Source: an uncultured Clostridia bacterium (GTDB lineage: Bacteria; Bacillota; Clostridia; Christensenellales; UBA1242). From it: 64,000 nucleotides of DNA. Within the stretch, counting starts at the first letter, position 1; each line of letters begins with the position of its first letter. The notes beneath the pieces are model-generated. The model was not told the DNA's origin. It saw nothing but the letters and a program-made list of their open reading frames with translations, and did not search any database. The position numbers were made by a program, and so were the translations under genes. Shown piece by piece: positions 1-64,000 of this stretch. The stretch is from contig CALVNR010000003.1 in the NCBI GenBank assembly GCA_944349905.1, positions 69,974 to 133,973 on the forward strand, in the 5' to 3' direction.

Positions 1-2237
1 ATACAATTCTCTATTATATTATTTTTAATAATACCTGTATCAACCACTTTTCCACAATTGTCATATGTAAAAGCACCTTCGTATATATTTCCATCTTCCA
101 TTACTACTTTATATGGCACATCTATTCCACCACCTTGTGAATTTTTAGCAGCTTTATTCAAATCGTTTACTGATATTCTTATTTCTTTTATGCCATTGCT
201 ATCAACCTTAATTCTTTCATAAGTATTATCAGCTTTGATTTCGCCAAGCAATTCATTAATATTATTATAAATCACAGTAGATATGTCTTTTGGCTCATCT
301 TTTTTGTTTTCTTCGTTTATAGCCTTTGCAATATCAACCATCGCTTCTTTTGATATAATATGTTTTATTGTTGAAACATATCCGTTTATATTGCCAGAAG
401 TATTTAAACTATCAAATTTTATTTCACCATTAAGAATATATTGTAAAACTCCTTGTTTATCTTCTTCTGCAGTAAACCAAACAGACATTGCTGTTGGTTT
501 GCAATTAGAATATGAAGCATTTTTGAAGTTTGATAAATTCATTGTTGCAACGCTTACAGCATCATAATCAGCAGTAATTTCTCCTTCGATTAATTCATTT
601 ACATATTCTATAACTTCATTAACGATATCTTTTCCATCTGCAAATGCTTCATCACTACCTGACAATGTTTGTTCAACAAGTTGCTGAATTTGATCAGTTG
701 AAAGTTCTTTTACGCCTTTTGCTTCATCATTTGCTATATCTATTATTTCTTGATTTATAACTAAATCTGGATTATACAAAGATTCATTAAGAACTCTGCT
801 TACTTCACCACTTTCTGAGCCAACATTTTCAACTGTGACATTGTTAGCACCTTTAACCATCGCATCAACAACATCTTTTGCCTTTTGTCCATATTGTTGA
901 GTGTAGTATTTTTCTGATTCATCTTCCATTTCATAAATTTGAGCAATTAGACCATTTCTATCACTTGTATTATTTGGAGAATATGCCTCGTCTACCTCAG
1001 GTGTTGTAGCTTTACCTTTGTTATAAAAATGTACACCTACCATTGTGCCAATAATTGAGAATACTGCTACTGCAGCAACAACTCCTATAACAATTTTCTT
1101 CACATTCCCAGATTTCTTACGGTTCGTCATTTCTGCTTTCGCATTTTCTATTGTAGAAGTATATTCTTTTATTTTTCCTTCTTTTATTTCAACTTTTGAA
1201 ATATTAGCAAATGTTTCGCTTTGGGTTTCTTCATTTCCAGTATATTTAAATTCAAAAGTGTAATTGTTTTTTTCAACGCCTTTTTCGTCTTTTTCACCAT
1301 GTAAAATAAATTTAATACAGTCAGATATTGCTTTTTCATCTAATTCAACATTTGTATTTGAAACAATCTCTTTTAATGCATTTAAATTAACTTCAATATT
1401 GTTACACATTGCTGTTGCAATATTTTTTGCTCTTTTTCTAAGACTTGTTTCCTTACTCCAACCGTTAGATATATCTTTTATTACACCTCTTGTTTCTGCA
1501 AGTTCACTTTTAGCCTCTTTAAAAATTTCATCAATTTCGTTTTTTCTATCAATTTCTATTTGTTTTTTATTTAACTTTTCTTCTGCTTGTTGTGCTTGTT
1601 CTTTTGCTTGTTTTTTCTCTGAAATGGCCCCATCGCGCTCTGCTCGCGCTACACCTAAGTCTTCCTGTAATTTTTTATTTTTATTCTCTGCTTTCGTAGC
1701 TCTTCTTTTCGCCGTTGTTTTTTCTTTTTTTACTGCATCAAGTTCATCCTTTAAACTTTGAATAAATTGTTCAGCAGCTTTTTCATCTATAACGTCTTGC
1801 TTTTGAGCCGATAATACATTTTTTACCAAATAAGGAATCGTATACTCCGTTGTGCCATTTTTGAGTGCAATGATTTTTCCTTTTTTATTTCCAGGTATAA
1901 AAAATTCAATTTTATCTGCCAAATTTTCTTTTAATTTTTCACCATAAAAAATATAATTTAAAACATCGTTAAAATACTTCCCGTTGCTACCTTCAGACTG
2001 CAAAAAAAGTTCAAAATTTTCGTCAGTCCCTAGTTCTTCTAAAAAATTCTGCAATTTTTCTAAATTAGTAGATATAGTAGAAGAAATTTGAGTTAATTTT
2101 TCACTATAATTTTTACCTTTTATATCAGGAAATTTCTCAATAGCAATATTCCTTACTTTTTTTATTTTGCTAATAATTGCATTGATAGTTCCTTTTAAAA
2201 CCTTTGCATTATTGTCTGTTTGACGTGATTGACTCAT
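1..2237 (-). CDS. Large membrane-anchored coiled-coil protein, function unknown (C-terminus beyond left window edge)
   Basis: Reverse-complement reading from ATG at 2237 (MSQSRQTDNNAKV...) stayed open in a single manual read-through, with the frame re-checked at 2237, 1130 and the left edge. SD GGAGGG lies at 2243-2249. K/E-rich N-terminal half, one TM helix (KKIVIGVVAAVAVFSIIGTMVGV, about 1045-1115), then an extracytoplasmic part. Not in the supplied track because it lacks a stop in the window. Confidence 0.7.
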   Translation of the reverse strand, partial: MSQSRQTDNNAKVLKGTINAIISKIKKVRNIAIEKFPDIKGKNYSEKLTQISSTISTNLEKLQNFLEELGTDENFELFLQSEGSNGKYFNDVLNYIFYGEKLKENLADKIEFFIPGNKKGKIIALKNGTTEYTIPYLVKNVLSAQKQDVIDEKAAEQFIQSLKDELDAVKKEKTTAKRRATKAENKNKKLQEDLGVARAERDGAISEKKQAKEQAQQAEEKLNKKQIEIDRKNEIDEIFKEAKSELAETRGVIKDISNGWSKETSLRKRAKNIATAMCNNIEVNLNALKEIVSNTNVELDEKAISDCIKFILHGEKDEKGVEKNNYTFEFKYTGNEETQSETFANISKVEIKEGKIKEYTSTIENAKAEMTNRKKSGNVKKIVIGVVAAVAVFSIIGTMVGVHFYNKGKATTPEVDEAYSPNNTSDRNGLIAQIYEMEDESEKYYTQQYGQKAKDVVDAMVKGANNVTVENVGSESGEVSRVLNESLYNPDLVINQEIIDIANDEAKGVKELSTDQIQQLVEQTLSGSDEAFADGKDIVNEVIEYVNELIEGEITADYDAVSVATMNLSNFKNASYSNCKPTAMSVWFTAEEDKQGVLQYILNGEIKFDSLNTSGNINGYVSTIKHIISKEAMVDIAKAINEENKKDEPKDISTVIYNNINELLGEIKADNTYERIKVDSNGIKEIRISVNDLNKAAKNSQGGGIDVPYKVVMEDGNIYEGAFTYDNCGKVVDTGIIKNNIIENC

Positions 2238-2264
2238 TTGGAATCCCTCCTTATTGCTTACAAT

Positions 2265-2293
2265 ATTATACTACAACTTGATTTTGTTGTCAA
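2265..2293 (-). promoter_or_regulatory. Consensus sigma-A-type promoter for the 1..2237 gene
   Basis: On the minus strand: TTGACA (2293-2288), 17 nt, TATAAT (2270-2265), followed by the SD and ATG at 2237. Confidence 0.6.
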
Positions 2294-2326
2294 TAGTGAT
2301 ATTTAAAATATTTTTGTGACTTAAAA

Positions 2327-2914
2327 TTAATCTTCTTCAACTTTTTCATCTAAGTAGGTTGCCATTAAATCTGCCACATGCAATAAAAATGCAACAGGGT
2401 ATTTATAATAAACATCTGCTATGCTATAAGAGCCACCTTTAACTCTTAAATCATATTCCCCCATATGCCAGTTAATAGCAAGTGCTTCTTCTCTTGATAA
2501 TTTAATAAATGCAGACAAAATGTAAACAGATTTTTCTCCATGCCCATAAGGCAAGCTTTCTTCAACCTTATAATATGGTTTTTGCGTCCATATTCCATCT
2601 ATTTTTACATTCTTTACATCTTCTTTGTAAGTGTCAACTTTGCATACATCATGCAAAAGTCCCATAATTGCAATACTTTCTGGACTAATTTTGCTTTGCC
2701 AATTTTCTCCAAAATGTCCTTCTACCAATTTAACTAATCTTTTATAAACATTTATTGAATGCTCACAAAGTCCACCTTTAAAACTATTATGCCTTTTTGT
2801 GCTTGCTGGTGCAGTGAAAAAATCAGATTTTTCAAGCCATTCTAATAATTTATCAGCTCCGTCTCTCTCAATATTATCGTAAAATATTTCTAAAAACTCA
2901 TCTCTTGCTTCCAT
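2327..2914 (-). CDS. HD-domain metal-dependent phosphohydrolase
   Basis: 195 aa with H...HD...H...D spacing (GLCEHSINV, GLLHDVCKV, YGHGEKS, HVADLMA). SD AAGGAG upstream of the ATG. Confidence 0.8.
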   Translation of the reverse strand: MEARDEFLEIFYDNIERDGADKLLEWLEKSDFFTAPASTKRHNSFKGGLCEHSINVYKRLVKLVEGHFGENWQSKISPESIAIMGLLHDVCKVDTYKEDVKNVKIDGIWTQKPYYKVEESLPYGHGEKSVYILSAFIKLSREEALAINWHMGEYDLRVKGGSYSIADVYYKYPVAFLLHVADLMATYLDEKVEED

Positions 2915-2923
2915 ATATACTCC

Positions 2924-3316
2924 TTATTTTATATTAGAAGATAACTTTAAAAGTTCTTTAAACTGAGAAGAAGAATCTTTTTCATACTTTTTTATTTTTT
3001 TGTAAAAATCTTCCACTTCTTTTTCTTTTAATTTCATATTATCAATTTTTTTACTATCCAATATTTCTTTTTTGATTTTTTCAAAGTTTTCTATTTGTTT
3101 TTTTATAATTTCTTCACAATCTAAAATGTTACTACATGTTATTCTTAAAACATCAACACTTTCTTGATCTTTATTATTTTCAAATAGTTTTAAGATTTCA
3201 AAAGCACTATCAGTATTTTCCTTTATATTATCATACATTAAATCTATTTCTTTAAACATATCAATAAAATGCTCATCTGCTTTAATACCTTCTACATCTT
3301 TTTCTTCACTTTTCAT
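2924..3316 (-). CDS. Hypothetical K/E-rich helical protein
   Basis: 130-aa ORF that overlaps the upstream ORF by 11 nt and sits 10 nt upstream of the HD gene, an operon-like arrangement. No family recognised. Confidence 0.5.
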   Translation of the reverse strand: MKSEEKDVEGIKADEHFIDMFKEIDLMYDNIKENTDSAFEILKLFENNKDQESVDVLRITCSNILDCEEIIKKQIENFEKIKKEILDSKKIDNMKLKEKEVEDFYKKIKKYEKDSSSQFKELLKLSSNIK

Positions 3317-3788
3317 TATTTTCTCCTTTATCTTCCCATTTTATATTTTTGTTTAGTAGATTTAAAATACTGTAATACGGTCTAATATATATCAAATTTT
3401 TAAATTTAATTTCTATATCTCTATTACTAAGATTACTGCCTAAAAATGATTTTTTGTAATATTCTAATTTCTTATTTTTTTCTTTTTCTAATGCAATTTT
3501 GTATTGTTTTATAATAAGTTTGTTTTTACCAGACTTTATGTATTTTACAAAAGCAACACCATCTATTACTTTATTATAATTAAAATCTTTAAATTTTTTT
3601 GGTGGTATTAATCTATTTGTTTTGAAAAATTTATTATACGCATTTTCATCTGCCCTCTCAAAAGAATAAAAGTATTGTTTATCTTCTAATTTTAGTGTAT
3701 AAAACCCACCATATATCCATATTTCAGTTGGTAAAACAAGTTTATCTACAAGCACTGTTTTGTTAAAATTATTACTATCAAATTTCAT
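3306..3788 (-). CDS. Hypothetical protein
   Basis: Track ORF 3306..3824. I prefer the ATG at 3788 (MKFDSNNF) because GGAGAA precedes it and the predicted promoter (3811-3839) lies inside the longer version. Confidence 0.5.
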   Translation of the reverse strand: MKFDSNNFNKTVLVDKLVLPTEIWIYGGFYTLKLEDKQYFYSFERADENAYNKFFKTNRLIPPKKFKDFNYNKVIDGVAFVKYIKSGKNKLIIKQYKIALEKEKNKKLEYYKKSFLGSNLSNRDIEIKFKNLIYIRPYYSILNLLNKNIKWEDKGENNEK

Positions 3789-3810
3789 ATTTTCTCCATG
3801 AATTTGTATT

Positions 3811-3839
3811 ATTATACTATACAAAACTAAATTTTACAA
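3811..3839 (-). promoter_or_regulatory. Promoter of the 3788..2327 gene set
   Basis: Minus strand: TTGTAA (3839-3834), 17 nt, TATAAT (3816-3811). Confidence 0.5.
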
Positions 3840-3918
3840 ATAAAAGTTTTAATATAAATTTATTTACATGCTCCTATATAAAACAAAAAAGCAGGCTCAT
3901 GCGCCCACTTTAATGATA

Positions 3919-4036
3919 TTCCAGCAGTGTTCTATCTTCCCGGGCCGTCGCCAGCCAAGTATTTTCAACGATGAAAAGCTTAACTTCTGTGTTCGGTATG
4001 TGTACAGGTGGATCCTTTTCTCTATCGCCACTGGAA
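3919..4036 (-). rRNA. rrf: 5S ribosomal RNA
   Basis: The reverse complement reads CCAGTGGCGATAGAGAAAAGGATCCACCTGTACACATACCGAACACAGAAGTTAAGC...GGCCCGGGAAGATAGAACACTGCTGGAAT, which contains the conserved 5S core motifs. Ends are approximate (+/-3 nt). Confidence 0.9.
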
Positions 4037-4145
4037 ATGGTATAATTACAAGTTCTACTTGGAATTACTAAATTTACTTCTTTATTATACTTAATATAAA
4101 TCCTTTTGTCAAGAATTTTAGTATAATAATCAGGAATTTATAAAA

Positions 4146-4165
4146 CCCTGACAACTACATAACAG
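4146..4165 (-). other. 3' half of the 23S processing stem
   Basis: ccctgacaactacataacag is complementary to 7302-7321 (20 bp with one G.U pair). Confidence 0.7.
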
Positions 4166-4183
4166 AAACTTGCTAAGTGCTCC

Positions 4184-7119
<2,936 letters not shown>

Positions 7120-7301
7120 ATTATAAAAATGAATTGGATTTCTTAGCATTTTCGCAATAAGAATATTTCTTATTCGAACTTCTTGTTTTCTATTTACTCG
7201 ACGTAAATTGAAATTTGCAAAGATATTCGTATTACAACTTTTAATTAAATTAACAAGCGTAATTTGAATATTTGTTTGCTCGTTTTACATTCTGTAAAAC
7301 T

Positions 7302-7321
7302 CTGTTATGTAGTTGTCAAGG
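7302..7321 (-). other. 5' half of the 23S processing stem
   Basis: ctgttatgtagttgtcaagg pairs with 4146-4165 in the minus-strand transcript and brackets the 23S only. Confidence 0.7.
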
Positions 7322-7370
7322 TTCTATGCTAACCAGTGCATCAGCACCTTCCGTTTGGGTTAGCATGAGT

Positions 7371-7400
7371 ATAATAGCACAATGCAAAATATAATGTCAA
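7371..7400 (-). promoter_or_regulatory. Promoter of the 23S-5S operon
   Basis: Minus strand: TTGACA (7400-7395), 18 nt, TATTAT (7376-7371). Phased A/T tracts lie immediately upstream (7404-7467). Confidence 0.6.
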
Positions 7401-7588
7401 CACTTTTTTCAAAAAAATTTTAAAAATTTTAATTTTTTTTTAATTTTTTTTTGTTTTTTTTATTTTTGCTCCAACACATTTCCGCGTGTTTGTTATTTAT
7501 TAAGAAAAATCGCAAATTTTAATGTGTTTTTTTGTATTTTATAAAAATTTATTTTTATCATTTTTTTATTTTTTACATAAGATAGATT

Positions 7589-7617
7589 AAAAAAAGCAAA
7601 GATTTTTTGTCTTTGCT
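7589..7617 (-). terminator. Intrinsic terminator of the 7617..8531 gene
   Basis: Stem 7595-7602 / 7610-7617 (agcaaaga / tctttgct), followed on the minus strand by a 7-nt U-run. It overlaps the stop codon. Confidence 0.7.
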
Positions 7618-8531
7618 TATTCTTTTTCAATATCTTGTTCAGTATCTTTATTAAAATTTTGAATTATTTTTTTATCCCCGATATCAAAATATTTTGAAAT
7701 TATACTTTTTCTAAAATTTTTATCAAGAATTCTTAAATTAAAAATTAAACGATTTTCAAGTTCTTGTATACTATGACTATGAATTACTTTTGTAAAAACT
7801 GAAAGTTCAAGAGGATCTCTATTTGGCCAGTTCTCACATGCTAGGAAATTTAGTAATAAATCATCTGAATCGGCGATAACTTTTGCATGTTTTTCCAAAT
7901 TTCTTTTTGGTTTAAAAACTAAAACGTATTCTAAATTTAATCCTGGGTCACCAGACATTATCAAACTATTTACATTTGCTTTAATATCGTTATAACTATA
8001 ATTTTCAACAAAACAGTCAACTCCTAATATTAAATCAAAATTTTGTTGAGCATCACCGTCTTTTGCTATTTTTATTGAATGAGGCAACATAAAAGAGATA
8101 TCGTTTTCAAGAACGTATTTTAAATTTTGCTCTGCACTACCTTCTTTTGCCATCTTTTGCGCGAAATAATTTGCATCAAAATTTGGAAAAGCATACAAAA
8201 AAGGTATTACATAAAAAACGGGACCTTCTTTAACTACACTTGCAAAATGTTCTAAGTTTTCCGTTTTAAAATACTTTGGAAACAATATACTTAAATAAGA
8301 ATTTTTCTTTTCCAAAATAATATTGCCTATTTTATTAACTTTTTCCTTTGTTAAAAATCTGCTGTATTCCTTTGCAAATTCAAAACAAAGATATTCATCT
8401 TTTTTATTTATAATTTTGTTATAATATTCATTAACTAAACTTTTCTTTTCTTCAAGATTTGAGCATTGATTAAATTTTTGCTTTGCAATTTTCATTAATT
8501 CTTCAATCATTTGTTTTTGTTTAATTTCCAT
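7617..8531 (-). CDS. Hypothetical protein with four loosely repeated D/S-x-x-x-N-[LF]-x-Y/L-[VI]-L motifs
   Basis: 304-aa ORF with SD AAAGGA, promoter TTGACA-17-TAAATT upstream and a terminator downstream. No family recognised. Confidence 0.6.
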   Translation of the reverse strand: MEIKQKQMIEELMKIAKQKFNQCSNLEEKKSLVNEYYNKIINKKDEYLCFEFAKEYSRFLTKEKVNKIGNIILEKKNSYLSILFPKYFKTENLEHFASVVKEGPVFYVIPFLYAFPNFDANYFAQKMAKEGSAEQNLKYVLENDISFMLPHSIKIAKDGDAQQNFDLILGVDCFVENYSYNDIKANVNSLIMSGDPGLNLEYVLVFKPKRNLEKHAKVIADSDDLLLNFLACENWPNRDPLELSVFTKVIHSHSIQELENRLIFNLRILDKNFRKSIISKYFDIGDKKIIQNFNKDTEQDIEKE

Positions 8532-8703
8532 AAAAAATCCTTTTTATAAATTTAACATCTTTATTTGTTTTTGTCAATACCCTTTTACTTAGCTTATGCA
8601 TTTTTATAGTATATATATTTATATAATATAATATATTTAATATATATAATAACTACAAAAGAAAGATAATTTATTAAATATAATTTTATGTAGACAAAAT
8701 TAT

Positions 8704-8732
8704 TTGACAATTTGTTTTAAATAATTTATAAT
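8704..8732 (+). promoter_or_regulatory. Consensus promoter of the glyQS leader
   Basis: TTGACA (8704-8709), 17 nt, TATAAT (8727-8732). Confidence 0.75.
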
Positions 8733-8744
8733 CACCTTGTAAAT

Positions 8745-8888
8745 AATTTTTGCGTTGAAGGAATTGGCAACTCCCGAGCAAAACGCATGCCAGCGAAAAG
8801 GCACTAAATGAGGCATTTAAAATGCGAATTAGGGTGGAACAGCGGTTTATTAAAGTCGCCCCTATACAATAAAGTATGGGGCTTTTTT
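8745..8888 (+). promoter_or_regulatory. T-box riboswitch leader, glycine-specific
   Basis: T-box sequence AATTAGGGTGGAACAGCGG at 8827-8845, with UGGA matching a U73 tRNA-Gly. Kink-turn-like GCGTTGAAGG...CCCGAGCA. GGC-A specifier candidate at 8766-8769. Terminator stem 8858-8867 / 8874-8882 plus T6. Located directly upstream of a GlyRS gene. Confidence 0.85.
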
Positions 8889-8913
8889 ATTTGCCCTTAT
8901 GTAAGGAGGAAAA

Positions 8914-10293
8914 ATGAAAGAAATAAAAGCAACAATGGATAAAGTTGTAAATCTTTGCAAAAACAGAGGCTTTATATTCCCAGGAAGTGATATATATGGC
9001 GGTATGGGTAATACTTGGGATTATGGCCCTGTGGGAGTAGAATTTAAAAACAATATTAAAAGAACATGGTGGAAAAGATTTGTTCAAGAAAATCAAAACA
9101 CTTATGGTGTTGATGCTGCTATACTTATGAATAGCAGAGTTTGGGAAGCAAGTGGTCACACAACATCTTTTTCGGACCCTAAAATGGATTGTAAAAACTG
9201 TAAAACAAGACACCGTGCCGACAATTTGATTGAAGCTCATTCAAAAGGCAAAGTCAACCCAGATACAATGACGACAGAAGAAATGGAATTGTATATAAAT
9301 GAGCACAAAGTAGCTTGCCCAAAATGTGGAAAATTTGATTGGACAAATATAAGACAATTTAATCTTATGTTTGAAACTTCACGTGGAGTAACAGAAGAAG
9401 GTCAAAATAAAATTTATTTACGCCCAGAAACAGCACAAGGTGAATTTGTAAACTTTTTAAATGTTCAACGCTCATGTAGAGCAAAAGTTCCTTTTGGGGT
9501 AGCGCAAATTGGCAAAGCTTTTAGAAATGAAATTACACCAGGAAACTTTATTTTTAGAACAATTGAATTTGAACAAATGGAGCATCAATGGTTCTGTAAA
9601 AACGGCGATGATGAAAAATATTACAATGAATATAAAGAAAAAGCTATGAAATACGTTCTTGATTTAGGAATAGACAAAGAGCATCTACGTTTTCATGACC
9701 ATGACAAACTCGCACATTACGCAAGAGCAGCGTGTGATATACAATACCTATTCCCTATGGGTTGGAACGAACTTAACGGTATTCACAATAGAAGTAATTA
9801 TGACCTTTCTCGTCACCAAGAATATAGTGGAAAAAGCATGTTGTATCTTGACCCTTATACAAATGAAAAATATATCCCTAACGTTATTGAATATTCAATT
9901 GGAGCAGATAGATTAACCCTTGCACTTTTATGCGAAGCTTATGATGAAGAGATTTTGGAAAATGGAGAAACAAGAGTTGTTATGCATTTTCACCCTGCCA
10001 TCGCCCCTTACAAAGTCGCTATTTTACCTCTTCAAAAAAATTTAGGAGAAAAAGCACAAGAAGTATATTCAATGTTGTCAAAAGAATTCATGTGTGATTA
10101 TGATGAAGCTGGTTCTATTGGTAAAAGGTATCGCCGTCAAGATGAAATTGGAACACCTTTCTGCGTTACTATTGATTTTGATACACTCGAAAATGACACA
10201 GTTACTATTAGAGATAGAGATAGCATGGAACAAATAAGATTACCAATAAGCGAACTTATCAAATATGTTGGTGAAAAAGTTAAATTTAACTAA
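8914..10293 (+). CDS. glyQS: Glycine--tRNA ligase (homodimeric class II GlyRS)
   Basis: 459 aa beginning [30 protein letters not shown], with the LRPETAQG and [14 protein letters not shown]...EFEQME class II motifs. SD AAGGAGG. Confidence 0.95.
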
Positions 10294-10295
10294 AA

Positions 10296-10331
10296 CAAAA
10301 AAAGTTCAAACACAAGTTTGAACTTTTTTTC
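10296..10331. terminator. Bidirectional intrinsic terminator between the convergent glyQS and peptidase genes
   Basis: Perfect 9-bp stem agttcaaac / gtttgaact (10303-10311 / 10316-10324), flanked by an A-run and a T-run. Confidence 0.8.
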
Positions 10332-10351
10332 AATTTATTTTATTTTTTAAT

Positions 10352-11065
10352 TTAATCTCTTCTACTAGATAATAAAAATATTAATAAAAATCTAAGGAAA
10401 TACACTATTGAAACCAAAAGTGAAGCAAGGTATGTCATTGCTGCTGCAGATAACATAGCAGATACCCCTGCTTGTTCTTCTGCATCACCTATTTGAGAAA
10501 ACAGTAATTCTTTAGCACGATCAGAAGCATTTAATTCAACTGGCAGAGTAATTAAATTAACAAGAACCAACAGTCCATAAACAACAGTAACTGCCAAGAG
10601 CATAATATACCCAGCAAAACCTATAAAGATTGACAAAATTATACTAACAATAATCAAAGGTAAAAGCATTGTAGAAGCAAAATTTGAAATTTTAATAGCA
10701 AATTGCCTAAATTTAAGCAAACTATAACCTTCTGCATCTTGCAATGCATGGCCAAATTCATGTGCTACAATAGCAATAGAAGCGATTGAATCGCTATTAT
10801 AGTTTTGCTCGGATATATTCAAACTTTTATCTTTTGGATTATAATGGTCAGTTAATTTTCCTTTGCACATTTTAACATTTAATTTTAAACCGTTTTTTAA
10901 AGCCAATTCTTCTGCTAGTTGCCTTCCAGTAATATTAAGAGAAGATTTGACTTTTGAATATTCATTAAACCTATTATAAACTTTTGTTTGAGCAACAACA
11001 GAGATTATAACTGCCACCAAAATGAAAAACCCCGATAATCCATACAATAAATAAACCCAATCCAT
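10352..11065 (-). CDS. Membrane Zn-metallopeptidase, YugP/Zn_peptidase_2-like (paralog 2)
   Basis: HExxH in IVAHEFGHALQD plus several TM segments. I prefer the ATG at 11065 (MDWVYLL), preceded by AAGAGGTG, which gives 237 aa, the same length as the upstream paralog. The track ORF starts at a TTG at 11086. Confidence 0.8.
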   Translation of the reverse strand: MDWVYLLYGLSGFFILVAVIISVVAQTKVYNRFNEYSKVKSSLNITGRQLAEELALKNGLKLNVKMCKGKLTDHYNPKDKSLNISEQNYNSDSIASIAIVAHEFGHALQDAEGYSLLKFRQFAIKISNFASTMLLPLIIVSIILSIFIGFAGYIMLLAVTVVYGLLVLVNLITLPVELNASDRAKELLFSQIGDAEEQAGVSAMLSAAAMTYLASLLVSIVYFLRFLLIFLLSSRRD

Positions 11066-11078
11066 AAACACCTCTTTA

Positions 11079-11792
11079 TTAACCAAATAATTTATTTTTC
11101 TTTGTCATAAATGTCCAAGCAAGCAATGTGTTTAAAAAATCTGCCCAATATGATAACCTTGCATCATTTAAAAACTTTTTACATAAGCCCACCTGCTCTT
11201 TATCTAAAACTTCATTTAAATATTTTAATGCTATTTTTGAAGCTTCTTTTTCAATTGCTATGATTTTTATTTTTAAAAATAAAGCAAGCAAAAATATTAA
11301 AACGCTTCCTGCCAAACATGCAACTCCATAATAAAAAAGTCCTTCAATAGCAAACATTAAAATTATACTAGCAATAAAAAGAGGCATCAAGAAAAAACCC
11401 AAAATTTTGCCAAAATATTTCAAAAATGCAAAATGTTTTAATTTTTTACTATTTTTATCTTGCATAGCATGCCCCATTTCATGCGCAATAATGGAAAAAG
11501 AGGCCACCGATGAATTAGATTGTGTGTTTGTTGATAAATATAGTGTTTTATTGCTGTAAGCATCAAATCCAAGTTTTTGAATAGTTACAATACTTATTTT
11601 ACCAGCAAAATATTTATTATTCAAAAAGTTAAAAAAATCAATTGAAGACATGTTTTTGTCTATACTTTCATTATCCATGACTTTATAACTGTCAAAAAAT
11701 TTTTCATAAGCAAAATTTGCTATTGCTAAAAGAAAACATAACAAAAACAAAAATGCTATTACTACAATTATTATAATTAAAGTTGTACTCAT
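11079..11792 (-). CDS. Membrane Zn-metallopeptidase, YugP/Zn_peptidase_2-like (paralog 1)
   Basis: 237 aa with HExxH in IIAHEMGHAMQD and the same TM/HExxH/TM layout as the downstream gene. Confidence 0.8.
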   Translation of the reverse strand: MSTTLIIIIVVIAFLFLLCFLLAIANFAYEKFFDSYKVMDNESIDKNMSSIDFFNFLNNKYFAGKISIVTIQKLGFDAYSNKTLYLSTNTQSNSSVASFSIIAHEMGHAMQDKNSKKLKHFAFLKYFGKILGFFLMPLFIASIILMFAIEGLFYYGVACLAGSVLIFLLALFLKIKIIAIEKEASKIALKYLNEVLDKEQVGLCKKFLNDARLSYWADFLNTLLAWTFMTKKNKLFG

Positions 11793-11838
11793 AACTTTAT
11801 TTTACTCAAAATATCAATAAAATCAAAATGTTTTTGTA

Positions 11839-13719
11839 TTAAGTTACTAAAAGAATAGTTGTACCTTTGTTTATTGATGTCCCAGCTGGTGGAAGTTGCT
11901 TTGTGATTATACCTCCATCTCCTTCAATTTCGCAATATAATCCAATCTTTCTTAGTTCTATAAGTGCATCTCCTAGCGACATACCTATTAAGTTAGGCAT
12001 TGCAACTTTTTCAACCACTACTGAGTCGTCTTGTTTTTCTTCGTTTAAATAAATAAAAAGATTTTTAAAAATTTGTTTACCATAAGGAGCAGCAACAAGT
12101 GAACCATAATAAACTCCTGCACTAGGCTCATCAACAAGCACAATTATGGCATATTTAGGTGCGTCTGCTGGATAAGTGCCGATAAAACTAGAAATATATT
12201 TACCTTGGTCTATACCACCAGTTTCTTTATATTTTTGTGCCGTTCCTGTTTTTCCTCCAACATTATAACCCTCAACAAAAGTATATTTACCTGTTTTGTT
12301 TTCAGCATATTCAAGAAGTTGATTTACAAGTTTTGTTGTATTTGAAGAAATAACACTAACATTTTGACTATCTTGCTTGTTTTCATCATACAAAATACTT
12401 AAATCAATTTTTTGCCCACCTATAATTGAACAAACAGCGTTCATAAGTTGAATAGGTGTCATAGCAATTGCGTGTCCAAACCCCATACGAGCAAGATCTA
12501 CCGTCTTAACAGAAGATTTTGGCATTAACATTCCACTGCTTTCACCAGAAATATCAATACCTGTTTTTTGACCTATTCCAAATTTTTCCATATATTGATA
12601 AAATTTTTCTACTCCCAGTCTTAATGCCAAATCCATAAAGCAACAATTACAAGAATTACCAAATGCTTCAAGCAAGGTCTGACTTCCATGCCCTATTGTT
12701 TTCCAACACTTTATTTTTATTCCGTCAACAATTCTATACCCTGGACAGTAAAATTTATCTTCAAGTGATGTAAGTCCTTCTTCTAACGCAGCAGCAACTG
12801 TCAAAATTTTAAAAGTAGAACCAGGCTCATACATGTCGGTAACAAGTTTCATTTTTGATTGGTCAAAAAGGATATCTAAATCATCTCTTGGCAACTCATT
12901 CAAATCAAAACTAGGTTTTGTAGACATAGCAAGAATGTCTCCATTTGTTACGTCTATAATCATACCACTTGCATTTTTCGCTTTTTGCTCTTGCATAATA
13001 TTGTTTAATGCATTTTCTAATATTTGTTGCATTTTGCTGTCAATAGAAAGATATAAATCTTCTCCTTCTTGTGCTTGAATGTAATATCTTAAACTTCCCC
13101 CAATTTCCTTTCCTTGCAAATCGCTTTGCACATAACTATATCCATCTTGTCCTTTTAACAATTCATCATAATACGCTTCCACTCCTGTTTGCCCTACATT
13201 ATCAACACTTGTAAAGCCTATAAGTTGTGAAGCTAAGTTCCCATTTGGATAATATCTTGAAACATTTTCAGCAAGATAAACCCCAGATAATTTCTTTTGA
13301 TAAATTTTTTCTGCAATTTCACTTTCTACGCCTAATTTAATCAAAACCTCACTAACGTTTTTCTTTTGAACTTTTTGATAAACATTGTCAAAATCTATAT
13401 TTAACAAAGTAGACAATGCTGTAGCAACTGTTGTTGGACTTTTTACTTCCCTTGCTCTTACAAAAACATTGTATGTCGTATAACTAACTGCTAGCGTCGC
13501 CCCTGTCCTATCATAAATTGTTCCCCTAGGAGCCACAATCTTTAAATCACGTGTCCACTGGTCAATTGCTTTTAATTGCAAGCTTTTGCCATTGATAATT
13601 TGAATAACAAAAAGTCGCACGCCAAGTGCACAAAAAATAAAGGATATTACCAATAACAATGCTAATATCCTTTTTCTAAAAGAAAATAATGTAAAAGGTT
13701 GTTTCAAATTATCCTCCAA
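11839..13719 (-). CDS. ftsI: Class B penicillin-binding protein (FtsI/PBP2B family) with a C-terminal PASTA domain
   Basis: N-terminal TM segment. Transpeptidase motifs STFK (PGSTFKIL), SCN (GNSCNCC) and KTGT (GGKTGTAQ). PASTA-like tail MPNLIGMSLGDALIELRKIGL. Located in the dcw position after rsmH and the FtsL-like gene. Confidence 0.9.
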   Translation of the reverse strand: MEDNLKQPFTLFSFRKRILALLLVISFIFCALGVRLFVIQIINGKSLQLKAIDQWTRDLKIVAPRGTIYDRTGATLAVSYTTYNVFVRAREVKSPTTVATALSTLLNIDFDNVYQKVQKKNVSEVLIKLGVESEIAEKIYQKKLSGVYLAENVSRYYPNGNLASQLIGFTSVDNVGQTGVEAYYDELLKGQDGYSYVQSDLQGKEIGGSLRYYIQAQEGEDLYLSIDSKMQQILENALNNIMQEQKAKNASGMIIDVTNGDILAMSTKPSFDLNELPRDDLDILFDQSKMKLVTDMYEPGSTFKILTVAAALEEGLTSLEDKFYCPGYRIVDGIKIKCWKTIGHGSQTLLEAFGNSCNCCFMDLALRLGVEKFYQYMEKFGIGQKTGIDISGESSGMLMPKSSVKTVDLARMGFGHAIAMTPIQLMNAVCSIIGGQKIDLSILYDENKQDSQNVSVISSNTTKLVNQLLEYAENKTGKYTFVEGYNVGGKTGTAQKYKETGGIDQGKYISSFIGTYPADAPKYAIIVLVDEPSAGVYYGSLVAAPYGKQIFKNLFIYLNEEKQDDSVVVEKVAMPNLIGMSLGDALIELRKIGLYCEIEGDGGIITKQLPPAGTSINKGTTILLVT

Positions 13720-14335
13720 ACAACCCCGCTAAGAAATTACAAAACCTATCAAACCAATTTGAAGACTCTGCTATTTTTGTTGGCAAAAGATTTTGGTTTG
13801 GAATTACTTCAAATAAATTTTTCATATTCTGTTGATTTGTGGTGTCAATTGCTGTTAGATTTTTTAAATAGTTGACCAAATTTACATTGTATGTTTCAGT
13901 GACTGTTGCAATTTCACTATTTAAAGAATCTATCGTTGAAATATTGATAAGCCCCCAAACGCCTAAAATAGCAAAAAGAATTGAAAATACAATATTTTTA
14001 AGTTTCCACTTTCTTTTTCTTTCATTTTTTTCAAAAATTTCTATTTTCTCTTCTTCTTTAAATATTTGTTTATGTTCTTCTTCTGTTAAGGTTTCCATAA
14101 AATCATAGTTGGGTGTATCTATAATTGAAGAAGATTGTTTTGCTTCTATGTTTTTTCCTACTTTTGGAAAATCTTGTTTTGCATCTTTAAAAGCACTTGC
14201 AGAAAAAGGATTCACATTGTTTTCAAACTTCACATCAGTTTTTTCTTCTGCAATGCTGTTTGATTCAACTGTTTTTGTTTCCGATTGCTTTTGTTGCTGC
14301 TTTTCTTTTAAAGCAAAAATCAACTTCTCTGCCAT
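13709..14335 (-). CDS. FtsL-like bitopic division protein (positional call)
   Basis: 208 aa with a single TM segment (IVFSILFAILGVWGLINIS) followed by a short helical ectodomain. It sits between rsmH and the PBP and overlaps the PBP start by 11 nt. The N-terminal extension is longer than in a typical FtsL. Confidence 0.45.
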   Translation of the reverse strand: MAEKLIFALKEKQQQKQSETKTVESNSIAEEKTDVKFENNVNPFSASAFKDAKQDFPKVGKNIEAKQSSSIIDTPNYDFMETLTEEEHKQIFKEEEKIEIFEKNERKRKWKLKNIVFSILFAILGVWGLINISTIDSLNSEIATVTETYNVNLVNYLKNLTAIDTTNQQNMKNLFEVIPNQNLLPTKIAESSNWFDRFCNFLAGLFGG

Positions 14336-14371
14336 ATTATATGCCTCCCTCTGCTATGATAGCACCTTTTA

Positions 14372-15310
14372 TCAAATTTTTTCAACTATTCTTAGTTTTG
14401 CACTTGATGATCTTGAATTTTTCTGTAACTCTTCTTGCCTTGCAGTAATAGGTTTTCTTGTCACCATATCACATATTTGTTTGTGTTTGCAAATACAAAC
14501 AGGTGTTTTTGGTGGACAAATACAACCTGTGGTCGCATCTTTAAAAACATTTTTTACTATTCTATCTTCCAAACTATGAAAAGATATTATAGCAATTCGC
14601 CCTTTCTCATTAAGCAAGTCAATAAGATTTTCTATGCATTTTTTCAAGCCTTCAAGTTCTTGGTTAACTTCAATTCTTATTGCCTGAAAAGTCTTTTTTG
14701 ATACACCACCTTTTCCATAAATTATTTTTTTAGGAAAAGATTTTTCTATAATTTCTTTTAATTCAAAGGTTGTTTCAATTGGTTTTTCTTGACGTGCTTT
14801 GCAAATATTTTTGACAATGTTTTTTGCATTACTTTCTTCTCCATATTCATATAAAATTTTCAAAAGCTGTTTTTCAGAATATGTATTAACAACAGTAAAG
14901 GCTGTCAATTCTTGGCTTTGATCCATTCTCATGTCTAGCTTGCCGTTATGCAAAAAACTAAAACCTCTTTCTGCCGTATCAATTTGATAAGAACTTACAC
15001 CCAAATCAATAAGTATTCCGTCAATCTTTTTTGAATAACCGTTTTCTATTAAAAATTTATAAGCATTTTTAAAGTCAGATTTAACAATTATCACATTATC
15101 AAATTCTTTAAATCTTTCTTTGCAAGTTTTTATTGCGTCCTCATCTTTATCAAAACCAATTAATACACCCCTGCTTCCAATTCTTTTTAAAATTTCACTA
15201 GAATGACCTCCACCACCCATAGTGCAGTCAACATAAATACCTCCGGGCTTAATATTAAGCCCAGAGATAACTTCATCTAATAAAACTGGTTTGTGTTGAA
15301 AATTTATCAT
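14372..15310 (-). CDS. rsmH: 16S rRNA (cytosine1402-N4)-methyltransferase RsmH/MraW
   Basis: 312 aa beginning HKPVLLDEVISGLNIKPGGIYVDCTMGGGGHS, with the DLGVSSYQID and SFHSLEDRIVK motifs. Confidence 0.95.
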   Translation of the reverse strand: MINFQHKPVLLDEVISGLNIKPGGIYVDCTMGGGGHSSEILKRIGSRGVLIGFDKDEDAIKTCKERFKEFDNVIIVKSDFKNAYKFLIENGYSKKIDGILIDLGVSSYQIDTAERGFSFLHNGKLDMRMDQSQELTAFTVVNTYSEKQLLKILYEYGEESNAKNIVKNICKARQEKPIETTFELKEIIEKSFPKKIIYGKGGVSKKTFQAIRIEVNQELEGLKKCIENLIDLLNEKGRIAIISFHSLEDRIVKNVFKDATTGCICPPKTPVCICKHKQICDMVTRKPITARQEELQKNSRSSSAKLRIVEKI

Positions 15311-18231
15311 AAGTTTCCTTCGTTTGTTAACCCTAAAAAGTTTTTAAGTTGTGTTGTTATTGTAGACCCAACGGTGCTTTCAATAGAATCTATTTGTTCA
15401 ATAACTTCATTTTTATCTATGCTTGCAGGAATTTCAACAGAAATTTCAAAACTTTCAAGTGTATTTAAGAGTTCTTCAACTTCTTCTTTATTATCCTCTG
15501 TAATTGTTTGTATCATTTTATCTAAATTTTCAGTTGTAATTTCTTCTGAATTTATAAAACCTGCAACATAAGAAACAAAAGAATTTTCTGCTGCATTTTC
15601 CAAATCTTCAATCAACCCCATTAAATTAGTAAATGATATGTCATAAATATTTTTATTTGCATTTATAAGTTTGCCATCTTTATCAAATTCTTTTTTGAAA
15701 GAAACGATTAAACTGTCAAAAGCATCTTTAAAAATACCTTCTTCGTTTTTTGGTTTTTCTTGATCTTGCGATAATTCAACCCTATATGCATTTTCTTTTA
15801 AACTGTCAAGAAGTTCTCCAAGTGTTTTTTTATCTATATCATCATATCCCAAACTTCCTTGGTTGTTGCTGTATGTTTTATAAATAGATAAGAACTTTTC
15901 AAAAACATTGCATACTTCTTCTGTTTGGTCTTCTTCGCTTCCACTTTCAAAAGTTATACCTTCAATAGATATTTCAACTTGTTCGCCTGTCAAACTGTTT
16001 ATTGCCTGTGAAACAGCATCAAACAAACTTTGTTTTGTATTATTAAGCATTTTAGAATATAAAACCGGTCTTAAAATTTCAGATAATGTCAAATTAGTTC
16101 CCAAGTTATTTAACAAATTATCCATATCCCCATTTAAAACATAATCTAGATATAAAATTCCGTTTGAATCTTCTTTATTTAATAAAACCAAAATATTGCT
16201 AATTTGATTTAATTCTTTTCTCCATTCTTGAACTTTGTCAAGTGTTAGATTATCTTGCTCATTTTCTCCATAATTTGGAAGAGATGAAAAATCAATTACT
16301 GTTGTTCCCAACCCTTCTATAAGCAAATCGTCAACAATTAAATCCTTTGTAAATTCTATTTGGTATATAGGAGTAATAATATCTGACAAAAGTTTTTGAT
16401 TTTCTGTCAACTTGTTAGCAATGGCTTTTATTTTGTCTGTTGTTTCTGTTTTGTCATTTGTTAAAATTGTATATAATCCTGATTTCTTGATTGAATTCAA
16501 GCTCGAAGATAAAAATTCAAAAAGATTTTGATAGCTTGTTATACTTATTTCTTCATTATTTTCATTATAAACTGAATAATTTGGCAATGAAATATTATAA
16601 TTTTCTAAAAGATTGCTTAAAATATTTTTTTCATTTTCATTTTCATCTTTATAATTGAAAATAGAAATATCCAAAATTTGGTCAATAAAAGCACCAAGTG
16701 AAGACATTGTGGCTGATAAATCTATTTTGTCATTTGTTAACAAAATCATAGGGTCTTTTATCGTTTCAAAAACATCTATGTTTTGAGAAATATTTTTAAA
16801 ACTTGTTGCAAGATTTTTAATTTCTGTTGCTAAATTATTCCATTTTTCTTCTGCCCAATTTGAAGTATCAACTACAAAATCTCCAACATTATCTACAATT
16901 GTAGGCAAAAATTTGTTTAAAACAACGTCCAAGCTATCTTGTAAAAGATTAAGGTCAAAAACTTTTTCAATAATATAAGTTAATACATTGATGTTCTCAT
17001 TTTTTGTTAAAATCTCAACAATAGCACTAGCACTTTTATTTGAACTTTCAACAATTTGATCTAATACACCATTTTCAGATATAGTTTTAAATATATCAAA
17101 AAGTGTTTGCAAATCATTTTTAAAATATTCAACTACTCTATCAGCACTTTCTTGTGCAAGTTGATTTAAGGAGTCTGAAATATTATCTAAAATTTGTGAA
17201 TATTCTTCAAAAAATTGATTGTTTTGCAAAAAAGGATAATTTTGATAATTAGTTACAATATCTTGCAAAAGTTCAACAACTATTTGTTTAAAGAAACCAC
17301 CATTTATTATTTCATTAAAATAAGGTTCAACAACATCAAAATTTAATTGACTAAAATTATGGTCATTTGATGAAATTTGTGAAATTTGAACTGAAACATC
17401 ATACACTTTTGCATATGAATTAATTTCTTTTCTTATCAACAATTTTTCACCATTTATCTCTACTGAACCATAATAATCAAACATTGCATCATCCAAACCA
17501 GTAAGTCCGCACATTTGGAAAAAGAAATTTTGGTTTAACCCAGAAACAATTTCCGACACTTCTTTTGGTAGCATTTGTCCTATCACAGACAGATTTTCAG
17601 AACTTTCTTGCTCGCCTGTCAATACAGTAACTTCATAATCACTTGAAGAAGTAGACAATGTAATCTTTTCTGATTTATAAATATTTTCTCTTCGCTGAAT
17701 ACTATCAAATAAACCAAGCAAAGATGAAAGTGGCATAAAAACAAACAGAAAAACAATGAAGGTTTTTGCAAGACCAACAACTCCACCTAAAACCCTGTGC
17801 GTATTTTGATATTGCTTGTTTTTTAAACAGAGCACTGCAATAATTTTGTAAATAATGTACAATACCAATGCTACAAGTAATGAAACAACTATAAATAGAA
17901 CTACATTAGCAACAGCCCCTGGCAACTTTTCAATCAAAGTTTCCATGTTAGGGTTGCTTTCAATCATATTAGAAATATCTTTATTTTCTTTAAGCATAGC
18001 AACAAAATATTGATTAAGCGAAATAGTAGAGCCATTATAATCAATATTGATAGATAAAATCGCATTTGTAATCAAAGGAGTTATAAAAAAAGCAACAACA
18101 GCTCCAATTAAAGAAAAAGCCATGTTTAAAGCTGACTTTCTTAATCCTCTCCAGAAACCTATAAAAAATCCTGCAATCAAGACAAGCAGAAATAAAAAAC
18201 TTAATATTAGATTTATAGTTGAACTATTCAT
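15307..18231 (-). CDS. Large membrane protein with an N-terminal CvpA-like TM domain and a long acidic helical region
   Basis: 974 aa. The N-terminal ~190 aa has four TM helices in a CvpA-like pattern (FFIGFWRGLRKSALNMAFSLIGAVVAFFITP). The rest is D/E/N/L-rich with no recognised domain. SD AGGAGG. The stop TGA overlaps the rsmH ATG (ATGA). Confidence 0.6.
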   Translation of the reverse strand: MNSSTINLILSFLFLLVLIAGFFIGFWRGLRKSALNMAFSLIGAVVAFFITPLITNAILSINIDYNGSTISLNQYFVAMLKENKDISNMIESNPNMETLIEKLPGAVANVVLFIVVSLLVALVLYIIYKIIAVLCLKNKQYQNTHRVLGGVVGLAKTFIVFLFVFMPLSSLLGLFDSIQRRENIYKSEKITLSTSSSDYEVTVLTGEQESSENLSVIGQMLPKEVSEIVSGLNQNFFFQMCGLTGLDDAMFDYYGSVEINGEKLLIRKEINSYAKVYDVSVQISQISSNDHNFSQLNFDVVEPYFNEIINGGFFKQIVVELLQDIVTNYQNYPFLQNNQFFEEYSQILDNISDSLNQLAQESADRVVEYFKNDLQTLFDIFKTISENGVLDQIVESSNKSASAIVEILTKNENINVLTYIIEKVFDLNLLQDSLDVVLNKFLPTIVDNVGDFVVDTSNWAEEKWNNLATEIKNLATSFKNISQNIDVFETIKDPMILLTNDKIDLSATMSSLGAFIDQILDISIFNYKDENENEKNILSNLLENYNISLPNYSVYNENNEEISITSYQNLFEFLSSSLNSIKKSGLYTILTNDKTETTDKIKAIANKLTENQKLLSDIITPIYQIEFTKDLIVDDLLIEGLGTTVIDFSSLPNYGENEQDNLTLDKVQEWRKELNQISNILVLLNKEDSNGILYLDYVLNGDMDNLLNNLGTNLTLSEILRPVLYSKMLNNTKQSLFDAVSQAINSLTGEQVEISIEGITFESGSEEDQTEEVCNVFEKFLSIYKTYSNNQGSLGYDDIDKKTLGELLDSLKENAYRVELSQDQEKPKNEEGIFKDAFDSLIVSFKKEFDKDGKLINANKNIYDISFTNLMGLIEDLENAAENSFVSYVAGFINSEEITTENLDKMIQTITEDNKEEVEELLNTLESFEISVEIPASIDKNEVIEQIDSIESTVGSTITTQLKNFLGLTNEGNL

Positions 18232-18423
18232 AAGATATTCCTCCTATAATACTAAACTTTCAATTATATATTAACATTTTTAATGCAAAAATTTCAAGTA
18301 TTTACAAAAGAATTTATGTTAAATAAAAAAATATTTAAATAGATTATACGAACTTAGTTTGCACAAATAAAAGACATTTTTATGAAAAAAAATAATAAAT
18401 TTTAAAGAAATTTATTAAAAAAC

Positions 18424-18454
18424 ACAAAAAAACTGCAAAAAAATGCAGTTTTTT
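18424..18454. terminator. Bidirectional intrinsic terminator downstream of uvrA
   Basis: Stem aactgca / tgcagtt (18431-18437 / 18444-18450), flanked by an A-run and a T-run. Confidence 0.7.
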
Positions 18455-18462
18455 GACTTTTT

Positions 18463-21303
18463 TTAAAAATTTTGTTGCAACAACTTTTTCAAATACTTTC
18501 CTGTATAAGATTTTTCATTTTTTGCAACTTCTTCTGGTTTGCCTGTTGCAACAATTTGTCCACCTTTGTTGCCACCTTCGGGTCCCAAATCAATTATATA
18601 ATCTGCTGATTTTATTACATCAAGATTGTGTTCAATAACCACAACTGTATTTCCATTATCTACCAAACGATTTAATATTGCAATAAATTTTTTTACGTCA
18701 TACATATGAAGTCCTGTTGTTGGTTCATCTAGCAAATAAATTGTCTTTCCTGTTGATTTTTTCGAAAGTTCTGTTGCAAGTTTTACTCTTTGAGCCTCTC
18801 CTCCAGAAAGTTCTGTTGCGCTTTGGCCAAGTTTTATATATCCTAGCCCTACATCATACAAAGCTTGCACTTTTGTTTTAATAGAAGGGATATTTTCAAA
18901 AAAGCTTAATGCTTGCTCAACTGTCATGTCCAAAACATCACTAATATTTTTCCCCTTGTATTTTACTTCCAGCGTTTCACGATTATATCTTTTTCCTTTG
19001 CAAGATTCGCAAGTAACAGAAATGTCTGGCAAAAAATACATTTCAATTTCTTTTACACCAGCTCCTTCACAAGCATCACATCTACCACCTTTTACATTAA
19101 AACTGAACCTTCCCGCTTTATATCCTTTTGCTTTTGCATCTGGTGTGCTTGCAAACAAATCTCTTATTGCAGAAAACATGCCTACATATGTGGCAGGATT
19201 AGAGCGTGGAGTTCTTCCAATAGGCGACTGGTCTATTGAAATAACTTTATCAAACATTTGCAAATTTTCAATTTTTTCAAAATTTCCTAGTTCCAATTTT
19301 GAATTGTTTAATTTGTTTGAAAGATATGGATACAATATTTCATTTACCAAACTTGACTTACCACTTCCAGATACACCTGTAACACAAGTAAATGTACCAA
19401 CTGGAATATCTACATTTATATTTTTAAGATTGTTTTCTTTTGCACCAATAACTTTTAAAAAACCTTTTGGCTCTCTTCTTTTTGTAGGAATTTCTATTTT
19501 TTCATCGCCTCTTAAAAATTTTGCCGTAATTGAATTTGATGATTTTATTAAATCTTCTACTTTCCCATTTCCAACAATTTCTCCGCCATGAACGCCTGCA
19601 AATGGACCTACATCTACAAGCCAATCTGCTTGTCTTATAGTATCCTCGTCGTGCTCTACAACAATCAAAGTGTTGCCTAAATCACGAAGATTTTTTAATG
19701 TTTGAATTAATCTGTCATTATCTCTTTGATGGAGTCCTATGCTTGGCTCGTCTAAAATATACAAAACGCCAGAAAGTCCACTGCCAATTTGAGTAGCAAG
19801 TCTTATTCGCTGTGCTTCACCACCTGACAATGTTTCAGCAGACCTTGATAAAGTAAGATAATTAAGGCCAACATCACTTAAAAACTTCAATCTTGCTCTT
19901 ATTTCTTTCAAAATGCTTTTTGCAATTTCTTCTTTTTCTTTGCTTAAAGCAATATCATCAAAATAAACAAGCAAATCTTCAACCGTCATATCACAAATTT
20001 GTGAAATATCTTTACCTTTTATTTTGATAGAAAGAGCCTGCGTATTTAATCTTTTTCCATGGCAAACAGGACAAGTTATTTCTCTAACAAACTTTCCTAT
20101 CTCAAACCTAACAAATTCGCTTTTACTTTCAACTAGTCTTCTTTTTAAATTATTTATCACACCTTCAAAAGCCAATGCTTTTTTGCCATTAAAATGTTCA
20201 AAATTTTTATTTTTTGCTTCATTTTCAAACAAATCTAATTTTTCGCCGTCATTACCATACAAAATTATGTTTAATTTTTTCTTTGGTAATTTGTTTAAAG
20301 GAACATCAAGGTCTATATCATATTTTTTTGATAATGCATCAAAATATCTTGTTGCCATACCACCATCTTCATATCGCCAACCTGTTAAATTTAATGCTCC
20401 TTGCCTTATAGACAAGTCTGCATTTTTTAAAACCAAACTTTCATCAACATCACTTATTAAACCAAGTCCAGAACAATTATTGCAAGCGCCGTGCGGTGCA
20501 TTAAAAGAAAATAATCTTGGTGAAATTTCTTCAAGTGCCCATCCACATGTTGAACAAGCATAATTAGTGCTGTACAAAGTCTGATTATCTTCATTTTCTA
20601 CAATGACCAATCCATCAGCAAGTTTCAATGCGGTTTCAATACTATCAGATAATCTAGATTGTAAGCCTTCTTTGATTACCAATCTGTCAACAATAACATT
20701 AATATTATGTTTTATGTTTTTATCAAGCACAATATCTTCATCTAAAAGAAATACAGAACCATCAACTTGAACTCTCACAAAACCTGATTTTTTTAATTGC
20801 TCAAAATTCTTAGCAAATGCACCTTTTTGAGCCCTGATTATTGGTGCTAAAATTGAAATTTTGCTTCCCATAGGTAAAGATAATACACTGTCAACAATTT
20901 GGTCGGTGGTTTGTTGTGAAATTGGTTTGTTACAGTTTGGGCAATAAGCCTCTCCGATTCGCGCAAACAACAATCTTAAATAATCATAGATTTCTGTAAC
21001 TGTCCCAACTGTTGACCTTGGGTTATGATTAGTAGTCTTTTGATCAATAGAAATAGCTGGCGATAGCCCGTCAATAGATTCAACATCTGGTTTTTGTGCT
21101 TGTCCCAAAAATTGTCTTGCGTATGAAGATAAACTTTCTATATATCTTCTTTGACCTTCTGCAAAAATAGTCCCAAAAGCCAAACTTGTTTTACCAGAAC
21201 CACTTACCCCAGTAAAAACCACAAGTTTATTCTTTGGAATGATCAAATCTACATTTTTTAAATTATTCTCTTTCGCACCTTTGATAATTATTTTATTTTC
21301 CAT
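18463..21303 (-). CDS. uvrA: Excinuclease ABC subunit A
   Basis: Two ABC ATPase modules (GVSGSGKTSLAF, GVSGSGKSSLV, two LSGGEAQR signatures) and zinc-finger cysteines. I prefer the start at MENKIIIKGAKENNLKN (21303) over the track start at 21321, which lies within the predicted promoter. Confidence 0.95.
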   Translation of the reverse strand: MENKIIIKGAKENNLKNVDLIIPKNKLVVFTGVSGSGKTSLAFGTIFAEGQRRYIESLSSYARQFLGQAQKPDVESIDGLSPAISIDQKTTNHNPRSTVGTVTEIYDYLRLLFARIGEAYCPNCNKPISQQTTDQIVDSVLSLPMGSKISILAPIIRAQKGAFAKNFEQLKKSGFVRVQVDGSVFLLDEDIVLDKNIKHNINVIVDRLVIKEGLQSRLSDSIETALKLADGLVIVENEDNQTLYSTNYACSTCGWALEEISPRLFSFNAPHGACNNCSGLGLISDVDESLVLKNADLSIRQGALNLTGWRYEDGGMATRYFDALSKKYDIDLDVPLNKLPKKKLNIILYGNDGEKLDLFENEAKNKNFEHFNGKKALAFEGVINNLKRRLVESKSEFVRFEIGKFVREITCPVCHGKRLNTQALSIKIKGKDISQICDMTVEDLLVYFDDIALSKEKEEIAKSILKEIRARLKFLSDVGLNYLTLSRSAETLSGGEAQRIRLATQIGSGLSGVLYILDEPSIGLHQRDNDRLIQTLKNLRDLGNTLIVVEHDEDTIRQADWLVDVGPFAGVHGGEIVGNGKVEDLIKSSNSITAKFLRGDEKIEIPTKRREPKGFLKVIGAKENNLKNINVDIPVGTFTCVTGVSGSGKSSLVNEILYPYLSNKLNNSKLELGNFEKIENLQMFDKVISIDQSPIGRTPRSNPATYVGMFSAIRDLFASTPDAKAKGYKAGRFSFNVKGGRCDACEGAGVKEIEMYFLPDISVTCESCKGKRYNRETLEVKYKGKNISDVLDMTVEQALSFFENIPSIKTKVQALYDVGLGYIKLGQSATELSGGEAQRVKLATELSKKSTGKTIYLLDEPTTGLHMYDVKKFIAILNRLVDNGNTVVVIEHNLDVIKSADYIIDLGPEGGNKGGQIVATGKPEEVAKNEKSYTGKYLKKLLQQNF

Positions 21304-21309
21304 ACAATT

Positions 21310-21339
21310 ATTATAACACATATTTTATTTTTGTATCAA
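21310..21339 (-). promoter_or_regulatory. uvrA promoter with leaderless geometry
   Basis: Minus strand: TTGATA (21339-21334), 18 nt, TGtTATAAT (-10 at 21315-21310), then 6 nt and the ATG at 21303. No SD. Confidence 0.5.
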
Positions 21340-21343
21340 TAAA

Positions 21344-21369
21344 TAAAAAAGAATGTAAGAAACTTACAT
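21344..21369 (-). terminator. Intrinsic terminator between uvrB and uvrA
   Basis: 7-bp stem 21353-21359 / 21363-21369 with a 3-nt loop, followed by a U-run on the minus strand (21344-21350). Confidence 0.55.
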
Positions 21370-21373
21370 CTTT

Positions 21374-23326
21374 TTATTTTTTGTTTAATTGTTTTCGTAA
21401 TTTTTGTATCTCATCTCTTAATTGCAGTGCTCTTTCAAAATCAAGAGAATTTGACGCGATTTTCATCATAGCAGTAAGTTTTTCAATTTGAGCAGGTATC
21501 TCACTCTTTTTTAGTTTTCCATTGTCAACTTTTTTACTGATTTCCAAAGTGTTTGTAATACTTTTTATTATTGTTTTCGGTACTATGCCATGTTTTTTAT
21601 TGTATTCTTCTTGCAATTTTCGTCTTTGTGTTGTTACATCAATAGCCCTTTTCATAGAATCTGTAATTGTATCAGCAAACATAACTACTCTTCCATTAGC
21701 GTTTCTAGCTGCCCTTCCAATAGTTTGAATAAGAGCACCTTCACTTCTCAAAAAGCCTTCTTTATCAGCATCTAAAATACAAACAAGTTCTACTTCAGGC
21801 ATATCAAGACCCTCTCTCAATAAATTTATACCTACCAATACGTCAAATTCGCCTGCTCTTAATCCATTGACGGTTTCAACTCTTTCCATAGTATCAATTT
21901 CAGAATGCATATATTTTGTTTTGAAATTGTGCTCCTGTAAATACGCCGTTAAACTTTCAGCCATTTTTTTTGTTAATGTAGTAACTAAAACACGAGCATT
22001 ACGTGAAATTGTTTCCTTTATTTGCAACATTAATTCTTCTATTTGGTTTTTTATAGGTTTAACTTCAATTAAAGGATCTAAAAGTCCAGTTGGTCTGATA
22101 ACTTGCTCTACAACTTGGTCTGAATTTTCAATTTCAAATTTTGAAGGAGTTGCAGAAACAAACAATGTCTGTCCAAGTTTTGAATAAAATTCATCAAATG
22201 TTAAAGGGCGATTGTCTTTTGCCGCTTCCAATCTAAAACCATAATCTATAAGCGATTTTTTTCTTGCCTTATCACCGTTATACATTGCCCTTATTTGTGG
22301 CAAAGTCATATGACTTTCATCTATAATAGTCAAAAAGTTTTTAGAAAAATAATCAATAAGTGTATAAGGTGGTTCTCCCGGTTTTCTTCCATCAAAATAT
22401 CTTGAATAATTCTCTATCCCACTACAATAACCAACTTCTCTCATCATTTCTTCATCATAAGAAACTCTTTGGCCAATTCTTTCAGCCTCGATTGGTTTAT
22501 TTTGCATTTCAAAATCTTTTATCGCTTGCAATCTATCTTCTTCTATTTGACTTAAAGCATCTTCCATTCTTTGTCTACCAACTGCATAGTGAGTTGCAGG
22601 ATAAATCGCAACCATTTTTAACTGATTTATTAAATTGCCAGTCGTAGGGTCAAAATCATAAATTTTGTCAATTTCATCACCAAAAAATTCAACTCTAACA
22701 GCCAACGAAGATTGATTTGAAGGAAAAATATCAACAATATCACCCTTAACTCTAAATGTAGAACGTTTAAAATCAATATCGTTTCTTGTGTATTGAATAT
22801 CAATAAGTTTAGAAATCAAACTATCTCTATCAATGTTGTCACCTTGTCTTAATGTTATATGGAGATTGTAATATTCGTCTGGATTTCCTAATCCATATAT
22901 GCAAGAAACAGATGCAACAACAATAACATCATTTCTCTCTAAAAGTGAAGAAGTAGCACTTGCTCTTAATTTGTCTATTTCTTCGTTAATTGCCATGTCT
23001 TTTTCAATATAAGTATCACTAGAAACTATGTAAGCTTCTGGTTGGTAATAATCATAATATGAAACAAAATATTCAACACGATTGTTTGGAAAAAATTCTC
23101 TAAATTCATTGCAAAGTTGTGCTGCCAAAGTTTTATTGTGTGCAATAACTAATGTTGGTCGTTGTAAGTTTTGTATTATGTTTGCCATTGTAAAAGTCTT
23201 GCCACTTCCAGTAACTCCAAGCAAAACTTGATTTTTTATACCTTCCTTAAAACCTTCTGTAATTTTTTCAATTGCTTCTGGCTGGTCGCCTGCTGGCTTA
23301 TAATTTGAAACCAATTTAAAATCCAT
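21374..23326 (-). CDS. uvrB: Excinuclease ABC subunit B
   Basis: 650 aa. Helicase motif [15 protein letters not shown] box (IIDESHMT), and a C-terminal UVR motif ([13 protein letters not shown]). Confidence 0.95.
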
Positions 23327-23337
23327 ATTTTAGTCCT

Positions 23338-23721
23338 TTAACTTTTAAAAATTGCTTTTAAAATAATACCAAAGACAAAACTGACAGTAGCCAAAAATAT
23401 ACTTCGCAAAATAAGCATAAACATAGCTTTTTTTTGTTTTTTAGAATCTGCAACAAAATTTCTGCCTTTGCTTTTTAATGTTATACAATAATAATAACCA
23501 TTTTTACCTTCGGACGCAACAAAATCAAGGTAGTTTTCAAGAGCGAGGTGAGCCATGATTTCATCTATTTCATTTACAGACAGAACAATTTTTGGACTAA
23601 CTGCTTTTGCAATGTCGTATGGCGAAACAAGATGTGCCTTTTTATTATCACACACCTTTGATAAATATCTCAAAATCAACTTTTCTTTTCTCTCTGGCAT
23701 ATATAAATTTTTTATTGACAA
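23338..23721 (-). CDS. Small protein with an N-terminal winged-helix-like domain and a C-terminal TM anchor (paralog A)
   Basis: 120-127 aa (TTG at 23721 or ATG at 23700). Begins LILRYLSKVC...DEIMAHLALENYLDF and ends in the TM segment MFMLILRSIFLATVSFVFGIIL. Same architecture as the divergent neighbour. Confidence 0.55.
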   Translation of the reverse strand: MSIKNLYMPERKEKLILRYLSKVCDNKKAHLVSPYDIAKAVSPKIVLSVNEIDEIMAHLALENYLDFVASEGKNGYYYCITLKSKGRNFVADSKKQKKAMFMLILRSIFLATVSFVFGIILKAIFKS

Positions 23722-23791
23722 ATAATTTATTTTTATCCTTAAAATTAATAAAATTGAATATTTTTAACTATAAATTGCAATAAAATGATAA

Positions 23792-24157
23792 ATGATAGAT
23801 TTACAAAAAAAATTAATATTAAAATTGTTAACAAATCAATGCACTGATGGCTCTTATAAAATTCTTGAAAAAAATGAATTAATCTCTTTATTGCCACAAA
23901 AATATAGAACAACAGAAGATGAACTTAATGTTATAGTACATCTGCTTGAACAAGAAGAATTTATTTCTATAAAATATGAAGATGATAAAGTATTTTGTCT
24001 TTGCACTCTGCCAAAAACGAACAATTTACAAGAAACAAAAGAAAAAGATAAGGAAAAGTTTTCTATTTCTCCTTATCTTTTTTTCATAATTATTTTTGCA
24101 ATATCGTTTTGCTCATCTTTTTTAGCAATCTTAATTGCAAAATTAATTTCATTTTAG
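23792..24157 (+). CDS. Small protein with an N-terminal winged-helix-like domain and a C-terminal TM anchor (paralog B)
   Basis: 121 aa. Begins LILKLLTNQC...LNVIVHLLEQEEFISI and ends in the TM segment LFFIIIFAISFCSSFLAILIAKLI. Confidence 0.55.
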   Translation: MIDLQKKLILKLLTNQCTDGSYKILEKNELISLLPQKYRTTEDELNVIVHLLEQEEFISIKYEDDKVFCLCTLPKTNNLQETKEKDKEKFSISPYLFFIIIFAISFCSSFLAILIAKLISF

Positions 24158-24168
24158 TTTCATCCTAT

Positions 24169-25002
24169 TCAATCAACTTTTTTGATTCTTTCACTTTCCA
24201 TTTGTTGTATCCACTCTAAACTGCTTTTACTTTCTTCAAATGTATTTATCCCTTCTTGCATATAAATTCTTGCAATTTCATGATTTTCAAGACTATAAAT
24301 TCCATCAGTCCCAATAATAAATGAATCCAAAAGTTGGCAATTTGCCATTTCAAGCATACTTTTCAATTTTTTAAATGCATTTTCATCTTGCACTGAGGGT
24401 TTGCATGAACCATTTGGATGATTGTGCGCAATCACAAGAGCATGCGCTTTTGTAGAAGCAAGATATAAAATTAAATCATTTAAAGAAATTCCAACCATAT
24501 TAATAGTTCCACGAGCATACAACTTTGTATTAATGCAAGTTTTGTTTGCACCAATAGCAAGAAAATACAATTCTTCAACAGTTTTAAATCGCAACAAATT
24601 TTCAAGATAATCATAAATATCAGCAAAAGTATCAAATTTAGGATTAACTTTCATTTTATCAAGAGTATAAACCAAATTTATTTCATTTAAAAGATGGAGC
24701 TTTTTAGCTGATGTTTTTCCCATACCTTTAACAGTAACAAGGTCATTAACATCAGCTTCAAGCACAGCAGAGATAGAACCGAAATGGTCAAGGAGTCTAT
24801 GAGCAAGAGGATTAACATCACCACGAGGGAAGATATAGCAAAGGATAGTTTCAAGAGTTTGAATTTTGGACAATCTATCCAAACCATTATCAAAGGCAAG
24901 TTCAAACAATCTTTCCCTATGCCCAGCATGGATGTTTTTATCCACTACTTGTTTCTGTTTATTTAACCTGCTACATTTTGTTGTGATTCTTTCCCCTTGC
25001 AT
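24169..25002 (-). CDS. radC: RadC-family JAB/MPN domain protein
   Basis: HhH region (LVTVKGMGKTSAKKL) and JAMM motif (ALVIAHNHPNGSCKPSVQD). SD AAGGAG. Confidence 0.85.
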   Translation of the reverse strand: MQGERITTKCSRLNKQKQVVDKNIHAGHRERLFELAFDNGLDRLSKIQTLETILCYIFPRGDVNPLAHRLLDHFGSISAVLEADVNDLVTVKGMGKTSAKKLHLLNEINLVYTLDKMKVNPKFDTFADIYDYLENLLRFKTVEELYFLAIGANKTCINTKLYARGTINMVGISLNDLILYLASTKAHALVIAHNHPNGSCKPSVQDENAFKKLKSMLEMANCQLLDSFIIGTDGIYSLENHEIARIYMQEGINTFEESKSSLEWIQQMESERIKKVD

Positions 25003-25338
25003 AAAATTACTCCTTATTATTCAATAATTTTTAGAACCATATTTTTATATTCTTTATTACACCAAACTTCTAATAAAGACTCTGCACCTGCTGTATATTC
25101 TTGTGATTGATCACAATAGATCAAATACATTGTAACTTCATAACATAAATTATTTTTTTAGATTTTATTCTATTCAATTTTGATTTTACATTTATTTAAT
25201 ATTTATCATCATATGAAGTAATAATAATTTTCTTTTTAAACTCAATATTATAAACATTTTCTATATATTTCTAATTGTTTCCTTCTCCAACAGTACTTTT
25301 TATATTACTAACAAAAACTTTAAACTTGTTCTCTCCCC

Positions 25339-28300
25339 CTAGCTAATCGGTTGTGGTGCTTTATGTAAAGGTGTGCCATCAGCCATTAACCATAAATAAC
25401 TAAACTTATTAACAAATTGATTTAATACTTCATCTCTTGCAGCATAATCTATTCTTGCAGTGTCGTCAATTTCACCTAAATTGTAATCTAATATGTTTCC
25501 TCCTGATTGGTGTCTATTTGCAAAGATAAAGAAATAATAAGTATTTTGAATTGTAGGAGTACACACAACTGTTCTAACATCTTTATAAGTAACTCCCATA
25601 GGTGAGGTCCATTTTCCACCCCATGCTTCTCCAGTGGTCCAAATATCGCCTATTGAATAATCATTCCAATTTTTTTCAATCAGTCCTCCATTATTTCCCA
25701 CTATAGAATCAATAATTTTTAAGTTTGTTTTATTCATTTCTGTTCCATCCTCTGTCAAAAGCTTACCTACTTTTCCTCCATAACTTGCCCCAGTAAGACT
25801 ACTTCCTTGTGTATAATTTCCATTAAATCCATCACCTGTTTTTAACATACTATTAGTCATATCTGCTTTGCTATTTATAGTAATAGAATTGCCATCTTTA
25901 TCCGAATTATTCCCATTTGAAGCAATTATCAAACCATAATAATTAAAATTATTATTGATAATAATATTTCCTTGCTTGCCAGAATAGAAAATTTTTAATT
26001 GATAATTTTCATCAAGTAAACTATACTCAGATGTATTATTTTCTATAGAATGCAGTACTGCAAAAATATTTACATTTTTTCCGTTTGTTGTGCTAAGACC
26101 TAGAAAATCTGATTTTTCAGTATTTTGTTTATAACGAATAAGATCAATTGTGCTTATAGAATATGTTGTTGAATTATAATTCAAAATTGAACCAAAAATA
26201 TTGATTCCTACCAAAATAGGAGAAGACTCTTGCGATAATAAAGTTGCACTGTTTGTTGTTCCTGCTATATTCATTTCTTTAAGAAATTTATCATTCTCAA
26301 TTTCATTAAATATAGCTTGTGTATTTTCGTTCCCAGTGATTATCACAGAATAACCATTACCACTAATATTATAATCTATTTTCAATTTTTTTGCGGTTGT
26401 AATAAAAATATCATTTAACATTATAATATCATATTTCGCAGATTCCACATGTGAACCTGTTACCGATGATGTATTTTCCCATGACGTACTACATGTCTTT
26501 ATTTCTTTAAGCTCAAATTCTGAATAATTTTTAAAAATTGTAACAATTTTTGGGTCACTTTCATTATCTTTTCGGAAAATTTTATCCCACTCTAAATTAC
26601 TATTATTTACATAAAAATCGCTATTAATATTATTTGATGACAAATATTCTCCTTCATAGTAATAATTTAAGTCTCCCTGTATACTCAAATTTAAGTCTGT
26701 GCTGTCAGTTATTTCTGGATTTGTTTTGTAAATTTTTAAAATATTATCCCAACTATTAACATTTAAATATAAATAAAAATTATCAGCAAAACTACTTATA
26801 TTAAAATTTGATTTATAACTATCATTAAATTCAATTGCATTTTCAGAAGTTATTTCATACAAACTTGAATTCTCCCAATCAATTATTAATTGATTCTCTT
26901 CTGAAAATTTTATTACAAGATTCAAATTATATAATATAGTTTCGTTTTCATAAACAATTTCAATTCTGTCATCCGATATTATTGGGTCCGATATTGTAGT
27001 ATGAACTTTAAAATCAGAAATATTAGATAAATTTATAGTTGCTTTTGCATCTAAAACACCAACAATTTCTTGGTTTTGTGAATCTTTGTAAGAATAAACA
27101 ACAGCAAAATTATTATTATTTGTAATGCTAACAGTGTCTACTGTGTTATAAGTTGCTGTAGCAGTTGAAGTAACACCATTGATAAATAAATCTCTATTGT
27201 AGTATAATAAATCATTGTTTTCTCCACCATTCAATTGATGTGAATAGTTTTTGCTTATAGCATAATTAGAATATGTTGTGATATATGTAATGTTATTTTT
27301 TGTTTTTGAAACTTTTGTATTCAAATCAAATTGGAAATTTGGATCATATACAATATTCGCTGAATCTGAATTAATTATTTCCCCCTTTAATTGAAAATAA
27401 TAATTAACCATCTTAGAAGAAAAATATTCAGCCGTATTACTTTTTAAAGTAATAACAAATGAAGTTGCATTTTCATCTTCTCCAAACTTTTTTACATTTT
27501 CAATCAAAAAATTAGAATATACAAAATCGCCATTAAAATAAGCAAAATATGGAGCTTTCAAAAGTGTCGTATCCAAAAGCGAGAATCTTTCAATATCTTT
27601 CGAAATAGATATAAGCATTGTGTTTTCAGTGTTTAAAATACCTATTATCGCATCTTGACTACCATTGTAATAGTAATTGTATGATGTTATCATCTCACTG
27701 CCTTCTTTTGTAAAATCACTAAAAGTGATCTCATGCCCATAGTAGCTCGATGATTTTGTTATTTCATTTTTCGCTGAATAAGCAACATTAGTTTCATTAT
27801 TAAATGTTAATGCAACACTTGCAGTTTCTTCTCTACTAGCAGTAAATGATTTTGGCATTGATAAGATAAAATCATAAACAGAAGTAGCTTGGTTTTTGAT
27901 ATTAACTTGTTCATTATTGTAGTTTGCATTAAAGTAATACATCAATTGATGATTAGTTGTATCATAAACAAAATAATAATAATTACTGCCAGATGCGAAT
28001 TTAATAATATTATCATAAGTATTTTCGCCAACCTGTAATTTCCCATCTTCTTTGTAAGATTGTAAAATGGAAGATTCTAGATTTGTTTGATTCTCTTCGC
28101 CTAATATTACATTATCCAGGTCAATGGCAAAACTGTCCTCATCTATGTAAATATATGGACTTTCTTTTATTTCTACAAAATTTACTGCCTGTTCATTTCT
28201 ATAATTTATAGTGGCAGTTAATGTAGGGCTGTCAAGTTCTACATTTGAAATATAAGTTAAAGTAACTGTTACAGCGTTATCCCCATTTTTTTGTACATCT

Positions 28301-31300
28301 ATATCAATTTTATCTTCAATATTAGAAATATTATTTTCTCCATATTTTATTGTTGCTCCCTCTGTGATATTATAATTTTCTATATTTGTATCTTCTAAAC
28401 CGTCAATTGTTGTTGTCCATGAATACTCAAAAGTTGAAGAATCAAATGCTGCACTATATTTATCAGCTAAATAATAACTTGTATTGTTTATTTTTACAGT
28501 AAGGATATCATCTTCATTGCTATTTGATGGAGAAAAGTCATTTTTGCTTAATGATAAGTCGTCTTTTCTTGCTACTTCTAGACCGGTGTTAATTTTTTCT
28601 AAAACAGCTTCCTCTAACGATAAATTGCTATCCGTTTTATCATATAAGAACAAATCAAATGCACTTTTTGCATTAGCATTTTTTCCGTAAGTTCTTATTA
28701 TATAATCATATTCCCAAAAAGGTGACTCTTCATATGTATTCGTAATTATTGCTGAAAAAATATTTAATTTTTGGTAATCTGCAAAAACAACTGGTATTCC
28801 TAAATAATTAGATTGTAATATGCAAAAATATCCTGTGTCATCTTTTTTTATAGCTTGTTCTGTAACTTCTGGTCTAATCTTCAATACCATTTCGTATTCT
28901 GTCCCTGCGATTGCTCCGACACCATCATATACTTTCTTCCAGTATTTTAACTCCCAATAATTTCCTGTTGTAGTTGGATCATAGTATTGCAATAATTCTG
29001 ATTCATAGTTTTTAATGTACACTTCTTGATTATTTTGATAATTTAATTCATAATATACTGTACCTTTTTTACATGCTCCTCCGTTTCTCACAACTTCTAC
29101 ATTTTCGTTATAATTTACATTATTTGCATTTATATTAGAAATGTAATTAGCAGAAACGTTCGGTTTACTCTCCTGAACAACCTGTATTTTCAAATCGTCA
29201 ATATTTTCAATTGCAGGAATCGTGCCTAATTTTGGATCATATGTGTATGTTATGTTCTTATAAATTTTTTCATCTACACGATTAATGTTTTCTATCTTAA
29301 ATTTAATTTCTGGATTTTCGCCTAATGCTTCAATAGGCCCTTCATTGTAACAATCTGAAATTTTATAAGTATTATTATTTAGCTCCACAGATTTTGCAAC
29401 TATACCAGCAGCATAAGACATTGAAGTGTTATTTTTATTTCCTGCTTTTATCATACCAGCATTGTAGCAGTTTGATACAGTCATAGATGATGATTGATTG
29501 TATCCAACAATTCCACCTGCATAATAACCATTATCTTCTGAATCCTCTGTATTTGTATAACCACTCAAAACTGAACTACCATTAAAGCAATAGTCTATAA
29601 TTGTAGTTGAACCACTGGCAATTTGTCCAACTATACCACCTGCTGCATTCCCAGTTGTGTTTAATGGGCCATAGTTTGAACAGAAATTAATATTTACTTC
29701 ACCACTAACACTTCCTGCAATAGCACCTATATTTCCAGTTGAATCTATTTTAACCATACTTGTAACAGTATCAATACTTGTAACAGTATCAATATTGCCA
29801 CCAGTTATGGTATTTGCAAGAGCACCTGCATGCTCTACATATTTTTCTATATTGATTGTGCCTTCAAGGGTCATATTAGATACTGTTCCATTAGAAATTT
29901 CATTTGCAAGTGCAGCAGTAGAAGAAGATATTTCAGTTAATCTCAAATTTCTTACTGTTCCAGAAAGAGTTTTAAACAAACTAGTATTAAGACCAACAAT
30001 TGTTTTGTCTTGTCCATCTAATTCTACACCAGCAAATCCTAATTCTTTCTCATTTTTGTCTTTTTGTGACAAAGATACCCATTCGTTGTTATATTCAGTA
30101 TTAGACAAATCTATATCATACATCAAGACAAAATTGTTTGCTGTAATATCTGTAATTTTTGCTAAAATTCCAGCATTTGGAATCATATATGAATAACCTT
30201 TGGTAGATGAAGGTACTTCTCCATTTAAAACCTTTGTGTAAGTATATGTTGTTATACAGTCATCGTAAGTAATTGGTTTCTCTTTTGCAGTGCTATCCCC
30301 TGAATTTCTTTCAGCCCAAGAAGATTGTTTTAAGTAAACAAAACCTCTTGTTGGATATCCATAATTGAAATCAATATCTTTTACCCAATTGTTATATTTA
30401 AATAAACTTCCACCTTCTAAAAATTCACTTGTGTTTGTATCTGTTAAGCCGTTATAATTTACACCATTAGTATCAAAATATGAATTTGTCGTTGATGCTC
30501 CACTGAACACACCTATTGTGCCACTTGGAGAAGTGTTTTCACTTGTATAGTCATTCCAATCAAGTTTTGCAATAGTATATGAATTTGATATATTCAAACT
30601 TGTTGTTCCACTAGCGAAGGCATACATATTTGCATCAATGTAAGTTACAACAGAGCCTGTTGCATAAGTGTAATCAATATAAGCATTATTACCATTTGCA
30701 TAATTTGCAATTGCAGAAATTGTTCCGCCATCAGCAGCACGATAAATCATATCAAGGTTTGTATAACTTTCAGCAATAAGTCCACCAGTCATTTGGCCTA
30801 CAATACCACCCATGCTGATGCTAGCAGTTCCCCCTATTGACATTGAGCCATTGACACCAACACCATAAATAATGCTGTTTTTACTCATTTGATCTACAAG
30901 GCCACCAACATTATTAGTAGCACTATCTGATGACATATTTATAATAAGATTTACACCTGATATTGAACTATAACCTGAAATTGAACTTACAACTGCTTTT
31001 TCAATAATATTAGAATTTGATGTTAAATCAATATCTACAAAGTTGCCTACAATAGCAACATTAGTTAAAGTCTCTAAATTAGAAGCGTTTAATAAAACAT
31101 CTGCTGTGTAATATTTAATATCATAGTCAAATTCGTTTCCATCTGTCTTTCCTTCTGTTAGATATTCCGAAGATGGATTAAGTTTGCTTATGTTGTCATG
31201 CCAGTTTTTATTTTCTGTTTCTTTGAGCCATGTCGCAAATTCTGATAAAGATTGATTCAAACCTTTTATTTTACCAATAATAAAAATACCAGTTTCTTCA

Positions 31301-34300
31301 TTTTCATCTTTGCTGTAACCTTTGTCGCTACTTGAATTGTAACCTATATCAGTTTCTTCATTTTCATCTTTGCTGTAACCTTTGATGCTATTTGCATTGT
31401 AACCTATATCAGTTGCTTGAGTGTCAAATGCAAGGCAAACTGCTGAATTATAGTAAACATTATCTCCTTTTATACTTCCACCACCAATAATAGCATTGGT
31501 TGTTGAACTTCCACTTGAAGCTAATCTTGCGTTGTGATTTGTAACTGCACTATAACAATTTGATAACACTGCTTTATTGTTACCATTAATATTTCCAATA
31601 ATACCACCAAAATAGTAATTTGACAAAGTATTGTCCTTGTTTTTGTAATCTATAAATACATCGCCATAATTATAGGCATAATTAATATTAAATTGTGTGG
31701 TCTTTTCCGCATTAATGTAACCTACTGTACCACCAGCATAAACATTGTTAGAATTTGGAGTTTCAACAATTATTTTTCCACCAAAAACAGTATTGCTTAT
31801 AGTAAAATTGCTTCCATTAACATAACCAAATATACCACCTGCAAAAATGCTATTTTTTGAGTTTGAAGATAATTCAAATTTAATATTTCCTGTGTAAGCG
31901 CTAGATGAAGTCAAATTAGCACTTTCGTCATTGGCGTAACTATAATAACCTACCAATCCACCTACATGATAAGGACTTGTATTGCCTGTTGATCTAGTAG
32001 AAGATTGTGGATTTAAAATGGTAATATCCAAATCTGATAATATATATCCGTTTGTATTTTCACTTGAAATCAAACCAGAACTATATCCAACTGCAGAACC
32101 AACCTTAATAGGAGTATTTTCTCCAACAGTGAGATTTATTCCATTATTATTGTGATTTCCTATTTTAACAGAATTGATAGAAGTTTTGCTTTCATTATGA
32201 CCAATAAGACCACCGATTGCTTGCTCTCTATTTTCTGAGGTCAAAGAAATTTTTTTACCTATATTTACGCCTACATTAAAGTTTGAAATTGAAGTTTGTT
32301 TCTTTGAATATCCAATAATACCACCAATATTTGCTTTTACAATTTCAATATTGTTGGTTTCATCAGATTTTACCGTAACATTTATACTTCCATTTGTTGA
32401 AGCATACTCATTGTATGCATTTAGTGATATTTCACTTCCATCAGTTAAGTTTCCAAATATTCCGCCGATGTTTGCATTTTTACAATTCTCATTTAAAACA
32501 ATACTGATATTTGAATTTAAAGTGCTAGAAGAACCAACTGAAAAATTATTTAAATTTGATGAACTACCAACATAGCCACCTGCATTTAATCCTTTTTTTG
32601 CATATACAGACATTGAGGCATTTTCAATAGTGTTAATTTCGAGTCTAAAATCAGATTTTGGTCTACCATTTTCGTTTGGGCTTTCTTTCTCTATTAATCC
32701 AAAATATAAACCAACATTTGCGTTATTAATTCTGTTTTTAGTATTTTCATCAAAAGAAATTAAGTTTTGTGTATCTTCCGGTGTGCTAATAAACACATTT
32801 CTAACATACATAACAGAAGTTTCACTATCCTGTATCGCCTGACCTGAAATAAGTCCTACATTAACATTAACGTCTTCATTAATATTTTCTTTAAAATCAT
32901 CACTAAATCTTACAGTTAAAGCATTTCCTGGTACTTCTGCTGTGTCTATATACAAAGAATTGATTTGAGTTGAATACAAACTTGGAGCTATTAAACCAGC
33001 ATTTAAACTATTTTCTGTAATATTGAAAGTAACACCTGATTCAAGATAAATTTTTAATCCATCAATGCTAGCACCTTCAATAGTAGATACTGAAATAATA
33101 CCGCCATTAATAGCTGTAGTAGAGTCATACTTAATATGCGTGTTTGTAATAGAGAAACCAGGGGAAGTAGATTTGAGTAAAGAATTGTTCAAAATCAATC
33201 TTACTTGTCTTGATTGATTATTTTCATTCACTTGATATTCATTACTGCTAATAATTGAACCGCCAAATCCTGCAATTTCATAGTTTGAAAGATATGGAGT
33301 TAAATCTATATCGGCGTATTCATTTTCAGAATTTTCTTTTAATCCCCTAACGATAACAGTAATAGTAGGGTTTTGTCTCATAGCAGTTAAAACCCTTGTT
33401 ATACTTGAAGCATAACTATCTAAATAAATTATTGATGGGTCTGCAAGAGAGTATTTTATTTCAGGGAAAATCCTATCTGCTGCATGTGCCCAATTTTCAA
33501 CTGACCATACTCCACTATTTAGAAAAACTTTTTGTGTAGCTTGATAGCCAATAGTTCCACTTGTGTAAGTATAAATTCCTTCAACCATATAAGTGGAATC
33601 ATCAGCTGAATCAGTAGAAGAGCTATTTTTCCAATCTTTGTATAAGTTAATGTTAACAGTTCCGTTATTTCCAAATTTATAGTCTTGAACATAACCAACA
33701 GAAGCAACTGCTTTTGCCGCTTCTTCACCAGTAGCACCTTCTTTTCTAGCAGTCCAGAAACTAACAGAAGTTGGTAAGTCTACATCTGTTCCAGCACCAC
33801 CGACAAATTGATATACTTTATTGCCTATTTCTGTGTCAGAATATTTTTCTCCTGTATCATAATTTATATTTGTAAAGAAATTTATAGCATTTGAAGCAAG
33901 AAAAGCGATTCTGTCGTTGCTGTTTGAAATAGTTCCAATCATACCACCACTATTTTTGCTTTCGCCGTTTTTTGATGCTCTTACATCACCAACTGAATAA
34001 ACTTCATTTAACAAAAATCTTGTATATTGACCAACAGCAACTTTGTTGTTGTCTACCAAATAACTTCTTGTATAACGAAGATCTGTTTGTCCAATAATTC
34101 CACCAGCACTATCAACAGTTGTTGAAATAACATTTAATTTTGAATAACCTATTTCCAAAAGTCCAGAGCCAACATAACCAATAAGACCACCAATAGCTTT
34201 TTGATCGTATTTTCTCAAATCTGAATCTTCTGGCATAAACAAATCTAAAATTCCTCTTTCAACATCTTTGTTTTCAAGATAGTACAAAGCAATATAATCT

Positions 34301-37300
34301 TCTATATCTTTTTGAACATTTTCTTCATGTTCAGCAAAGATTTTAGAAATATATCCAAATGATTGACCAATAACACCACCAGCAAAATCTTTTGTTGTCA
34401 AGATATGAGAACTATTTTGATTCATACTTCCAGAAACTACAATTCCAACATCTTGAATTGCTGTTTGTTGTGCAGTCAAACCAAAAAGTCCACCAGCAAC
34501 TTGACCTATTATCTTAACTATTCCATCTACCTTTACATTAATTATATTAAATTCTTGGTTTTCATTATATTCAAAATAACTATTTATTGAAGTTGAATTA
34601 AAAATATCAACATATCCTGCAACACCACCAGCATAAGAGTAATTTGCAACATAATTTGCAATGCTGTCGTTGCCTGTAAATGTATAGTTGTAATTTAGAT
34701 TGTTTAAAACTGTTCTGTAATCAATAACTCTTGGCAAATCAAAGAAAGTTTCTGTTTCCGTTGAAGGGAGTTTTACTGCGTGTATGTTTGGATTTGTAAC
34801 TTCAATATTTTTTATAATAGTTGAATTTGCAATCAATCCTGCAACACTACCAGCAAAGTTTTTACCTTGAACTTGTGCATTGTTAGAATAATTAATATCT
34901 ATATTAATAAGCAAAGCATCTTTAATATAACCGGCAAGAGTTCCAACATATATAACATCCGGTGCAAAAAGGTTTGAACTTACATCAAGGTTCAAATTTA
35001 TAATTCTAGGATTATCTGCATCTCTTAATTCTGTATAAATTTCAATAGATTTAAATAATCCGTATGATAAATTGCTTCCATTGTATGTCAAACTCAAATT
35101 GTTTATAGTAAAGCCATTACCATACAAATTTCCAGAAAAAGCTCTTTGAGTTGATGGCAATGTTATGGTTTGAGCATTGAAAGCTCTCATATCAATATTA
35201 TCTACCAGTCTATAACTACCAAATATCGCTTTATCATTGTATTGATTTTGAATAGGTGTAGAGCTGCTGCTTCCTGTCGCTTCAACAAATTCTTCTGCAC
35301 TTTTGATTATAATAGGATTGATTTTTGAACCTAATGTTGTATTGATTTGTTCTCCTTCAAGCAAGATACTTCCATATGGAAGAATATAACTTCCTATTTC
35401 ACTAGACAATTCTTGTTTGTATCTGTAAGAAATTGTAAGCATATCAGGTTCTATTAATTTTAAAGTTTCTCTGCCCTCTTCAATAGATGTTGAATCCATA
35501 TACCAAATGCCATCATCATTGCCAAAAGAAGCAATTGCAAATCCGTAGAAATAATCTGCGTTGCTTGGATCTGGAACCATTAAAACATTTGTATCAAAAT
35601 CATTTTCTGTGCTAGCACCAGTTGAAGAATCTTCTTCAGAATATTCTTGATTGTAGTAATAACAATTTACATATTTGCCATTTGCAAGCAAATCTCCCTC
35701 TGCACTGATACCTGAGAAGTTCATTTGATAGAACTTTTGATTTTCTATCTGAGATGCTGAATAACAATTTTCAACATAACCTTCATTTCTATAAACAAAA
35801 CCAGAAGCTAAATAAACAGGATTTGAGTTGTCAATGCTAGATATTTTGATATTTGAATAACAATCTTTTATGTTAGCATCAGCACTGTTTGTAAGAACAA
35901 AACCTGTAACAACACAAAGATTTGATTTTATTTCAGATCCTAATCTTGCATAAATATCATTTGGCAAAGAAGTGCTTTGTTTTACACCTTCAACATAACT
36001 TGTAATAATTGAACCATTATTAATTCCAACAAAACCAGAAGCATAAGCTTTTTCTTCTCTTTCTGTCATGCTGTTGTTTTCCATAGCTAAATTTTTAACA
36101 TAGGAAGCTGCAACACTACTTTGGTTTTGTAGTACAAACCCAGCAACCTGTCCTTGTGCAACAATATTAAATGTTTCAAGATTTATATATTTTGCATTGA
36201 TTAATCCAACAGATTGAGTAACTTGCCCAAGTTCAATTATTTTATCTCCACCGACACGAGAATTAGTAATGTTTCCGTTGTTATTTAATACAAAACCTGC
36301 AACATTAGACTTCCAAGAAGAACCCTCTTGCATATTAACTTTTGTTGTATTGCCTTGTGTATAAGTAACAACAATACCACTTTGTCCAGATATCTTTACA
36401 GTAGATTCTGTTTTCATGCTGTCATTTAATTGGGAATATTTATCAGTGTAATATGAAACTACTTCACTGTTTGTAATAATACCATTGTTTTCAATAGCAA
36501 AACCAGCTATATTTATTTCACTAAAATCATTAACATTTACAGAAATTCTACCACCATTATACAAGTTTACTCTTACATTTTTTAATAATGTATTTTCTGT
36601 AACATTATTAAATAATGCCAAGTTTAATACTCCACTTTGACTTTCAACATCAAAAGATTTAATGTGAATAGTATGTCCATTTCCGTCAAAACTTGAAATA
36701 AAGTTTGTATTAAAAGGAGTATAATTTTCAAGAACAATATCGTTCATTAAAATATAATCATGAGCTGTATTTTCTTCGCTACTGCTTAATTGTAAAAATT
36801 CTTCCGAATTATCAATAGTCAAAGGCAAATCTTTGTCAGAATAAACAACTGCTCTAAGAGTATAATATTGATCATATTTGTTTTCTTCACCATTGATAGT
36901 AACATAAGTTCTTATCATTATTTGTCTTGTTGCTTCAGTCTTTGTGTTTGCAAAAATATTAATTTTGCCATCAATAACACTAATGTTAAATGGTGAATCT
37001 ACATTGCCAGCAGTTACAGGCACAAACATGTTATCGCCGACAACATAATAAATTCTATCAATTAATGGAATTTCAGAATAAGTTGTATTTAAACCACTAT
37101 TTTTTCTTACATTTATTAAATAACTATCCTTACTACCTTCACTTAAACTTCCATCACTTTCTATTTGTGGATAATACTGATTTTGTTCAAAGATATTTCT
37201 TTGATCCATGATATATTTATAAGCATCTGTTGAGTCTTTATCATTATTATCATAAACAAGTTCTTCTGGGTCAAAAACATAATTGTATGACAAAACTTGA

Positions 37301-40300
37301 TTTACGTTTACATAAACATCAAGAGTATTATCTTTTGAATTGTCTAAATAACTTTCTTTTTCGTTAATTTTAAAGTCAACAAGAGTAACTGTTGCAGTAG
37401 TTCTTTTGCTTTCTACTTGATTGTTGATTTCTCTTATTACTGTTGCATTCAAATAAATTCTGCCATCATCATTTTTAGATTCTGCCAAAATGCTTGCAGT
37501 CAATCTATATTTATAAATTCTTTTGTTTGTTGTAGAGTCAATGTTTTCACTGATTAAATAATAATCAATGCCACTTTCTGCTTCACTTACATCTATTCCT
37601 TCAACTCTTTGATCAAGGTTTACTACAATTTCAACTTCGGCACTTCCACCTTTTGCAAGTAATACAGAATTCTTGCCGTCAATTGTGATTGAAGGTTCTG
37701 ACAAATATGAAACAAATATATAAGTCTTAACATAATCAATTTGAGATGGTTGTCCAGTTTCTTCGTCAAAAACATAATAAGAAATTGTAATTTCAATAGT
37801 GCAATCTTGTGGTATAGCACCATTAATAGTTGTCAAGAAATACAAATTATTTTTATATAAATTATTGTTTGCGTCAGATGCAATATTGTTCTTGCTAGGA
37901 TAATATCTAAAACCTTCTTTATCTGTAAGTCTTTCAAAATTAATCTCACTTGTTGAAGTAAATTCATTATTTGTGCTTTTTGCAACTGGTGTAAAAGTAA
38001 CTCCGTTGCTTATAGGAGAATTTCCATAAGTAACTTCCAAGTAATCATAATAAGCATATTGTGGATTTACACTTACTTGCATGATAGAAGATGTTCCAGG
38101 TGCCAAAATACCAGTAGTAGTTGATGCAGTAGTGTATACTGTTTTGTTGCTCTTATAATTTGTGTTTGTAACCTTATAGTTAGACACATCAATTTTGGAA
38201 ATTTCTTGTTTGTTTATATTCAAAGTTAATTGAGAAGAAGTATATCCGCTCTTTGCAACAAATTGAACTTTATAAACTTCATCAGATTTTAACTTTTCTT
38301 TATAACTTTCATACACTGCAAAATTGAAATTAAAAGTTTTTAAATAAGAAGTTGTATTACTATAAGTAGAAGCTAATGGATTTGAAGTTATATCTATCAC
38401 TTCAATTCTTGCTTCTCCGTTCAAGCTATAAACAATACTATTACTATTGCTATCAGCATTAGCTACAAGTTTTGTTAAAACATCACCTGCACCTACAATA
38501 TAAATTTCAGGTACAACTTCATCGTTTTCGTCTGTTGTAAACAAATTTACACTTACTGTTGCAACAGTAGATGGAGAAATTGAAAGAGTATTTGCTGTCA
38601 TGCCAATTTCAATAGCACCATCTTTTGGATTTATACTAAATGCAACTTCTAATTCATCTTTAATTAATCGTTGCTCGTCTGAAAGAGTTCCATCAGTTTG
38701 AGAATTTGTAGAAATTAAAGGATAAATAGAAATATTTAATTTATTGTTACCATTAGAAATAGCATTGAACACATTTGAGCCCAATTGTTCAAACTTAACT
38801 TCACTTGTATCGTCCGAAACTTCATAATAAGCAAAGTTGTCAACCATATCTATTTTATATTCAACTGCATCGTTTCCAAGATAAACGCTTGTTGTCTTAA
38901 AATTAGCAACAAATTGTTTTGATTTTGTTTTTTGTAAATTTATTTCTGCATTTGTTTCGTGAGTATATTTTTCTATCTCGCCTATTGAATTTTGAGATAT
39001 AACTTCTATATCACTCACTGCTTTTTCAATTGATGCTTTAAGTTGTTTACTTAATGAAACATCTTGTTTTGAATAAAGATTTAAATCAAAAGTTGTATTT
39101 GTATATTGAACATACAACTCTGAACCAGTAACAAGCAAACTTGAAGAAGAAGATTCAAGCACAATATTTTTATTGTAAATACCCAACAAATCAGAAATAG
39201 AAATAGTATTCAATTGTTTATAGTCTTGCAACTGACTCGTTGTTAAAGAACCTGTATCATAACCTATTCCGTTGTAGAAAAATACTATTACTTCTCCGTT
39301 GGTAATTGCTTTGTAAAGATTTGTTGAATTATCTTCAATTACTGCACTTGACAACGAAATAGAATTTACTTTTTCGTCTTGATAGAATGCTATTAAATAA
39401 GCATTACCACCATTTATATTTTCATTAAAGCCATAACCACTTTCTATAAAAACGCTATTATTTGTTTTAACAATAGTAGAATTAAAATTAGATGTAGGAT
39501 TTTCATCCTCTCCACTAGTAGTAAAGTATGAAATATAACTATCTACAATAGATATTGTATAAGAAGAAATATTTCCAACAAAACCTTTTGCTACCTTTTG
39601 TTCATCTGTAAGGGTTTCGTCTTCATTTGCTTGACCTACAAAGTTGTCAACAAAAGCAAAACATTGTTCAAATGTAACATTTGCAAGAGTTTGTCCAACA
39701 AGTGCACCAACAGAAGTTCCTTGCAACCTATTGTTTGATGTAGCAGAATCTAAATTATAGTCATATACATATGCTTGGAAAATTGTTTGATTTGTTGAAG
39801 CTTGGCCTACAATACCACCAACAATATTTCCGACAAATGTGTTTAGTTTTGTTTTTTCTGTTTCTTTATCAGATTTTAAATTGTAAAATTCAACTCTTAC
39901 TCTTTTAATAATACCTTTGTTTAAACCAGCAACTCCACCAACAACGGTGCCTTCTCCATTAATTTGCAAACCTAAAACAGAACTGTTTTGTATTGTTCCA
40001 TTGTTTGTTCCACAAATACCACCAATATAAGGTTCACTTGATCGTATAAAACTGCTATATAAACCATAAGTGTCTATCGTAACATTGTCAATAGTACCTT
40101 CATTTGTGTTTGCTACAAAGCCAGAAGATTTTGTTATTTCTCCGTTGAATTTAATATTTCTTACAATACCACCTTCAACACCGGTCTTTGTAATAGTATC
40201 TGCAAAAGAATATCCCGTAAGAGTGATAGTTTCATCTCCATCTTTACCTTGCAAACCACCAGTGAAATTATCGTATAAGCAAGATTTTGCATCTAAGCTT

Positions 40301-43300
40301 AAAGTTAAATCGTTCATTACAGTATAAAATAGGTTTGCACCGTTTTCTCTAAAATCGTTTTCACTATAAACTCTATAAGCATAATCAAAACTTAAACCAT
40401 CAGCCACTAAAATATCATAGCAATGGAAGAACTCTTTAAAGTAAATATTTTCACCTTGATTATTGACAAAGAACGCATTTTCTACAAGCCATTGATAATT
40501 TGTTTGGCTTGTTCCAGATTTAATATTATTTAAATCATCTACCAATATTTGACCACTGACAAGTTCTTGATTGTCTTGATTTTGTTTGTAATATTGATAA
40601 TTTATGTATCCATTTATAACTGAATCGCTAGGGAAAAGATAAAGTTTACCACTTGTTCCTTCTGTTAATGCAGAAGACAAATCAATGCGTATCCTGTTTG
40701 TTGAAACTGCCTTTACATTTACAAAGTCTTTTCTTCCATTTTTGTCAACTACAAAATAGCTTACTCCACTATCTTTTGCATTTGTTGGAGAGGTTTTTAC
40801 AAGAAAACTATTAGACATTTGATTTGAATTGCCAACTTCAAAATAAATACCATTTTCATCAATTCCATCAACAATTAATTCTTCTACTCTATCTGCATTA
40901 ATAATAGTAAAATCTAAACTAACAATATAAGGTGCCGTTTTTAATCCTTCGCCTATAACATCAATTATTTCAAATTTATTATCTTTACTAGAAATAGAAT
41001 AAGACAATTGTAATGTTTGTTTATAATTTGGTTGATTGTTTGTTGATAAACCAATAATTGAAAGTTGCATTTGTTTTCCATTTATTCTATCAACATAAAT
41101 ATCAAAATAAATATTTTCAAATTCATTATTATTTGAATCAACCCACTTGATTTTCAAGTTTTCGTTAGAATTTATATCAGCATTTGATTGAATATAACCT
41201 TTGACATCTGTACCGCCAATATTTGCTTCAAAAACAAAATTTGAAATATCAACATAAGTAGCATCAGCCCTTGAATAAGAAATGGTTACAGTCTTAGAAA
41301 CTTCCTCAGCATTACCCACTGAATTTTTTGAATAAATTACAAAACTTTTATCTGATGAAGGTTCAACACTTAACTGACTTATTGCTTGATAAGATTCAAT
41401 GAGCAAAACTTTATATAAAGTTACTTGGTTTCCCTTATCATTTATCCCTTGGTAAGAGAAAATCACATAAGTGTAACCATTACCTTTTGTTTCAATAACA
41501 TCATAAGTAGAATTAATAGAAACGACACTACTATTTCCTTTGACATTAACATCATTGATTATTCCAATTTTGCCATCTGAGCTATTAAATCTTTCTAAAA
41601 ATGCAGTAAGCTGAGCATCGTAATCTTCATTTTCATCAAATGTAAAATCTAGATATTTTACCCCAATTGTTGCCAACGCAGAAATATTATTTAAAGTCTT
41701 ATTAAAAATATGTGAAACAGGAATAGTTTTCCCATTTTTAATCATCAAAACAGAATCAGAAATTTGACTGCTTGATTGTATAATTTCACCTGCTTGACCT
41801 TCTATTGTTTCACTTACAAACAAATCATTGTCTTCACCTTTCATGGTAATATCATTTGTTTCATTTGAAACAGAAATAGATGCATCCGTCAAAGGATAAA
41901 CTATATTAAAATAAATTGGTTCACTTTTGGCACCATTTTCATGTTCAAAAATAAAATAAGTTTCGTTGCTTGTAATTCCAACATATTCAGGATTTAAAGT
42001 AAAATCAATAGAGAAAATTACATTGCCATTATCAATAGATTTAAAACTAGGATTGCTTATTTGAATGTAAGGCTTTGGATAACTTGAATTTGAAACAATT
42101 ATGCCGTCAACACTTGATTGTCCTTTTAAAGTAAAATTAATAGTTTTAGTATTAACAGAACTGCTGTTGATAAAAATTTCATCTATTTCATTAACAAATT
42201 CTATTTTGTCTGAAGATTTTACAAGCATAACATTTTTTAATTCAACAGAAACATTTGGATTATCAACTGATTCAAATACAATATTTACTCCTTCAAAAGT
42301 TCCATAATCAATATTACCTTCTTGCTCTTCCAAAAATTTTTCATTTGCTTTAATATAAATTTCATGGATTAAATTTGAAATCTGAGTGCTAGAAATGTTA
42401 TCTGAAACAAAAGCATTTGCTTCTCCAACCCAGTTAAAATTCACTTTTGAATAGACACCATTTGATTTGGTATAAATTTCAACAAAATTTTCTTCACCCA
42501 AACGATATTGTTCTGTGGAAACATAAATTTTTATTTCACCACTGACATCTAGCACAGTATCAGGTGTAAGAGAAACTTTGTAAAGTTGACCAAATCCAGA
42601 ATTTGAAGAATATTGAGAATATATTTTTTGCTGAATCTTTGTTGCGTCAGAATCCCCCTTCATAATGTTTATCGCATTAATTTGTTCTTTTGCTTCAACA
42701 ATCAAATTTCCCAAATTTAAATCATTTGTATCTATTTTGTAATCAAATTCCTTATACCCAATTTCAAAAGAAATATAATATGAAGAATTTACTTTAATTG
42801 AATTGCCTTCCTCGTCTTTTAAATCTTCGTTGGCATAAACAATAAATTCATATCCATTTTCAGAAGAAACAACCAAATCGTTGCAAATTTCACCTTTTTT
42901 GTTTCTTACAACTGGTGTGATTTCAAGATTATCAAACCCTTCAACCAAAATATAACCAACATTTTCTCCATTTTCACCAATGTTAGGAATTATTTTTAAA
43001 GTTAAAGTTTTTACTCCATTTTCATCGGCCACTGCATTAGATAAAAATTGATAGTCTTGATTTTTTGAGTTTCTAACACCAAAATCAATATCGTCAGTTG
43101 TTATCTTTTCAATGCAAGTAAGGTCAACAGTAGCACTAACACCTAAATGAGTTGTTGCGACCAAAGAAATTGTAGATGATTGTGCCGTAGAAAAATTTTC
43201 AGGTAGAGTTAATTTATTTCCACTTATTTGTGCACCATTAAATTCTTGTGTGCCAGTGGCTTCAAAAGTCCAAACGACATCTTTACGATTGCTTGATGCT

Positions 43301-43776
43301 GGTTCAAAAGTAAAGAAATTGTCAGCAATTAAGTCAACAGTTCCGCCAACGATTGCAAATCTATTGCTTTTATTTTGCACATCTTCATTTTTTAAATACA
43401 TGTTTGTAACTTCACTATAAATTTCAATGTTTATGTATTTTGCTTCTCCCCCTTGTTCGGCAGTCAAAACAAGTTGAGTGTTTCCTTCATTTAACCCTTC
43501 AATTACAACTTCGCCTTTGCCGTCGTCTAGATAATTTACATCATTAACTTTTGCAATGCCATTATTTGTAAAATAAGGAACTTGAATAGTTTTATCATCA
43601 GAACCTGTTACTGCAAAAACAACAGTAGCAGTTGGCTGTTCATCTTTGCTATTGAGTTGAATGGATATATTTTGTGTTTCCACTTCTAATTTTACTTTTG
43701 GAGCGCCACAAGCATAAAGTATGCTTGCTCCAAGCATAACGAAGATTCCTAAAAGTCCAACGATAAACTTTTTCAT
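25339..43776 (-). CDS. Giant (6145 aa) predicted surface lipoprotein with Ig-like modules and multiple GLUG-type repeat blocks
   Basis: Single uninterrupted 18.4-kb ORF with SD AAGGAGGA. Signal peptide with lipobox MKKFIVGLLGIFVMLGASILYAC (Cys23). Big_2-like segments (GNTQLVLTAEQGG, SPTNAKDSGVSYFVVD). Many repeats such as IGGICGTNNGTIQNSSV, VAGFVLNNNGNITNSRV, ASGFVYRNEGYVENCYS, AGGIVGYNQSS..VSNCYNAG and FDGNGHTIHIKSF. Confidence 0.9.
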   Translation of the reverse strand: MKKFIVGLLGIFVMLGASILYACGAPKVKLEVETQNISIQLNSKDEQPTATVVFAVTGSDDKTIQVPYFTNNGIAKVNDVNYLDDGKGEVVIEGLNEGNTQLVLTAEQGGEAKYINIEIYSEVTNMYLKNEDVQNKSNRFAIVGGTVDLIADNFFTFEPASSNRKDVVWTFEATGTQEFNGAQISGNKLTLPENFSTAQSSTISLVATTHLGVSATVDLTCIEKITTDDIDFGVRNSKNQDYQFLSNAVADENGVKTLTLKIIPNIGENGENVGYILVEGFDNLEITPVVRNKKGEICNDLVVSSENGYEFIVYANEDLKDEEGNSIKVNSSYYISFEIGYKEFDYKIDTNDLNLGNLIVEAKEQINAINIMKGDSDATKIQQKIYSQYSSNSGFGQLYKVSLTPDTVLDVSGEIKIYVSTEQYRLGEENFVEIYTKSNGVYSKVNFNWVGEANAFVSDNISSTQISNLIHEIYIKANEKFLEEQEGNIDYGTFEGVNIVFESVDNPNVSVELKNVMLVKSSDKIEFVNEIDEIFINSSSVNTKTINFTLKGQSSVDGIIVSNSSYPKPYIQISNPSFKSIDNGNVIFSIDFTLNPEYVGITSNETYFIFEHENGAKSEPIYFNIVYPLTDASISVSNETNDITMKGEDNDLFVSETIEGQAGEIIQSSSQISDSVLMIKNGKTIPVSHIFNKTLNNISALATIGVKYLDFTFDENEDYDAQLTAFLERFNSSDGKIGIINDVNVKGNSSVVSINSTYDVIETKGNGYTYVIFSYQGINDKGNQVTLYKVLLIESYQAISQLSVEPSSDKSFVIYSKNSVGNAEEVSKTVTISYSRADATYVDISNFVFEANIGGTDVKGYIQSNADINSNENLKIKWVDSNNNEFENIYFDIYVDRINGKQMQLSIIGLSTNNQPNYKQTLQLSYSISSKDNKFEIIDVIGEGLKTAPYIVSLDFTIINADRVEELIVDGIDENGIYFEVGNSNQMSNSFLVKTSPTNAKDSGVSYFVVDKNGRKDFVNVKAVSTNRIRIDLSSALTEGTSGKLYLFPSDSVINGYINYQYYKQNQDNQELVSGQILVDDLNNIKSGTSQTNYQWLVENAFFVNNQGENIYFKEFFHCYDILVADGLSFDYAYRVYSENDFRENGANLFYTVMNDLTLSLDAKSCLYDNFTGGLQGKDGDETITLTGYSFADTITKTGVEGGIVRNIKFNGEITKSSGFVANTNEGTIDNVTIDTYGLYSSFIRSSEPYIGGICGTNNGTIQNSSVLGLQINGEGTVVGGVAGLNKGIIKRVRVEFYNLKSDKETEKTKLNTFVGNIVGGIVGQASTNQTIFQAYVYDYNLDSATSNNRLQGTSVGALVGQTLANVTFEQCFAFVDNFVGQANEDETLTDEQKVAKGFVGNISSYTISIVDSYISYFTTSGEDENPTSNFNSTIVKTNNSVFIESGYGFNENINGGNAYLIAFYQDEKVNSISLSSAVIEDNSTNLYKAITNGEVIVFFYNGIGYDTGSLTTSQLQDYKQLNTISISDLLGIYNKNIVLESSSSSLLVTGSELYVQYTNTTFDLNLYSKQDVSLSKQLKASIEKAVSDIEVISQNSIGEIEKYTHETNAEINLQKTKSKQFVANFKTTSVYLGNDAVEYKIDMVDNFAYYEVSDDTSEVKFEQLGSNVFNAISNGNNKLNISIYPLISTNSQTDGTLSDEQRLIKDELEVAFSINPKDGAIEIGMTANTLSISPSTVATVSVNLFTTDENDEVVPEIYIVGAGDVLTKLVANADSNSNSIVYSLNGEARIEVIDITSNPLASTYSNTTSYLKTFNFNFAVYESYKEKLKSDEVYKVQFVAKSGYTSSQLTLNINKQEISKIDVSNYKVTNTNYKSNKTVYTTASTTTGILAPGTSSIMQVSVNPQYAYYDYLEVTYGNSPISNGVTFTPVAKSTNNEFTSTSEINFERLTDKEGFRYYPSKNNIASDANNNLYKNNLYFLTTINGAIPQDCTIEITISYYVFDEETGQPSQIDYVKTYIFVSYLSEPSITIDGKNSVLLAKGGSAEVEIVVNLDQRVEGIDVSEAESGIDYYLISENIDSTTNKRIYKYRLTASILAESKNDDGRIYLNATVIREINNQVESKRTTATVTLVDFKINEKESYLDNSKDNTLDVYVNVNQVLSYNYVFDPEELVYDNNDKDSTDAYKYIMDQRNIFEQNQYYPQIESDGSLSEGSKDSYLINVRKNSGLNTTYSEIPLIDRIYYVVGDNMFVPVTAGNVDSPFNISVIDGKINIFANTKTEATRQIMIRTYVTINGEENKYDQYYTLRAVVYSDKDLPLTIDNSEEFLQLSSSEENTAHDYILMNDIVLENYTPFNTNFISSFDGNGHTIHIKSFDVESQSGVLNLALFNNVTENTLLKNVRVNLYNGGRISVNVNDFSEINIAGFAIENNGIITNSEVVSYYTDKYSQLNDSMKTESTVKISGQSGIVVTYTQGNTTKVNMQEGSSWKSNVAGFVLNNNGNITNSRVGGDKIIELGQVTQSVGLINAKYINLETFNIVAQGQVAGFVLQNQSSVAASYVKNLAMENNSMTEREEKAYASGFVGINNGSIITSYVEGVKQSTSLPNDIYARLGSEIKSNLCVVTGFVLTNSADANIKDCYSNIKISSIDNSNPVYLASGFVYRNEGYVENCYSASQIENQKFYQMNFSGISAEGDLLANGKYVNCYYYNQEYSEEDSSTGASTENDFDTNVLMVPDPSNADYFYGFAIASFGNDDGIWYMDSTSIEEGRETLKLIEPDMLTISYRYKQELSSEIGSYILPYGSILLEGEQINTTLGSKINPIIIKSAEEFVEATGSSSSTPIQNQYNDKAIFGSYRLVDNIDMRAFNAQTITLPSTQRAFSGNLYGNGFTINNLSLTYNGSNLSYGLFKSIEIYTELRDADNPRIINLNLDVSSNLFAPDVIYVGTLAGYIKDALLINIDINYSNNAQVQGKNFAGSVAGLIANSTIIKNIEVTNPNIHAVKLPSTETETFFDLPRVIDYRTVLNNLNYNYTFTGNDSIANYVANYSYAGGVAGYVDIFNSTSINSYFEYNENQEFNIINVKVDGIVKIIGQVAGGLFGLTAQQTAIQDVGIVVSGSMNQNSSHILTTKDFAGGVIGQSFGYISKIFAEHEENVQKDIEDYIALYYLENKDVERGILDLFMPEDSDLRKYDQKAIGGLIGYVGSGLLEIGYSKLNVISTTVDSAGGIIGQTDLRYTRSYLVDNNKVAVGQYTRFLLNEVYSVGDVRASKNGESKNSGGMIGTISNSNDRIAFLASNAINFFTNINYDTGEKYSDTEIGNKVYQFVGGAGTDVDLPTSVSFWTARKEGATGEEAAKAVASVGYVQDYKFGNNGTVNINLYKDWKNSSSTDSADDSTYMVEGIYTYTSGTIGYQATQKVFLNSGVWSVENWAHAADRIFPEIKYSLADPSIIYLDSYASSITRVLTAMRQNPTITVIVRGLKENSENEYADIDLTPYLSNYEIAGFGGSIISSNEYQVNENNQSRQVRLILNNSLLKSTSPGFSITNTHIKYDSTTAINGGIISVSTIEGASIDGLKIYLESGVTFNITENSLNAGLIAPSLYSTQINSLYIDTAEVPGNALTVRFSDDFKENINEDVNVNVGLISGQAIQDSETSVMYVRNVFISTPEDTQNLISFDENTKNRINNANVGLYFGLIEKESPNENGRPKSDFRLEINTIENASMSVYAKKGLNAGGYVGSSSNLNNFSVGSSSTLNSNISIVLNENCKNANIGGIFGNLTDGSEISLNAYNEYASTNGSINVTVKSDETNNIEIVKANIGGIIGYSKKQTSISNFNVGVNIGKKISLTSENREQAIGGLIGHNESKTSINSVKIGNHNNNGINLTVGENTPIKVGSAVGYSSGLISSENTNGYILSDLDITILNPQSSTRSTGNTSPYHVGGLVGYYSYANDESANLTSSSAYTGNIKFELSSNSKNSIFAGGIFGYVNGSNFTISNTVFGGKIIVETPNSNNVYAGGTVGYINAEKTTQFNINYAYNYGDVFIDYKNKDNTLSNYYFGGIIGNINGNNKAVLSNCYSAVTNHNARLASSGSSTTNAIIGGGSIKGDNVYYNSAVCLAFDTQATDIGYNANSIKGYSKDENEETDIGYNSSSDKGYSKDENEETGIFIIGKIKGLNQSLSEFATWLKETENKNWHDNISKLNPSSEYLTEGKTDGNEFDYDIKYYTADVLLNASNLETLTNVAIVGNFVDIDLTSNSNIIEKAVVSSISGYSSISGVNLIINMSSDSATNNVGGLVDQMSKNSIIYGVGVNGSMSIGGTASISMGGIVGQMTGGLIAESYTNLDMIYRAADGGTISAIANYANGNNAYIDYTYATGSVVTYIDANMYAFASGTTSLNISNSYTIAKLDWNDYTSENTSPSGTIGVFSGASTTNSYFDTNGVNYNGLTDTNTSEFLEGGSLFKYNNWVKDIDFNYGYPTRGFVYLKQSSWAERNSGDSTAKEKPITYDDCITTYTYTKVLNGEVPSSTKGYSYMIPNAGILAKITDITANNFVLMYDIDLSNTEYNNEWVSLSQKDKNEKELGFAGVELDGQDKTIVGLNTSLFKTLSGTVRNLRLTEISSSTAALANEISNGTVSNMTLEGTINIEKYVEHAGALANTITGGNIDTVTSIDTVTSMVKIDSTGNIGAIAGSVSGEVNINFCSNYGPLNTTGNAAGGIVGQIASGSTTIIDYCFNGSSVLSGYTNTEDSEDNGYYAGGIVGYNQSSSMTVSNCYNAGMIKAGNKNNTSMSYAAGIVAKSVELNNNTYKISDCYNEGPIEALGENPEIKFKIENINRVDEKIYKNITYTYDPKLGTIPAIENIDDLKIQVVQESKPNVSANYISNINANNVNYNENVEVVRNGGACKKGTVYYELNYQNNQEVYIKNYESELLQYYDPTTTGNYWELKYWKKVYDGVGAIAGTEYEMVLKIRPEVTEQAIKKDDTGYFCILQSNYLGIPVVFADYQKLNIFSAIITNTYEESPFWEYDYIIRTYGKNANAKSAFDLFLYDKTDSNLSLEEAVLEKINTGLEVARKDDLSLSKNDFSPSNSNEDDILTVKINNTSYYLADKYSAAFDSSTFEYSWTTTIDGLEDTNIENYNITEGATIKYGENNISNIEDKIDIDVQKNGDNAVTVTLTYISNVELDSPTLTATINYRNEQAVNFVEIKESPYIYIDEDSFAIDLDNVILGEENQTNLESSILQSYKEDGKLQVGENTYDNIIKFASGSNYYYFVYDTTNHQLMYYFNANYNNEQVNIKNQATSVYDFILSMPKSFTASREETASVALTFNNETNVAYSAKNEITKSSSYYGHEITFSDFTKEGSEMITSYNYYYNGSQDAIIGILNTENTMLISISKDIERFSLLDTTLLKAPYFAYFNGDFVYSNFLIENVKKFGEDENATSFVITLKSNTAEYFSSKMVNYYFQLKGEIINSDSANIVYDPNFQFDLNTKVSKTKNNITYITTYSNYAISKNYSHQLNGGENNDLLYYNRDLFINGVTSTATATYNTVDTVSITNNNNFAVVYSYKDSQNQEIVGVLDAKATINLSNISDFKVHTTISDPIISDDRIEIVYENETILYNLNLVIKFSEENQLIIDWENSSLYEITSENAIEFNDSYKSNFNISSFADNFYLYLNVNSWDNILKIYKTNPEITDSTDLNLSIQGDLNYYYEGEYLSSNNINSDFYVNNSNLEWDKIFRKDNESDPKIVTIFKNYSEFELKEIKTCSTSWENTSSVTGSHVESAKYDIIMLNDIFITTAKKLKIDYNISGNGYSVIITGNENTQAIFNEIENDKFLKEMNIAGTTNSATLLSQESSPILVGINIFGSILNYNSTTYSISTIDLIRYKQNTEKSDFLGLSTTNGKNVNIFAVLHSIENNTSEYSLLDENYQLKIFYSGKQGNIIINNNFNYYGLIIASNGNNSDKDGNSITINSKADMTNSMLKTGDGFNGNYTQGSSLTGASYGGKVGKLLTEDGTEMNKTNLKIIDSIVGNNGGLIEKNWNDYSIGDIWTTGEAWGGKWTSPMGVTYKDVRTVVCTPTIQNTYYFFIFANRHQSGGNILDYNLGEIDDTARIDYAARDEVLNQFVNKFSYLWLMADGTPLHKAPQPIS
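29761..29796 (-). repeat. In-frame 18-bp tandem duplication inside the giant gene
   Basis: tgtaacagtatcaatact / tgtaacagtatcaatatt encodes IDTVTS-IDTVTS (about aa 4661-4672). Confidence 0.9.
31291..31410 (-). repeat. In-frame 60-bp tandem duplication inside the giant gene
   Basis: Two 60-bp units (31291-31350 and 31351-31410) differ at 4 positions. They encode TDIGYNANSIKGYSKDENEE / TDIGYNSSSDKGYSKDENEE (about aa 4123-4162). Confidence 0.9.
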
Positions 43777-43824
43777 TTTTCCTCCTTGTTTAATATTTGT
43801 AATTTACAAAATATTAAACCTTTA

Positions 43825-43855
43825 TAGGCGACAAAAACAAGAACATGTCGTCCTA
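43825..43855 (-). promoter_or_regulatory. 5'-UTR stem-loop of the giant gene
   Basis: taggcgac (43825-43832) pairs with gtcgtccta (43847-43855), giving 8 bp plus one bulge. It lies between the predicted promoter and the SD. Confidence 0.4.
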
Positions 43856-43862
43856 TGTAAAA

Positions 43863-43891
43863 AGTATACTTTTTATGTAAAAAAATGTCAA
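43863..43891 (-). promoter_or_regulatory. Promoter of the giant gene
   Basis: Minus strand: TTGACA (43891-43886), 17 nt, TATACT (43868-43863). Confidence 0.55.
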
Positions 43892-44222
43892 ATAAATAAA
43901 AATAAAAATAAATATATTTTTATATATTTTATTTAAGTCTCAAAAATATTTTTTATTTATTTTTTGACTAAAAACAATTTACAAATTATATGATTTTTGT
44001 ATTAAAATATCAAAAAAATATTTTTAGCCACTAAAATAAAGGGATTTAACAAATCAGAAAAAAACAAATTAAATTGAAAAATAAATTTAAAAATTATATT
44101 TTTTAATGTTTTTTTTGATATTTTTTTAATTTTTTTTAATTTTTTGTTCAATTTTTATTTTAATTATTTTTTTTACAAGATTAAATTCTTAAAAAATAAT
44201 TATATTTTATTTTTTTGATTAT

Positions 44223-44251
44223 TTTACAAAATTATTTTTTTGTGATATTAT
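44223..44251 (+). promoter_or_regulatory. ttcA-like gene promoter with leaderless geometry
   Basis: TTTACA (44223-44228), 17 nt, TGaTATTAT (-10 at 44246-44251), then 6 nt and the ATG at 44258. No SD. Confidence 0.5.
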
Positions 44252-44257
44252 ATCTAC

Positions 44258-44959
44258 ATGAGAAAAATTTTAAGTTTAACAAGAAAAGTATGCGAAGAAT
44301 ATTCACTATTGAAAAAAGGCGACAAGGTTGCTGTTGGCGTTTCTGGTGGCAAAGATAGTTTAACTTTGCTTTATACTTTGTCACAATACAAAAAATATAT
44401 TTTTAATGATTTTGACATAGTTGCTATTGCCGTAGATTTGACAAATGGCAAAAACGATTATTCACAAATAAAAGAGTTATGTAAAAATTTAGATGTAGAA
44501 TTTGAAATTGTTCCATCAAATATCTTTGAAATTGTTTTTGATATAAGAAAAGAAAAAAATCCTTGTTCTCTCTGTGCCAATTTAAGAAGAGGGTTATTGA
44601 ATAGCAAAGCGAAAGAACTCGGTTGCAACAAGGTTGCATTAGGGCATCATAGAGATGATTTGATTGAAACATTTTTGCTGTCTTTGTTCTTTGAAGGACG
44701 CATTTCAACATTTAAGCCTATCACTTATTTGTCAAAAATGGATTTAACTGTTATTCGCCCTCTATTATATTGCGAAGAATCAGCGATAGCCAAAATAGGA
44801 AGCAACCTGCCAATATTAAAAAATATTTGTCCTGCCGATAAACACACAGAAAGAGAAAAAGCCAAACAAGTTTTGAAGTCGCTTGAACAATTTTATCCAA
44901 ATTGTAAGGAAAAATTATTTAACGCAATAATTCATAAAGATAGATATAATTTGTTTTAA
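44258..44959 (+). CDS. PP-loop ATPase, TtcA-type tRNA thiolation enzyme family
   Basis: PP-loop VAVGVSGGKDSLTLL, CSLCANLRRG cysteine motif and GHHRDD. Confidence 0.8.
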   Translation: MRKILSLTRKVCEEYSLLKKGDKVAVGVSGGKDSLTLLYTLSQYKKYIFNDFDIVAIAVDLTNGKNDYSQIKELCKNLDVEFEIVPSNIFEIVFDIRKEKNPCSLCANLRRGLLNSKAKELGCNKVALGHHRDDLIETFLLSLFFEGRISTFKPITYLSKMDLTVIRPLLYCEESAIAKIGSNLPILKNICPADKHTEREKAKQVLKSLEQFYPNCKEKLFNAIIHKDRYNLF

Positions 44960-45012
44960 TTTTAAAAAAAATGCACAAATATTATAAAAAAACGCAAAAA
45001 TATCAAGAAAAA

Positions 45013-45041
45013 TTGACATTTTTTTGATATTTTTTTAAAAT
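45013..45041 (+). promoter_or_regulatory. gpmI promoter
   Basis: TTGACA (45013-45018), 17 nt, TAAAAT (45036-45041). It is embedded in an 11-bp inverted repeat (44996-45006 / 45024-45034). Confidence 0.55.
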
Positions 45042-45067
45042 TATAAAAATTAATAAAAGGGGTTTTT

Positions 45068-46570
45068 ATGGTCACATTGGTAATTTTAGACGGATTTGGA
45101 ATTAAAAAAGAAAAATATGGAAATGCTATTGCTTGTGCTGGCACACCAAATCTTGACAAACTTACAAAGATGTATCCTCATACATTGCTGTCAGCAAGTG
45201 GTAAAGTAGTTGGTTTGCCAGAAGGTCAAATGGGCAACAGTGAAGTAGGGCATTTAACGCTTGGCGCAGGAAGAGTGATTTTGCAAGATTTAGAAAAAAT
45301 AAACGAAGAAATAGCAAATGGAAGTTTTTTTGAAAATACAAATTTGTTAAAAGCAGTCAACCATGCAAAAAAGAATAAAAGTTCGCTTCATATAATGGGG
45401 TTATTATCAGATGGTGGTGTACACAGCCATATTAATCATCTTTTTGCCATACTTGATGTCGCACAAAAGAATCAATTAGATAAAGTATATATTCATGTCT
45501 TTACAGATGGAAGAGATACACAATATAATAGTGCTATTAAATATATACAAATATTAGAAGATAAAATAAAAGCCACCCCTTTTAAAATCGCTTCAATTTC
45601 AGGCAGATTGTATGCTATGGATAGAGAAAAAAGATATGACAGACTAGAAAAAACTTACAACACTCTTATTTACGGGGAAAATTATAAAGATTTATCAGCA
45701 ACGCAAGTAGTAAGTGATAGCTATAAAAACAATATATATGATGAATTTATTTTGCCAACTTTGATAGACAAAAATGGAACGATAAAAGATAATGATAGTG
45801 TAATTTTTTATAATTTCCGTTCTGACAGAGCAATTGAATTGACAAAAGCAATTACAGACAGCAAATTTAAAGAATTTAAAACAAAAAAAATAAAAAACCT
45901 TTTATTCTCTCCTATGGAATTGTATCATGAAAGTTTTTCTTCGCTAAATGTTTTGTATCCGCCAGAAGTTGTCACAAACAATCTTTCAGCAATAATTTCT
46001 CAAAATGGTTTAAGACAATTTCACCTTGCCGAGACAACTAAATACGCACATGTTACTTTTTTCTTTAATGGAACAATAGAAAAAGAATACAAAGGTGAAG
46101 AAAGATGTTTAATAGAAAGTTTAAACACAAAAGATTTTTCTTATTATCCAAAAATGAAAGCAATAGAAATAACAGAAAAAGCACTCGATGCTATTGCCTC
46201 AGAAAAATATGATTTTATTTTGGTAAATTATTCAAATGCGGATATGATTGGACATACTGGCAATTTTGAAGCAACAAAAGAGGCTATTAAATGCGTTGAA
46301 AAACAAGCTTATGCTTTGGCCCTTGCAACAATAATGGCAGGTGGCGACTGCATAATAACAGCAGACCATGGGAACGCAGAAGAAATGTTTGATAGAAACG
46401 GAAACAAAATCACTTCTCACACTTGCAATCCCGTTCCATTTATTTTGGCAAGCGAAAACAAAAAAAATGTCAAGCTACAAAAAAACAAATCAATAGCAAA
46501 TGTTGCACCGACAATTTTAAAACTTTTAAACATAGAAAAACCACAAGAAATGGAAACACCACTATTCTAA
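45068..46570 (+). CDS. gpmI: 2,3-bisphosphoglycerate-independent phosphoglycerate mutase
   Basis: 500 aa beginning VILDGFG, with MGNSEVGHLTLGAGR, TDGRDT and ADHGNAE motifs. SD AAAGGGG. Confidence 0.95.
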   Translation: MVTLVILDGFGIKKEKYGNAIACAGTPNLDKLTKMYPHTLLSASGKVVGLPEGQMGNSEVGHLTLGAGRVILQDLEKINEEIANGSFFENTNLLKAVNHAKKNKSSLHIMGLLSDGGVHSHINHLFAILDVAQKNQLDKVYIHVFTDGRDTQYNSAIKYIQILEDKIKATPFKIASISGRLYAMDREKRYDRLEKTYNTLIYGENYKDLSATQVVSDSYKNNIYDEFILPTLIDKNGTIKDNDSVIFYNFRSDRAIELTKAITDSKFKEFKTKKIKNLLFSPMELYHESFSSLNVLYPPEVVTNNLSAIISQNGLRQFHLAETTKYAHVTFFFNGTIEKEYKGEERCLIESLNTKDFSYYPKMKAIEITEKALDAIASEKYDFILVNYSNADMIGHTGNFEATKEAIKCVEKQAYALALATIMAGGDCIITADHGNAEEMFDRNGNKITSHTCNPVPFILASENKKNVKLQKNKSIANVAPTILKLLNIEKPQEMETPLF

Positions 46571-46584
46571 ATAGCGGTGTTTTT
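46555..46584 (+). terminator. Candidate gpmI terminator overlapping its stop codon
   Basis: Stem aacaccac / gcggtgtt (46555-46562 / 46574-46581, one mismatch) followed by TTTT. It lies inside the 3' end of the convergent mscS ORF. Confidence 0.4.
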
Positions 46585-47655
46585 AAATAATTTTAATTTT
46601 ATTTTTTTAAATTTTTTGATATTTTTTGATTTTATTACATTTTTTTGATACTTTTTGTTTGTTTTTAACATATTTTTTATTAAATTAAAATTAATTTTAC
46701 TTTTCAAACTATTGTTTTTTCTTTTTTTCTCTTTACTAAAAATTTCAACCAAATTGATATTCTCCAAATCAAATGAATGTTTAACCTTTCTTATTTTTTC
46801 AATTCTTTTTGGAATACCTTTTCCATTTACTGGCAAAACTACTTTGTCTTTTCTTTCTCTAAATTCAATTTGGTCGTATGGTATTGAAATTTTATTTCTC
46901 TTTAATTCTTCATATACCAGTTCTAACACATCAAAATATACGTCCCAATAATCTTCACTATCACACCAACCCCTAGCAACAAATTCTATACTGCTAGAAT
47001 TAAGAGCATTTAATCTGCAAAAAGGTTCTGGATTTAATAATACTTTACCATTACTATACATGCATTCTATTATCAAATTTTTCACTTTTTGAACATCGCT
47101 TTCATAGGAAACAGAAAATTTCCATTCTACTCTTCTAGTAGTACATGTGTCATAATCTACAACAGAATTATTTATAATTGTAGAATTTGGGATTGTTACT
47201 CTTTTATTATCAGAAGTTAATATTGTAGTAAAAAGGAAATTTATTTGAACAACTTTTCCTTCTTTTCCGTCAACAGATATATAATCACCTTTTTTAAACA
47301 TCTTAGAAGAAACTACAATCAAACCGTTTGCGACATTTGCTATATTGTTTTGCAAAGCTAAGCCCACAGCCAGCAAAATAGCACTTAATGCTGTAATAAC
47401 ACCTGTAATTTGAACACCTATTATTGCAAGCAATATCAATATTAAGCACAAATACAAAGCAACTTTTAAAATTCCTATTACAAACCCCAATGCTATTTTT
47501 TCTATTTTTGTTTTATTTAATATTCTTTTGGTAATGTTAATAAATATTTTAATGATTATAATTCCGACAAATAAAACTGCAAAAAACAAAATTATATTCC
47601 AAATATTTGATTTGAAAAATGTAACTATATCGTTCCAAAGTTGATTCCAATCCAT
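46567..47655 (-). CDS. mscS: Small-conductance mechanosensitive channel (MscS family) with a lysine-rich C-terminal tail
   Basis: TM helices followed by the conserved MscS beta-domain (FKKGDYISVDGKEGKVVQINFLFTTILTSDNKRVTIPNS). SD AAGGAG. Confidence 0.85.
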   Translation of the reverse strand: MDWNQLWNDIVTFFKSNIWNIILFFAVLFVGIIIIKIFINITKRILNKTKIEKIALGFVIGILKVALYLCLILILLAIIGVQITGVITALSAILLAVGLALQNNIANVANGLIVVSSKMFKKGDYISVDGKEGKVVQINFLFTTILTSDNKRVTIPNSTIINNSVVDYDTCTTRRVEWKFSVSYESDVQKVKNLIIECMYSNGKVLLNPEPFCRLNALNSSSIEFVARGWCDSEDYWDVYFDVLELVYEELKRNKISIPYDQIEFRERKDKVVLPVNGKGIPKRIEKIRKVKHSFDLENINLVEIFSKEKKRKNNSLKSKINFNLIKNMLKTNKKYQKNVIKSKNIKKFKKIKLKLFKNTAI

Positions 47656-47698
47656 AAATCACTCCTTATCTTTTTGTATGTTTTTCAATTTATTATAA

Positions 47699-50320
47699 CT
47701 AAAAATCTCTTTTCTTCCAACCATTTGAAAATATATAAATAATTATTGCAATAAAACAAACAGAAAGAATAAATAAAATAGAAATTAAGACATATTGGTC
47801 GTCCCCTGAATTATCGCCAGGAAGCTGAGCTTTGTCTGCCAATTCAAAAGAGATTTTCAAATCTTTGTCAGATAATTTAATTTTGTAAGTAGATTCATTT
47901 ATTTTAGTTGCAACATTTTCAAGCATAATATCGTCATTATAAACATATATGTTTTTCACATATTTATCTGTTGGTAATGATGTTATTGAAAGCAAATAAT
48001 AATACTCTCCATTTTCTTCTATAAATTCCAAAGTTGTTTCTATATTTTCGTTTATAATTGCAACATCAGGAATTTGATAAATACTAAATTGCAACTCAAC
48101 ATCTTCATCTGGCATTACAAATGTATACAAGTTTTCATTTACTTCTTCGCATTGAAAATTGCTGTTTCCAATAGAAATAATCTTATAGTTGTCAGGTATT
48201 GTTAAAATTTCAATGGTCACAATTTCTCCGAAATACCCCTCTTCTTTATCAATTGAGTATTCTATGTTTTGGTAATTTAAAATCGTAATGGTATGTTTTA
48301 CTATTTCAACATAACTTAAATTGATTCCAATATCACTATCTGGCATTATAAATTTGATAACGTTATTTTTATTTTGATGATATTCTATTGTCTCATCAAG
48401 ATCGGCAACAATTTTAACATTATCCGGTATATTTATAGCTTCTATTGTGACTTCTTCTCCATAAATAGCATATTCAACCATATTTGACAATTCAAAATTT
48501 GTCGTATTATTAATGATAATGTTATATTTTTTATCTACAAGTTGAATATCTATCTCAACATCATTTGCTGGCATTTCAAAACTATATGTTTTATTTAAAA
48601 CAAAATCATCAATTTCACCATTAAAAGTTACACCTTCTATATTTAATAGTTCTTTTCCTCTTGGCAATTTATTTATAACTAATTCAACAGTTTCGCCCAT
48701 TTTTGCTTTCTGTTTTGAAATTTGATATTCTAGGCCATCTTGATTTATTACCAAAATATTATATTCTTTTTCTTTAAGATTAACTGTGATTTGAACATCG
48801 CTTTGTTTTACATTAAAACTATATATTCCTTGCTCTACCTGTATTGAAACTTGTTCACTTTCAACACTATCTATTTCATAGCCAACAGGAATATTTGTAA
48901 AACTCAACTCAACATATTCCCTTTCATAAAATTCACTTTTATTTGGTAGTATCTGCCATTGCAATTGCGTATCTTGGCAAACAACTTCTATTTTATAAGT
49001 TTGTCCAATATCTATTTCACACAACTGTTCTTTGCCATTATCTTTTAAATATAATCTTTCATCTACAACTTTTCCATCAGCAGATAGAATATAAAATTTA
49101 TAAACTCCATTTTGACTTGAATTGTTAAAAATTAAAGACTTTTCACATTTAACTATTTCTCCAAAATTTGCACCATAATCATTACTAAATGCATACCCAA
49201 AATACATATCTTCTAAAACATTTGTTGCATCTATTTCTATTTGGACTTCTGTTGTTATTCCATTTGTTGTACTTTTTGTAAGTTTAATTTCGTTTATATC
49301 TGGATTTATAAATTTTGTAGACTCAATTGTAGGAACAGGCAATTCATAAAAAATATCTCCTGAAAAACTAATTTGATAGTTACTAACGGTTCTACCTCTA
49401 TAAAAACCGGTACCAAAAGTTTGATTTCCTCCAATTAAAAAGTAATCTCGCATATTACTTTCATCAGTTGCATCTATTGGGTCGTTCCAAGTCGTGTCTA
49501 AACCATACCAATGATTATAAATTCTAACATAACTCCACATATGACCTTCATATTGTCCTGCAATTGAATTATATGAAGATCCTGCACAAACCAAATTTGG
49601 TATGCCAAGTCCGTCAAGCAAATACTGAACAGCATATGAATACCCATCACAAACAGCATAATTGTTAACAAGAGAGCCATAAACAGTATGGATAATATCT
49701 GAACTTAAATCTTCATCATAATCTACATTTCTTACAATGTAATCATTTACATAACAAATTTTCTCGTAGTCCGACCACGACTGATCTATGTTACTTAAAA
49801 TTTCATTTCTTGTATTTCGCAATACATTTAATTTATTATCTAAATCTGTTTCTGAAGTTATCCCATCAATATAACATGATGATCCATTTGTTTTGATAAT
49901 TATATTAAGCAAGGATTGTTGAACAGAAATCTTTTCAAAATCTATAAAGAATAGCTCTGGATTGTCAAATTTTAATACATTAAATGCACCAGCAAGAACT
50001 TTAAATTGTTCCTCACTAGACAACTTTTTAATTTCCGAAAAATTTTTAAGTGTTGATAAGGATATAGAAAACCCATCTTCGCTTTTTATTTCATCAATAT
50101 TTTGTATAAGCAAATCATATACCGAAGCTATGTATATGTTAAGGCCAGTAGGATTTGCTTTTATATAATCAATGTAATCATCATAATTTTCAAGTTGATT
50201 ACTTTCGAAAGCATAGCTAGTATATTCTTCTCTTGGCAATTGAATAACCATAAAAAAAGATACTGCTATTAGCAAAAAAACAAATATAGTTGAAATTTTT
50301 GTAATAATTTTATTTTTCAT
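47699..50320 (-). CDS. Transglutaminase-like cysteine protease domain surface protein with tandem beta-sandwich repeats and a C-terminal TM anchor
   Basis: Transglutaminase core (NYAVCDGYSYAVQYLL...GHMWSYVRI...GLDTTWND, a Cys-His-Asp arrangement). Four or five ~75-aa repeats follow (Y.I.V.N....Y.I......GE.V.I....IP....I......F.MP..DV.I). C-terminal TM segment. I prefer the start at MKNKIITK (50320). Confidence 0.8.
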   Translation of the reverse strand: MKNKIITKISTIFVFLLIAVSFFMVIQLPREEYTSYAFESNQLENYDDYIDYIKANPTGLNIYIASVYDLLIQNIDEIKSEDGFSISLSTLKNFSEIKKLSSEEQFKVLAGAFNVLKFDNPELFFIDFEKISVQQSLLNIIIKTNGSSCYIDGITSETDLDNKLNVLRNTRNEILSNIDQSWSDYEKICYVNDYIVRNVDYDEDLSSDIIHTVYGSLVNNYAVCDGYSYAVQYLLDGLGIPNLVCAGSSYNSIAGQYEGHMWSYVRIYNHWYGLDTTWNDPIDATDESNMRDYFLIGGNQTFGTGFYRGRTVSNYQISFSGDIFYELPVPTIESTKFINPDINEIKLTKSTTNGITTEVQIEIDATNVLEDMYFGYAFSNDYGANFGEIVKCEKSLIFNNSSQNGVYKFYILSADGKVVDERLYLKDNGKEQLCEIDIGQTYKIEVVCQDTQLQWQILPNKSEFYEREYVELSFTNIPVGYEIDSVESEQVSIQVEQGIYSFNVKQSDVQITVNLKEKEYNILVINQDGLEYQISKQKAKMGETVELVINKLPRGKELLNIEGVTFNGEIDDFVLNKTYSFEMPANDVEIDIQLVDKKYNIIINNTTNFELSNMVEYAIYGEEVTIEAINIPDNVKIVADLDETIEYHQNKNNVIKFIMPDSDIGINLSYVEIVKHTITILNYQNIEYSIDKEEGYFGEIVTIEILTIPDNYKIISIGNSNFQCEEVNENLYTFVMPDEDVELQFSIYQIPDVAIINENIETTLEFIEENGEYYYLLSITSLPTDKYVKNIYVYNDDIMLENVATKINESTYKIKLSDKDLKISFELADKAQLPGDNSGDDQYVLISILFILSVCFIAIIIYIFSNGWKKRDF

Positions 50321-50326
50321 AACATT

Positions 50327-50354
50327 ATAATACCACATTTTATAAATATATCAA
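50327..50354 (-). promoter_or_regulatory. Promoter with leaderless geometry for the transglutaminase-like gene
   Basis: Minus strand: TTGATA (50354-50349), 16 nt, TGgTATTAT (-10 at 50332-50327), then 6 nt and the ATG at 50320. No SD. Confidence 0.5.
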
Positions 50355-50501
50355 TTTTTTTATTTAATTTTTTTAAAAAGTAATATTTTTGCATTACATG
50401 AAAAAATAATAAACTTTTTAAAAAATTTTGTCGAAATATCATAAATTTTGTTGTTAAAAGTTTTATTGTTATGGTAAAATCTAACTTGTCGGAGTTAAGT
50501 T

Positions 50502-51224
50502 ATGAAAAAATTTTTTGTAAAATTATTTAGTATAATATTTATCATTCCTTGCTTATTTATATTTATAAGTTGTACAAATCCTACTGATAGTATAACTGGA
50601 AACGATATAATTTCATCAGACACAGATAATACAAATTCGGAAAATGAAGAAAATACAACAGAAAACGACGAGGAAGAAAACAATGCTGGTGAGAATTCAA
50701 ACAATTCAAATGAAAACGAAAATGGAAATACTGAAATAGATAGCGATACAAATGTAAGCGATAAACCAGATGAAGACGAAGATGACAAAGTTGATACAAA
50801 CGAATTCTTAATTTCTTTTAACATACTTGCTCTTGCACCTGTTGGCTATGAGACTATAGAAAGTCCAATTGAAATTTCTAAATACTTTAATGGTTTGACA
50901 ATAGATTCAAATGAAGGGATGGTATATTTCACTGAAATTGATTATATGGGAGCGACATTTGCTTTTCACTTCAAAAATAAAGATGGAAAAAATATTTCTA
51001 CAACAACATTAGACAACAGAGAACATTTGATTTTTGATGTGTATGTAAGTTCTCCTATATATCCATACTTCAATTTGAAAATTAATTCAAACGAAGAAAG
51101 AATTAATTTAAACACAGAAAATATAATAAACAATGAATACGGATTTGAAATTTATAAATACTCATATGACATTTTGATTACAACAGACACAAATATTTCA
51201 CTAGATTGTATTAATTTTATTTAA
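50502..51224 (+). CDS. Predicted lipoprotein with an acidic low-complexity linker
   Basis: Signal peptide with lipobox-like MKKFFVKLFSIIFIIPCLFIFISC, then a D/E/N-rich stretch and a ~130-aa globular part. SD GGAG. Confidence 0.7.
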   Translation: MKKFFVKLFSIIFIIPCLFIFISCTNPTDSITGNDIISSDTDNTNSENEENTTENDEEENNAGENSNNSNENENGNTEIDSDTNVSDKPDEDEDDKVDTNEFLISFNILALAPVGYETIESPIEISKYFNGLTIDSNEGMVYFTEIDYMGATFAFHFKNKDGKNISTTTLDNREHLIFDVYVSSPIYPYFNLKINSNEERINLNTENIINNEYGFEIYKYSYDILITTDTNISLDCINFI

Positions 51225-51251
51225 AAAATAAAAAAAATTTTATAAAAACAC

Positions 51252-51280
51252 TTGAAATATTTAATAAATATGTGTATAAT
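51252..51280 (+). promoter_or_regulatory. tRNA-Ser promoter
   Basis: TTGAAA (51252-51257), 17 nt, TATAAT (51275-51280). Confidence 0.6.
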
Positions 51281-51308
51281 ATAGTTGCTTTTATTAAAGT
51301 AATTATAT

Positions 51309-51396
51309 GGAGAGATGGCTGAGCGGTCGAAAGCGGCGGTCTTGAAAACCGTTGATGTGAAAGCATCCTGGGGTTCGAATCCCTATCTCTCCGCCA
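51309..51396 (+). tRNA. tRNA-Ser (anticodon UGA), class II with long variable arm, CCA encoded
   Basis: GGAGAGA acceptor pairs with TCTCTCC. Anticodon loop is CTTGAAA. Long variable arm TGATGTGAAAGCATCC. T-arm is TGGGGTTCGAATCCCTA. Ends GCCA. Confidence 0.92.
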
Positions 51397-51401
51397 ATTG
51401 C

Positions 51402-51433
51402 AACGTAAGTCGAACCTCGGCTTACGTTTTTTG
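51402..51433 (+). terminator. Intrinsic terminator after tRNA-Ser
   Basis: Stem aacgtaag / cttacgtt, extended by inner pairs, followed by a T-run. Confidence 0.85.
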
Positions 51434-51511
51434 TTTTGATTAAAATTATTGCACAAATACAACAAATATGCTATAATACGATAAAATTTAATGTATCATA
51501 AGTAGTTGTGT

Positions 51512-51928
51512 ATGTTGGAATATGCTGGAAGATTTAGTAAACCAGAATTAATGATAAAACAGGGTAAATATTGGTCTATCGTTTTTAGAGAAAGCACTAC
51601 AACACTAGGCAACTGTATTTTGATTTGCAACAGAGAATGTCCTACTTTTGGAGACTTAAAACAAGAAGAAATGGATGAATTCCCTACCATGTGTTCTTGG
51701 TATGAAAATAAAATTAAAACATTATATGGCGCCGTAAAATTTAACTACATTGCGATGATGATGATAGAAGAATTTGTTCATTTTTATATAATTCCGCGTT
51801 ATAATGAACCAAAAGAAAAATATGGTATAACTTGGGTTGATCAAGATTGGCCTAAAGGATCAAAAATGGGTAAAATTGAAATTCCCGACGACATTAAACA
51901 AAAAATTATTGAAGACTTAAAAAAATAA
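51512..51928 (+). CDS. HIT-like protein with a degenerate histidine triad
   Basis: HIT-fold-like sequence, but the triad position reads VHFYIIPRY instead of HxHxHxx. Promoter TTGCAC-17-TATAAT upstream. ATG at 51512 (the track uses a TTG at 51506). Confidence 0.55.
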   Translation: MLEYAGRFSKPELMIKQGKYWSIVFRESTTTLGNCILICNRECPTFGDLKQEEMDEFPTMCSWYENKIKTLYGAVKFNYIAMMMIEEFVHFYIIPRYNEPKEKYGITWVDQDWPKGSKMGKIEIPDDIKQKIIEDLKK

Positions 51929-52083
51929 TTATTTATTACAAGTATTATACCATTTTATTAAAATCATATTAATTCAATTATTACATTTTAAACTACTAGC
52001 AAATGTTTACTACACATATTTGCAAAAAAAGAGGGAAAATCCCCTCTTTTTTATTAAATTAAATAAAATACAATTTTTTATTA

Positions 52084-53481
52084 TTACTCCAAAAAAGCTT
52101 TGTATGCCGTATATGCACTGTACAAATCTGCTTTGGAAATTAATTCATAAGGAGCATGCATTGAAATAACTGCAACGCCTATGTCAATGGTTTCTATATT
52201 CAACTCTGCAATAAATTTTGCTACTGTTCCACCACCACCTAGGTCTACTTTACCAAGTTCTGATGTTTGCCAAATAACATTATTATTTGCAAAAATTTTT
52301 CTAATTTTTTGTACCATTTCAGCAGAAGCATCATTTGATTCTCTTTTGCCACCATCGCCAGTAAATTTATTCATACATACACCACAAGACAAAATTGCTG
52401 AATTGTTTTTCTCAAATACCTCAGCAAAATTGCTATCATAAGCAGATGTAACATCTGCCGAAATACACATTGAATTTTGTCTTACTTTGCTAGCATTTTT
52501 CTTTAAAGCAATACACATTTCGTTTATTACATCTTCATAAAGTTTACTTTTAATGCCAGTAACACCATCGCTTCCAATTTCTTCTTTATCCGTCAAAATA
52601 CAAATAGTAGTATTCTTGTTTTTTGCATCAATCATCGCCATTAAAGATGAAAATGCACAAACCCTATCATCATGTCCATATGCTCCAATCAAAGACCTAT
52701 CAAAGCCAACATCCTTTGCTTTGAATGCTGGAACAGCACTTATTTCAGCACTAATAAAATCATCTTCCGTTATTTTGTAATTTTTATATAAAATTTCCAA
52801 TATATTTTCTTTGATTTTATCTTTTACTGAGGCTTCTTTCTTTGCTTTACCTCCAACAACTATATTTAGTTGTTCTGCGCTTATAACAGTATTTGCAGTT
52901 TTCATTAATTGTCCTTTACCCAAATGTGGTAGTAAGTCATTAATGTAAAATACTGGTTCTTCCTCTTTTTCACCAATTGTGAAATTTATTTTATCGCTTT
53001 TTTTTGTATAAACAACACCATGTAAAGCAAGAGGAATAGCTGTCCACTGATATTTTTTTATTCCGCCATAATAATGAGTCTTTAAAAAACACAAACCATC
53101 ACTCTCATATAGTGGAATTTGTTTAAGGTCAAGTCTTGGAGAATCCAAATGACTTACTATAATTCTAAGACCTTGTTTTTCAATATCATTCTCACCAATT
53201 TTAAAAAGGATAACCCCTTTCCCCCTATTAGACAAAAATTTCTTATCACCAGTTTTTAATTTGTCTCCAAAATTATACTCAGAAAAACCAAAACTTTTTA
53301 CTTGTTCTAGCACATAATCATTGACTTCCCTTTCTGTTTTGCATTCATCTAAAAATTTTTTGTATTTTTCAGCAAATTTATAAATTTGTTCAACCTCTTT
53401 TTCACTAGCAACTTCAAAATAATTTTTTTTGACATATCTATATTCTATCGCTTGTTGATTTTTAACACCTGTATTTTCCAT
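52084..53481 (-). CDS. M18-family aminopeptidase
   Basis: 465 aa. IIVSHLDSPRLDLK and YYGGIKKYQW are typical of the M18 aspartyl-aminopeptidase family. SD AGGAGG. Confidence 0.85.
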   Translation of the reverse strand: MENTGVKNQQAIEYRYVKKNYFEVASEKEVEQIYKFAEKYKKFLDECKTEREVNDYVLEQVKSFGFSEYNFGDKLKTGDKKFLSNRGKGVILFKIGENDIEKQGLRIIVSHLDSPRLDLKQIPLYESDGLCFLKTHYYGGIKKYQWTAIPLALHGVVYTKKSDKINFTIGEKEEEPVFYINDLLPHLGKGQLMKTANTVISAEQLNIVVGGKAKKEASVKDKIKENILEILYKNYKITEDDFISAEISAVPAFKAKDVGFDRSLIGAYGHDDRVCAFSSLMAMIDAKNKNTTICILTDKEEIGSDGVTGIKSKLYEDVINEMCIALKKNASKVRQNSMCISADVTSAYDSNFAEVFEKNNSAILSCGVCMNKFTGDGGKRESNDASAEMVQKIRKIFANNNVIWQTSELGKVDLGGGGTVAKFIAELNIETIDIGVAVISMHAPYELISKADLYSAYTAYKAFLE

Positions 53482-53645
53482 ATTTTCCTCCTTTAAATAT
53501 TATAAACAAATTTAAGAAAAATCAAAATAGCGAATGATATTTGTAACAAAAATTGATAAATTAATTAAAAACAGTTAATTTTTTTATTTTAAAATTGACA
53601 AATTTAAAATTGTATGATAGATTTTTTTGAAAAAGTGAGGTAAAT

Positions 53646-54182
53646 ATGAATATATGGAAAGATATTGATAAAAAAAGAATACAACCAGATGATTTTATTG
53701 CTTGCATTGAAATACAACAAGGAGATAAAACAAAATATGAACTTGATAAAGAAACTGGGTTTTTAATTATGGATAGGGTTCTTTATACAAGCACTCACTA
53801 CCCTATGAATTATGGATTTATTCCTTTGACATACAGTGAAGACCATGACCCTTTGGATGTTTTTGTTTTGTGCAGTCAACCATTGGAAAGACTCAGCCTC
53901 GTTAGATGTTACCCAATAGGAGTAGTAACAATGACAGATAGGGACGAAAAAGATGAAAAAATTATAGCGATACCTTTTGGCGACCCTCAATATAATTGTT
54001 ATAAAGATATTAGTGAACTACCAAAACATATTTTTGACGAATTGCAACATTTTTTAAAAGTTTATAAACAACTTGAAAATAAAGTAGTGAAAGTAGAAGC
54101 TTTGGCAGGACATAAAGAAGCAAGTTTAATTATTAAAACTTGCTTAGATAATTACAATAAAATATTTAATAAAAATAATTAA
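53646..54182 (+). CDS. ppa: Inorganic pyrophosphatase (family I)
   Basis: 178 aa with the KYELDKETG...DRVLYTSTHYPMNYGFIP.T...DHDPLDVFVL signature. SD GAGG. Confidence 0.95.
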   Translation: MNIWKDIDKKRIQPDDFIACIEIQQGDKTKYELDKETGFLIMDRVLYTSTHYPMNYGFIPLTYSEDHDPLDVFVLCSQPLERLSLVRCYPIGVVTMTDRDEKDEKIIAIPFGDPQYNCYKDISELPKHIFDELQHFLKVYKQLENKVVKVEALAGHKEASLIIKTCLDNYNKIFNKNN

Positions 54183-54197
54183 TACATTTGAAAGAAA

Positions 54198-54232
54198 TAA
54201 AAAAAGCTCAATTTTAGAATTGAGCTTTTTTA
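54198..54232. terminator. Bidirectional intrinsic terminator
   Basis: 10-bp stem aagctcaatt / aattgagctt (54204-54213 / 54218-54227), flanked by an A-run and a T-run. Confidence 0.8.
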
Positions 54233-55075
54233 AACGTTTTCTATTTCATCTGATATATCAATAACTTCTTTGTTGTATTTTGTATGTTTTTTTAGGTTTT
54301 TAATAACATTACCCTTTTTATCGTTTTTATCGCTATATTTTTTCTCTTGATTTTTATAATGCGGTTTTTCTTCTTTAACTACCAATCTTTGAATCAATGG
54401 ATTCAAAATTTTTCTTTGCTTTGCATTATTAATATGAAAATAAATTTCTTTTTCTCTTTTTTTAAAAATTCTTTCTACTTCCTTATAATCTATTTCCTTA
54501 ACATCTAAAATAGCATGTTTAGCTTCATGTTTTACTCTTGGCAAATTTCTTGCTTTACTTGCTGCCTCAGATGCTGTTAAAGCTTTCACTACAAAAACGC
54601 CTGGATAATATCTATTTCTTCCTACATGTCCACATTTAACAACAACTTTAAAATTTTTTACTTTTATAGAATCTTGCATGGTAACTACTGATGTTTTAAA
54701 ATAATGAAACAATGTAGACATTTGTGAATGATATTTTTCTTTTATGTATTTACTACTTTTCTTGTAAACTGACCTTAATGCAGAAAATTTGGTTTTTGCA
54801 GTGTGAGGAATTTCTTTTTTATTAACAATATTAAAACAAATCCTGCTAAAATCTTGGAAATTAATTATAAATTTTGCATCGTATATACAAGTCAACTCTG
54901 GCATTTGTTCTTCTTTATTATAAAAATTATTTAAAATTTTAATCACAAGTTCTTTATTTCCTGGTGCTATTTTGTCTACTTCTTTTGCGATTGTTTCCTT
55001 ATCATAGTATATAGGCCTGCCTTTAATACTATTTAATTTAGAAAAAAATGTAGCCATAACTACAAGCATCTTCAT
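54230..55075 (-). CDS. Hypothetical basic protein
   Basis: 281-aa ORF with SD AAAGGGAA. No family recognised. Confidence 0.55.
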   Translation of the reverse strand: MKMLVVMATFFSKLNSIKGRPIYYDKETIAKEVDKIAPGNKELVIKILNNFYNKEEQMPELTCIYDAKFIINFQDFSRICFNIVNKKEIPHTAKTKFSALRSVYKKSSKYIKEKYHSQMSTLFHYFKTSVVTMQDSIKVKNFKVVVKCGHVGRNRYYPGVFVVKALTASEAASKARNLPRVKHEAKHAILDVKEIDYKEVERIFKKREKEIYFHINNAKQRKILNPLIQRLVVKEEKPHYKNQEKKYSDKNDKKGNVIKNLKKHTKYNKEVIDISDEIENV

Positions 55076-55211
55076 TAAGTTCCCTTTCTTTTGTCAAATC
55101 GTAAGCAAGTTTACAAACGGGTTGTAAATATTTTTCATAAAATCTGCTACCCGTAACCTTTAAATTTAAACTTTTGTAATATCTATCTAATTTATCTAAA
55201 ATTGTATCCAT
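55038..55211 (-). CDS. Possible 57-aa small ORF overlapping the start of the 281-aa gene
   Basis: ATG at 55211 (MDTILDKLDRYYKSLNLKVTGSRFYEKYLQPVCKLAYDL...), stop at 55038-55040. It is below the track length cut-off and I did not identify an SD. Confidence 0.25.
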   Translation of the reverse strand: MDTILDKLDRYYKSLNLKVTGSRFYEKYLQPVCKLAYDLTKERELNEDACSYGYIFF

Positions 55212-55304
55212 GTTTAAATTATAAAATATATTTTTTACTTAGTCAATAGTTAAATTTTTATAAATTAAAAAATTTATAACTATTTTTACAATACGCTTAT
55301 AGTA

Positions 55305-55332
55305 TTGATTTTTTTAATAATTTTGTTATAAT
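55305..55332 (+). promoter_or_regulatory. Promoter with leaderless geometry for the U32 peptidase gene
   Basis: TTGATT (55305-55310), 16 nt, TGtTATAAT (-10 at 55327-55332), then 7 nt and the ATG at 55340. No SD. Confidence 0.5.
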
Positions 55333-55339
55333 TATATTT

Positions 55340-57535
55340 ATGAATAATAACAAAAAACAAAATGTAGAAATTCTTGCACCAGCTGGTAATTTTGAAAGTT
55401 TAAAAGTTGCAATAGACAATGGAGCAAATGCTGTTTATCTTGGACTTGAAGACTTTAACGCAAGAAACAATATTGAAAATTTTAATACGGAAAATTTGCA
55501 TGAAGTCGTTGATTATGCACATTTTTTTAACGTTAAAATTTACATAACCATAAATGTTTTAATTAAAGATGATGAATTTGAAAAAATTATTGATATTGTA
55601 AAAAAATCATTGCAAGCAAATGTAGATGCTTTTATTGTTCAAGATATTGGGCTTGCATATTATTTGAAGCAAAAATTTCCAAACATTGAATTGCATGCAA
55701 GCACACAGATGGGTTTTAATAATTTAGAAGGTGTTTTATTTGCTAAAAAACTTGGTTTCAAACGTGTTGTGCTGGCAAGAGAAACTCCCCTTGCAGAAGT
55801 TAAACGAATAAAAGAAAATTGCGACATAGAACTTGAATATTTTATTCAAGGTGCTTTGTGTGTGGCTTATTCTGGGAATTGCTATTTATGTTCACTCCTT
55901 GCAAACAGCAGTGGTAATAGAGGGCAATGCAAACAATTTTGTCGTCTCGCTTATTCAATGAAAAATGGAAATATAAGCAAAGATGGTTACCTTTTAAGCA
56001 CCAAAGACTTTTGCATGATACCCAAGCTTAAAGATTTGATTGATGCTGGAATTTACAGTTTGAAAATTGAAGGTAGAGCAAGAAGACCTGCATATGTAGC
56101 ACAGTCTGTCAAAACTTACAGAAAAATAATTGATAATAATTTTAATTTCTCAGATGAAGATATTCTAGATTTAAAAAAGGTTTTTAACCGTGGTAATTTT
56201 GCATGTGGCTATTTTGATAATAACAATATAATATACAGCAAATGTCAAAACCATATTGGTGTTGAAATTGGAAAAGTAATTGATTTTGTACAAGGAAAAA
56301 AATTTAATGAAGTATTTATCAAATCAAATTATAAAATAAAAAAAGGTGATGTAATAAAATTTTTCAAAAATGATAAAGAAATTGGAATTGTAGCAGTAAA
56401 CGACTCAAACGAAAAAAAATGTGGGATTTATAGAATAACAACTACAAATCATATTGAAAATAATTCTATTGCAAGATTGATTGTTGATAGTGATAAAGAA
56501 AAGGAACTCTTGACAAAACATAAACAAATTTATGTTGACATTGATTTTTATGCCAAACAAAACCAAAAAGCAAAGTTAATTTTAAAAACACAAAACATCA
56601 ATGTTGAGATAGAAAGCGATTTTTTTGTAGAAAAAGCAAAATCTTCTCCTATAAATGAAACTGATTGTAAAACTCAATTTTCAAAACTTGGAAAACTTTT
56701 CTCTCTTAAAAGTTTTTTTTGTGAAATTGGGAATGTTTTTATAGCAAAATCTCAACTTAACCAACTAAGAAGACAGGCGCTTGAAAAATTAAAGCAAGAG
56801 ATGATAAATGATTATAACAATAAAAACAATATAAATAAAAAAAGAATTGAGGCAGACGACAAAATATTTATTTCAAATTCAATTTCAACAAGCAAAAAAA
56901 TGGCTCTAATAGACAAATTTGATAATTTTGAAAAATTTAAAAATAAATATGACTTATTTATATTTCAGCCAAATACGATAAACACAACAGAAATAAAAGA
57001 ATTATACAACAAATATAATCATCATAAAGTTTTTATTTCTTTTCCTATAATGGTAAATGAAAAAGAAATTGAAATTATCAAATCTTTACTTGATTATTGT
57101 AAAAATTGGGGTATCTACGCAAACAATTATTACACTTTATCTTTAACAACTCCAGATAGGATTGTGCTCGGAAGCAATATGAATGTTTTCAACTCTTATA
57201 CTATAAAATTTTATAAAAACATTGGAATTGAAAAAATTGTGTTGACAATTGAAGATATAGATAGAAATTTAATACAAAACAACGGAACATCATTGTTTTC
57301 TTTTACAAAATTTTATCCTGAATACATGTATCTTAAGCACTGTCCTTTAAAGGAACATTTTTCAAGTAAATGCGATAATTGTCTTTACAAAAATAATTTG
57401 AGTTGCAAATTGAACAACAAAGAATTTGTTTTGTTGAGACGAAAATTTTTACAATGCAACTTTGTTTTAAAAAGTAAAGCATTAATTTTAACAAAAACAC
57501 CTGAAAATATTTCTAGCATAGAAGAAATATTTTAA
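55340..57535 (+). CDS. Peptidase U32 family protein
   Basis: 731 aa. The N-terminus EILAPAGNFESLKVAIDNGANAVYLG and the ...LKIEGRARRPAYV motif are typical of the U32 family. Confidence 0.9.
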   Translation: MNNNKKQNVEILAPAGNFESLKVAIDNGANAVYLGLEDFNARNNIENFNTENLHEVVDYAHFFNVKIYITINVLIKDDEFEKIIDIVKKSLQANVDAFIVQDIGLAYYLKQKFPNIELHASTQMGFNNLEGVLFAKKLGFKRVVLARETPLAEVKRIKENCDIELEYFIQGALCVAYSGNCYLCSLLANSSGNRGQCKQFCRLAYSMKNGNISKDGYLLSTKDFCMIPKLKDLIDAGIYSLKIEGRARRPAYVAQSVKTYRKIIDNNFNFSDEDILDLKKVFNRGNFACGYFDNNNIIYSKCQNHIGVEIGKVIDFVQGKKFNEVFIKSNYKIKKGDVIKFFKNDKEIGIVAVNDSNEKKCGIYRITTTNHIENNSIARLIVDSDKEKELLTKHKQIYVDIDFYAKQNQKAKLILKTQNINVEIESDFFVEKAKSSPINETDCKTQFSKLGKLFSLKSFFCEIGNVFIAKSQLNQLRRQALEKLKQEMINDYNNKNNINKKRIEADDKIFISNSISTSKKMALIDKFDNFEKFKNKYDLFIFQPNTINTTEIKELYNKYNHHKVFISFPIMVNEKEIEIIKSLLDYCKNWGIYANNYYTLSLTTPDRIVLGSNMNVFNSYTIKFYKNIGIEKIVLTIEDIDRNLIQNNGTSLFSFTKFYPEYMYLKHCPLKEHFSSKCDNCLYKNNLSCKLNNKEFVLLRRKFLQCNFVLKSKALILTKTPENISSIEEIF

Positions 57536-57814
57536 ATTAAAAAAATAAAACAAGGATTTTTATTACATAGAACTAAAATTATAAAATTAGAAGGACAAAC
57601 GAACAGAAGTGCAAATGCCATTAATCAAGCACTAACACAAACTAAAAAAGAAAAACAAGTTGATGATAAAAACAAACAAAAAACAAGACAAGAACTAGAA
57701 GATGAAATTTTACATCTTCAACAACTTATTAAAGAGCAAGAAGAACAAGATCGCATAGAACAAGAACTAGAAGAAAAGCGTAAACAGAAAAAACGACAAC
57801 AAGCAGAAATGTAA
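57536..57814 (+). pseudogene. Possible remnant of a gene 3' end (coiled-coil tail with no start codon)
   Basis: Open frame ...KLEGQTNRSANAINQALTQTKKEKQ...EEKRKQKKRQQAEM* with no ATG, GTG or TTG start. It is followed by its own terminator at 57974-58021. Confidence 0.25.
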
Positions 57815-57973
57815 AAATTTCGCAAAAAAACACTTTATAATAAGATATAATATTACACGATAATAAACGGCATTTTGCAAAAATTTGGAACAAATTCGTG
57901 ACAAATTCGTAGACATTGCCAATTTTTTAATGTTTTTAATAAAAAAATAAACAATTTTAATTGAAAAAATTTG

Positions 57974-58021
57974 AACCCACAAGTTAAGATTTAAGTCTTG
58001 ATTTGTGGGTTATTTTTTTTT
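57974..58021 (+). terminator. Intrinsic terminator (plus strand)
   Basis: Stem aacccacaa / ttgtgggtt (57974-57982 / 58003-58011) followed by a 9-nt T-run. Confidence 0.7.
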
Positions 58022-58061
58022 GCATAAATAAGAACCTGCGTTGCAGAACCTTGCGTAAACT

Positions 58062-58093
58062 AAAAAAAATCTAGCGAAACCTAAAATCGCTAG
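58062..58093 (-). terminator. Intrinsic terminator (minus strand) downstream of the tRNA fragment
   Basis: Stem ctagcga / tcgctag (58071-58077 / 58087-58093), followed on the minus strand by an 8-nt U-run (58069-58062). Confidence 0.7.
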
Positions 58094-58117
58094 AAGTCCC
58101 TTTAGTAATGGAATTTA

Positions 58118-58162
58118 TGGTGCTCCACGAGGGATTCTAACCCCCAACCCTTGGTTCCGAAG
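58118..58162 (-). pseudogene. 3' half of a tRNA-Arg(UCG)-like gene (anticodon loop to CCA); the 5' half is absent
   Basis: Minus strand reads CUUCGGA ACCAA GGGUU GGGGG UUAGAAU CCCUC GUGGAGC A CCA. These are the anticodon loop (U33, anticodon UCG, G37), variable loop, T-arm, acceptor 3' strand, discriminator and CCA. Sequence 5' of position 32 cannot pair with the anticodon-stem or acceptor strands. The T-loop has A at the normally invariant C56. Confidence 0.6.
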
Positions 58163-58320
58163 GGGCGACCTGAAAATGCCAAGAGTTCGACTTTTCGTAT
58201 CATATTTTACCATAAAATATCATATCAAAAATCTCTCAATCCCTTTATTTTTCAGCATTTTCGCCACTTCTTCTTATCAAACAATACTATACAATACTTC
58301 CACCTAAAAATACAACACAA

Positions 58321-58369
58321 ACACCCCGTTTGCAAAAGTCTTGCATTTTTCTTGCAAAAATTTGTAACA
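58321..58369 (+). repeat. 49-bp direct repeat, copy A (degenerate promoter/operator-like)
   Basis: acaccccgtttgcaaaagtcttgcatttttcttgcaaaaatttgtaaca matches copy B at 44 of 49 positions. It contains three TTGCA(A/T) elements. Confidence 0.85.
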
Positions 58370-58456
58370 TTTTAAGCTATGTTAATTTGTTTTTTAAATG
58401 AGGTTACGCATAATAATAAATATTTTTATTAAAATTTATTCTTTAAAATATCTTGT

Positions 58457-59230
58457 TTATGTTTTTTTTGTTATTGTCAATATATGCGTTGATAATCCAA
58501 GCATTTCTTTTTTTTCACATACTCTTAATTGCCAATCTTTTATAATTTCAAATTCCTCCTCATCAAGTTGGTTTGAATGTTCCTTTAAAATTTCAAATAA
58601 CCCATCAGTAGAAATATCTTTAATATGTTTTAATCCTGCGTCTTTAACATATTTTTTAAATTCATCAATAAAATATGATTTATAAATATCTTCAGAAAAA
58701 GATTTAAAATAACCTATATCGTTAAATAAATTTTTACATTTTTTTAGATTTTTATTTATAAGTCCATATCTAATTATAATTGCTGTAGGTGAAAGAAAGG
58801 TAAATAAAACAAATCCTCCTTTTTTACAAATTCTAACACTTTCACTTATGGCTTTCTTAATATCTTTTTCTTCAAATAAATGAGAGAGAACTCCATTTAC
58901 AAACACAATATCGAAACTTTCATTTTTAATTGATTTTAAGTTTATTATATCAGCTATAACTGTTTTTATATTTTGTTTCTTTGGAAAAGACGAAAAATAT
59001 TTGCCAAATATGTCCACTGCGGTGATTTCAATGTTTCTGTTTGATAATTCTGGAGTAAAAGCTTTAATACCTGAACCAATTTCGATAACTTTATCTCCTT
59101 CTTTTATATATTTGTTCAAATATAAACATGTTATATATCTTTCAAGTTTTGCATAATTTGAAGGATTTTCAAATTTTTCATCGTTTCTATTTTTATAAAA
59201 ATTATAAAGATTATCAACTCTTTTGTTCAT
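58457..59230 (-). CDS. Class I SAM-dependent methyltransferase
   Basis: 257 aa. Motif I is KVIEIGSGIKAF and the post-I acidic residue is in ITAVDI. FDIVFVNGVLSHL is also present. Substrate unknown. Confidence 0.8.
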   Translation of the reverse strand: MNKRVDNLYNFYKNRNDEKFENPSNYAKLERYITCLYLNKYIKEGDKVIEIGSGIKAFTPELSNRNIEITAVDIFGKYFSSFPKKQNIKTVIADIINLKSIKNESFDIVFVNGVLSHLFEEKDIKKAISESVRICKKGGFVLFTFLSPTAIIIRYGLINKNLKKCKNLFNDIGYFKSFSEDIYKSYFIDEFKKYVKDAGLKHIKDISTDGLFEILKEHSNQLDEEEFEIIKDWQLRVCEKKEMLGLSTHILTITKKT

Positions 59231-59362
59231 AACTTTTCTCCTATCAATCCGATTATATCACACTATATTAAATAATTTACAAAATTTTCATTATTTTTTA
59301 ATATTGTGTCAATTTTTTTATTATAAAAATAGATATACAAAAATTACAAAATAAAATACAAA

Positions 59363-59411
59363 ACACCCCATTTGCAAAAATCTTGCATTTTTCTTGTAAA
59401 AATTTATAATA
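59363..59411 (+). repeat. 49-bp direct repeat, copy B; doubles as the likely promoter of the terS operon
   Basis: acaccccatttgcaaaaatcttgcatttttcttgtaaaaatttataata. It contains TTGCAT (59383-59388), 16 nt, TATAAT (59405-59410). Confidence 0.8.
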
Positions 59412-59569
59412 ACAACTAGAATTGTTAAAGATTTTATATTTACAAATTTTTATTGTGGAAATTGGTTGTCAAAAAAATTTTCTATAATAAATGTTGAAAT
59501 ATATGACACTAAATCTTGAATATTGAAAATATATATGTTAAAGTAATTTTAGATTAATAAACTTACGTT

Positions 59570-59609
59570 TAGGTTGTTCACTTTTTGTGGTGGGCAACCT
59601 ATTTGTTTG
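59570..59609 (+). promoter_or_regulatory. Stem-loop plus T-rich tract just upstream of the terS RBS (possible attenuator)
   Basis: taggttg (59570-59576) pairs with caaccta (59595-59601) across an 18-nt loop, followed by tttgtttg. Confidence 0.3.
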
Positions 59610-59620
59610 AAAGGAAAAAT

Positions 59621-60046
59621 ATGGATAAATTTGAAAAGGAAATGTTAGAGAATAATAGAAAGGCTGCGATTGCAACACAAGAAAACAACGATAAGATTTT
59701 AACCATTCCAAGTTATTTAACAAAGGAAGAAAAGGTTGCATATAGCGAGATTGTGCAAACCTTAAAAGAAAGCATCCATTACAGGCTATCTTCAACTGAT
59801 GCTGAACTAATTTGGCAATATTGTCAGATCAAAATTATGCGTGATAGAGCTTGGCGAGAATACAACAAAAACCCAGATAGATATATTCGTATAGTTACAG
59901 GAATTTGTAGTGATGGAAAAACGCCAAAAGTTATGGTTAAAGAAAATGAACACTATAAAACATTAATAGATTGCAATAAACAACTCGAAAAGATTTTAAA
60001 AGATTTGAGATTGACACCAGAAGCAAGAAAGAAAAGATATTTTTAG
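59621..60046 (+). CDS. terS: Phage terminase small subunit, P27 family
   Basis: 141 aa from the ATG at 59621 (SD AAAGGA). The pattern IPSYLTKEEKVAYSEIVQTL...DAELIWQYCQ...LKDLRLTPEARKK matches the P27-family layout. Confidence 0.75.
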   Translation: MDKFEKEMLENNRKAAIATQENNDKILTIPSYLTKEEKVAYSEIVQTLKESIHYRLSSTDAELIWQYCQIKIMRDRAWREYNKNPDRYIRIVTGICSDGKTPKVMVKENEHYKTLIDCNKQLEKILKDLRLTPEARKKRYF

Positions 60047-60098
60047 TTGTCACTATGCAAAACAAAAGATTTGTGCTATAATTAAATAGAGGTTAAAA

Positions 60099-60488
60099 AT
60101 GTATACAGGTTATTTTGGAAAAATGAAAAGTTATCCTAAGGATAAAGAATATAGATATGTTTCTATTGCAAGGTTTAATAAATTTTGGTCAGGAGAAGAA
60201 TATAAAAAGTTGACACCACCTGCAAGTATTATAAAAATTGAAGATAAAGAACTTTATACAAAGTTGTATTATGAGCAAGTATTAAACAACTTAAATCCGC
60301 AAGAAGTGTATAATGAACTTGGAGATAATGCTGTTTTGTTATGTTATGAAAAATATGCAGATATTGAACAAGGAAAAACATTTTGTCATAGGCATATGGT
60401 GGCTAAATGGCTAGAAGAAAAACTAGGAGTTGAGGTAAAAGAATTAGAAAATGAGAATAAAGACAATAGTCAACAATTACATTTCTAA
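60099..60488 (+). CDS. DUF488-like small protein (phage-associated type)
   Basis: 129 aa. MYTGYFGK...YVSIAR...VLLCYEK......FCHRHMVAKWLEEKLGVEVKEL resembles the DUF488 LLC.E...CHR signature. SD GAGG. Confidence 0.5.
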   Translation: MYTGYFGKMKSYPKDKEYRYVSIARFNKFWSGEEYKKLTPPASIIKIEDKELYTKLYYEQVLNNLNPQEVYNELGDNAVLLCYEKYADIEQGKTFCHRHMVAKWLEEKLGVEVKELENENKDNSQQLHF

Positions 60489-61668
60489 CTTTATTAATGA
60501 AAATAAATTTAGAAATATTTATATCTATGGGTCTAAGTACTTACAGATAGAAAAATTAATAAGTAAATCAACATCGTCATCAATAATTGGTGACGATGTT
60601 GATTTTTGTAACACATTACTTGCAGAATATTATTTAAATAGGGATAAAAAAATTATTCTTCCAGACCATGTGTGTAAATCTTTACGAATAGAAAATCAAG
60701 ATGTTTATTCAAGTGTAGAGAAAGTTGCATTAGCAATTATTGGAAATAAAATCCTTCATAAAGAAAGCAATTATCACTCCACAAGGTTAAATGATAATAT
60801 AATTAAAAATTTAGATTTATTGGTTAAACAAATAGTTCAAAAAGTTGAAGGAGAAGACATAAAATTAACAGATTTTAAGCAAATGAGTTTAAAAGATTTT
60901 ACAAAATTGCCAGAAAAAGAAGATTTGTTGATAATTGACAATAGAGATTCTAACAATTTAAAGAAAAGTTTGCATGAACAATTACTTGATATTGGTACAA
61001 GTTTCATAATTTTATCTAAAAAGGATATCAATAATTTGGGGGAATATAAAGTATTGCATAGTAAAACTATTAAGATATTCTCAAATTGCATAGAAAACAA
61101 TATGTTAATATCCAAACAAAACAACAAAACAGATAAACAATTGTCTTTTGATACTATTGAAAATGATAATATTGAACATGTTGCCTTAAAGCAATTAAAT
61201 CATACTCAGTTCAATTCTTTAAGACAAAAATATTTAAGCAAACAAATTCACTTTACCGGCACTCCTAAAGTTTGTTATGGATTATTTAGCGGAAACAAAA
61301 TATTTGGAGTCTTTGGTTTAACAAATGATTATAATCATAAACCACCAAAGGATATTGAGCATCCGTCAGTTTATTTGATGACAGATTTTTGTGTTAAAAG
61401 TTCAATAAATAAGTTAAGCAAACTTGTTTTATATTGTATTTTAAGTAAAGATGTGAAAATGTTGGCTGAAAGATTAGTTAGCAAAGAAGTTAAAAGTATA
61501 TTTACTAATGTATTTACGAAACATAAAAGTTCTATAAAATATAGAGGTTTGTTTGATTTACATACTAGAAAAGAATTAGAAGATAAATCATTTAACTTAA
61601 CATATATTTCAAAATTTGGTAATTGGACATTAAAGGAGGCTGTAAGCTTATGGAAACAGAAATTATAA
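60451..61668 (+). CDS. Hypothetical 405-aa protein (C-terminal half faintly acyltransferase/Mom-like)
   Basis: The ORF overlaps both neighbours, by 38 nt upstream and 19 nt downstream. The C-terminal YGLFSGNKIFGVFGLTN...VYLMTDFCV...KLSKLVLYCIL pattern is only suggestive. No family recognised. Confidence 0.6.
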   Translation: MRIKTIVNNYISNFINENKFRNIYIYGSKYLQIEKLISKSTSSSIIGDDVDFCNTLLAEYYLNRDKKIILPDHVCKSLRIENQDVYSSVEKVALAIIGNKILHKESNYHSTRLNDNIIKNLDLLVKQIVQKVEGEDIKLTDFKQMSLKDFTKLPEKEDLLIIDNRDSNNLKKSLHEQLLDIGTSFIILSKKDINNLGEYKVLHSKTIKIFSNCIENNMLISKQNNKTDKQLSFDTIENDNIEHVALKQLNHTQFNSLRQKYLSKQIHFTGTPKVCYGLFSGNKIFGVFGLTNDYNHKPPKDIEHPSVYLMTDFCVKSSINKLSKLVLYCILSKDVKMLAERLVSKEVKSIFTNVFTKHKSSIKYRGLFDLHTRKELEDKSFNLTYISKFGNWTLKEAVSLWKQKL

Positions 61669-62522
61669 AAATAGACCCAAGAAAAATAAAACTTTTAGAA
61701 GTCAATGCAAGATATATGAAACCTGAAGAATATGAAAAGTTGGTTTCAAATATAAAGAAAGATGGTAAACTAACTTCAGTCCCATTTTGCTATTACAATG
61801 AAGATAATAAAATTGAGGTGCTTTCTGGCAACCACAGAGTAATGGCTTCTATTGAGGCCGGACTAAATGAAATACAAGTAATGCTTTGTAAAGATAAACT
61901 TTCAAAAGATAAAGCATTAGCAATTCAATTAAGCCACAATTCTATAGTAGGACAAGATGATGAGGAATTGTTAAGAAAATTATATGCAGAACTCGAAAGT
62001 TTGGAATTTAAAGAATATTCAGGACTGACAGATGATTTCATAAATTTTTGCAAGCAAACTGAAAAAGATTTTAAAATACCTAATTTACAGTATCAAGCAA
62101 TTAATTTACTATTCTTACCTAAGGAAATAAATGATATCAAAAATTGTTTAGAAGATTTAGGCGAACTGTTAAATAGCTTTACAATTCTAGCAAACATAAA
62201 GGATTATGATAACTATTTGGAAACTTCATCTTTAATTTCTAAATGTTTAAATATCAAAAATCCATCCACCACTTTTTTATCAATATTAGAACTCTCAAAA
62301 CAAAATATCAACAATTTAAAGAAAATAGCTTTTGATAATGAAAATATAGATTATACTCCTATTTCTACGATATTAGGAAGAAGTGATATAAATAAAGAAT
62401 ACGCTATTACAATAGATAATGCATTAAATAAAATGGTAGATAAAAGAATTATTAAGAAAAATGAAAAAGGGAAAGGTTTATATCTTTTAGCACAAGAATA
62501 TTTAAAAAACATTAAATCGTAG
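61650..62522 (+). CDS. ParB/Srx-fold (ParB-like nuclease) domain protein
   Basis: I prefer the start at METEIIKID (ATG 61650), preceded by AAGGAGG. The N-terminal region IDPRKIKLLEVNARYM...VLSGNHRVMASIEAGL matches the ParB N-terminal domain, and the C-terminal ~190 aa are unknown. Confidence 0.75.
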   Translation: METEIIKIDPRKIKLLEVNARYMKPEEYEKLVSNIKKDGKLTSVPFCYYNEDNKIEVLSGNHRVMASIEAGLNEIQVMLCKDKLSKDKALAIQLSHNSIVGQDDEELLRKLYAELESLEFKEYSGLTDDFINFCKQTEKDFKIPNLQYQAINLLFLPKEINDIKNCLEDLGELLNSFTILANIKDYDNYLETSSLISKCLNIKNPSTTFLSILELSKQNINNLKKIAFDNENIDYTPISTILGRSDINKEYAITIDNALNKMVDKRIIKKNEKGKGLYLLAQEYLKNIKS

Positions 62523-62610
62523 AAAAGACAAAATGCTTTTTACAAAAATAATTGCATAAATTTACTTTTTTTAGTTAACAATTTAACTAAAATCAACATA
62601 TAATAAAATG

Positions 62611-62665
62611 TTATTGCAGAAATTTTGCAATAAGGGTTGATTTATTTAAAAAATTATGATAATAT
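62611..62665 (+). promoter_or_regulatory. Operator-like palindrome plus promoter of the ATPase gene
   Basis: Inverted repeat ttattgca (62611-62618) / tgcaataa (62626-62633), then TTGATT (62637-62642), 17 nt, TAATAT (62660-62665). SD GAGGTG. Confidence 0.5.
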
Positions 62666-62683
62666 ATCAATGAGGTGTGAACT

Positions 62684-64000
62684 ATGTTAGTTAATTTCTC
62701 CGTTAAAAATTATAAATCTTATAAAGATGAAGCAAATTTTACTATGAGAAAGGCTCCTAGAATAAGAGATTTATCTTATAGCCTACTTAAAGAAAAAATA
62801 AAAAGTAAGAACTTTGAAGTTTTATCATCTTCTGTATTATATGGCCCAAACGCATCCGGCAAAAGCAATATTCTTGACGCGATGAACACATTAAAACATA
62901 TTATATTGCGAGGTTCCATTAAAAATGCTCCACCAATAGCAGGAACTCCCAATGCTCAATCAAATCTAGAGTTAATACCTTTTATTTTTGGTGCAGAAAA
63001 TCCAATAAATTTTAAAATTGAATTTATTTATAATAATTTTCACTATTTATATGAATTATCTATTAATGTAGGAGAATTTCTGTCAAGCAGTCAATTTAGA
63101 GAAATTGAATACGAAAAACTTGATATTAATTTTGTCAATATATTTGAAAGAGAGAGAAATAATCTAAAAAGACTAAGTATATTAAAAGATTATAAAGATG
63201 ATTTTATAGATGATATTGATACGGATAAAATAAAATCAATGTTTAACGAAACTTTGGTTGAAGACTCTATTTTTCTTACTAACGGTTTTAAAAATATTAG
63301 CAAAAAGTTTAGCCAAGATATAATTAAATGGTTTGAAAGTGATTTAATAATTATTCCTAAGTTAGAAGGAACATTTAGCTTACCTATATTTGAAGATAAA
63401 AAAGTTTACATTGATACTTTTGTTAATAATATTGCAAAACAGTCAGGAATTAGCGGTTCTGATATTGCTTATATTAAAGATGAAAGCTCGAAAACTGTTA
63501 CCGTTTCATTAATTCAAAAAGATAAAGACTCAAGCAAAGGCACATTCATACCTGTAAATGTTGTAGAATCCTATGGAACAGCAAGAATAATTCAGTTAAT
63601 GCCAATTATTTTAAGCGTTTTACAAAACGGCTCAGTATTAGCGGTTGACGAACTGGATGGGGCTTTACATCCAATGCTAATGATGAATATAATTAGTATT
63701 TTTCATAATGATGAAATAAATATTAACAATGCTCAATTAATTTTTAACACACACAACCCTATATATTTAAACAATTCTATATTTAGAAGGGATGAAATTA
63801 AATTTGTTGAAAAAGATTTAAATACTCATAGTAGTGTCCTTTATGCATTGTCTGACTTTGGTACAAAAGGTGAAAATTCCGTAAGAAATACAACAGATTA
63901 TATAAAAAATTATTTTATGAATAAGTATGGGGCTATTTTAGACATTGATTATACTGATATCTTCAAAGATGCTATGAGAGGTGTAATAAATGAAAAAAGC
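62684..64000 (+). CDS. ABC/SMC-like ATPase of the AAA_21 (COG1106-like) type; 3' end beyond the window
   Basis: Not in the track because it is edge-truncated. Begins MLVNFSVKNYKSYKDEANF. Walker A is GPNASGKSN, Walker B/D-loop is LAVDELDGALHP and the H-loop is IFNTHNPIYL. Also has RRDEIKFVEKD....SVLYALSDF and a YFMNKYGAI tail. Confidence 0.8.
   Translation, partial: MLVNFSVKNYKSYKDEANFTMRKAPRIRDLSYSLLKEKIKSKNFEVLSSSVLYGPNASGKSNILDAMNTLKHIILRGSIKNAPPIAGTPNAQSNLELIPFIFGAENPINFKIEFIYNNFHYLYELSINVGEFLSSSQFREIEYEKLDINFVNIFERERNNLKRLSILKDYKDDFIDDIDTDKIKSMFNETLVEDSIFLTNGFKNISKKFSQDIIKWFESDLIIIPKLEGTFSLPIFEDKKVYIDTFVNNIAKQSGISGSDIAYIKDESSKTVTVSLIQKDKDSSKGTFIPVNVVESYGTARIIQLMPIILSVLQNGSVLAVDELDGALHPMLMMNIISIFHNDEININNAQLIFNTHNPIYLNNSIFRRDEIKFVEKDLNTHSSVLYALSDFGTKGENSVRNTTDYIKNYFMNKYGAILDIDYTDIFKDAMRGVINEKS

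Follow-up and report, generated by a model that had tools for sequence, protein, structure and literature searches.

A displaced tRNA-Arg(UCG) 3′ half marks the integration junction of a putative mobilisable defence island that probably carries a replacement tRNA gene

The window, by which we mean the whole 64,000-nt stretch of DNA analysed here, contains on its minus strand the sequence CCTTCGGAACCAAGGGTTGGGGGTTAGAATCCCTCGTGGAGCACCA (58163–58118), which occurs there once and for which 0 chance matches are expected. From 58162 to 58118 this sequence is identical in 45/45 positions to positions 32–76 of an intact tRNA-Arg(UCG) gene found in 28 other genomes. It can be parsed into the loop CUUCGGA, the stem strand ACCAA, the variable loop GGGUU, the T-arm GGGGG/UUAGAAU/CCCUC, the acceptor strand GUGGAGC, A73 and CCA, and we divide it into the 7-nt anticodon loop CTTCGGA with its anticodon UCG (58156–58162, minus strand) and a displaced 3′ half, tRNA positions 39–76 (58118–58155, minus strand). 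ARAGORN and Rfam call no tRNA at 58062–58165; by RF00005 and ARAGORN the fragment lacks a complete cloverleaf with both acceptor strands, and alone it gives a weak, 5′-truncated match to RF00005 (positions 30–71, 15.7 bits with a cut-off of 29, E = 0.23). The 5′ counterpart of the fragment, GCTCCACTAGCTCAACTGTATAGAGCATTGGT, does not occur anywhere in the window, even when 3 mismatches are allowed. Joining the fragment in silico to the 5′ half of the intact gene restores a tRNA-Arg(tcg) call that the window sequence as it stands does not give. An earlier note on this DNA had described a tRNA-Arg(UCG) 3′ half with no 5′ partner, and both points hold, although the sequence of the fragment taken by itself is suggestive of a tRNA half and short of decisive. 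The covariance-model check for a complete unusual RNA that the note had named gave none: Rfam searches over 57500–59000, at gathering thresholds and with E up to 10, returned nothing relevant, and we rejected such an RNA together with an anticodon-loop group I intron and a permuted tRNA. The end of a tmRNA was likewise rejected, as ARAGORN reports no tmRNA and the acceptor strand does not fit.

The fragment is followed on the same strand by an intrinsic (Rho-independent) terminator (58062–58094), a G+C-containing hairpin with a U run directly after it. The 8-bp stem (58094–58087 pairing with 58077–58070) encloses a 9-nt loop, begins 23 nt past CCA and leads into a run of eight U (T8, 58069–58062). 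A simple terminator scan passed over this hairpin because its loop limit was 8, which placed the 9-nt loop out of its reach; in its place we relied on folding and alignment. The hairpin is kept across 14 variants of related loci with compensatory changes at 3 pairs, and the intact tRNA-Arg(UCG) gene has the same hairpin downstream in >20 loci.

We compared the window with contigs that encode exactly its 405-aa and ParB-like proteins. Rightward of the fragment, 5.8 kb of the window have counterparts of 99.95–99.98% identity that lie beside four other, completely different left flanks, and homology between the window and the other element copies breaks off at 58152 or 58156. Every copy has a tRNA-Arg 3′ half with a terminal CCA behind its end ...caggtcgccc-CTTCGGA; this half changes from context to context, giving eight alleles with that of L058 included (L numbers denote compared loci). 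CTTCGGA is the sole sequence common to the element ends, the host 5′ halves, the host 3′ halves and the linkers described below. The same junction is found in three independent assemblies (ENA ERZ28614000, Logan ERR4096597 and the window), all of which carry the U32 peptidase flank and end inside the element. The fragment in the window is an integration junction, and the left boundary of the island is fixed at 58163. Eight 3′ halves behind one element end, with homology stopping at 58152/58156, bear out the site-specific integration at the anticodon loop that had been proposed for this locus, and we infer that the crossover sits in this loop with CTTCGGA as a 7-bp common core. A junction expected of the excised circle (left arm, CTTCGGA, linker) was not found in JGI metagenomes, a collection with one arm-bearing contig, so that this negative carries little weight. 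Three contigs encode the exact flanking U32 peptidase, and all of them share the same occupied context, so they provide no empty site.

The element begins with a left attachment arm (58163–58369, minus strand), 76–92% identical among variants with different cargo; these ∼205 nt are the only part conserved across variants with other cargo. The arm contains a promoter-like site facing the core (TTGATA-18-TATGAT, 58228–58199; 10/12 matches, the best in the region), a 21-nt inverted repeat (58189–58233) and the repeat TTGCAAAAATTTGTAACA (58352–58369). Both arms of the element contain a repeat of the form TTGCAAAAATTTG(G/T)AACA, oriented the same way in each. Behind the left arm follow a 257-aa SAM-dependent methyltransferase, regarded as cargo (58457–59230, minus strand; Pfam Methyltransf_11, E = 2e-13), and, all on the plus strand, a small terminase-like protein of the P27 family (59585–60046; Pfam Terminase_4, 30.3 bits with a cut-off of 24.7; phrog_83, terminase small subunit), two overlapping genes for a 129-aa protein (phrog_2450) and a 405-aa phage GNAT-like protein (60099–61668; Pfam GNAT-phage-like, E = 6e-40; PHROGs), a 290-aa protein with a ParB N-terminal-like domain (61650–62522; phrog_7405, E = 9e-71, and other ParB-like phrogs; a weak Pfam ParB_N match) and an AbiLi-type ATPase of abortive-infection defence, which runs off the window (62684–64000; Pfam AAA_21, E = 2e-25; PADLOC AbiLi, E = 2e-73).

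Full copies of the element in other genomes continue beyond this point with AbiLii, a YpsA-like protein, a 312-aa integrase (Int1), a sigma-like protein, a 146-aa protein, a MobL/MobP2-like relaxase, an integrase-like 228-aa protein, an excisionase (Xis) and a second tyrosine integrase (Int2). AbiLii/RloB comes after AbiLi in these copies, and PADLOC identifies AbiLii in the full copy L010 too. They also hold a swappable restriction-modification module, which is of type II or, in the window's own lineage (L008), of type IIG. The presence of two integrases suggests a composite of two units; in L032 the 312-aa Int1 adjoins the tRNA and the Int2 segment is missing. At the other extreme, a 1.26-kb mini element consists of only the tRNA, its terminator, one small ORF and a 250-nt left arm. 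The G+C content of the element is 25.7%, compared with ∼29–30% in the remaining window. We found no capsid, portal, tail or lysis genes in the element parts seen, no match for the junction in phages, none for the element in plasmids and none for the element end in IMG/VR. By its gene content we class the element as an integrative mobilisable defence island, one gene of which is satellite-like. By analogy with L008 and the full copies, the copy in the window is probably ∼20–21 kb long, with its far end near window position 78–80 kb. A candidate right end at L009/L011 was rejected, since homology there is lost after the first 21 nt of the 146-aa gene and neither a core nor a tRNA follows; we regard it as a deletion variant and not an att site.

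The exact 45-mer is present in 37 stretches of ∼33 species-representative metagenome-assembled genomes (MAGs; one genome per species searched), carrying the labels uncultured Clostridia bacterium, Christensenella sp. or Catabacter sp.; we examined them as 8-kb pieces. In 28 stretches a full-length gene, GCTCCACTAGCTCAACTGTATAGAGCATTGGT-CTTCGGA-ACCAAGGG...CCA, ends in this 45-mer; the gene is called tRNA-Arg(tcg) by ARAGORN and scored at 63.6 bits by the Rfam tRNA model. Five genomes have the allele with no stub upstream and in a native-looking setting (L024, L031, L035, L036 and L056). In L036 its neighbours are housekeeping genes, and neither a stub nor, over 6.8 kb, an integrase is present; in L056 and L035 a related terminator comes after it. 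The native loci share with the elements only the gene, a short promoter region and the terminator type; the arm and the integrase tail occur in none of them. From these stub-free loci we conclude that the allele was probably native somewhere and was then captured with a short promoter region and this type of terminator. The T-loop A56, taken in the earlier note as decay of a non-functional copy, belongs to the allele: the same T-loop is present in the intact, high-scoring genes (63.6 bits), also at sites with no element. The standard tertiary pair of a tRNA at this place is G19–C56. In its D-loop the allele has just one G, with a U after it (AACUGUAUA), and a G18/U19 reading in which a U19–A56 pair replaces G19–C56 is possible, with an ambiguous alignment of the loop.

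To reach the far ends of the element we walked rightward through the MobL relaxase homologue, and arrived at intact tRNA-Arg(tcg) genes on the same strand, adjoining the 421–440-aa tyrosine integrase Int2 and the excisionase. Upstream of the intact gene, at a distance of 54 nt, 22 of the 28 genomes carry a different, species-specific 5′ half of a tRNA-Arg, with CTTCGGA and a 47-nt linker filling the interval; L018 and L019 show the same arrangement of a 5′ half, CTTCGGA and a linker before the intact gene. On the other side of the intact gene come its terminator, an arm of ∼250 nt and then the integrase with the excisionase. The linker, for example ACACATATTTTGGGGTTCGATAATCCCCATAAAAAAATTATCATTTT, contains no acceptor strand, looks like a decayed T-arm, and carries a promoter-like TTCGAT-17-TATCAT just upstream of the intact gene, as read from the sequence. 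Stub and linker together are not called as a tRNA by ARAGORN or Rfam, and the downstream gene alone is. The ∼20 distinct host 5′ stubs at the far ends are complementary to the displaced 3′ halves (GCACCCA/TGGGTGC, GCGTCTA/TAGACGC, GCACCTA/TAGGTGC and GCTCCCA/TGGGAGC). When stubs and displaced halves were rejoined in silico, tRNA-Arg(tcg) was called in 6/6 cases, compared with 0/3 for junctions as found or mismatched. By ARAGORN and Rfam, that is in silico only, neither type of junction yields a functional tRNA. The intact gene stands by itself, 47 nt inward of the core, with a promoter-like site and a terminator of its own, and a complete tRNA-Arg(tcg) lies beside the core at the 22 occupied sites, in L018, in L019 and in the 1.26-kb mini element. 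Since the host stub with its linker makes no tRNA and the intact gene stands apart from it, the target appears to be destroyed rather than rebuilt, and the island to bring a full gene with the same anticodon. As judged from these sequences, integration permanently splits the host tRNA gene, and the element supplies a complete replacement.

A whole element on one contig is seen in the relative CASFHD010000005.1. Its displaced 45-mer (14868–14912) and intact gene (30828–30872) lie on the same strand 15,960 bp apart, so that this relative has a second copy with an adjacent integrase of the kind expected for the locus in the window. Just inside the intact gene are Int1, the sigma-like protein, MobL, the integrase-like 228-aa protein, Xis and Int2, the last ∼0.4 kb from the gene, and the left arm is a variant 88% identical to the arm in the window. 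For copies with the very arm of the window, we found no contig that spans both ends.

The sequence on the other side of the fragment is also related to the element. At 57608–57814 (plus strand) the window contains the relic 3′ end of an Int2 gene, coding for the C-terminal tail and the stop only; it starts 72 nt past the stop of the U32 peptidase gene. By tblastn, 57608–57703 is 97% identical to residues 373–404 of the L019 Int2, and by blastn 57610–57818 is 96% identical to L019 13410–13618. The following segment (57815–58061), colinear with the spacer between integrase and tRNA in L019, L030, L040 and L047, can be assigned as the attachment arm of an older element copy; it contains a plus-strand hairpin with a T-run (57974–58011) and the repeat TTGCAAAAATTTGGAACA (57875–57892, family D1), which recurs in the other arm. 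Window 57610–58162 aligns over its whole length, in a single colinear block, with L040 (96.6% identity) and L030 (95.1%), where the integrase gene continues, and the matched stretch at these occupied sites comprises the Int2 end, the arm, the terminator and the tRNA 3′ half. An attP would have the linker after the core, and the window has a tRNA 3′ half at this place, so the joint would be the product of recombination with the anticodon loop of an element-owned tRNA. We infer that the present element struck the tRNA of an older resident copy, whose tail would comprise the terminator, ∼240 nt of arm and ∼200 nt of integrase. The terminator backing the fragment is therefore the tRNA gene's own, as had been thought, and not the original one of the host, as it is flanked by the integrase tail and arm of the older copy. 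The simplest history has two steps, in which an older copy was hit by the present one and was then mostly lost; re-integration after excision via the element's own tRNA would yield the same joint. L013 holds a similar relic in which the integrase breaks within ∼10 nt of the window's break. Random deletion does not account for this shared position, which counts against the older-copy reading, as that reading requires a later deletion. Between L018 and L019, a block of 95% identity has its boundary at this integrase position too, and the recurrent break comes after ...YSSKYESAN. We gave up a synteny-based estimate of the extent of the deletion, the U32 gene near the junction in L013 being just 40% identical over 222 aa and hence no orthologue.

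We consider it likely that site-specific integration of an island (58163 to >64000) cut a tRNA-Arg(UCG) gene at its anticodon loop and left the 3′ part of this gene at 58118–58162, that the island carries a replacement gene, and that the tRNA struck was that of an older island copy. A lambda-like tyrosine integrase would exchange strands across the 7-bp anticodon loop. Int2 (421–440 aa) is the most likely enzyme, acting with Xis and arm-type sites TTGCAAAAATTTG.AACA in both arms; we favor it because Int2 and Xis are located beside the arm in most copies and Int2 is long enough for an arm-binding domain. Int1 is a candidate alternative, being the integrase adjacent to the tRNA in L032. As only the loop has to match, the island could enter any tRNA-Arg(UCG) allele, including the replacement gene of a resident island. 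In the window, an incoming island would have entered the tRNA of the older copy, with 57608–58155 as the tail of that copy, and the rest of the older copy would have been lost afterwards, as far as the U32 peptidase gene. Judging from the full copies, the far end of the present island is predicted ∼20 kb to the right, in the order 5′ half GCTCCAC...TTGGT, CTTCGGA, a linker (..GGGGTTCGATAATCCCCATAAAAAAATTATCATTTT) and an intact tRNA-Arg(UCG). The outward promoter-like site at 58228–58199 would read across the core. More tentatively, and as a possibility that we do not hold to be the probable one, the tRNA-Arg(UCG) of the element may have three roles: it may replace the destroyed gene, make the host dependent on the island for decoding CGA/CGG, and serve as the landing pad for the next island. 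The A56 allele could then be spreading through dozens of uncultured gut Clostridia species, replacing native genes, with islands piling up or turning over at the locus.

A rebuilding model would assign the fragment and its terminator to the original 3′ end of the host gene and expect the 3′ half brought by the element to restore the gene at the far end, as the earlier note had assumed of the intact gene there. This is the usual layout for islands in tRNA genes by the Islander description (PMC4383910), and both ends do share the whole 45-mer where the native gene is of the same allele (CASFHD01). Yet 22 far ends have the host 5′ half followed by the 47-nt linker, with no acceptor strand and no tRNA call; the intact gene is separate and element-borne, with its own promoter-like site and terminator; and in the window the supposedly original flank holds an integrase tail and an element arm. 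The model is already contradicted for the element family, and we regard it as improbable for the window. Another possibility is direct insertion into a native tRNA-Arg(UCG), the 550 nt on the left being native chromosome that resembles the arms since the elements had captured the gene with its surroundings from such a locus. The native-looking allele in L024, L031, L035, L036 and L056 and the related terminator in L056 and L035 speak for it. Against it, the native loci lack the arm and the integrase tail, and 553 nt match at 95–97%, of which 200 nt are integrase coding sequence that breaks off sharply at 72 nt from the U32 gene. We consider this explanation unlikely.

The chimera of element end, tRNA 3′ half and terminator might itself be a functional small RNA transcribed from the outward promoter-like site at 58228–58199. 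That site is the best promoter-like match in the region (10/12), a terminator lies downstream, and the 141-nt stretch folds somewhat better than shuffled sequences (z = −2.3), but 6/200 shuffles fold equally well, no Rfam family was matched, and the 3′ part differs by context, with eight alleles and different terminators. Variation of the 3′ part of the would-be RNA everywhere argues against selection for the chimera, and we give this reading very little weight. An assembly artefact, or a random tRNA pseudogene with no link to a mobile element, is hardly credible: these are metagenome assemblies and their contigs often break inside the element, but the junction is repeated in ERZ28614000, ERR4096597 and the window, and the break matches the conserved element end to the base in eight contexts. 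With 7 nt shared across the joint, there is no repeat for an assembler to collapse. The reading as an island that entered the tRNA of an older copy is preferred; the account of this DNA in the earlier note is partly supported, being right at its core on integration and wrong on A56, on rebuilding and on the original terminator.

Islands that enter a tRNA gene by a crossover at its anticodon loop are of a textbook kind, and an anticodon-loop class of integration sites was reportedly described by Williams in Nucleic Acids Research in 2002. In the Islander work (PMC4383910), islands are said to 'restore the disrupted gene' with an island-carried fragment. The present family resembles such islands in that the integrase adjoins the tRNA gene, the displaced fragment is found at the other end in direct orientation (as in CASFHD010000005.1), and the crossover is a 7-nt anticodon loop flanked symmetrically by its stem. 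Unlike in that layout, the core-adjacent fragment of this island appears to have decayed to a linker, and a separate whole gene would serve instead.

A closer parallel is tRNA-dependent lysogeny, reported by Guerrero-Bustamante and Hatfull (mBio 2024, PMC10865867) for actinobacteriophages, namely Fionnbharth and other K4 and L cluster phages. These phages use a ∼10-bp core in a tRNA-Lys gene of mycobacteriophage hosts, and the dependence of the host on the phage tRNA was shown experimentally. Common to the phages and the island are a short core in a host tRNA gene (∼10 bp and 7 bp, respectively), a tyrosine integrase, putative arm-type sites flanking the core, junctions neither of which rebuilds the tRNA (in silico for the island), and an element-borne tRNA of the same isotype and anticodon. 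Whereas the need of the host for the element tRNA has been demonstrated for the phages, the resemblance of the island is one of sequence. Unlike the phages, the carrier here is a mobilisable island of 1.3 to ∼21 kb with a MobL relaxase and defence cargo, and its hosts are uncultured gut Clostridia/Christensenella-like MAGs. Its replacement gene lies 47 nt from the core and, having an identical anticodon loop, is a target in its own right, which would explain tandem pile-ups such as that in the window and those in L026, L033 and L019, where stubs are stacked. The same authors ask how common the strategy is elsewhere and mention Lj965 as a possible case in Lactobacillus. This Lactobacillus johnsonii prophage is reported there to be alike in that the tRNA is not rebuilt and a cognate tRNA is encoded, and its host is a Firmicute; it differs in being a prophage.

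With integrative mobilisable elements and PICI-like islands the element shares an integrase with Xis, a single MobL/MobP2-like relaxase, a small-terminase-like gene and anti-phage cargo, and, as in integrative mobilisable elements, conjugation machinery is absent from the element itself. Unlike in PICI-like satellites, we recognised no replication/primase module and no helper-interference genes in the island, and the one sign of a satellite is its weak TerS match (30 bits).

The strategy of destroying a tRNA gene and bringing a replacement has so far been described mainly for some mycobacterial phages, with demonstration only in actinobacteriophages, and would here be used by a non-phage island family of uncultured human-gut Clostridia. 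The triple-role reading, if true, extends tRNA-dependent lysogeny to mobilisable defence islands and to a target that renews itself. Horizontal spread of a tRNA allele that replaces native ones would matter for the use of tRNA genes as stable markers and as integration sites for engineering. The requirement for a 7-bp loop would explain how a near-identical element comes to lie in many tRNA alleles and among nested relics. For annotators, the missing tRNA half at such junctions should not be sought as a fusion gene, and the 550 nt left of 58163 are probably best read as the wreck of an earlier copy.

L032 (reverse complement 1-780), one of the retrieved contigs with a copy of the element, holds a variant in which the 312-aa integrase Int1 is located 332 nt from the tRNA, and the 6.9-kb segment reaching from the sigma-like gene to the tyrosine integrase Int2 is missing. 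This arrangement suggests that the large element was put together from two units. The restriction-modification cargo between the YpsA-like gene and Int1 differs among copies (L008 13903-19181 versus L010 13866-16700): the lineage of the window, to which L008 belongs, carries a type IIG-like restriction-modification set (T5orf172/Eco57I/MmeI-type), whereas this slot is filled in most other copies by a GmrSD-like type II enzyme and an EcoRI-like methylase. A 61-nt direct repeat (window 58307-58367 and 59348-59409, 89% identical) flanks a methyltransferase gene within the element.

Just past the catalytic-tyrosine region of the Int2 gene (...DVYSHLDYSSKYESAN), three independent boundaries lie no more than ∼20 nt apart. 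Two of them belong to integrase-tail relics, at window positions 57608-57620 and at ∼6025 in contig L013, and the third marks the end of a block of 95% identity between the element copies in L018 (13412-13426) and L019 (13410-13429). Such a spacing is too close for random deletions.

We also located smaller and rearranged forms. Contig L034 (1-1260) contains a 1.26-kb miniature element, which is composed, in this order, of the tRNA, a terminator, ∼0.8 kb with one small ORF and a 250-nt left arm, and whose insertion target is another tRNA-Arg allele. On the minus strand of L033, around positions 136 and 51, the left arm is followed by the anticodon loop sequence CTTCGGA, the linker and a complete tRNA; the junction of left arm, CTTCGGA and linker is either of the attP type, as predicted for the excised circle, or a head-to-tail tandem. 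In L038 (1-8000), the stub of the host tRNA, the linker and an element-type tRNA lead directly into housekeeping genes (a PALP enzyme, a PP-loop ATPase and a hexapeptide transferase) with no integrase. L038 is a site that has retained the replacement tRNA and lost the remainder of the element.

Up to three stub units, spaced by exactly 200 bp, are stacked upstream of the element's tRNA in L019 (15875-16300, minus strand), L045 (398-800) and L018 (∼14700-14900). Each comprises a tRNA-Arg 5' half, CTTCGGA and a stretch of ∼160 nt with a higher G+C content (ACCTGCTCG...CTAATGGTTCCTCA), and the D-arm of one L018 unit holds a G+C-rich insertion. A search of these units against Rfam returned no match. 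The repeated unit may represent a 200-bp element carrying a 5' half.

Left of the junction, the window contains 5S (3919-4035, minus strand) and 23S rRNA genes (4184-7119, minus strand) and an intact tRNA-Ser(TGA) (51309-51396, plus strand), which are ordinary chromosome. The pyrophosphatase gene and the U32 peptidase gene are separated by a lysine-rich, 281-aa ORF without a Pfam match (54230-55075, minus strand). A 450-aa integrase gene in L012 (97-1676) occupies the position of five tRNA genes (Lys, Gln, Gln, His and Arg-TCT) in L010 (1018-1676), with homology restarting at the tRNA-Arg(TCT)/tRNA-Gly boundary; this locus appears to hold a second tRNA-targeting element, unrelated to the first and close to it.

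Follow-up and report, generated by a model that had tools for sequence, protein, structure and literature searches.

Gene content around the tRNA junction

The sequence analysed here, called the window in what follows, is a stretch of 64,000 nucleotides, and the host of the element it contains is a Candidatus Caccovivens-like gut Clostridia bacterium. A 3' fragment of tRNA-Arg(TCG) occupies positions 58118-58162 (minus strand). Its 45 nt run from the anticodon loop to the CCA end and agree in every letter with the corresponding portion of the intact tRNA-Arg(tcg) in a sister island, L012. ARAGORN did not find a full tRNA at these positions, and every sister contig ceases to resemble the window exactly at the fragment, which forms the left att junction. 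A first-pass annotation of this DNA had spoken of a tRNA-junction scar, and this 45-nt tRNA end bears it out. Upstream of the fragment lie the last 68 codons and the stop of an Int2-type tyrosine integrase (57608-57814, plus strand). In a tblastn search with Int2 of L012, residues 373-440 match this remnant at 97% identity, and blastn aligns window 57610-58162 to L012 15974-16491 at 89%. By these alignments, the remnant is derived from an older island that once stood in tandem at the same tRNA site.

On the other side of the junction, the left arm of the present island (58163-58456) is 87% conserved relative to the left end of the L012 island. The gene for a 257-aa class I SAM-dependent methyltransferase follows (58457-59230, minus strand; Pfam Methyltransf_11, 51 bits). 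It is a cargo cassette flanked by two copies of a 49-nt direct repeat (family D3) that is rich in TTGCA(A/T) boxes, the first at 58319-58367 and the second at 59361-59409 (plus strand).

Downstream of the cassette, the ORF at 59621-60046 (plus strand, 141 aa) is terS, the gene for a terminase small subunit; AAAGGAAAAAT lies directly 5' of its ATG, and homologues keep the N-terminus MDK(F/W)EKEM. With 30.6 bits (E = 4.6e-7), the ORF clears the gathering threshold of the Pfam model Terminase_4 (PF05119), which is 24.7, and is matched by PHROG 83, "terminase small subunit" (E = 2e-8). It stays under the trusted cut-off of the NCBIfam equivalog TIGR01558 sm_term_P27 (35 vs 45.6 bits), and the NCBI label on the identical protein HIT61883.1 is P27 family terminase. 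The gene had been called terS in the first-pass annotation, which tied the call to support from HMMs; Pfam and PHROG provide this support. Profile and sequence searches of the PDB with TerS gave no match. With an AlphaFold (AF2) model of the protein (pLDDT 87), the top PDB matches in Foldseek were HK97 TerS structures (8pop/6z6e; probability 0.8-0.97, TM 0.45-0.66, weak E = 0.13-0.65). The C-terminus keeps the P27-type motif L-(T/S)-P-x-x-R. The first 60 residues are variable and residues 61-130 nearly invariant, and the near-invariance of TerS beyond its DNA-binding N-terminus suggests a conserved protein partner.

The exact TerS protein is present on 155 contigs, and its relatives form only 23 clusters at 50% identity among 1.84 billion representatives. 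For the window and L101, the sole terS pair with unsaturated dS, dN/dS is ~0.055; across the genes of the operon it is 0.05-0.23, with dS saturated in the other terS pairs. These ratios indicate that the terS operon is under purifying selection, which is strong for terS. Judged by its sequence, the TerS of the window is a P27/HK97-type small terminase homologue and a member of an island-specific clade.

A putative sigma-70-like promoter for the operon lies at 59516-59544 (plus strand) and consists of TTGAAT, a 17-nt spacer and an extended -10 element TGTTAAAGT ((TG)TAAAGT). It is a consensus match that is conserved in relatives: L090, L094, L101 and L163-L167 have this -35/-10 arrangement as well, with equal spacing to terS. 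A promoter scan is weak on its own in this AT-rich DNA (56 sites vs 49 expected). If transcription begins from this site, the leader is ~70 nt long. It would include a terminator-like RNA hairpin (59570-59601, plus strand; -20.7 kcal/mol, z = -3.9), which none of 200 shuffled sequences equals in folding and which a terminator scan also picks. All 13 of its 13 pairs are retained in most homologues, including G.U pairs and 2 compensatory pairs; G.U pairs in a conserved hairpin argue for a structure at the RNA level. On its 3' side come a U-rich tract and then the ribosome-binding site, with the same placement in homologous loci. The earlier proposal of an own promoter and a ~200-nt leader with a hairpin thus holds for the hairpin and for a conserved promoter-like site, but not for the length of the leader that this site gives. 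A leader of ~200 nt is compatible with a second candidate promoter, TTGCAT-16-TATAAT at 59383-59410 in the second repeat copy, which may be the one that was seen before.

As had been noted previously, terS is followed by three overlapping non-structural genes, which we confirmed by ORFs and family matches. The first (60099-60488, plus strand; dN/dS = 0.11) encodes a 129-aa protein that matches phrog_2450 (E = 4e-22), is weakly DUF488-N3a-like (15.7 bits, under threshold) and weakly matches PADLOC PDC-M45C (E = 6e-5). It overlaps by 38 nt with the second gene (60451-61668, plus strand), whose product of 405 aa has two domains, the N-terminal one with a class I methyltransferase-like fold and the C-terminal one with a GNAT fold (PF22559, 137 bits; PF22555 match weak; AF2 model pLDDT 81). 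In Foldseek, the N-terminal domain matches Mcbe1, TrmM and NNMT, and the C-terminal domain matches GNAT acetyltransferases. The third gene (61623-62522, plus strand) encodes a ParB-fold protein (phrog_7405, 240 bits; ParB_N match weak) of 299 aa from a TTG start, or of 290 aa from an ATG at 61650, with an overlap to the preceding gene of 46 nt or 19 nt, respectively. Phages of Gordonia and Mycobacterium also keep the MTase/GNAT and ParB-fold genes as a pair. In L181 and in Faecalibacterium phage FP_Brigit, this pair immediately precedes terS-terL, whereas the islands have the opposite order, with ParB behind terS. Behind the operon, an AbiLi-type AAA ATPase gene (abortive-infection defence, identified by PADLOC; 62685-64000, plus strand) is cut by the end of the window, and its partner AbiLii/RloB starts at 63989. 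For the full-length copies in L001, to which the window copy is 100% identical, PADLOC gives 245 bits for AbiLi and E = 2e-10 for AbiLii.

Extent of the island and its relatives

Contig L171 is 100% identical to window 51650-64000 and reaches window coordinate 72522, 8.5 kb further. The extension carries genes for AbiL, a YpsA-like protein, restriction-modification, an integrase (a 312-aa tyrosine recombinase) and a sigma-like protein. The terL, portal and capsid genes that, according to the first-pass annotation, might appear just beyond 64000 and point to an ordinary prophage are not there, and terL, portal, capsid and structural genes were also sought without success in the downstream sequences of L001 and L172-L180. 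Neither terL nor an HNH packaging gene lies within 10 kb of terS in any island locus examined, and more than 25 related loci have no phage structural or lysis gene. A prophage identity, complete or defective, is not supported, there being no structural, lysis or terL genes in L171 or the sister loci.

In the sister island L012, which measures 15,960 bp, a 49-nt direct repeat of the same tRNA-Arg end marks both boundaries, and the integrase adjoins the intact tRNA. The overall gene order is tRNA 3' fragment, methyltransferase cassette, terS operon (terS, DUF488-like, MTase-fold/GNAT, ParB-fold), AbiL, YpsA-like gene, a swappable restriction-modification slot, tyrosine recombinase, sigma-like regulator, a small accessory gene, MobL relaxase, an integrase fragment, excisionase, tRNA-targeting integrase and intact tRNA-Arg, where the right end (Xis, Int2 and intact tRNA) was not seen on one contig with terS and is inferred from L012, L109, L173 and L175. 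L173 and L175 have the window's terS block and MobL on one contig. The relaxase matches PF18555 with 105 bits (L012), the excisionase-type gene HTH_17 with 39 bits and the integrase Phage_integrase with 98 bits. The tRNA-proximal integrase has 440 aa in L012 and L109, and both integrases fall outside the 64-kb window. A sigma-70 region-4-like protein is found in sister copies, and the mobility genes of the island are all transcribed in one direction. Searches of the island genes (Pfam, PHROG, NCBIfam, PADLOC, precomputed Pfam labels) gave no match to primase, helicase or Rep, nor to capsid, scaffold or Cpm/Ccm-like genes; a Stl- or cI-like repressor was not recognised in the gene scans, and T4SS and T4CP families are absent from every island gene list. 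Some copies are incomplete: the sigma-like gene is the last one in L001 and L172, and nothing but the terS module is present in L103 and L101. L012 carries Gabija and HipA, and the slot of the terS module is filled there by defence genes.

More than 20 metagenome contigs carry the block with 99.8-100% identity, at no fewer than 10 different tRNA-Arg 3'-end junctions, which indicates that the island recently spread into many genomes. We read window 58118-64000 as the att-proximal (left) third of a ~17-kb integrative mobilizable island in the 3' half of tRNA-Arg(TCG).

Related islands are integrated in tRNA-Lys (L090) and tRNA-Leu (L101), with terS as the first gene. In L090, L094, L101, L163-L168 and L103, the gene and the tRNA fragment are ~340 bp apart and the promoter and hairpin are shared, and this att-proximal position with its conserved control region is fixed in islands of three other tRNAs. 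In the islands, terS always precedes ParB-fold proteins with enzymes (rSAM, DUF4417, MTase/GNAT). Three islands (L164, L166, L168) have kept terS together with Xis and Int and have no relaxase, and stand-alone terS modules without an integrase also persist. What had been surmised from the window, a small tRNA-integrated island devoid of structural genes, therefore agrees with the wider family, in which terS is conserved and fixed in position.

No close phage homologue of the island TerS was found in INPHARED (tblastn) or in IMG/VR (with four island-type TerS queries), and the expectation of a helper phage with a matching terS was disappointed in both collections. A relative with 28% identity, P0138, is encoded in the viral contig L107 (31% GC), in a module of the order HNH-terS-terL-portal-protease-capsid. 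This relative, the match of the TerS model to HK97 TerS and the gene pair in FP_Brigit and L181 suggest a phage ancestry of the terS module.

Class of the element and possible roles of its TerS

Very probably, the element is a mobilizable tRNA island and neither a prophage nor a PICI. Integrase, att direct repeats and a MobL relaxase are present and T4SS and coupling-protein genes are not, as in integrative mobilizable elements (IMEs), and the relaxase, a second tyrosine recombinase, a sigma-like regulator and much defence cargo together amount to the make-up of such an element. PICIs are defined by five core components (integrase, a regulation module with an alpA, merR or stl homologue, primase-replicase, capsid morphogenesis and an own terS), and SatelliteFinder reports elements with 4 or 5 of them (PMC10085698). 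The island has at most 3 of the 5: an integrase, terS in the absence of tail, holin and portal genes, and, as a candidate regulator, the excisionase/AlpA-like HTH of the sister copies. With no primase-replicase and no capsid-morphogenesis gene in the scans, it falls outside the PICI class. We classify it as an integrative mobilizable island that has a conserved, satellite-like terS module, and for the full explanation, which includes the mechanism proposed below, we see the chances as evenly balanced.

Since it combines terS with a relaxase, two integrases and anti-phage defence genes, the island may move both by phage and by conjugation. In the mechanism that we propose, integrase and excisionase would cut the island out as a circle, which could then leave the cell by two routes. 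It would be mobilized by conjugation through its MobL relaxase and the mating pore of a helper, or it would be packaged by an HK97-like helper phage. For the latter, the island TerS would bind the island DNA at a putative site, probably within the ~340 bp separating att and terS, and would then recruit the large terminase of the helper and probably also its HNH nuclease. With the terminator-like hairpin behind its promoter, the operon would stay silent and be read through only on a signal, perhaps antitermination of phage origin. The ParB-fold/enzyme pair beside terS might act on the DNA for packaging or transfer, as the pair neighbours terS in phages, and the defence cargo would repay the host for carrying the island. 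Phage hijacking by the TerS of the window is plausible; that it really redirects phage packaging has, in our estimate, slightly less than an even chance.

Several observations weigh against packaging. Neither a helper phage nor a close phage TerS homologue was found, the island showed no recognisable replication module, capsid-size gene or phage-sensing repressor, and the relaxase alone already explains horizontal spread. HK97-type (cos) packaging normally requires an HNH nuclease and DNA of near-unit length; the island lacks a packaging HNH and measures only ~17 kb. The terS of characterised satellites is usually similar to terS genes of phages found alongside them (PMC9618062). The explanation as a whole is also weakened by the incomplete copies, by a right end seen apart from terS, by the weak E-value of the HK97 match and by the TIGR01558 score under its cut-off.

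An unlikely explanation, but one to be reckoned with, is that of a pure IME, in which a TerS-like protein has taken on an accessory DNA-binding role, e.g. for the ParB-fold/modification module, excision control or transfer, and never meets a phage terminase. MobL, Xis and Int are a sufficient transfer route, the narrow terS clade (the 23 clusters) is not in the phage collections searched, and terS is always followed by ParB-fold and enzyme genes, orphan ParB-fold proteins being known activators of DNA-modifying enzymes (PMC13229309). Still, the relaxase-less islands retain terS with Xis and Int, and a TerS that is near-invariant past its N-terminus suggests a conserved protein partner. We also know of no non-packaging role for a P27/HK97-type TerS, which counts against a pure IME.

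It is decidedly improbable that the terS operon is itself defence cargo, a decoy TerS with ParB-fold and enzyme partners that sabotages the packaging of HK97-like phages, which would not necessarily involve movement of the island. The module does lie among swappable defence systems (AbiL and R-M; Gabija and HipA in L012), its slot in L012 is occupied by defence genes, the 129-aa protein weakly matches the PADLOC candidate PDC-M45C, and terS modules persist without an integrase. Unlike shuffled cargo, however, terS holds one place beside att, under a conserved control region of its own, in islands at three other tRNAs as well, and no PADLOC model matched terS, the GNAT or the ParB protein above noise. 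Known satellites couple interference with self-packaging, so a decoy function would be compatible with the best explanation, a mobilizable island with a satellite-like terS module.

A canonical, SaPI-like PICI, the direction in which the first-pass annotation pointed, is very improbable. That proposal was right about the lone terS, the tRNA site and the missing structural genes, and the integrase, the excisionase-type HTH and a length of ~17 kb inside the PICI size range also agree with it. However, primase-replicase and capsid-morphogenesis gene were not found, which leaves at most 3 of 5 core components, MobL and a second recombinase are present, and the mobility genes run in one direction instead of the divergent int/stl-str layout. 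Hardly credible, and already largely refuted, is a decayed prophage (the "heavily reduced prophage" of the first reading), one that lost terL and structural genes by deletion and retained terS with some early genes: the genes have PHROG-matching phage homologues, the MTase/GNAT-ParB pair and terS adjoin in real phages and an integrase remnant lies just upstream, but structural or lysis genes occur in 0 of >25 related loci, at least 10 different tRNA-Arg junctions carry the att-bounded block with 99.8-100% identity, the terS clade is island-specific and its operon under purifying selection (dN/dS 0.05-0.23 with saturated dS), the order of terS and ParB is reversed relative to phages, and the backbone is relaxase-based.

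Comparison with known systems

Firmicutes IMEs with MOB_L/MobL-type relaxases have been reviewed (PMC5704250). The island resembles these in its tyrosine integrase and excisionase beside a tRNA att site, its relaxase without mating-pore genes, its tandem accretion with decayed neighbours and its variable cargo slots. Unlike these, it has a conserved phage-type terS operon with a control region, located at the att-distal end from the integrase, and some sister islands have lost the relaxase and retained terS. A literature search found no paper on an IME family with a conserved terS.

With PICIs and SaPIs (PMC10085698), the island shares its small size, its integrated state, the integrase, a candidate AlpA/Xis-type HTH, its own terS and anti-phage cargo, as well as the lack of structural and lysis genes. 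It differs from them in having no primase-replicase, capsid-morphogenesis gene or recognisable Stl-type repressor, in its relaxase and second recombinase, and in a TerS of the P27/HK97 type for which no close phage counterpart was found. The reduced gene set without capsid remodelling is reminiscent of PICMIs (PMC10803314) and marine VEIMEs (PMC9618062), some of which encode only integration functions and a terS homologue; VEIMEs also bear R-M and Abi-like genes (PMC9618062). In contrast to PICMIs and VEIMEs, which were seen inside virions and whose terS resembles that of co-occurring phages, the island is known from its sequence, has a TerS with no close phage homologue in the collections searched, belongs to an uncultured low-GC gut Clostridia host and has a relaxase.

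The TerS is predicted to share fold and family with that of the HNH-TerS-TerL module of HK97/P27 cos phages, including the L-(T/S)-P-x-x-R motif, and its distant relatives sit in exactly such a module (L107). It differs in that terL and HNH are not adjacent, in a shorter C-terminus and in its separate island-only clade. The cassette of overlapping ORFs for an MTase-fold/GNAT and a ParB-fold protein is the same as gp21-gp22 of FP_Brigit and gp29-gp30 of Gordonia phage Clawz. In Firmicutes phages this cassette adjoins terS and precedes terS-terL, whereas in the island it comes after terS and there is no terL.

A tentative picture, which we regard as possible though doubtful, is that of small and very widespread "dual hitchers" of uncultured human-gut Clostridia: helper-packaged tRNA islands that have, as their conserved hallmark, an island-specific HK97-type TerS operon silenced by a leader terminator, and many of which would also carry MobL for conjugative mobilization. 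If this is true, one element would be a phage satellite and an IME at once, and the dual hitchers would be a new family that shuttles defence systems between species.

A mobile island in the tRNA-Arg(TCG) gene

The right end of the window belongs to an att-bounded, recently mobile island that carries an integrase, an excisionase, a relaxase, defence cargo and a constrained terS operon. Its left boundary lies at 58118-58162 (reverse strand), a fragment that spans the anticodon loop to CCA and is identical to the last 45 nt of a tRNA-Arg(TCG) gene. This identity bears out the tRNA-junction scar proposed in the first-pass annotation and rules out a tmRNA 3' end as the origin of the fragment. ARAGORN finds no complete tRNA at 58118-58162, and every contig with the block stops matching the window exactly there. 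We found at least 10 distinct junctions with slightly different tRNA-Arg 3' ends and different flanking genes, and in all of them the island is 99.8-100% identical. This combination points to a recent spread of the island among different hosts, and the differing tRNA-Arg junction sequences point to several host species as carriers. The lineage is poorly studied; identical proteins are labelled Candidatus Caccovivens faecavium by NCBI.

Directly to the left of the tRNA fragment lie the last 68 codons of an integrase gene (57608-57814, forward strand; 97% identity to the integrase type at the right end of the island). A like pattern is seen in L090, a sister island in a tRNA-Lys(CTT) gene (9096-9398). 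These remnants indicate that an older tandem island occupied the same tRNA and has since been mostly deleted. In L090 the remnant is accompanied by repeated TTTTAGACA arm-like motifs.

Between the tRNA fragment and terS, a reverse-strand cassette with a SAM methyltransferase gene (58457-59230) is placed between two copies of a 49-nt direct repeat (58319-58367 and 59361-59409; 92% identical), which is rich in TTGCA(A/T) boxes. Without the cassette the att-to-terS span would be about 360 bp, close to the approximately 340 bp of the sister islands. The cassette thus looks like an insertion that duplicated a promoter/operator region, and this would explain why the distance in the window exceeds 340 bp.

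At 64000 the window cuts through an AbiLi ATPase gene (PADLOC AbiLi, 245 bits), the AbiLii/RloB partner of which is found on L171, a contig 100% identical to window positions 51650-64000 including the host genes. L171 reaches window coordinate 72522 and carries, in this order, AbiLii/RloB, a YpsA/SLOG-like gene, four genes resembling a split type IIG restriction-modification system, a 312-aa tyrosine recombinase and a sigma-70 region-4-like protein. The first-pass annotation had described a lone terS with no large terminase or structural genes; the description holds beyond 64000, as the L171 extension contains no terL, portal or capsid gene up to window coordinate 72522. Two further contigs, L173 and L175, are 100% identical over the island part of the window; further on, both carry a 146-aa gene, then a MobL relaxase and an integrase fragment. 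A complete sister island of 15,960 bp is present between 49-nt direct repeats of the same tRNA end in L012, a MAG labelled Christensenella; its right end consists of a MobL relaxase (PF18555, 105 bits), an integrase fragment, an HTH_17 excisionase, a 440-aa integrase and an intact tRNA-Arg(tcg). The same right half (94-100% identity) is joined to the restriction genes of the related locus L001 in a further contig, L109. Pieced together from L171, L173, L175, L012 and L109, the island has a size of about 17 kb. Neither a YpsA-centred metagenome scan nor an integrase search yielded terS and an intact tRNA on one contig; because the assemblies break in the shared backbone, the right end of the window's island is inferred from its relatives.

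AbiLi and AbiLii are constant, and the other defence cargo varies between otherwise identical island copies (window 62685-64000, L171 11035-19181, L001 11062-16623). L001 fills the slot flanked by the YpsA-like gene and the 312-aa recombinase with a GmrSD_N-HNH restriction endonuclease and an EcoRI-like methylase, and L171, which represents the lineage of the window, fills it with the split type IIG-like system. The recombinase is always paired with the sigma-70 region-4-like protein of about 257 aa (L001 16960-18914, L171 19545-20873), and the pair sits mid-island, adjoining the swappable slot. It may serve a second att site, cargo exchange or regulation.

The window has a G+C content of about 29% and contains one tRNA-Ser and one 23S-5S rRNA pair (5S 3919-4035 and 23S 4184-7119, both reverse strand). 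An Rfam scan at gathering thresholds found no 16S rRNA in the 64 kb, and the 16S gene seems to be unlinked from the 23S-5S pair. For a lysine-rich ORF of 281 aa (54230-55075, reverse strand), which lies between the genes for the pyrophosphatase and the U32 peptidase, neither Pfam nor PHROG gave a match.

The terS operon

The region 59363-62522 contains four ORFs on one strand, beginning with terS (59621-60046, forward strand), which encodes a 141-aa small terminase homologue. The protein passes the gathering threshold of Pfam Terminase_4 (30.6 bits, threshold 24.7), matches PHROG 83 "terminase small subunit" (E = 2e-8), and with 35 bits falls short of the 45.6 cut-off of NCBIfam sm_term_P27. 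An AlphaFold model built from 13 homologues (pLDDT 87) has the HK97 small terminase as its top PDB matches (8pop and 6z6e; probability up to 0.97, TM 0.45-0.66, with weak E-values of 0.13 or above). Homologues with identities of 78-99% are plentiful (447 matches), and the identical TerS is found on 155 contigs of the assembly collection. Across 119 homologues, residues 61-130 hardly change, and residues 1-60 vary. The dN/dS ratios between the window and the related loci L103 or L101 are 0.05-0.23, with dS near or beyond saturation. By these measures the island genes are functional and the terS operon is under constraint.

Searched exhaustively with HMMER, 1.84 billion cluster representatives yielded only 23 clusters related to this TerS, tblastn against the 50,697 phage records of INPHARED gave no match, and IMG/VR pattern scans with the window TerS and three of its homologues (P0077, P0126 and P0127) found nothing. 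Phage loci were obtained only with the distant P0138; this 28%-identical relative sits in an HNH-terS-terL-portal-protease-capsid module on a viral contig of 31% G+C. Judged by these searches, the TerS clade is island-specific.

The three genes downstream, all on the forward strand, encode a 129-aa protein (60099-60488; phrog_2450 match, weak DUF488-N3a), a 405-aa protein with a methyltransferase-like Rossmann domain and a GNAT domain (60451-61668; PF22559, 137 bits), and a ParB-fold protein of 299 or 290 aa (61623/61650-62522; phrog_7405, 240 bits). Foldseek matches of the 405-aa protein include Mcbe1, TrmM, NNMT and GNAT acetyltransferases. The second and third ORFs overlap by 38 nt; the overlap of the third with the fourth is 46 or 19 nt, according to which start codon the fourth uses. 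All three proteins are non-structural, as the first-pass annotation had described them. The identical ParB protein occurs in 283 blocks of the assembly collection. The methyltransferase/GNAT-ParB pair is a conserved actinophage cassette, and two phage sequences, FP_Brigit of Faecalibacterium and the 53-kb contig L181, have it directly upstream of terS-terL. The island operon therefore looks like a phage packaging-initiation neighbourhood minus the large terminase. Since orphan ParB-fold proteins carried by mobile elements are known to act together with enzymes that modify DNA (PMC13229309; bioRxiv 10.1101/2025.10.10.680097), one may speculate that the pair marks or organises DNA destined for transfer.

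In front of terS, a promoter-like site (TTGAAT-17-TGTTAAAGT, 59516-59544, forward strand) and an RNA hairpin (59570-59601, forward strand; -20.7 kcal/mol, z = -3.9), followed by a U-rich tract and a ribosome-binding site, are kept together in homologous loci. G.U pairs and two compensatory pairs across these loci argue that the hairpin acts as RNA on the terS strand. Promoter-like matches as such are not enriched in the window (56 found, 49 expected). What the first-pass annotation observed is thus confirmed, hairpin included, with one correction: its leader of about 200 nt would come from a second promoter candidate (59383-59410), and the conserved site gives about 70 nt.

terS in the sister islands

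terS is the first gene in islands with different tRNA targets and different contents. In L090 the tRNA-Lys(CTT) 3' fragment is followed by terS, a ParB-fold protein of 180 aa, a 182-aa protein, a radical SAM protein, three unknown genes, a small gene, MobL, excisionase, integrase and the intact tRNA-Lys. L166/L168 (about 7.5 kb) contain terS, a 75-aa protein, DUF4417, 121-aa and 108-aa proteins, a radical SAM protein, 217-aa and 279-aa proteins, excisionase and integrase; a relaxase is absent. L101 has a tRNA-Leu(CAA) fragment followed by the terS module, with no integrase nearby, and in L103-L105 the four-gene module of the window stands by itself, adjoining housekeeping genes, with no tRNA target seen. 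Where the tRNA fragment is seen (L090, L091, L094 and L101), terS lies about 340 bp from it, preceded by the same promoter and hairpin. Compared across module variants, the 182-aa protein does not match the 405-aa protein, the 136-aa protein of L090 does not match the 129-aa protein, and the 279-aa and 217-aa proteins match neither the sigma-like protein nor p160. Only the ParB domains are related between module variants.

terS is missing from L012 and from the Int312-type sister islands of species genomes, and HipA-like and Gabija genes occupy the corresponding region. At the same tRNA-Arg site, L012 has an HTH protein, a HipA-like kinase and a Gabija-like GajA/GajB pair (1836-6704) in the position of the window's terS operon and AbiL. 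We considered from these islands that terS might be shuffled cargo, and dropped this reading in view of its fixed place beside att in the tRNA-Lys and tRNA-Leu islands. With its conserved position, terS is a hallmark of this family of islands and not random cargo.

Two loci depart from the common arrangement. In L169 (159-2035) only 93 bp separate the end of a 451-aa integrase gene from the terS homologue that follows it; the gap holds the promoter and hairpin but no tRNA fragment, an arrangement that differs from all other islands. L094 (6004-9405; translation of the locus inexact relative to the query) has a second terS paralogue, 83% identical, 4 kb upstream of the main terS and followed by a DUF4417 protein, an Ntox50 toxin-like gene and a small neighbouring ORF; L094 may be two islands in tandem.

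Mobilization and comparison with known systems

The excised island circle would be mobilized by conjugation via MobL. It could also be packaged by an HK97-like helper phage, with the island TerS recruiting the helper's large terminase to island DNA; the leader terminator would keep the terS operon off until read-through is permitted. This satellite function of TerS is a hypothesis that we hold tentatively, leaning slightly against it: neither a helper phage nor a close phage homologue of the island TerS was found, the island has no replication or capsid-size genes and no packaging HNH nuclease, and the relaxase alone could account for its spread.

If TerS is functional, these islands would bridge phage satellites and conjugative hitchers, which are the two main classes of helper-dependent mobile elements. 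They would then also form a satellite family in a lineage from which none has been characterised, namely Ca. Caccovivens and its low-GC relatives among the gut Clostridia. Due to its abundance, its near-identity at differing junctions and the swapping of AbiL, restriction-modification, Gabija and HipA cargo, the island is a likely route for the spread of anti-phage defences in the gut microbiome. Taken conservatively, the island still shows that a lone terS is an unsafe PICI marker.

A review of helper-dependent elements reads phage mobilization from terminase genes or cos/pac sites and conjugation from relaxase genes and oriTs, and treats phage satellites and conjugative hitchers in separate parts (PMC11389934). 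We found no paper on a family of islands in which a conserved terS occurs together with a relaxase. In marine VEIMEs, terS genes resemble those of local phages (PMC9618062), whereas the island TerS is without a close phage homologue. Measured against the five core components of PICIs in the SatelliteFinder paper (PMC10085698), the island has an integrase, a putative regulator of the excisionase type and terS, but neither a primase-replicase nor a capsid-morphogenesis gene, and is therefore not filed as a PICI. Of the earlier interpretation as a PICI-like satellite or reduced prophage, what is retained is an island at a tRNA junction that is free of structural genes and has a terS of its own. 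The island shows the sequence-level characteristics of an IME, namely an integrase, att repeats and a relaxase unaccompanied by a mating pore. It may also work like a minimalist satellite of the PICMI/VEIME kind. We classify it neither as a PICI nor as a reduced prophage, but as an integrative mobilizable island that carries defence genes.

Follow-up and report, generated by a model that had tools for sequence, protein, structure and literature searches.

Several described systems bear on the locus analysed here, which lies in a window (the whole stretch of DNA under study, 64,000 nucleotides) from an uncultured Clostridia bacterium. One of them is a phage gene neighbourhood represented in Pfam by the families DUF488-N3a (PF22751), DAM-like-phage1 and DAM-like-phage2 (PF22555 and PF22556) and GNAT-phage-like (PF22559), and combining a DUF488-N3a protein, a DAM-like/GNAT-like protein and a ParB protein. 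We take these four families to stem from the 2023 work of Burroughs and Aravind; a literature search found no paper naming PF22751, PF22555, PF22556 or PF22559. The family names show that the association of the trio has already been described computationally, with a function that is only predicted, and no experimental study of any member of the module was found in the literature search. The window shares with this neighbourhood the same three proteins, the same pairing and a terminase-proximal position in mobile elements, and differs from it in that its clade is short and has lost motif IV, and in that both its DUF488-like protein (ORF1) and the N-terminal domain of its central protein (ORF2) fall below the Pfam cut-offs. 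The first-pass annotation knew of no described system with this trio, a statement that is not supported, since these Pfam families match the partners throughout the family.

Three phage systems of base modification offer further points of comparison. Base oxidation by the phage 5mYOX enzymes requires a ParB-like protein, and their genes are often located near terminases (PNAS 2026, PMC13229309). The likeness lies in an enzyme that modifies DNA bases after replication and has as its obligatory partner a ParB-fold protein lacking the classical DNA-binding domain (PMC13229309), but that enzyme is an Fe/2OG dioxygenase and not a fusion of methylase-like and GNAT-like domains, and no DUF488 protein accompanies it. 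The phage ParB-DNA methyltransferase fusions (phrog_498) contain the same type of ParB N-terminal domain (1.8e-15) together with a Rossmann methyltransferase fold and are often terminase-proximal; they are active methyltransferases with intact catalytic motifs, whereas the methylase-like domain in the window is degenerate and the conserved catalytic part of the protein is GNAT-like. The Mom protein of Mu (N6-carbamoylmethyl-adenine) is the product of a phage late gene; its fold resembles that of acyltransferases and is believed to modify adenine as a guard against restriction, a task of the kind proposed here for the module, but it has no detectable sequence relation to ORF2 and lacks a Dam-like domain as well as a ParB or DUF488 partner.

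As to the element that carries the window copy, PICI-type satellites resemble it in being integrative islands that carry their own terS, an integrase at the far end and cargo genes for defence, and that are joined to the chromosome at a tRNA-like 3' fragment; as in such satellites, neither terL nor capsid genes were found in the part of the island seen. They differ from it in that the island showed no genes for a primase/replicase, for capsid remodelling or of the Ppi type, and in that some of the related cassettes are without an integrase.

The gene cassette and its distribution

The cassette comprises the following features, in order of position.

59622-60046, + strand: terS, small terminase subunit, P27 family; first cassette gene
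60099-60488, + strand: ORF1, 129 aa; divergent DUF488-N3a protein
60451-61668, + strand: ORF2, 405 aa; Dam-like N-terminal domain and phage GNAT-like C-terminal domain
60451-61095, + strand: ORF2 N-terminal domain (residues 1-215); degenerate Dam-like class-I Rossmann methyltransferase fold
60565-60605, no strand assigned: near-perfect palindrome of 41 bp in ORF2, codons 39-52
61177-61668, + strand: ORF2 C-terminal domain (residues 243-405); phage GNAT-like domain, the conserved catalytic core
61633-61639, + strand: Shine-Dalgarno sequence AAGGAGG for ORF3, read from the sequence; inside the 3' end of ORF2
61650-62522, + strand: ORF3, 290 aa; ParB/Srx-fold N-terminal domain and variable C-terminal half

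The three overlapping ORFs of the first-pass annotation are all present on the + strand where it had placed them, with overlaps of 38 nt between ORF1 and ORF2 and 19 nt between ORF2 and ORF3 when the latter starts at the ATG at 61650, the alternative start at 61623 giving a protein of 299 aa in place of 290 aa. The position of the ORF3 ribosome-binding sequence within ORF2 supports a predicted translational coupling of the two genes. The gene preceding the trio, terS, matches Pfam Terminase_4 (5.5e-07, 30.3 bits, cut-off 24.7), phrog_83 (3.1e-08) and TIGR01558 (1.5e-08, under that model's cut-off), and its ATG at 59622, which stands behind AAAGGA, fits the homologues of 138-141 aa better than the listed TTG at 59585. 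No terminator-like site was seen between terS and the end of ORF3, and a strong promoter-like site (62575-62604) is present ahead of the gene that follows ORF3, so that terS and the trio probably form one transcription unit.

The lengths and overlaps of the ORFs are repeated in homologous loci whose proteins are about 50% identical (L001-3, L006-8 and L092-96), which indicates that the arrangement of the trio is conserved and not due to chance. The window copy is a distinct short variant, from a clade of ~404 aa, and thus a pared-down form of a three-component module that phages carry widely. In its clade, the overlapping genes are ordered terS-DUF488-ORF2-ParB and are found in chromosomal cassettes and islands, with terS directly 5' of the trio in the window, L006, L007, L008, L092/93, L094 and L096; the clade is absent from the best IMG/VR viral matches. 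An integrase is present in L088, L091 and L006, while in L092 and L094 the four-gene cassette sits between housekeeping genes without one, and sometimes no other mobile-element gene is found nearby. The island in the window also carries defence genes, namely AbiLi/RloB, GmrSD-HNH and restriction-modification genes of the EcoRI and Eco57I/MmeI types. Its junction lies at a tRNA-like sequence, which is treated as a 3' fragment only, because neither ARAGORN nor Rfam called a tRNA or tmRNA there and related islands showed no intact tRNA at their far end. The description of the trio as satellite cargo is imprecise, since the trio probably shares an operon with terS in a conserved four-gene cassette and is thus core to the element.

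Relatives of ORF2 were found in the genomes of 192 species, in at least 541 viral contigs and in 1432 clusters at 50% identity, and the module family spans many bacterial phyla. Co-occurrence was counted in loci with full flanks (62 genomic and 37 viral). The ParB partner adjoins the ORF2 relative in 62/62 of the genomic and 36/37 of the viral loci, and a DUF488 gene is present on the same strand within 6 kb in 49/62 and 36/37, respectively. The three genes thus co-occur very strongly across genomes, and the proposal that they are a functional unit, made from the overlaps in the window, is supported. One protein (P0088) is a fusion of ParB_N, DAM-like and GNAT domains, and archaeal ParB-DUF488 fusions bind CTP; an apparent 732-aa fusion in L047, an ORF with no Pfam match in a GC-rich genome, is probably a spurious frame and was left out of the fusions. 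In the Bacteroidales version, an Amidoligase_2 domain is contained within the same protein and an ATP-grasp ligase follows ParB, which points to a putative amide-linked adduct.

In phages and prophages, the module is placed between the replication genes and the terminase, and the large terminase is the first large gene downstream in 31/53 loci. Cultivable carriers include the isolated actinophages Clawz of Gordonia (gp24/gp29/gp30) and Argie of Mycobacterium (gp68/gp74/gp75), as well as Bacillus-group prophages.

A further feature of the short clade is the palindrome within ORF2, the arms of which (20 nt) are 95% complementary and which is the sole such site in the window. Its core is retained in 7/8 short-clade genes, including the rare codons TCG and GGC, and is disrupted in L008; synonymous codon identity at the palindrome is 0.82-0.92 vs 0.63 gene-wide, and the RNA folding z-score is -7. 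RNAalifold detected invariance and G-U changes and no true covariation, a pattern that does not separate an RNA from a DNA role. In the short-clade cassette the palindrome is a candidate for either a cis site, pac or parS-like, or a hairpin in the RNA.

The three proteins

ORF1 belongs to the rhodanese-phosphatase superfamily, with the conserved motifs S22-I-x-R25, C82-x-E84 and C96-H97-R98. Its direct match to PF22751 is under the cut-off of 27 (E 0.019, 15.7 bits), and it matches phrog_2450 at 3.7e-22. Its identification as DUF488-like by the first-pass annotation is nevertheless right, by evidence at the level of the family: hhalign relates it to the canonical DUF488 neighbours with a probability of 94.9% (E 4e-8), 54/72 of the DUF488 partner proteins match PF22751 (51/72 match PF04343), and C82, C96, H97 and R98 are invariant among these partners, the C...CHR signature being present in ORF1. 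The AF2 model (pLDDT 84) retrieved phage proteins first in a fold search of BFVD, followed by DUF4326 and PTP-like domains, while the family profile returned only noise against PDB sequences. NCBIfam contains no model for ORF1 or ORF2.

The two halves of ORF2 differ in their conservation, the identity within the clade being 36-40% for the N-terminal vs 63-69% for the C-terminal domain. The N-terminal domain scores below the cut-off of 27 against PF22555 (E 0.0037, 17 bits), a family that is carried by many short-clade relatives and all long relatives, and its AF2 model has the class-I methyltransferase Rossmann fold, with Foldseek matches to TrmM and Mcbe1. Motif IV, in the form (F/Y/A)PP(T/F)(Y/F/W), is present in 210/261 family members, and the alignments show that it is deleted, together with about 30 aa, in the window protein and its short clade. 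Because this motif is variable, never reads DPPY and is absent here, a role in base flipping is uncertain, chiefly for the window copy. In some of the family's proteins an intein is inserted exactly at the FPPxY motif, a sign that this site is conserved. Motif I of ORF2 is altered to YGSKY, and IDNRD follows strand 4. A Dam-type N6-adenine methyltransferase was rejected, as ORF2 has no (D/N/S)PP(Y/F) and has YGSKY instead of the FxGxG loop.

That the C-terminal segment of ORF2 has a GNAT fold, as had been noticed from the sequence, is correct: it matches PF22559 at 6e-40 (137.2 bits, cut-off 27, residues 243-404), and Foldseek retrieved PaiA (1tiq, 3e-5) and other GNATs. Columns G286, D312, K324, T352, K363-Y364-R365 and W401 are invariant in an alignment of 101 sequences. 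On inspection of the sequence, the loop that joins strand 4 to helix 3 is KSSINKLSKL, which includes the invariant K324 and no Gly, and no Q/R-x-x-G-x-G/A loop for the CoA pyrophosphate is obvious. The ORF2 family profile, too, gave only noise against PDB sequences. The likeness to Mom, also drawn by the first-pass annotation, was not upheld by profile-profile comparison with Mu Mom (hhalign probability 0.2%); Mom constitutes the separate family PF25680, which Mu Mom matches at 2.4e-75 whereas ORF2 does not match it, and a relationship to Mom was accordingly rejected.

ORF3 contains in residues 1-130 the motifs N19-A-R21, S59-G-N-H-R63 and Q93-L-S-H-N97. It matches phrog_7405 at 8.7e-71, other ParB-like PHROGs down to 1e-13 and ParB_N of Pfam at 0.0046, and a profile of its family, made from a clean set with a canonical ParB sequence left out, matches the ParB nucleotide-binding domain structure 7bnk at 2.9e-4, with SGNHR aligned on GERR. 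Across 73 homologues there is conservation of R21, R63 and N97, the counterparts of the Arg, Arg and Asn that bind phosphate, and the hydrolytic Glu of GERR is replaced by Asn. The label ParB-like is right as regards the fold, and a nuclease activity would be putative. An ordinary function in replication or partition can be set aside: the locus has no ParA, Pfam detects no HTH_ParB domain in ORF3, and the GERR box is replaced by GNHR, so that ORF3 was rejected as the ParB of a ParABS system. A centromere-binding ParB with accessory genes, which would account for the N-terminal fold and the palindrome in the cassette, is for these reasons given almost no credence, the more so as the gene invariably accompanies that of the GNAT-like enzyme and, in phage genomes, stands beside terminase genes.

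Comparison with the listed defence systems of PADLOC 2.0 yielded no match for ORF2, a stray match for ORF3 (0.0048) and a weak match of ORF1 to the candidate PDC-M45C (6e-5), and the trio was rejected as a listed system.

Function of the module

The guess that the trio might modify DNA is the best-supported reading of these data, with a chemistry that we infer throughout, and is held with equal measures of belief and doubt. In its favour are the domains, the co-occurrence, the fusions and variants and the position near terminases set out above, with the ParB-dependent 5mYOX enzymes as a precedent. In this reading, to which we give an even chance, the trio would be a phage or satellite nucleic-acid-modification module expressed with the packaging genes. 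The module would be produced together with the packaging proteins, and ORF3 may bind a nucleotide through its retained Arg, Arg and Asn residues, the hydrolytic Glu being Asn, and then activate ORF2 or load it onto DNA as a partner that ORF2 cannot do without, in the manner of the ParB-like proteins that serve phage thymine dioxygenases. A base would be presented by the methylase-like domain, most probably the exocyclic amino group of adenine or cytosine, onto which the GNAT-like domain would move an acyl or aminoacyl group, and the DUF488 enzyme may perform phosphoryl or thiol transfer, its target being the donor, the DNA or some intermediate. In the short clade, where the catalytic loop is deleted, base presentation might be achieved by the residual methylase-like domain, ParB or TerS. 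The modified phage or island DNA would then be shielded from restriction in the next host.

An alternative that we consider unlikely, yet worth weighing, is that the module processes DNA ends at packaging, with ParB as a nuclease or NTPase, DUF488 acting on the terminal phosphate and the GNAT-like domain as an end cap, protecting the ends from exonucleases or aiding cos/pac handling. It would fit the position of the module, immediately 5' of terS/terL in most loci and 3' of terS in the window. Small terminases of the P27 family usually have an accessory nuclease at their side, and the 2023 abstract of Burroughs and Aravind reportedly predicts "DNA-end processing" for DUF488-clade enzymes. Proximity to a terminase is, however, also a property of the phage ParB-methyltransferase fusions (phrog_498) and the ParB-dependent 5mYOX enzymes, which act on internal bases, and the ParB gene is tied to ORF2 in 62/62 loci and to no single terminase family. 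Furthermore, a Dam-like fold is a duplex base-flipping module, and the amidoligase and ATP-grasp additions suggest an elaborate adduct and not end repair.

A more specific proposal for the short cassette, which we regard as rather improbable, is that of a self-contained minimal phage-parasitic unit, in which TerS or ParB would recognise the palindrome and recruit the large terminase of a helper to package the flanking island or chromosome, while the trio would add a new covalent acyl or aminoacyl mark to a base or DNA end.

The setting of the short clade counts against the modification reading, as its cassette lies among defence genes (AbiL, R-M, GmrSD) and sometimes next to no mobile-element gene; with this setting and the lone cassettes, a role in the service of the host would fit too. 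The lack of an obvious CoA loop in the GNAT-like domain, the uncertain base-flipping role of the methylase-like domain and the sub-cut-off scores of the window proteins against PF22555 and PF22751 also weigh against the modification reading. The short clade would then be anti-phage, serving host or island, with TerS as a decoy and the trio diverting or spoiling the packaging or DNA of an infecting phage in the style of PICI interference. The defence genes of the window island (AbiLi/RloB, GmrSD-HNH and two R-M types), the integrase-free cassettes between housekeeping genes (L092 and L094), the purifying selection on the cassette, with ORF1 70-78% identical across the clade, and the weak match of ORF1 to PDC-M45C are consistent with it. 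Lying in a defence island is no more than guilt by association, ORF2 is without a match in PADLOC, and the long form resides in phage genomes, among them the viral contigs and isolated actinophages described above, which argues for a phage-serving role; we judge an anti-phage function decidedly unlikely.

It is also very unlikely, in our estimate, that the substrate is not DNA at all and that the GNAT-like domain acylates a tRNA, a small molecule or a protein such as the terminase, the capsid or a defence factor of the host, while ParB and DUF488 assist by handling nucleotides. The poor conservation of the methylase-like domain, the missing catalytic loop in the window copy and the atypical GNAT-like domain could be read in this way, and in HemK/PrmC a pocket of the PPY type is used to methylate glutamine in proteins. 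ParB folds are, however, DNA-associated, Dam-like folds and the ParB-methyltransferase analogues in phage context point to DNA, and the neighbourhood contains no conserved protein that would be a candidate substrate.

Implications for phages and their satellites

If the module modifies DNA, it would be among the most widespread uncharacterised DNA-modification systems of phages, with more than 1400 clusters at 50% identity, and it would likely employ new chemistry, namely a GNAT-like transfer, sometimes supplemented by amidoligase and ATP-grasp ligases. It would also represent a second class of enzymes that depends on a ParB-fold activator, and would have a bearing on restriction evasion, on artefacts in the sequencing of gut-phage DNA and on tools for DNA labelling. 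The occurrence of the module in cultivable systems makes its function directly testable. From the short form with its linked terS one could learn how phage packaging is exploited by very small elements, and, if the cassette is indeed a minimal parasitic unit, it would combine a new DNA modification with an integrase-free way of riding on phage packaging.

Architecture and recurrence of the trio

The first-pass annotation placed three overlapping open reading frames here, and all of them were confirmed in position together with their overlaps of 38 nt (ORF1/ORF2) and 19 nt (ORF2/ORF3, with the ATG start). With a small-terminase gene (terS) and their surroundings they are arranged as follows:

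58457–59230, minus strand: class-I SAM methyltransferase, first gene of the island (Methyltransf_11, 2e-13; PADLOC mad2, 1.2e-12)
59622 (likely ATG start): terS, P27-type small terminase, 52 nt upstream of the trio
60099–60488, plus strand: ORF1, DUF488-type protein, 129 aa
60451–61668, plus strand: ORF2, Dam-like plus GNAT-like protein, 405 aa
60565–60605: 41-bp near-perfect palindrome with 20-nt arms, inside ORF2
61623 (TTG) or 61650 (ATG) to 62522, plus strand: ORF3, ParB-fold protein
62684–64000 and past the window end: AbiL abortive-infection pair, an AAA_21 ATPase (PADLOC AbiLi, 2.3e-73) followed by RloB (12586–14536 in locus L089)

On inspection of the sequence, AAGGAGG lies 10 nt ahead of the ATG at 61650. 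Relatives about 50% identical repeat these gene lengths and overlaps, which shows the arrangement to be conserved. The terS product matches Terminase_4 (5.5e-07, exceeding the Pfam cut-off) and phrog_83. Since no terminator-like site was found from terS through the end of ORF3, and a strong promoter-like site (62575–62604) stands ahead of the AbiL pair that comes next, terS and the trio are taken to be a transcription unit. Shortly before the probable start of terS, a terminator-like 13-bp stem-loop followed by a T-run (59570–59601) overlaps an alternative TTG start of the terS frame; it may act as an attenuator or mark where an upstream transcript ends. A 49-nt direct repeat rich in TTGCAAAAAT motifs (58319–58367 and 59361–59409, 92% identical) flanks the minus-strand methyltransferase gene, its second copy lying within the terS upstream region; this repeat, of which a third, partial copy is found at 57875–57892, could be an operator or promoter element.

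Relatives of ORF2 occur in 192 species-representative genomes (Bacillota, Chloroflexota, Planctomycetota, Desulfobacterota, Nitrospirota, Bacteroidota, Actinomycetota and others) and on at least 541 IMG/VR viral contigs; in the representative library they make up 1432 clusters when grouped at 50% identity. Related loci were examined by ORF calling and HMM matching. Of the genomic ones, 62 offer 3 kb or more of flank on each side, and every one of these 62 has an ORF3-type ParB gene next to the ORF2 relative on the same strand; 49 also have a DUF488-type gene on that strand no more than 6 kb away, and several more have it on the opposite strand. Fully flanked viral loci number 37, of which 36 have the adjacent ParB gene and 36 the DUF488 gene. 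This co-occurrence identifies the trio as a real system, and the refuting condition set in the first-pass annotation, that the three genes do not occur together in other genomes, decisively fails. One homologue (P0088) is a fusion of ParB_N, DAM-like and GNAT-like domains, and the isolated phages Clawz (gp29/gp30) and Argie (gp74/gp75) carry the ORF2/ParB pair, with DUF488-like genes upstream (gp24 and gp68, respectively).

That the trio is a DNA-modification module expressed with packaging genes is a reading to which we give about even credence. The first large gene downstream is the large terminase in 31 of 53 loci, and portal, protease, primase and integrase genes also recur nearby; DNA-end processing during packaging would fit such neighbours and is considered a rather unlikely explanation, phage thymine dioxygenase genes likewise co-occurring with terminases (PMC13229309).

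The short clade, its island and a palindrome

The window's copy lies in an island with its left junction at 58117–58156; identity of 99.9% to islands in three other flanking contexts begins at 58152–58156 and spans 58152–64000. Just outside the junction, on the minus strand, lies the 3' end of a tRNA-like sequence with T-arm, acceptor and CCA, which is specific to the host and which neither ARAGORN nor Rfam calls as a gene. The island runs from the minus-strand methyltransferase gene, which is not conserved beside the trio elsewhere, through terS and the trio to AbiLi and RloB and then to variable genes (R-M, GmrSD-HNH or T5orf172). Farther along are T5orf172/ResIII and Eco57I/MmeI-type genes; the sister islands have GmrSD-HNH together with an EcoRI-type methylase and an integrase. 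A single minus-strand frame of 6145 aa occupies 25339–43776 of the window, and the related locus L001 has a 6072-aa gene close to its trio.

In other loci of the short clade, the window-type genes of about 404 aa, the four-gene cassette stands alone: in L092 it has fur/znuABC on one side and trmD/rimM on the other, and in L094 it is placed between hrcA-grpE and hisS, preceded by a small HTH gene of cI-like type; no integrase was seen beside it. The short clade is absent from the best 80 of the at least 541 viral matches, which together with the stand-alone loci argues for a chromosomal or island cassette rather than a phage resident. A role for the short cassette in the service of host or island, anti-phage or interfering with packaging, would suit this setting and the AbiL neighbours; with the wider family on viral contigs, it is judged distinctly improbable. 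Of 9 distinct short-clade loci, 8 have terS as the gene immediately preceding ORF1. The identification of the module with a PADLOC-listed system was rejected. A second kind of cassette, in which a ParB_N-DUF4417 gene follows terS, is found beside the terS-trio cassette, either in tandem or close by (L007, 7168–12050; L001, 3137–4683), and hints that gut Clostridia have a family of mini-modules pairing terS with ParB.

The palindrome inside ORF2 occurs only once in the window, and long-form genes lack it. Its core, ACATCGTCAyCAAT/ATTGGTGrCGATGT, including the rare codons TCG and GGC, is retained in 7 of 8 short-clade genes and disrupted in L008; synonymous codon identity over residues 27–53 is 0.82–0.92 in this clade, against 0.63 gene-wide. 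As RNA it has a predicted fold of z = -7, with no true covariation among short-clade sequences. Candidate roles are those of a pac or parS-like site, or of an RNA hairpin.

The three proteins

The C-terminal 160 residues of ORF2 match PF22559, 'Phage GNAT-like domain' (6e-40), and the N-terminus weakly matches PF22555, 'Phage DNA adenine methylase-like domain 1' (17 bits, the cut-off being 27). An AlphaFold model from an alignment of 101 sequences (pLDDT 88) resembles, by Foldseek, GNAT acetyltransferases in its C-domain (PaiA, 1tiq, 3e-5) and class-I methyltransferases in its N-domain, such as the m6A tRNA methylase TrmM. A substrate other than DNA is considered very unlikely. The GNAT fold proposed in the first-pass annotation thus holds, whereas its Mom-like character does not, a sequence relationship to Mu Mom having been rejected (hhalign probability 0.2%). 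A Dam methylase was also rejected as the identity of the module. Of the residues invariant in the 101 homologues, almost all belong to the GNAT-like domain (G286, D312, K324, T352, K363-Y364-R365, W401), in which inspection finds no usual glycine-rich CoA loop, and the window's clade shows 36–40% identity in the N-domain versus 63–69% in the C-domain. Family members are usually 446–452 aa long and carry (F/Y/A)PP(T/F)(Y/F/W) at the motif-IV position in 210 of 261 cases; in the window's clade motif IV and some 30 residues are gone. Several long members have an intein exactly behind SFPPFY (C...HN followed by T), which marks this as a conserved site. The insertion lies in the Dam-like domain (P0343, P0357, P0375, P0384 and P0385), and some of these inteins have HNH or LAGLIDADG-like homing endonucleases.

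ORF1, which has an identical counterpart in 'Candidatus Caccovivens faecavium' (Bacillota) found on 199 contigs, matches PF22751, 'Active DUF488-N3 subclade', marginally (E 0.019). Its DUF488-like nature is nevertheless upheld by a profile match to canonical DUF488 neighbours of ORF2 relatives (probability 94.9% over LLCxE...CHR) and by 72 partner proteins from related loci, 54 of which match PF22751 and 51 PF04343 (DUF488). S22, I23, R25, W30, E84 and C96-H97-R98 are invariant in the ORF1 family, and C82, C96, H97 and R98 throughout the 72 partners. The AF2 model (pLDDT 84) has no significant PDB match; its BFVD matches, phage proteins first and then DUF4326 and tyrosine-phosphatase-like domains, are consistent with the rhodanese-phosphatase superfamily.

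The ParB-like assignment of ORF3 is likewise supported, by phrog_7405 (8.7e-71) and many ParB-like PHROGs, among them the ParB N-domain of the phage 'DNA methyltransferase' phrog_498 (1.8e-15), and by a match of the clean family profile to solved ParB nucleotide-binding domains (7bnk, 2.9e-4, SGNHR aligning on GERR). The motifs NAR, SGNHR and QLSHN(x)3G(x)DD hardly change across 73 homologues, while the C-terminal half is variable; in alignment with canonical ParB the phosphate-binding Arg, Arg and Asn are retained and the hydrolytic Glu is replaced by Asn. With HTH_ParB absent from ORF3 and no ParA present, a partition ParB was rejected, and partition or replication as the function of the trio can practically be dismissed.

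Predicted chemistry and standing of the module

A Bacteroidales ORF2 homologue joins Amidoligase_2, DAM-like-phage2 and GNAT-like domains, with ParB and an ATP-grasp (D-Ala-D-Ala-ligase-like) protein downstream. That enzymes forming amide bonds, of three types, are gathered here hints at an adduct that is acyl or resembles an amino acid. In L056 (Muribaculaceae, 6447–10075), and also in L062 and L082, the fusion of about 684 aa is followed by ParB, the ATP-grasp ligase and a large terminase. Some cassettes are flanked by radical-SAM, glycosyltransferase and dCMP-deaminase genes.

From the observed domain identities, linkage, fusions and context, we infer for the DNA-modification module a substrate (DNA), the kind of group transferred, a role for each protein and a benefit. 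The ParB protein would bind a nucleotide and activate or load the enzyme, whose methylase-like domain would hold out the substrate to the GNAT-like domain as the putative transferase; the DUF488 protein could help in phosphoryl or thiol transfer, restriction evasion being the putative purpose. An experimental precedent for the ParB role is provided by phage thymine dioxygenases, which require a ParB-like protein without a DNA-binding domain (PMC13229309); ParB-CTPase folds, for their part, bind CTP when the fusion partner is DUF488-HTH, and GTP is bound by one whose partner is an acetyltransferase (bioRxiv 10.1101/2025.10.10.680097).

The first-pass observation is real and its interpretation, as a modification, anti-defence or defence cargo, partly right. 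Its statement that no described system has this trio does not stand, since dedicated Pfam families (PF22751, PF22555/6 and PF22559) make the kind of module known computationally. These families reportedly originate from Burroughs & Aravind 2023. The window's copy is a variant of this computationally known phage module of predicted function, from which it differs in having motif IV deleted, in being hard-wired to terS, in its location outside phages and in its conserved internal palindrome.

Follow-up and report, generated by a model that had tools for sequence, protein, structure and literature searches.

The window, that is the whole 64,000-nucleotide stretch of DNA analysed here, ends within a two-gene cassette. 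Its first gene, abiLi (62684–64000, plus strand), encodes an ABC ATPase of the AAA_21/OLD-like kind, as shown by PADLOC, Pfam and sister contigs. The initial annotation had placed the gene at 62611–64000: the open reading frame does fill the window to its end, but it starts at the ATG at 62684, 62611 being the first base of a palindrome. The window contains 439 of the 440 codons; since AbiLi is 440 residues long in near-identical contigs, with a stop expected at 64004–64006, the window lacks just its final codon and the stop. The 440-residue AbiLi sequence P0001 differs from the window protein at one residue. The nucleotide-binding motifs, Walker A (GPNASGKS, 62843–62866), ABC signature (ESYGTAR, 63566–63586), Walker B/D-loop (LAVDELDG, 63638–63661) and H-loop (THNP, 63749–63760), and the tail RRDEIKFVEKD...YFMNKYGAI are all present as originally reported, and when 74 family sequences are aligned every one of them coincides with invariant columns. 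The best PADLOC model is AbiLi (E 2.3e-73, 245 bits, residues 1–428), and Pfam AAA_21 is matched at E 2e-25 (90.9 bits, gathering score 27): the protein is, as originally suggested, an AAA_21-type defence ATPase.

The second gene, abiLii, encodes a putative TOPRIM-like nuclease of the RloB family, and only its first 11 nucleotides (63990–64000, plus strand) are included in the window. The ATG at 63990, out of frame with abiLi and already proposed as a possible partner start, is the abiLii start codon in near-identical contigs. The body of the gene was read from sister contigs, 99.2–99.9% identical to the window at the DNA level, and not from this genome: in them abiLii encodes 214 residues, with a predicted end at about 64634. 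In L001, positions 4627–5271 are the counterpart of the window from 63990 onward; the same gene is found in L003, L004, L005, L009 and L092. The protein scores 40.7 bits with Pfam RloB, above the gathering score of 31.5, and matches the PADLOC AbiLii model (E 1.9e-10); RloB-like proteins were among the small nuclease-type partners initially envisaged.

The 3' end of abiLi and the start of abiLii share 17 nt. A ribosome binding site for abiLii, GAGAGGTG (63976–63983, plus strand), lies inside the 3' end of abiLi, 6 nt before the ATG at 63990, while that of abiLi, GAGGTG (62672–62677, plus strand), is 6 nt before its own ATG and aligns with AAGGAG of relatives. A terminator is located 3' of abiLii (7020–7040 in L009, also in relatives); its expected place in window numbering is about 64814–64834. 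The overlap, the internal ribosome binding site, the single conserved upstream promoter described below and the downstream terminator are those of a predicted single abiLi-abiLii operon. An Rfam scan of the cassette and its 3' region revealed no known RNA.

Upstream of abiLi, the candidate operator O1, TTATTGCA-N7-TGCAATAA (62611–62633), is a perfect inverted repeat, as first described, with the family core TTGC-N9-GCAA at 62614–62630. It is followed, on the plus strand, by the -35 hexamer TTGATT (62637–62642) and, after a 17 nt spacer, by the -10 hexamer TAATAT (62660–62665), which is part of an extended -10, TGaTAATAT (62657–62665, with TG at 62657–62658); both elements align with those of relatives. 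The claim that the gene has its own promoter of this type is supported by this conservation, but the pair is weak by consensus, matching 8 of 12 positions and falling under the scan threshold. The promoter scan indicated an alternative promoter-like site, TTAACA-18-TATAAT (62575–62604, plus strand; 11 of 12 positions), which stops 6 nt short of the palindrome and has no conserved counterpart in relatives: whether it is part of the abiL unit is uncertain. No terminator was found between the upstream ParB-like gene and abiLi, and read-through into abiLi may therefore occur.

Neither the promoter nor the palindrome is significant alone, because both are common in shuffled DNA: over 5 kb (29% GC) 47 promoter-like sites are found, against 35.7 +/- 6.5 in shuffles, and perfect inverted repeats of 7–8 bp occur in 7–39% of the shuffled upstream regions of relatives. 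The two elements are, on the other hand, kept in position in four relatives (L002, L006, L007, L008; 66–78% protein identity), which have unrelated upstream genes. In all four the -10 element is TGnTATAAT, and the palindrome arms are invariant, with a variable spacer; TTGATT is found at -47 from the ATG in L002, L006 and L008, TTGTAA in L007.

The conservation of the palindrome extends to the whole family. TTGC-N9-GCAA is present upstream of abiLi in 60 of 82 related loci as an exact match and in 75 with at most one mismatch, against backgrounds of 0.004 and 0.09 per 200 nt, respectively; the carriers are drawn from several phyla. It occupies two fixed positions, either side of a conserved sigma-70-type promoter. 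Most members, L015 among them, feature two copies, O1 and O2, about 74 bp apart (seven helical turns), which bracket the promoter; O2, the copy proximal to the ribosome binding site, is missing from the window clade, where O1 is the sole copy. The family palindrome reads ATTTTGC-N9-GCAAAAT, that of the window clade TTATTGC-N9-GCAATAA. The rest of the 772 kb of loci contains 17 matches to the core, which is chance level, and the motif occurs once in the 64 kb of the window. The window-clade pattern, searched in public collections, was found in one further copy of the locus (L092) and in seven chance metagenome matches, with no match in viral contigs: this exact variant is thus confined to the window clade. 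In plasmid homologues (at most 29.5% identity), the motif is absent from all three inspected (24–29%); the lactococcal AbiL plasmid was not among the plasmid homologues found. The initial suggestion that the palindrome looks like an operator is therefore backed by family-wide conservation far better than by the single sequence.

The association of the two genes is also conserved. An RloB gene is located 3' of the ATPase gene, mostly overlapping or abutting it, in 68 (88%) of the 77 GTDB species loci that could be tested, and is absent in 9; it is present downstream in the sister contigs and in each of the four close relatives inspected (L002, L006, L007, L008). The view of abiLi as first gene of a two-gene module is thereby confirmed. 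No third gene is conserved, the largest cluster being found in 2 of 61 loci upstream and in 5 of 48 downstream, and no regulator gene conserved beside the cassette was found on either side. The setting is a variable stretch, rich in phage and mobile elements, of a low-GC gut bacterium; along 5.8 kb, identity to a contig from a MAG of Candidatus Caccovivens faecavium is about 99.9%. In relatives and sister contigs the cassette is adjoined by mobile genes, integrases and MobL included; in L003 a type II restriction-modification pair, transcribed convergently, lies about 1 kb 3' of it. The cassette belongs to a subfamily, 40–100% identical, found mostly in gut Clostridia and Spirochaetes and featuring the TTGC-N9-GCAA operator candidate; hosts of the family include Bacillota, Spirochaetota, Acholeplasmataceae and others.

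The structure predicted for AbiLii by AlphaFold2 (pLDDT 94) has a core of four strand-helix units, and the acidic residues are placed where strands 1 and 3 end. The alignment of 89 RloB sequences has 16 invariant columns, among them E13, G14, E17, D67, E69 and N103. By hhalign, the RloB segment SVEGETE falls on LVEGKTE (396–402) of P2 Old, in a weak match (E 0.028, probability 1.8%); E402A is reported to abolish catalysis in OLD (preprint 10.64898/2026.07.10.737580), and RloB has been related to OLD_TOPRIM by HHpred (PMC10440598). The high-confidence model, compared by Foldseek with the PDB, matched no TOPRIM structure, and the RloB profile, run as an HMM against PDB sequences, found nothing usable. 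The same profile, run against 1.84 billion representatives, gave 1278 matches; among the 150 listed (126–241 aa, stand-alone or truncated) no fusion to annotated TOPRIM proteins is seen. The AbiLi model (pLDDT 82.6) matches Rad50, the OLD nuclease 6p74 (E 1.5e-8) and Septu PtuA, with Rad50 and SMC heads as top structural matches. A search of PDB sequences with the AbiLi family profile gave nothing usable, and one with the single AbiLi sequence only marginal matches to PtuA.

Taken with the downstream gene of the sister contigs, the PADLOC results settle the question, initially left undecided, of which system is present: it is AbiL. The locus is probably, in our judgement, an AbiL-type abortive-infection module, in which abiLi and abiLii form an operon with its own promoter and a candidate operator; a phage-resistance phenotype is predicted. 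A housekeeping ATPase of the RecF/SMC repair kind, next to an unrelated small gene, would fit the Rad50 and SMC heads at the top of the structural matches, and weak matches to Pfam SMC_N and NCBIfam RecF are indeed seen at the P-loop. These span only about 20 residues near Walker A, however, and miss the curated thresholds by far (RecF 19.1 bits, cutoff 172; SMC_N 20.2, cutoff 40); the coiled coil is absent, the RloB pairing is conserved and the context is mobile and variable. A housekeeping identity, the outcome that would have overturned the first reading, was accordingly rejected and has a negligible probability. It is very improbable that the pair represents a different ABC-ATPase defence system, such as PARIS (AriA/AriB), Septu (PtuA/PtuB) or a Gabija-like one. 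PADLOC matches to AriA (E 1.5e-25) and to models of PtuA, weaker than that to AbiLi, point in this direction together with the structural matches to PtuA and OLD, but the AriA score is 89 bits and that of AbiLi 245, PtuA models reach E 1e-7 or weaker, and the partner, seen in sister contigs, matches RloB/AbiLii only: it contains neither the DUF4435 domain of PARIS nor the HNH domain of Septu, and both systems were rejected. As to Gabija and class 2 OLD systems, the ATPase has here no fused TOPRIM domain, the partner being a separate gene, and no UvrD helicase gene is found 3' of the cassette in L003 and L009. More weight, although still an unlikely reading, is carried by the view that the pair is mainly a toxin-antitoxin, or addiction, module stabilising its mobile element, with RloB as toxin and the ATPase as antitoxin, and with defence secondary or absent. 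The mobile genes adjoining the cassette and the candidate palindromic operator at the promoter, typical of type II toxin-antitoxin operons, would fit; NetFlax places AAA/RloB pairs in the toxin-antitoxin network (PMC10440598), and Fusobacterium AbiLii is toxic to E. coli (PMC3985639). Against it, the founding AbiL member makes its host resistant to phage (Deng 1999, cited in PMC13064643), and in both size and conservation the ATPase goes far beyond what a simple antitoxin requires; the two roles are, besides, compatible, as PARIS acts as both.

The role of the palindrome may similarly be read in more than one way. The likeliest, on comparative grounds, is that of an operator for self-repression, bound by AbiLi and/or AbiLii, since no conserved regulator gene is found nearby. 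It is less probable, though deserving consideration, that the palindrome acts as a leader RNA hairpin, affecting translation or stability, or as a host-factor site spread by horizontal transfer, rather than as a site for the cassette's own proteins. No HTH, RHH, AbrB-type or other recognisable DNA-binding domain was detected in AbiLi or AbiLii, which favours a reading of this sort. A hairpin is also suggested by O2, where most deviations from a perfect palindrome would still allow G-U pairs on the sense strand (38 vs 4); this bias, however, comes mainly from one variant (GCAG) near the ribosome binding site, and may be inherited and not repeatedly selected, while the departures in O1 are symmetric (19 vs 13). 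If the promoter at 62575–62604 were used, the window palindrome would be at the mRNA 5' end; the conserved promoter, in contrast, leaves O1 untranscribed, because O1 is upstream of the conserved -35. A single host factor is hard to reconcile with hosts as diverse as those listed above, and the chance-level frequency of the motif outside the cassette also argues against this alternative.

For the AbiL module, a working scheme may be drawn from PARIS, P2 OLD and the published toxicity of AbiLii. AbiLi oligomers would keep AbiLii inactive and sense infection, and a phage cue would free or activate AbiLii. In the latter, E13 and E17, after strand 1, may form a TOPRIM-type metal site with D67 and E69, after strand 3. 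Activated AbiLii would then cut nucleic acid, with tRNA as leading candidate and DNA nicking as alternative, and this cutting would halt growth of the infected cell. Cleavage of tRNA has been reported for AriB and P2 OLD (PMC11464382, PMC12409363, 10.64898/2026.07.10.737580), and neutralisation by AAA partners for TOPRIM_OLD toxins (PMC10440598). When AbiLi of Fusobacterium was supplied on a second plasmid, in the single test published, AbiLii was not neutralised (PMC3985639), so that restraint of the nuclease by the ATPase is not established for AbiL. The lactococcal system takes effect once phage transcription has occurred (PMC13064643). The comparative data further suggest that the module may repress its own transcription through the palindrome, as toxin-antitoxin operons do. 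It is tentatively proposed, at less than even odds, that AbiL cassettes of this subfamily have a sequence-specific control circuit of their own, in which the sensor-effector complex doubles as repressor of the operon through a palindrome borne by the cassette; this would make the circuit portable from one phylum to another, and operator occupancy might even contribute to holding AbiL in check or to setting it off.

AbiL is classed among the systems in which an ABC ATPase is paired with a TOPRIM protein (PMC11464382, PMC13064643), and is grouped with PARIS in trees of AAA_15/21 defence ATPases (PMC11464382). The locus shares with PARIS a split ABC ATPase with a small putative TOPRIM effector and, probably, the logic of a sensor holding an effector; the effector is RloB here, DUF4435 (AriB) in PARIS. 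The AbiL prototype, AbiLi/AbiLii of the Lactococcus lactis plasmid pND861, is modelled in both PADLOC and DefenseFinder. As in AbiL, two co-oriented, overlapping genes, for an AAA_21/Rad50-like ATPase and then an RloB-family protein, are carried on mobile DNA. The prototype is on a dairy plasmid, in contrast with the chromosomal or island-borne locus of an uncultured low-GC gut anaerobe, which falls into the subfamily bearing TTGC-N9-GCAA, unlike the distant plasmid homologues (24–29% identity), where the motif is lacking.

In Campylobacter jejuni, RloA/RloB genes are embedded within type I restriction-modification loci. They similarly pair RloB (PF13707) with an AAA ATPase and are adjacent to restriction-modification genes, as in sister contig L003; the cassette described here, however, lies outside any hsd operon, and the neighbouring system is of type II and convergent. 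With P2 Old and class 1 OLD proteins the likeness is in the ATPase fold, which matches the OLD nuclease 6p74, and in the alignment of SVEGETE with the segment holding the catalytic E402, the similarity of the nucleases being marginal in the tests applied; ATPase and nuclease are a single polypeptide in Old, two genes here. AbiE, in which inverted repeats are bound by AbiEi, and type II toxin-antitoxin operons are likewise bicistronic, the product of the second gene being toxic and the promoter being flanked by inverted repeats, and most members of the AbiL family have two copies of the candidate operator; a difference is that an HTH, RHH or AbrB-type domain is detectable in neither AbiL protein.

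AbiL is among the oldest named abortive-infection systems; to our knowledge, neither its trigger nor its target is known, and no solved AbiL structure was detectable in the copy of the PDB searched. The locus itself is a further AbiL system, a routine addition to the catalogue, which standard defence finders would call, located, within an uncultured lineage of the chicken and human gut, in an island of defence genes and mobile elements. The result of wider use is the family-wide palindrome: its positions are fixed, no regulator gene accompanies it, and it offers a cheap experimental handle. The motif could aid the annotation of AbiL promoters, and help to tell functional cassettes from decayed ones. 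A further suggestion from the conserved operator candidate is that pairs of the OLD-like ATPase/TOPRIM kind are capable of sequence-specific DNA recognition.

The ATPase gene at the window edge, abiLi, is open throughout its 439 codons, from an ATG at 62684 on the forward strand to the last window base, with a GAGGTG ribosome binding site (62672-62677, + strand) six bases before the ATG. The initial annotation had placed the gene at 62611-64000: the end stands, while 62611 is the first base of the upstream palindrome, the gene starting at 62684. The nearest database protein is 440 aa long and differs in one residue, so that the window is short of the final lysine codon and the stop only. All the motifs originally read in the protein are found, namely Walker A GPNASGKS, Walker B/D-loop LAVDELDG and H-loop THNP; an ABC signature, ESYGTAR, is also carried, and the four elements are invariant columns in a family alignment of 74 sequences. 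Pfam reports AAA_21 (E 2e-25) and PADLOC the AbiLi model (E 2.3e-73), followed by AriA (1.5e-25), then by PDC/HEC candidate families and PtuA. The AlphaFold2 model (pLDDT 82.6) resembles Rad50 heads, the Thermus OLD nuclease (6p74) and Septu/retron PtuA; no solved structure was detectable by PDB sequence searches. AbiLi is therefore an OLD/Rad50-like ATPase of the defence kind. A housekeeping ABC ATPase is rejected, as the NCBIfam matches to RecF, like those to MAD3, have the size of a P-loop only and fall far under cutoffs.

Six residues are invariant in the sole long low-confidence stretch of the model (residues 395-418, window 63867-63938, pLDDT about 40): G396, V400, R401, Y406, Y410 and G416. 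Invariant residues in a low-confidence loop are a pattern expected where a segment orders only on partner binding; speculatively, this loop may be a candidate interface.

Six public contigs (L001, L003, L004, L005, L009, L092) match the window end with 99.2-99.9% DNA identity; L009, from a Candidatus Caccovivens faecavium MAG, is 99.93% identical across 58152-64000. In all six, the out-of-frame ATG at 63990, indicated in advance as a possible start of a partner gene, opens a 214-aa ORF, abiLii, preceded by a ribosome binding site at 63976-63983 (+ strand) and overlapping abiLi by 17 nt. Its product scores 40.7 bits with Pfam RloB, above the threshold of 31.5, and matches PADLOC AbiLii (E 1.9e-10); a hairpin-plus-U terminator follows about 180 nt 3' of the gene. 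All four close relatives that were examined, at 66-78% identity, likewise have an RloB gene directly 3' of the ATPase gene, and in two of them (L002, L006) a terminator hairpin comes immediately after it. The choice among defence systems, left undecided by the initial annotation, is settled by this partner, read from the sister contigs: the system is AbiL-type, and standard defence-finding tools would call it. The proposed two-gene anti-phage module is thus supported, as an AbiLi-family ATPase with an adjoining RloB/AbiLii gene. PARIS, whose partner is DUF4435, and Septu, whose partner is HNH, are rejected, since the partner found is neither.

The region from the abiLii stop to the terminator, roughly 180 nt (L009 6838-7050, corresponding to about 64632-64844, just past the window), shows unusually strong RNA folding (-54.3 kcal/mol, z = -4.4). 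A long hairpin, CAACUUCUUGU...ACAAGAAGUUG, stands immediately 5' of the terminator hairpin; the region also includes an ORF of 16 codons behind a good ribosome binding site. The element has no Rfam match and is not conserved in the 66-78% relatives, where terminators come directly after abiLii.

Scanning GTDB at one genome per species produced 80 loci, with ATPases 39-100% identical. When ORFs were called in these loci and searched with the RloB profile, RloB was found immediately 3' of the ATPase gene in 68 of the 77 loci whose downstream sequence was long enough, usually overlapping it or starting within a few bases; in the other nine, neighbours are unrelated. All-against-all comparison of flanking ORFs revealed no conserved third gene, the largest clusters including 2 of 61 loci upstream and 5 of 48 downstream (a recombinase-like gene). 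The conserved unit is two genes.

Phage-type genes form a block at whose end the cassette lies. Four of them, co-oriented, are directly upstream of abiLi (59585-62522): a terminase small subunit (Terminase_4/phrog_83), a phrog_2450 protein, a 405-aa GNAT-phage-like protein with a weak DAM-like N-terminus and a 299-aa ParB-like protein (phrog_7405). Neither large terminase nor capsid genes were seen near them, and the block could be a satellite or prophage remnant. Its left border varies among otherwise near-identical contigs, with breakpoints at 59335 (L003, L004) and about 58146-58152 (L009, L092), suggesting a hotspot of recombination or insertion; L003 has a tRNA-Arg gene about 100 nt outside the border. 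A 257-aa SAM methyltransferase at 58457-59230 (- strand) matches PADLOC mad2, of the methylation-associated defence system (E 1.2e-12), with no other MADS genes seen nearby; the window's largest ORF by far is a single one of 6145 aa at 25339-43776 (- strand). Downstream genes, read in sister contigs (L003 8023-10809 and 11298-16600; L009 7043-9064), comprise a 150-aa SLOG/YpsA-like gene, a type II restriction enzyme (REase_II, PADLOC E 3e-138; GmrSD_N and HNH domains) with its methylase (MTase_II, E 1.5e-114) and, beyond this pair, two integrases, MobL and an excisionase-like HTH gene; L009 carries an inserted 217-aa gene of no known family. In the relative L002 the cassette is flanked by an integrase gene on one side and a tRNA-Thr gene on the other. 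Overall, the surroundings form a defence island located on mobile DNA or next to it.

Within the window only, evidence for the abiLi promoter and palindrome is weak: TTGATT-17-TAATAT fits 8 of 12 consensus positions, and in this DNA a promoter-like pair is found roughly every 100 bp. In the four relatives upstream genes are unrelated (an integrase in L002, other ORFs in L006), with terminator hairpins in L007. In all four, TTGATT (TTGTAA in L007) is found 3-6 nt past the palindrome at constant distance from the ATG, and the -10 is TGnTATAAT. The promoter initially proposed is hence the conserved one, kept in position despite unrelated upstream genes, indicating that the cassette carries its own promoter. 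An alternative site at 62575-62604, just upstream of the palindrome, fits 11 of 12 positions; a conserved counterpart is absent in the four relatives. No terminator separates the ParB-like gene from abiLi, so read-through transcription is possible.

A perfect 10-bp inverted repeat, TTTTAGTTAA-N4-TTAACTAAAA, is present at 62569-62592, 19 nt upstream of the operator, overlapping the -35 of the 62575-62604 site. It folds as single-stranded DNA (z = -3.8) and is absent from the 66-78% relatives.

Inverted repeats as long as those of the relatives (7-8 bp) are found in 7-39% of their shuffled upstream regions. In the four relatives, the arms TTATTGC/GCAATAA are invariant and the spacer is variable, and an inverted-repeat search found the same core upstream of 40-45%-identical ATPases. 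Of the 82 loci, 60 have TTGC-N9-GCAA in the 200 nt preceding the start codon, against 17 occurrences in 772 kb elsewhere in the loci, about chance; tolerating one mismatch raises the number to 75 of 82, and 35 loci then have two copies (background 0.09 per 200 nt). Site positions are bimodal: 47 sites begin in the bins between -110 and -91, and 42 in that from -40 to -31. Anchored on the start codon, the alignment reads O1 (ATTTTGC-N9-GCAAAAT), about 15 nt, TTGAC (-35), 17 nt, TATAAT (-10), about 9 nt, O2, GGAGG (RBS), ATG. O1-O2 spacing is 71-75 bp in 29 of 30 loci, with mode 74, about seven helical turns; the window clade has O1 only (62611-62633), about 10 bp, or one turn, nearer the -35. 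Hosts include Lachnospiraceae, Oscillospiraceae, Spirochaetota, Paenibacillaceae, Acholeplasmataceae and others. The motif is retained in 8 of the 9 loci that lost RloB, and is absent from more distant plasmid homologues (24-29% identity). The family-wide core, at fixed promoter positions, supports the original impression of an operator. In three distant AbiL loci (L068, L078, L079) the core is centred in a perfect inverted repeat with arms of 23-27 bp, in contrast to the usual 7-10 bp.

As to the effector, an alignment of 89 RloB sequences has few invariant positions; among them E13, G14, E17, D67, E69 and N103 are all kept in the AbiLii of this locus. Its AlphaFold2 model (pLDDT 94) has four strand-helix units, in which E13/E17 directly follow strand 1 and D67/E69 sit where strand 3 ends. 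As the domain is generally described, this is the TOPRIM arrangement, which suggests a TOPRIM-like layout for the predicted fold. Foldseek with the model found no TOPRIM structure, and an RloB profile search of PDB sequences found nothing. Comparison of the RloB profile to P2 Old picked the TOPRIM region from 586 residues, with a weak score (E 0.028), aligning SVEGETE onto LVEGKTE (396-402), where E402A is reported to inactivate OLD catalysis (preprint 10.64898/2026.07.10.737580).

The observations establish gene content, motif integrity, conserved pairing and the conserved promoter/operator. A sequester-and-release mechanism may be inferred by analogy: AbiLi oligomers would keep AbiLii sequestered while acting as the infection sensor, and the nuclease, once released, would arrest the cell. 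The analogy draws on published work: in PARIS, AriA holds AriB, which cuts tRNA (PMC11464382, PMC12409363); P2 OLD is an abortive tRNase (10.64898/2026.07.10.737580); and in the two pairs tested, AAA partners neutralise TOPRIM_OLD toxins (PMC10440598). The lactococcal AbiL system takes effect at a stage later than phage transcription (PMC13064643), consistent with a translational block. Also in support, Fusobacterium AbiLii is toxic in E. coli; against sequestration, AbiLi supplied in trans failed to neutralise it (PMC3985639).

Because its promoter positions are fixed across phyla and only two conserved genes are nearby, the palindrome is most simply read, from sequence, as a candidate binding site for AbiLi and/or AbiLii, although no DNA-binding domain is detectable in either protein. 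Through such binding the module would be subject to negative autoregulation, like type II toxin-antitoxin operons and AbiE (PMC13064643). Where O1 departs from symmetry, the changes show no bias (19 G-U-type, 13 A-C-type), in line with a DNA site. The changes in O2 are strongly G-U-type on the sense strand (38 versus 4), and O2 could accordingly act as a hairpin in the RNA, at the leader's 5' end; yet one inherited GCAG variant beside the RBS may produce the same bias. No mention of the element was found in the literature searched, the 1999 AbiL paper being outside its reach, and the conserved operator architecture is apparently undescribed. The conserved operator gives AbiL a testable hypothesis of regulation and DNA recognition, somewhat raising the otherwise modest interest of the locus.
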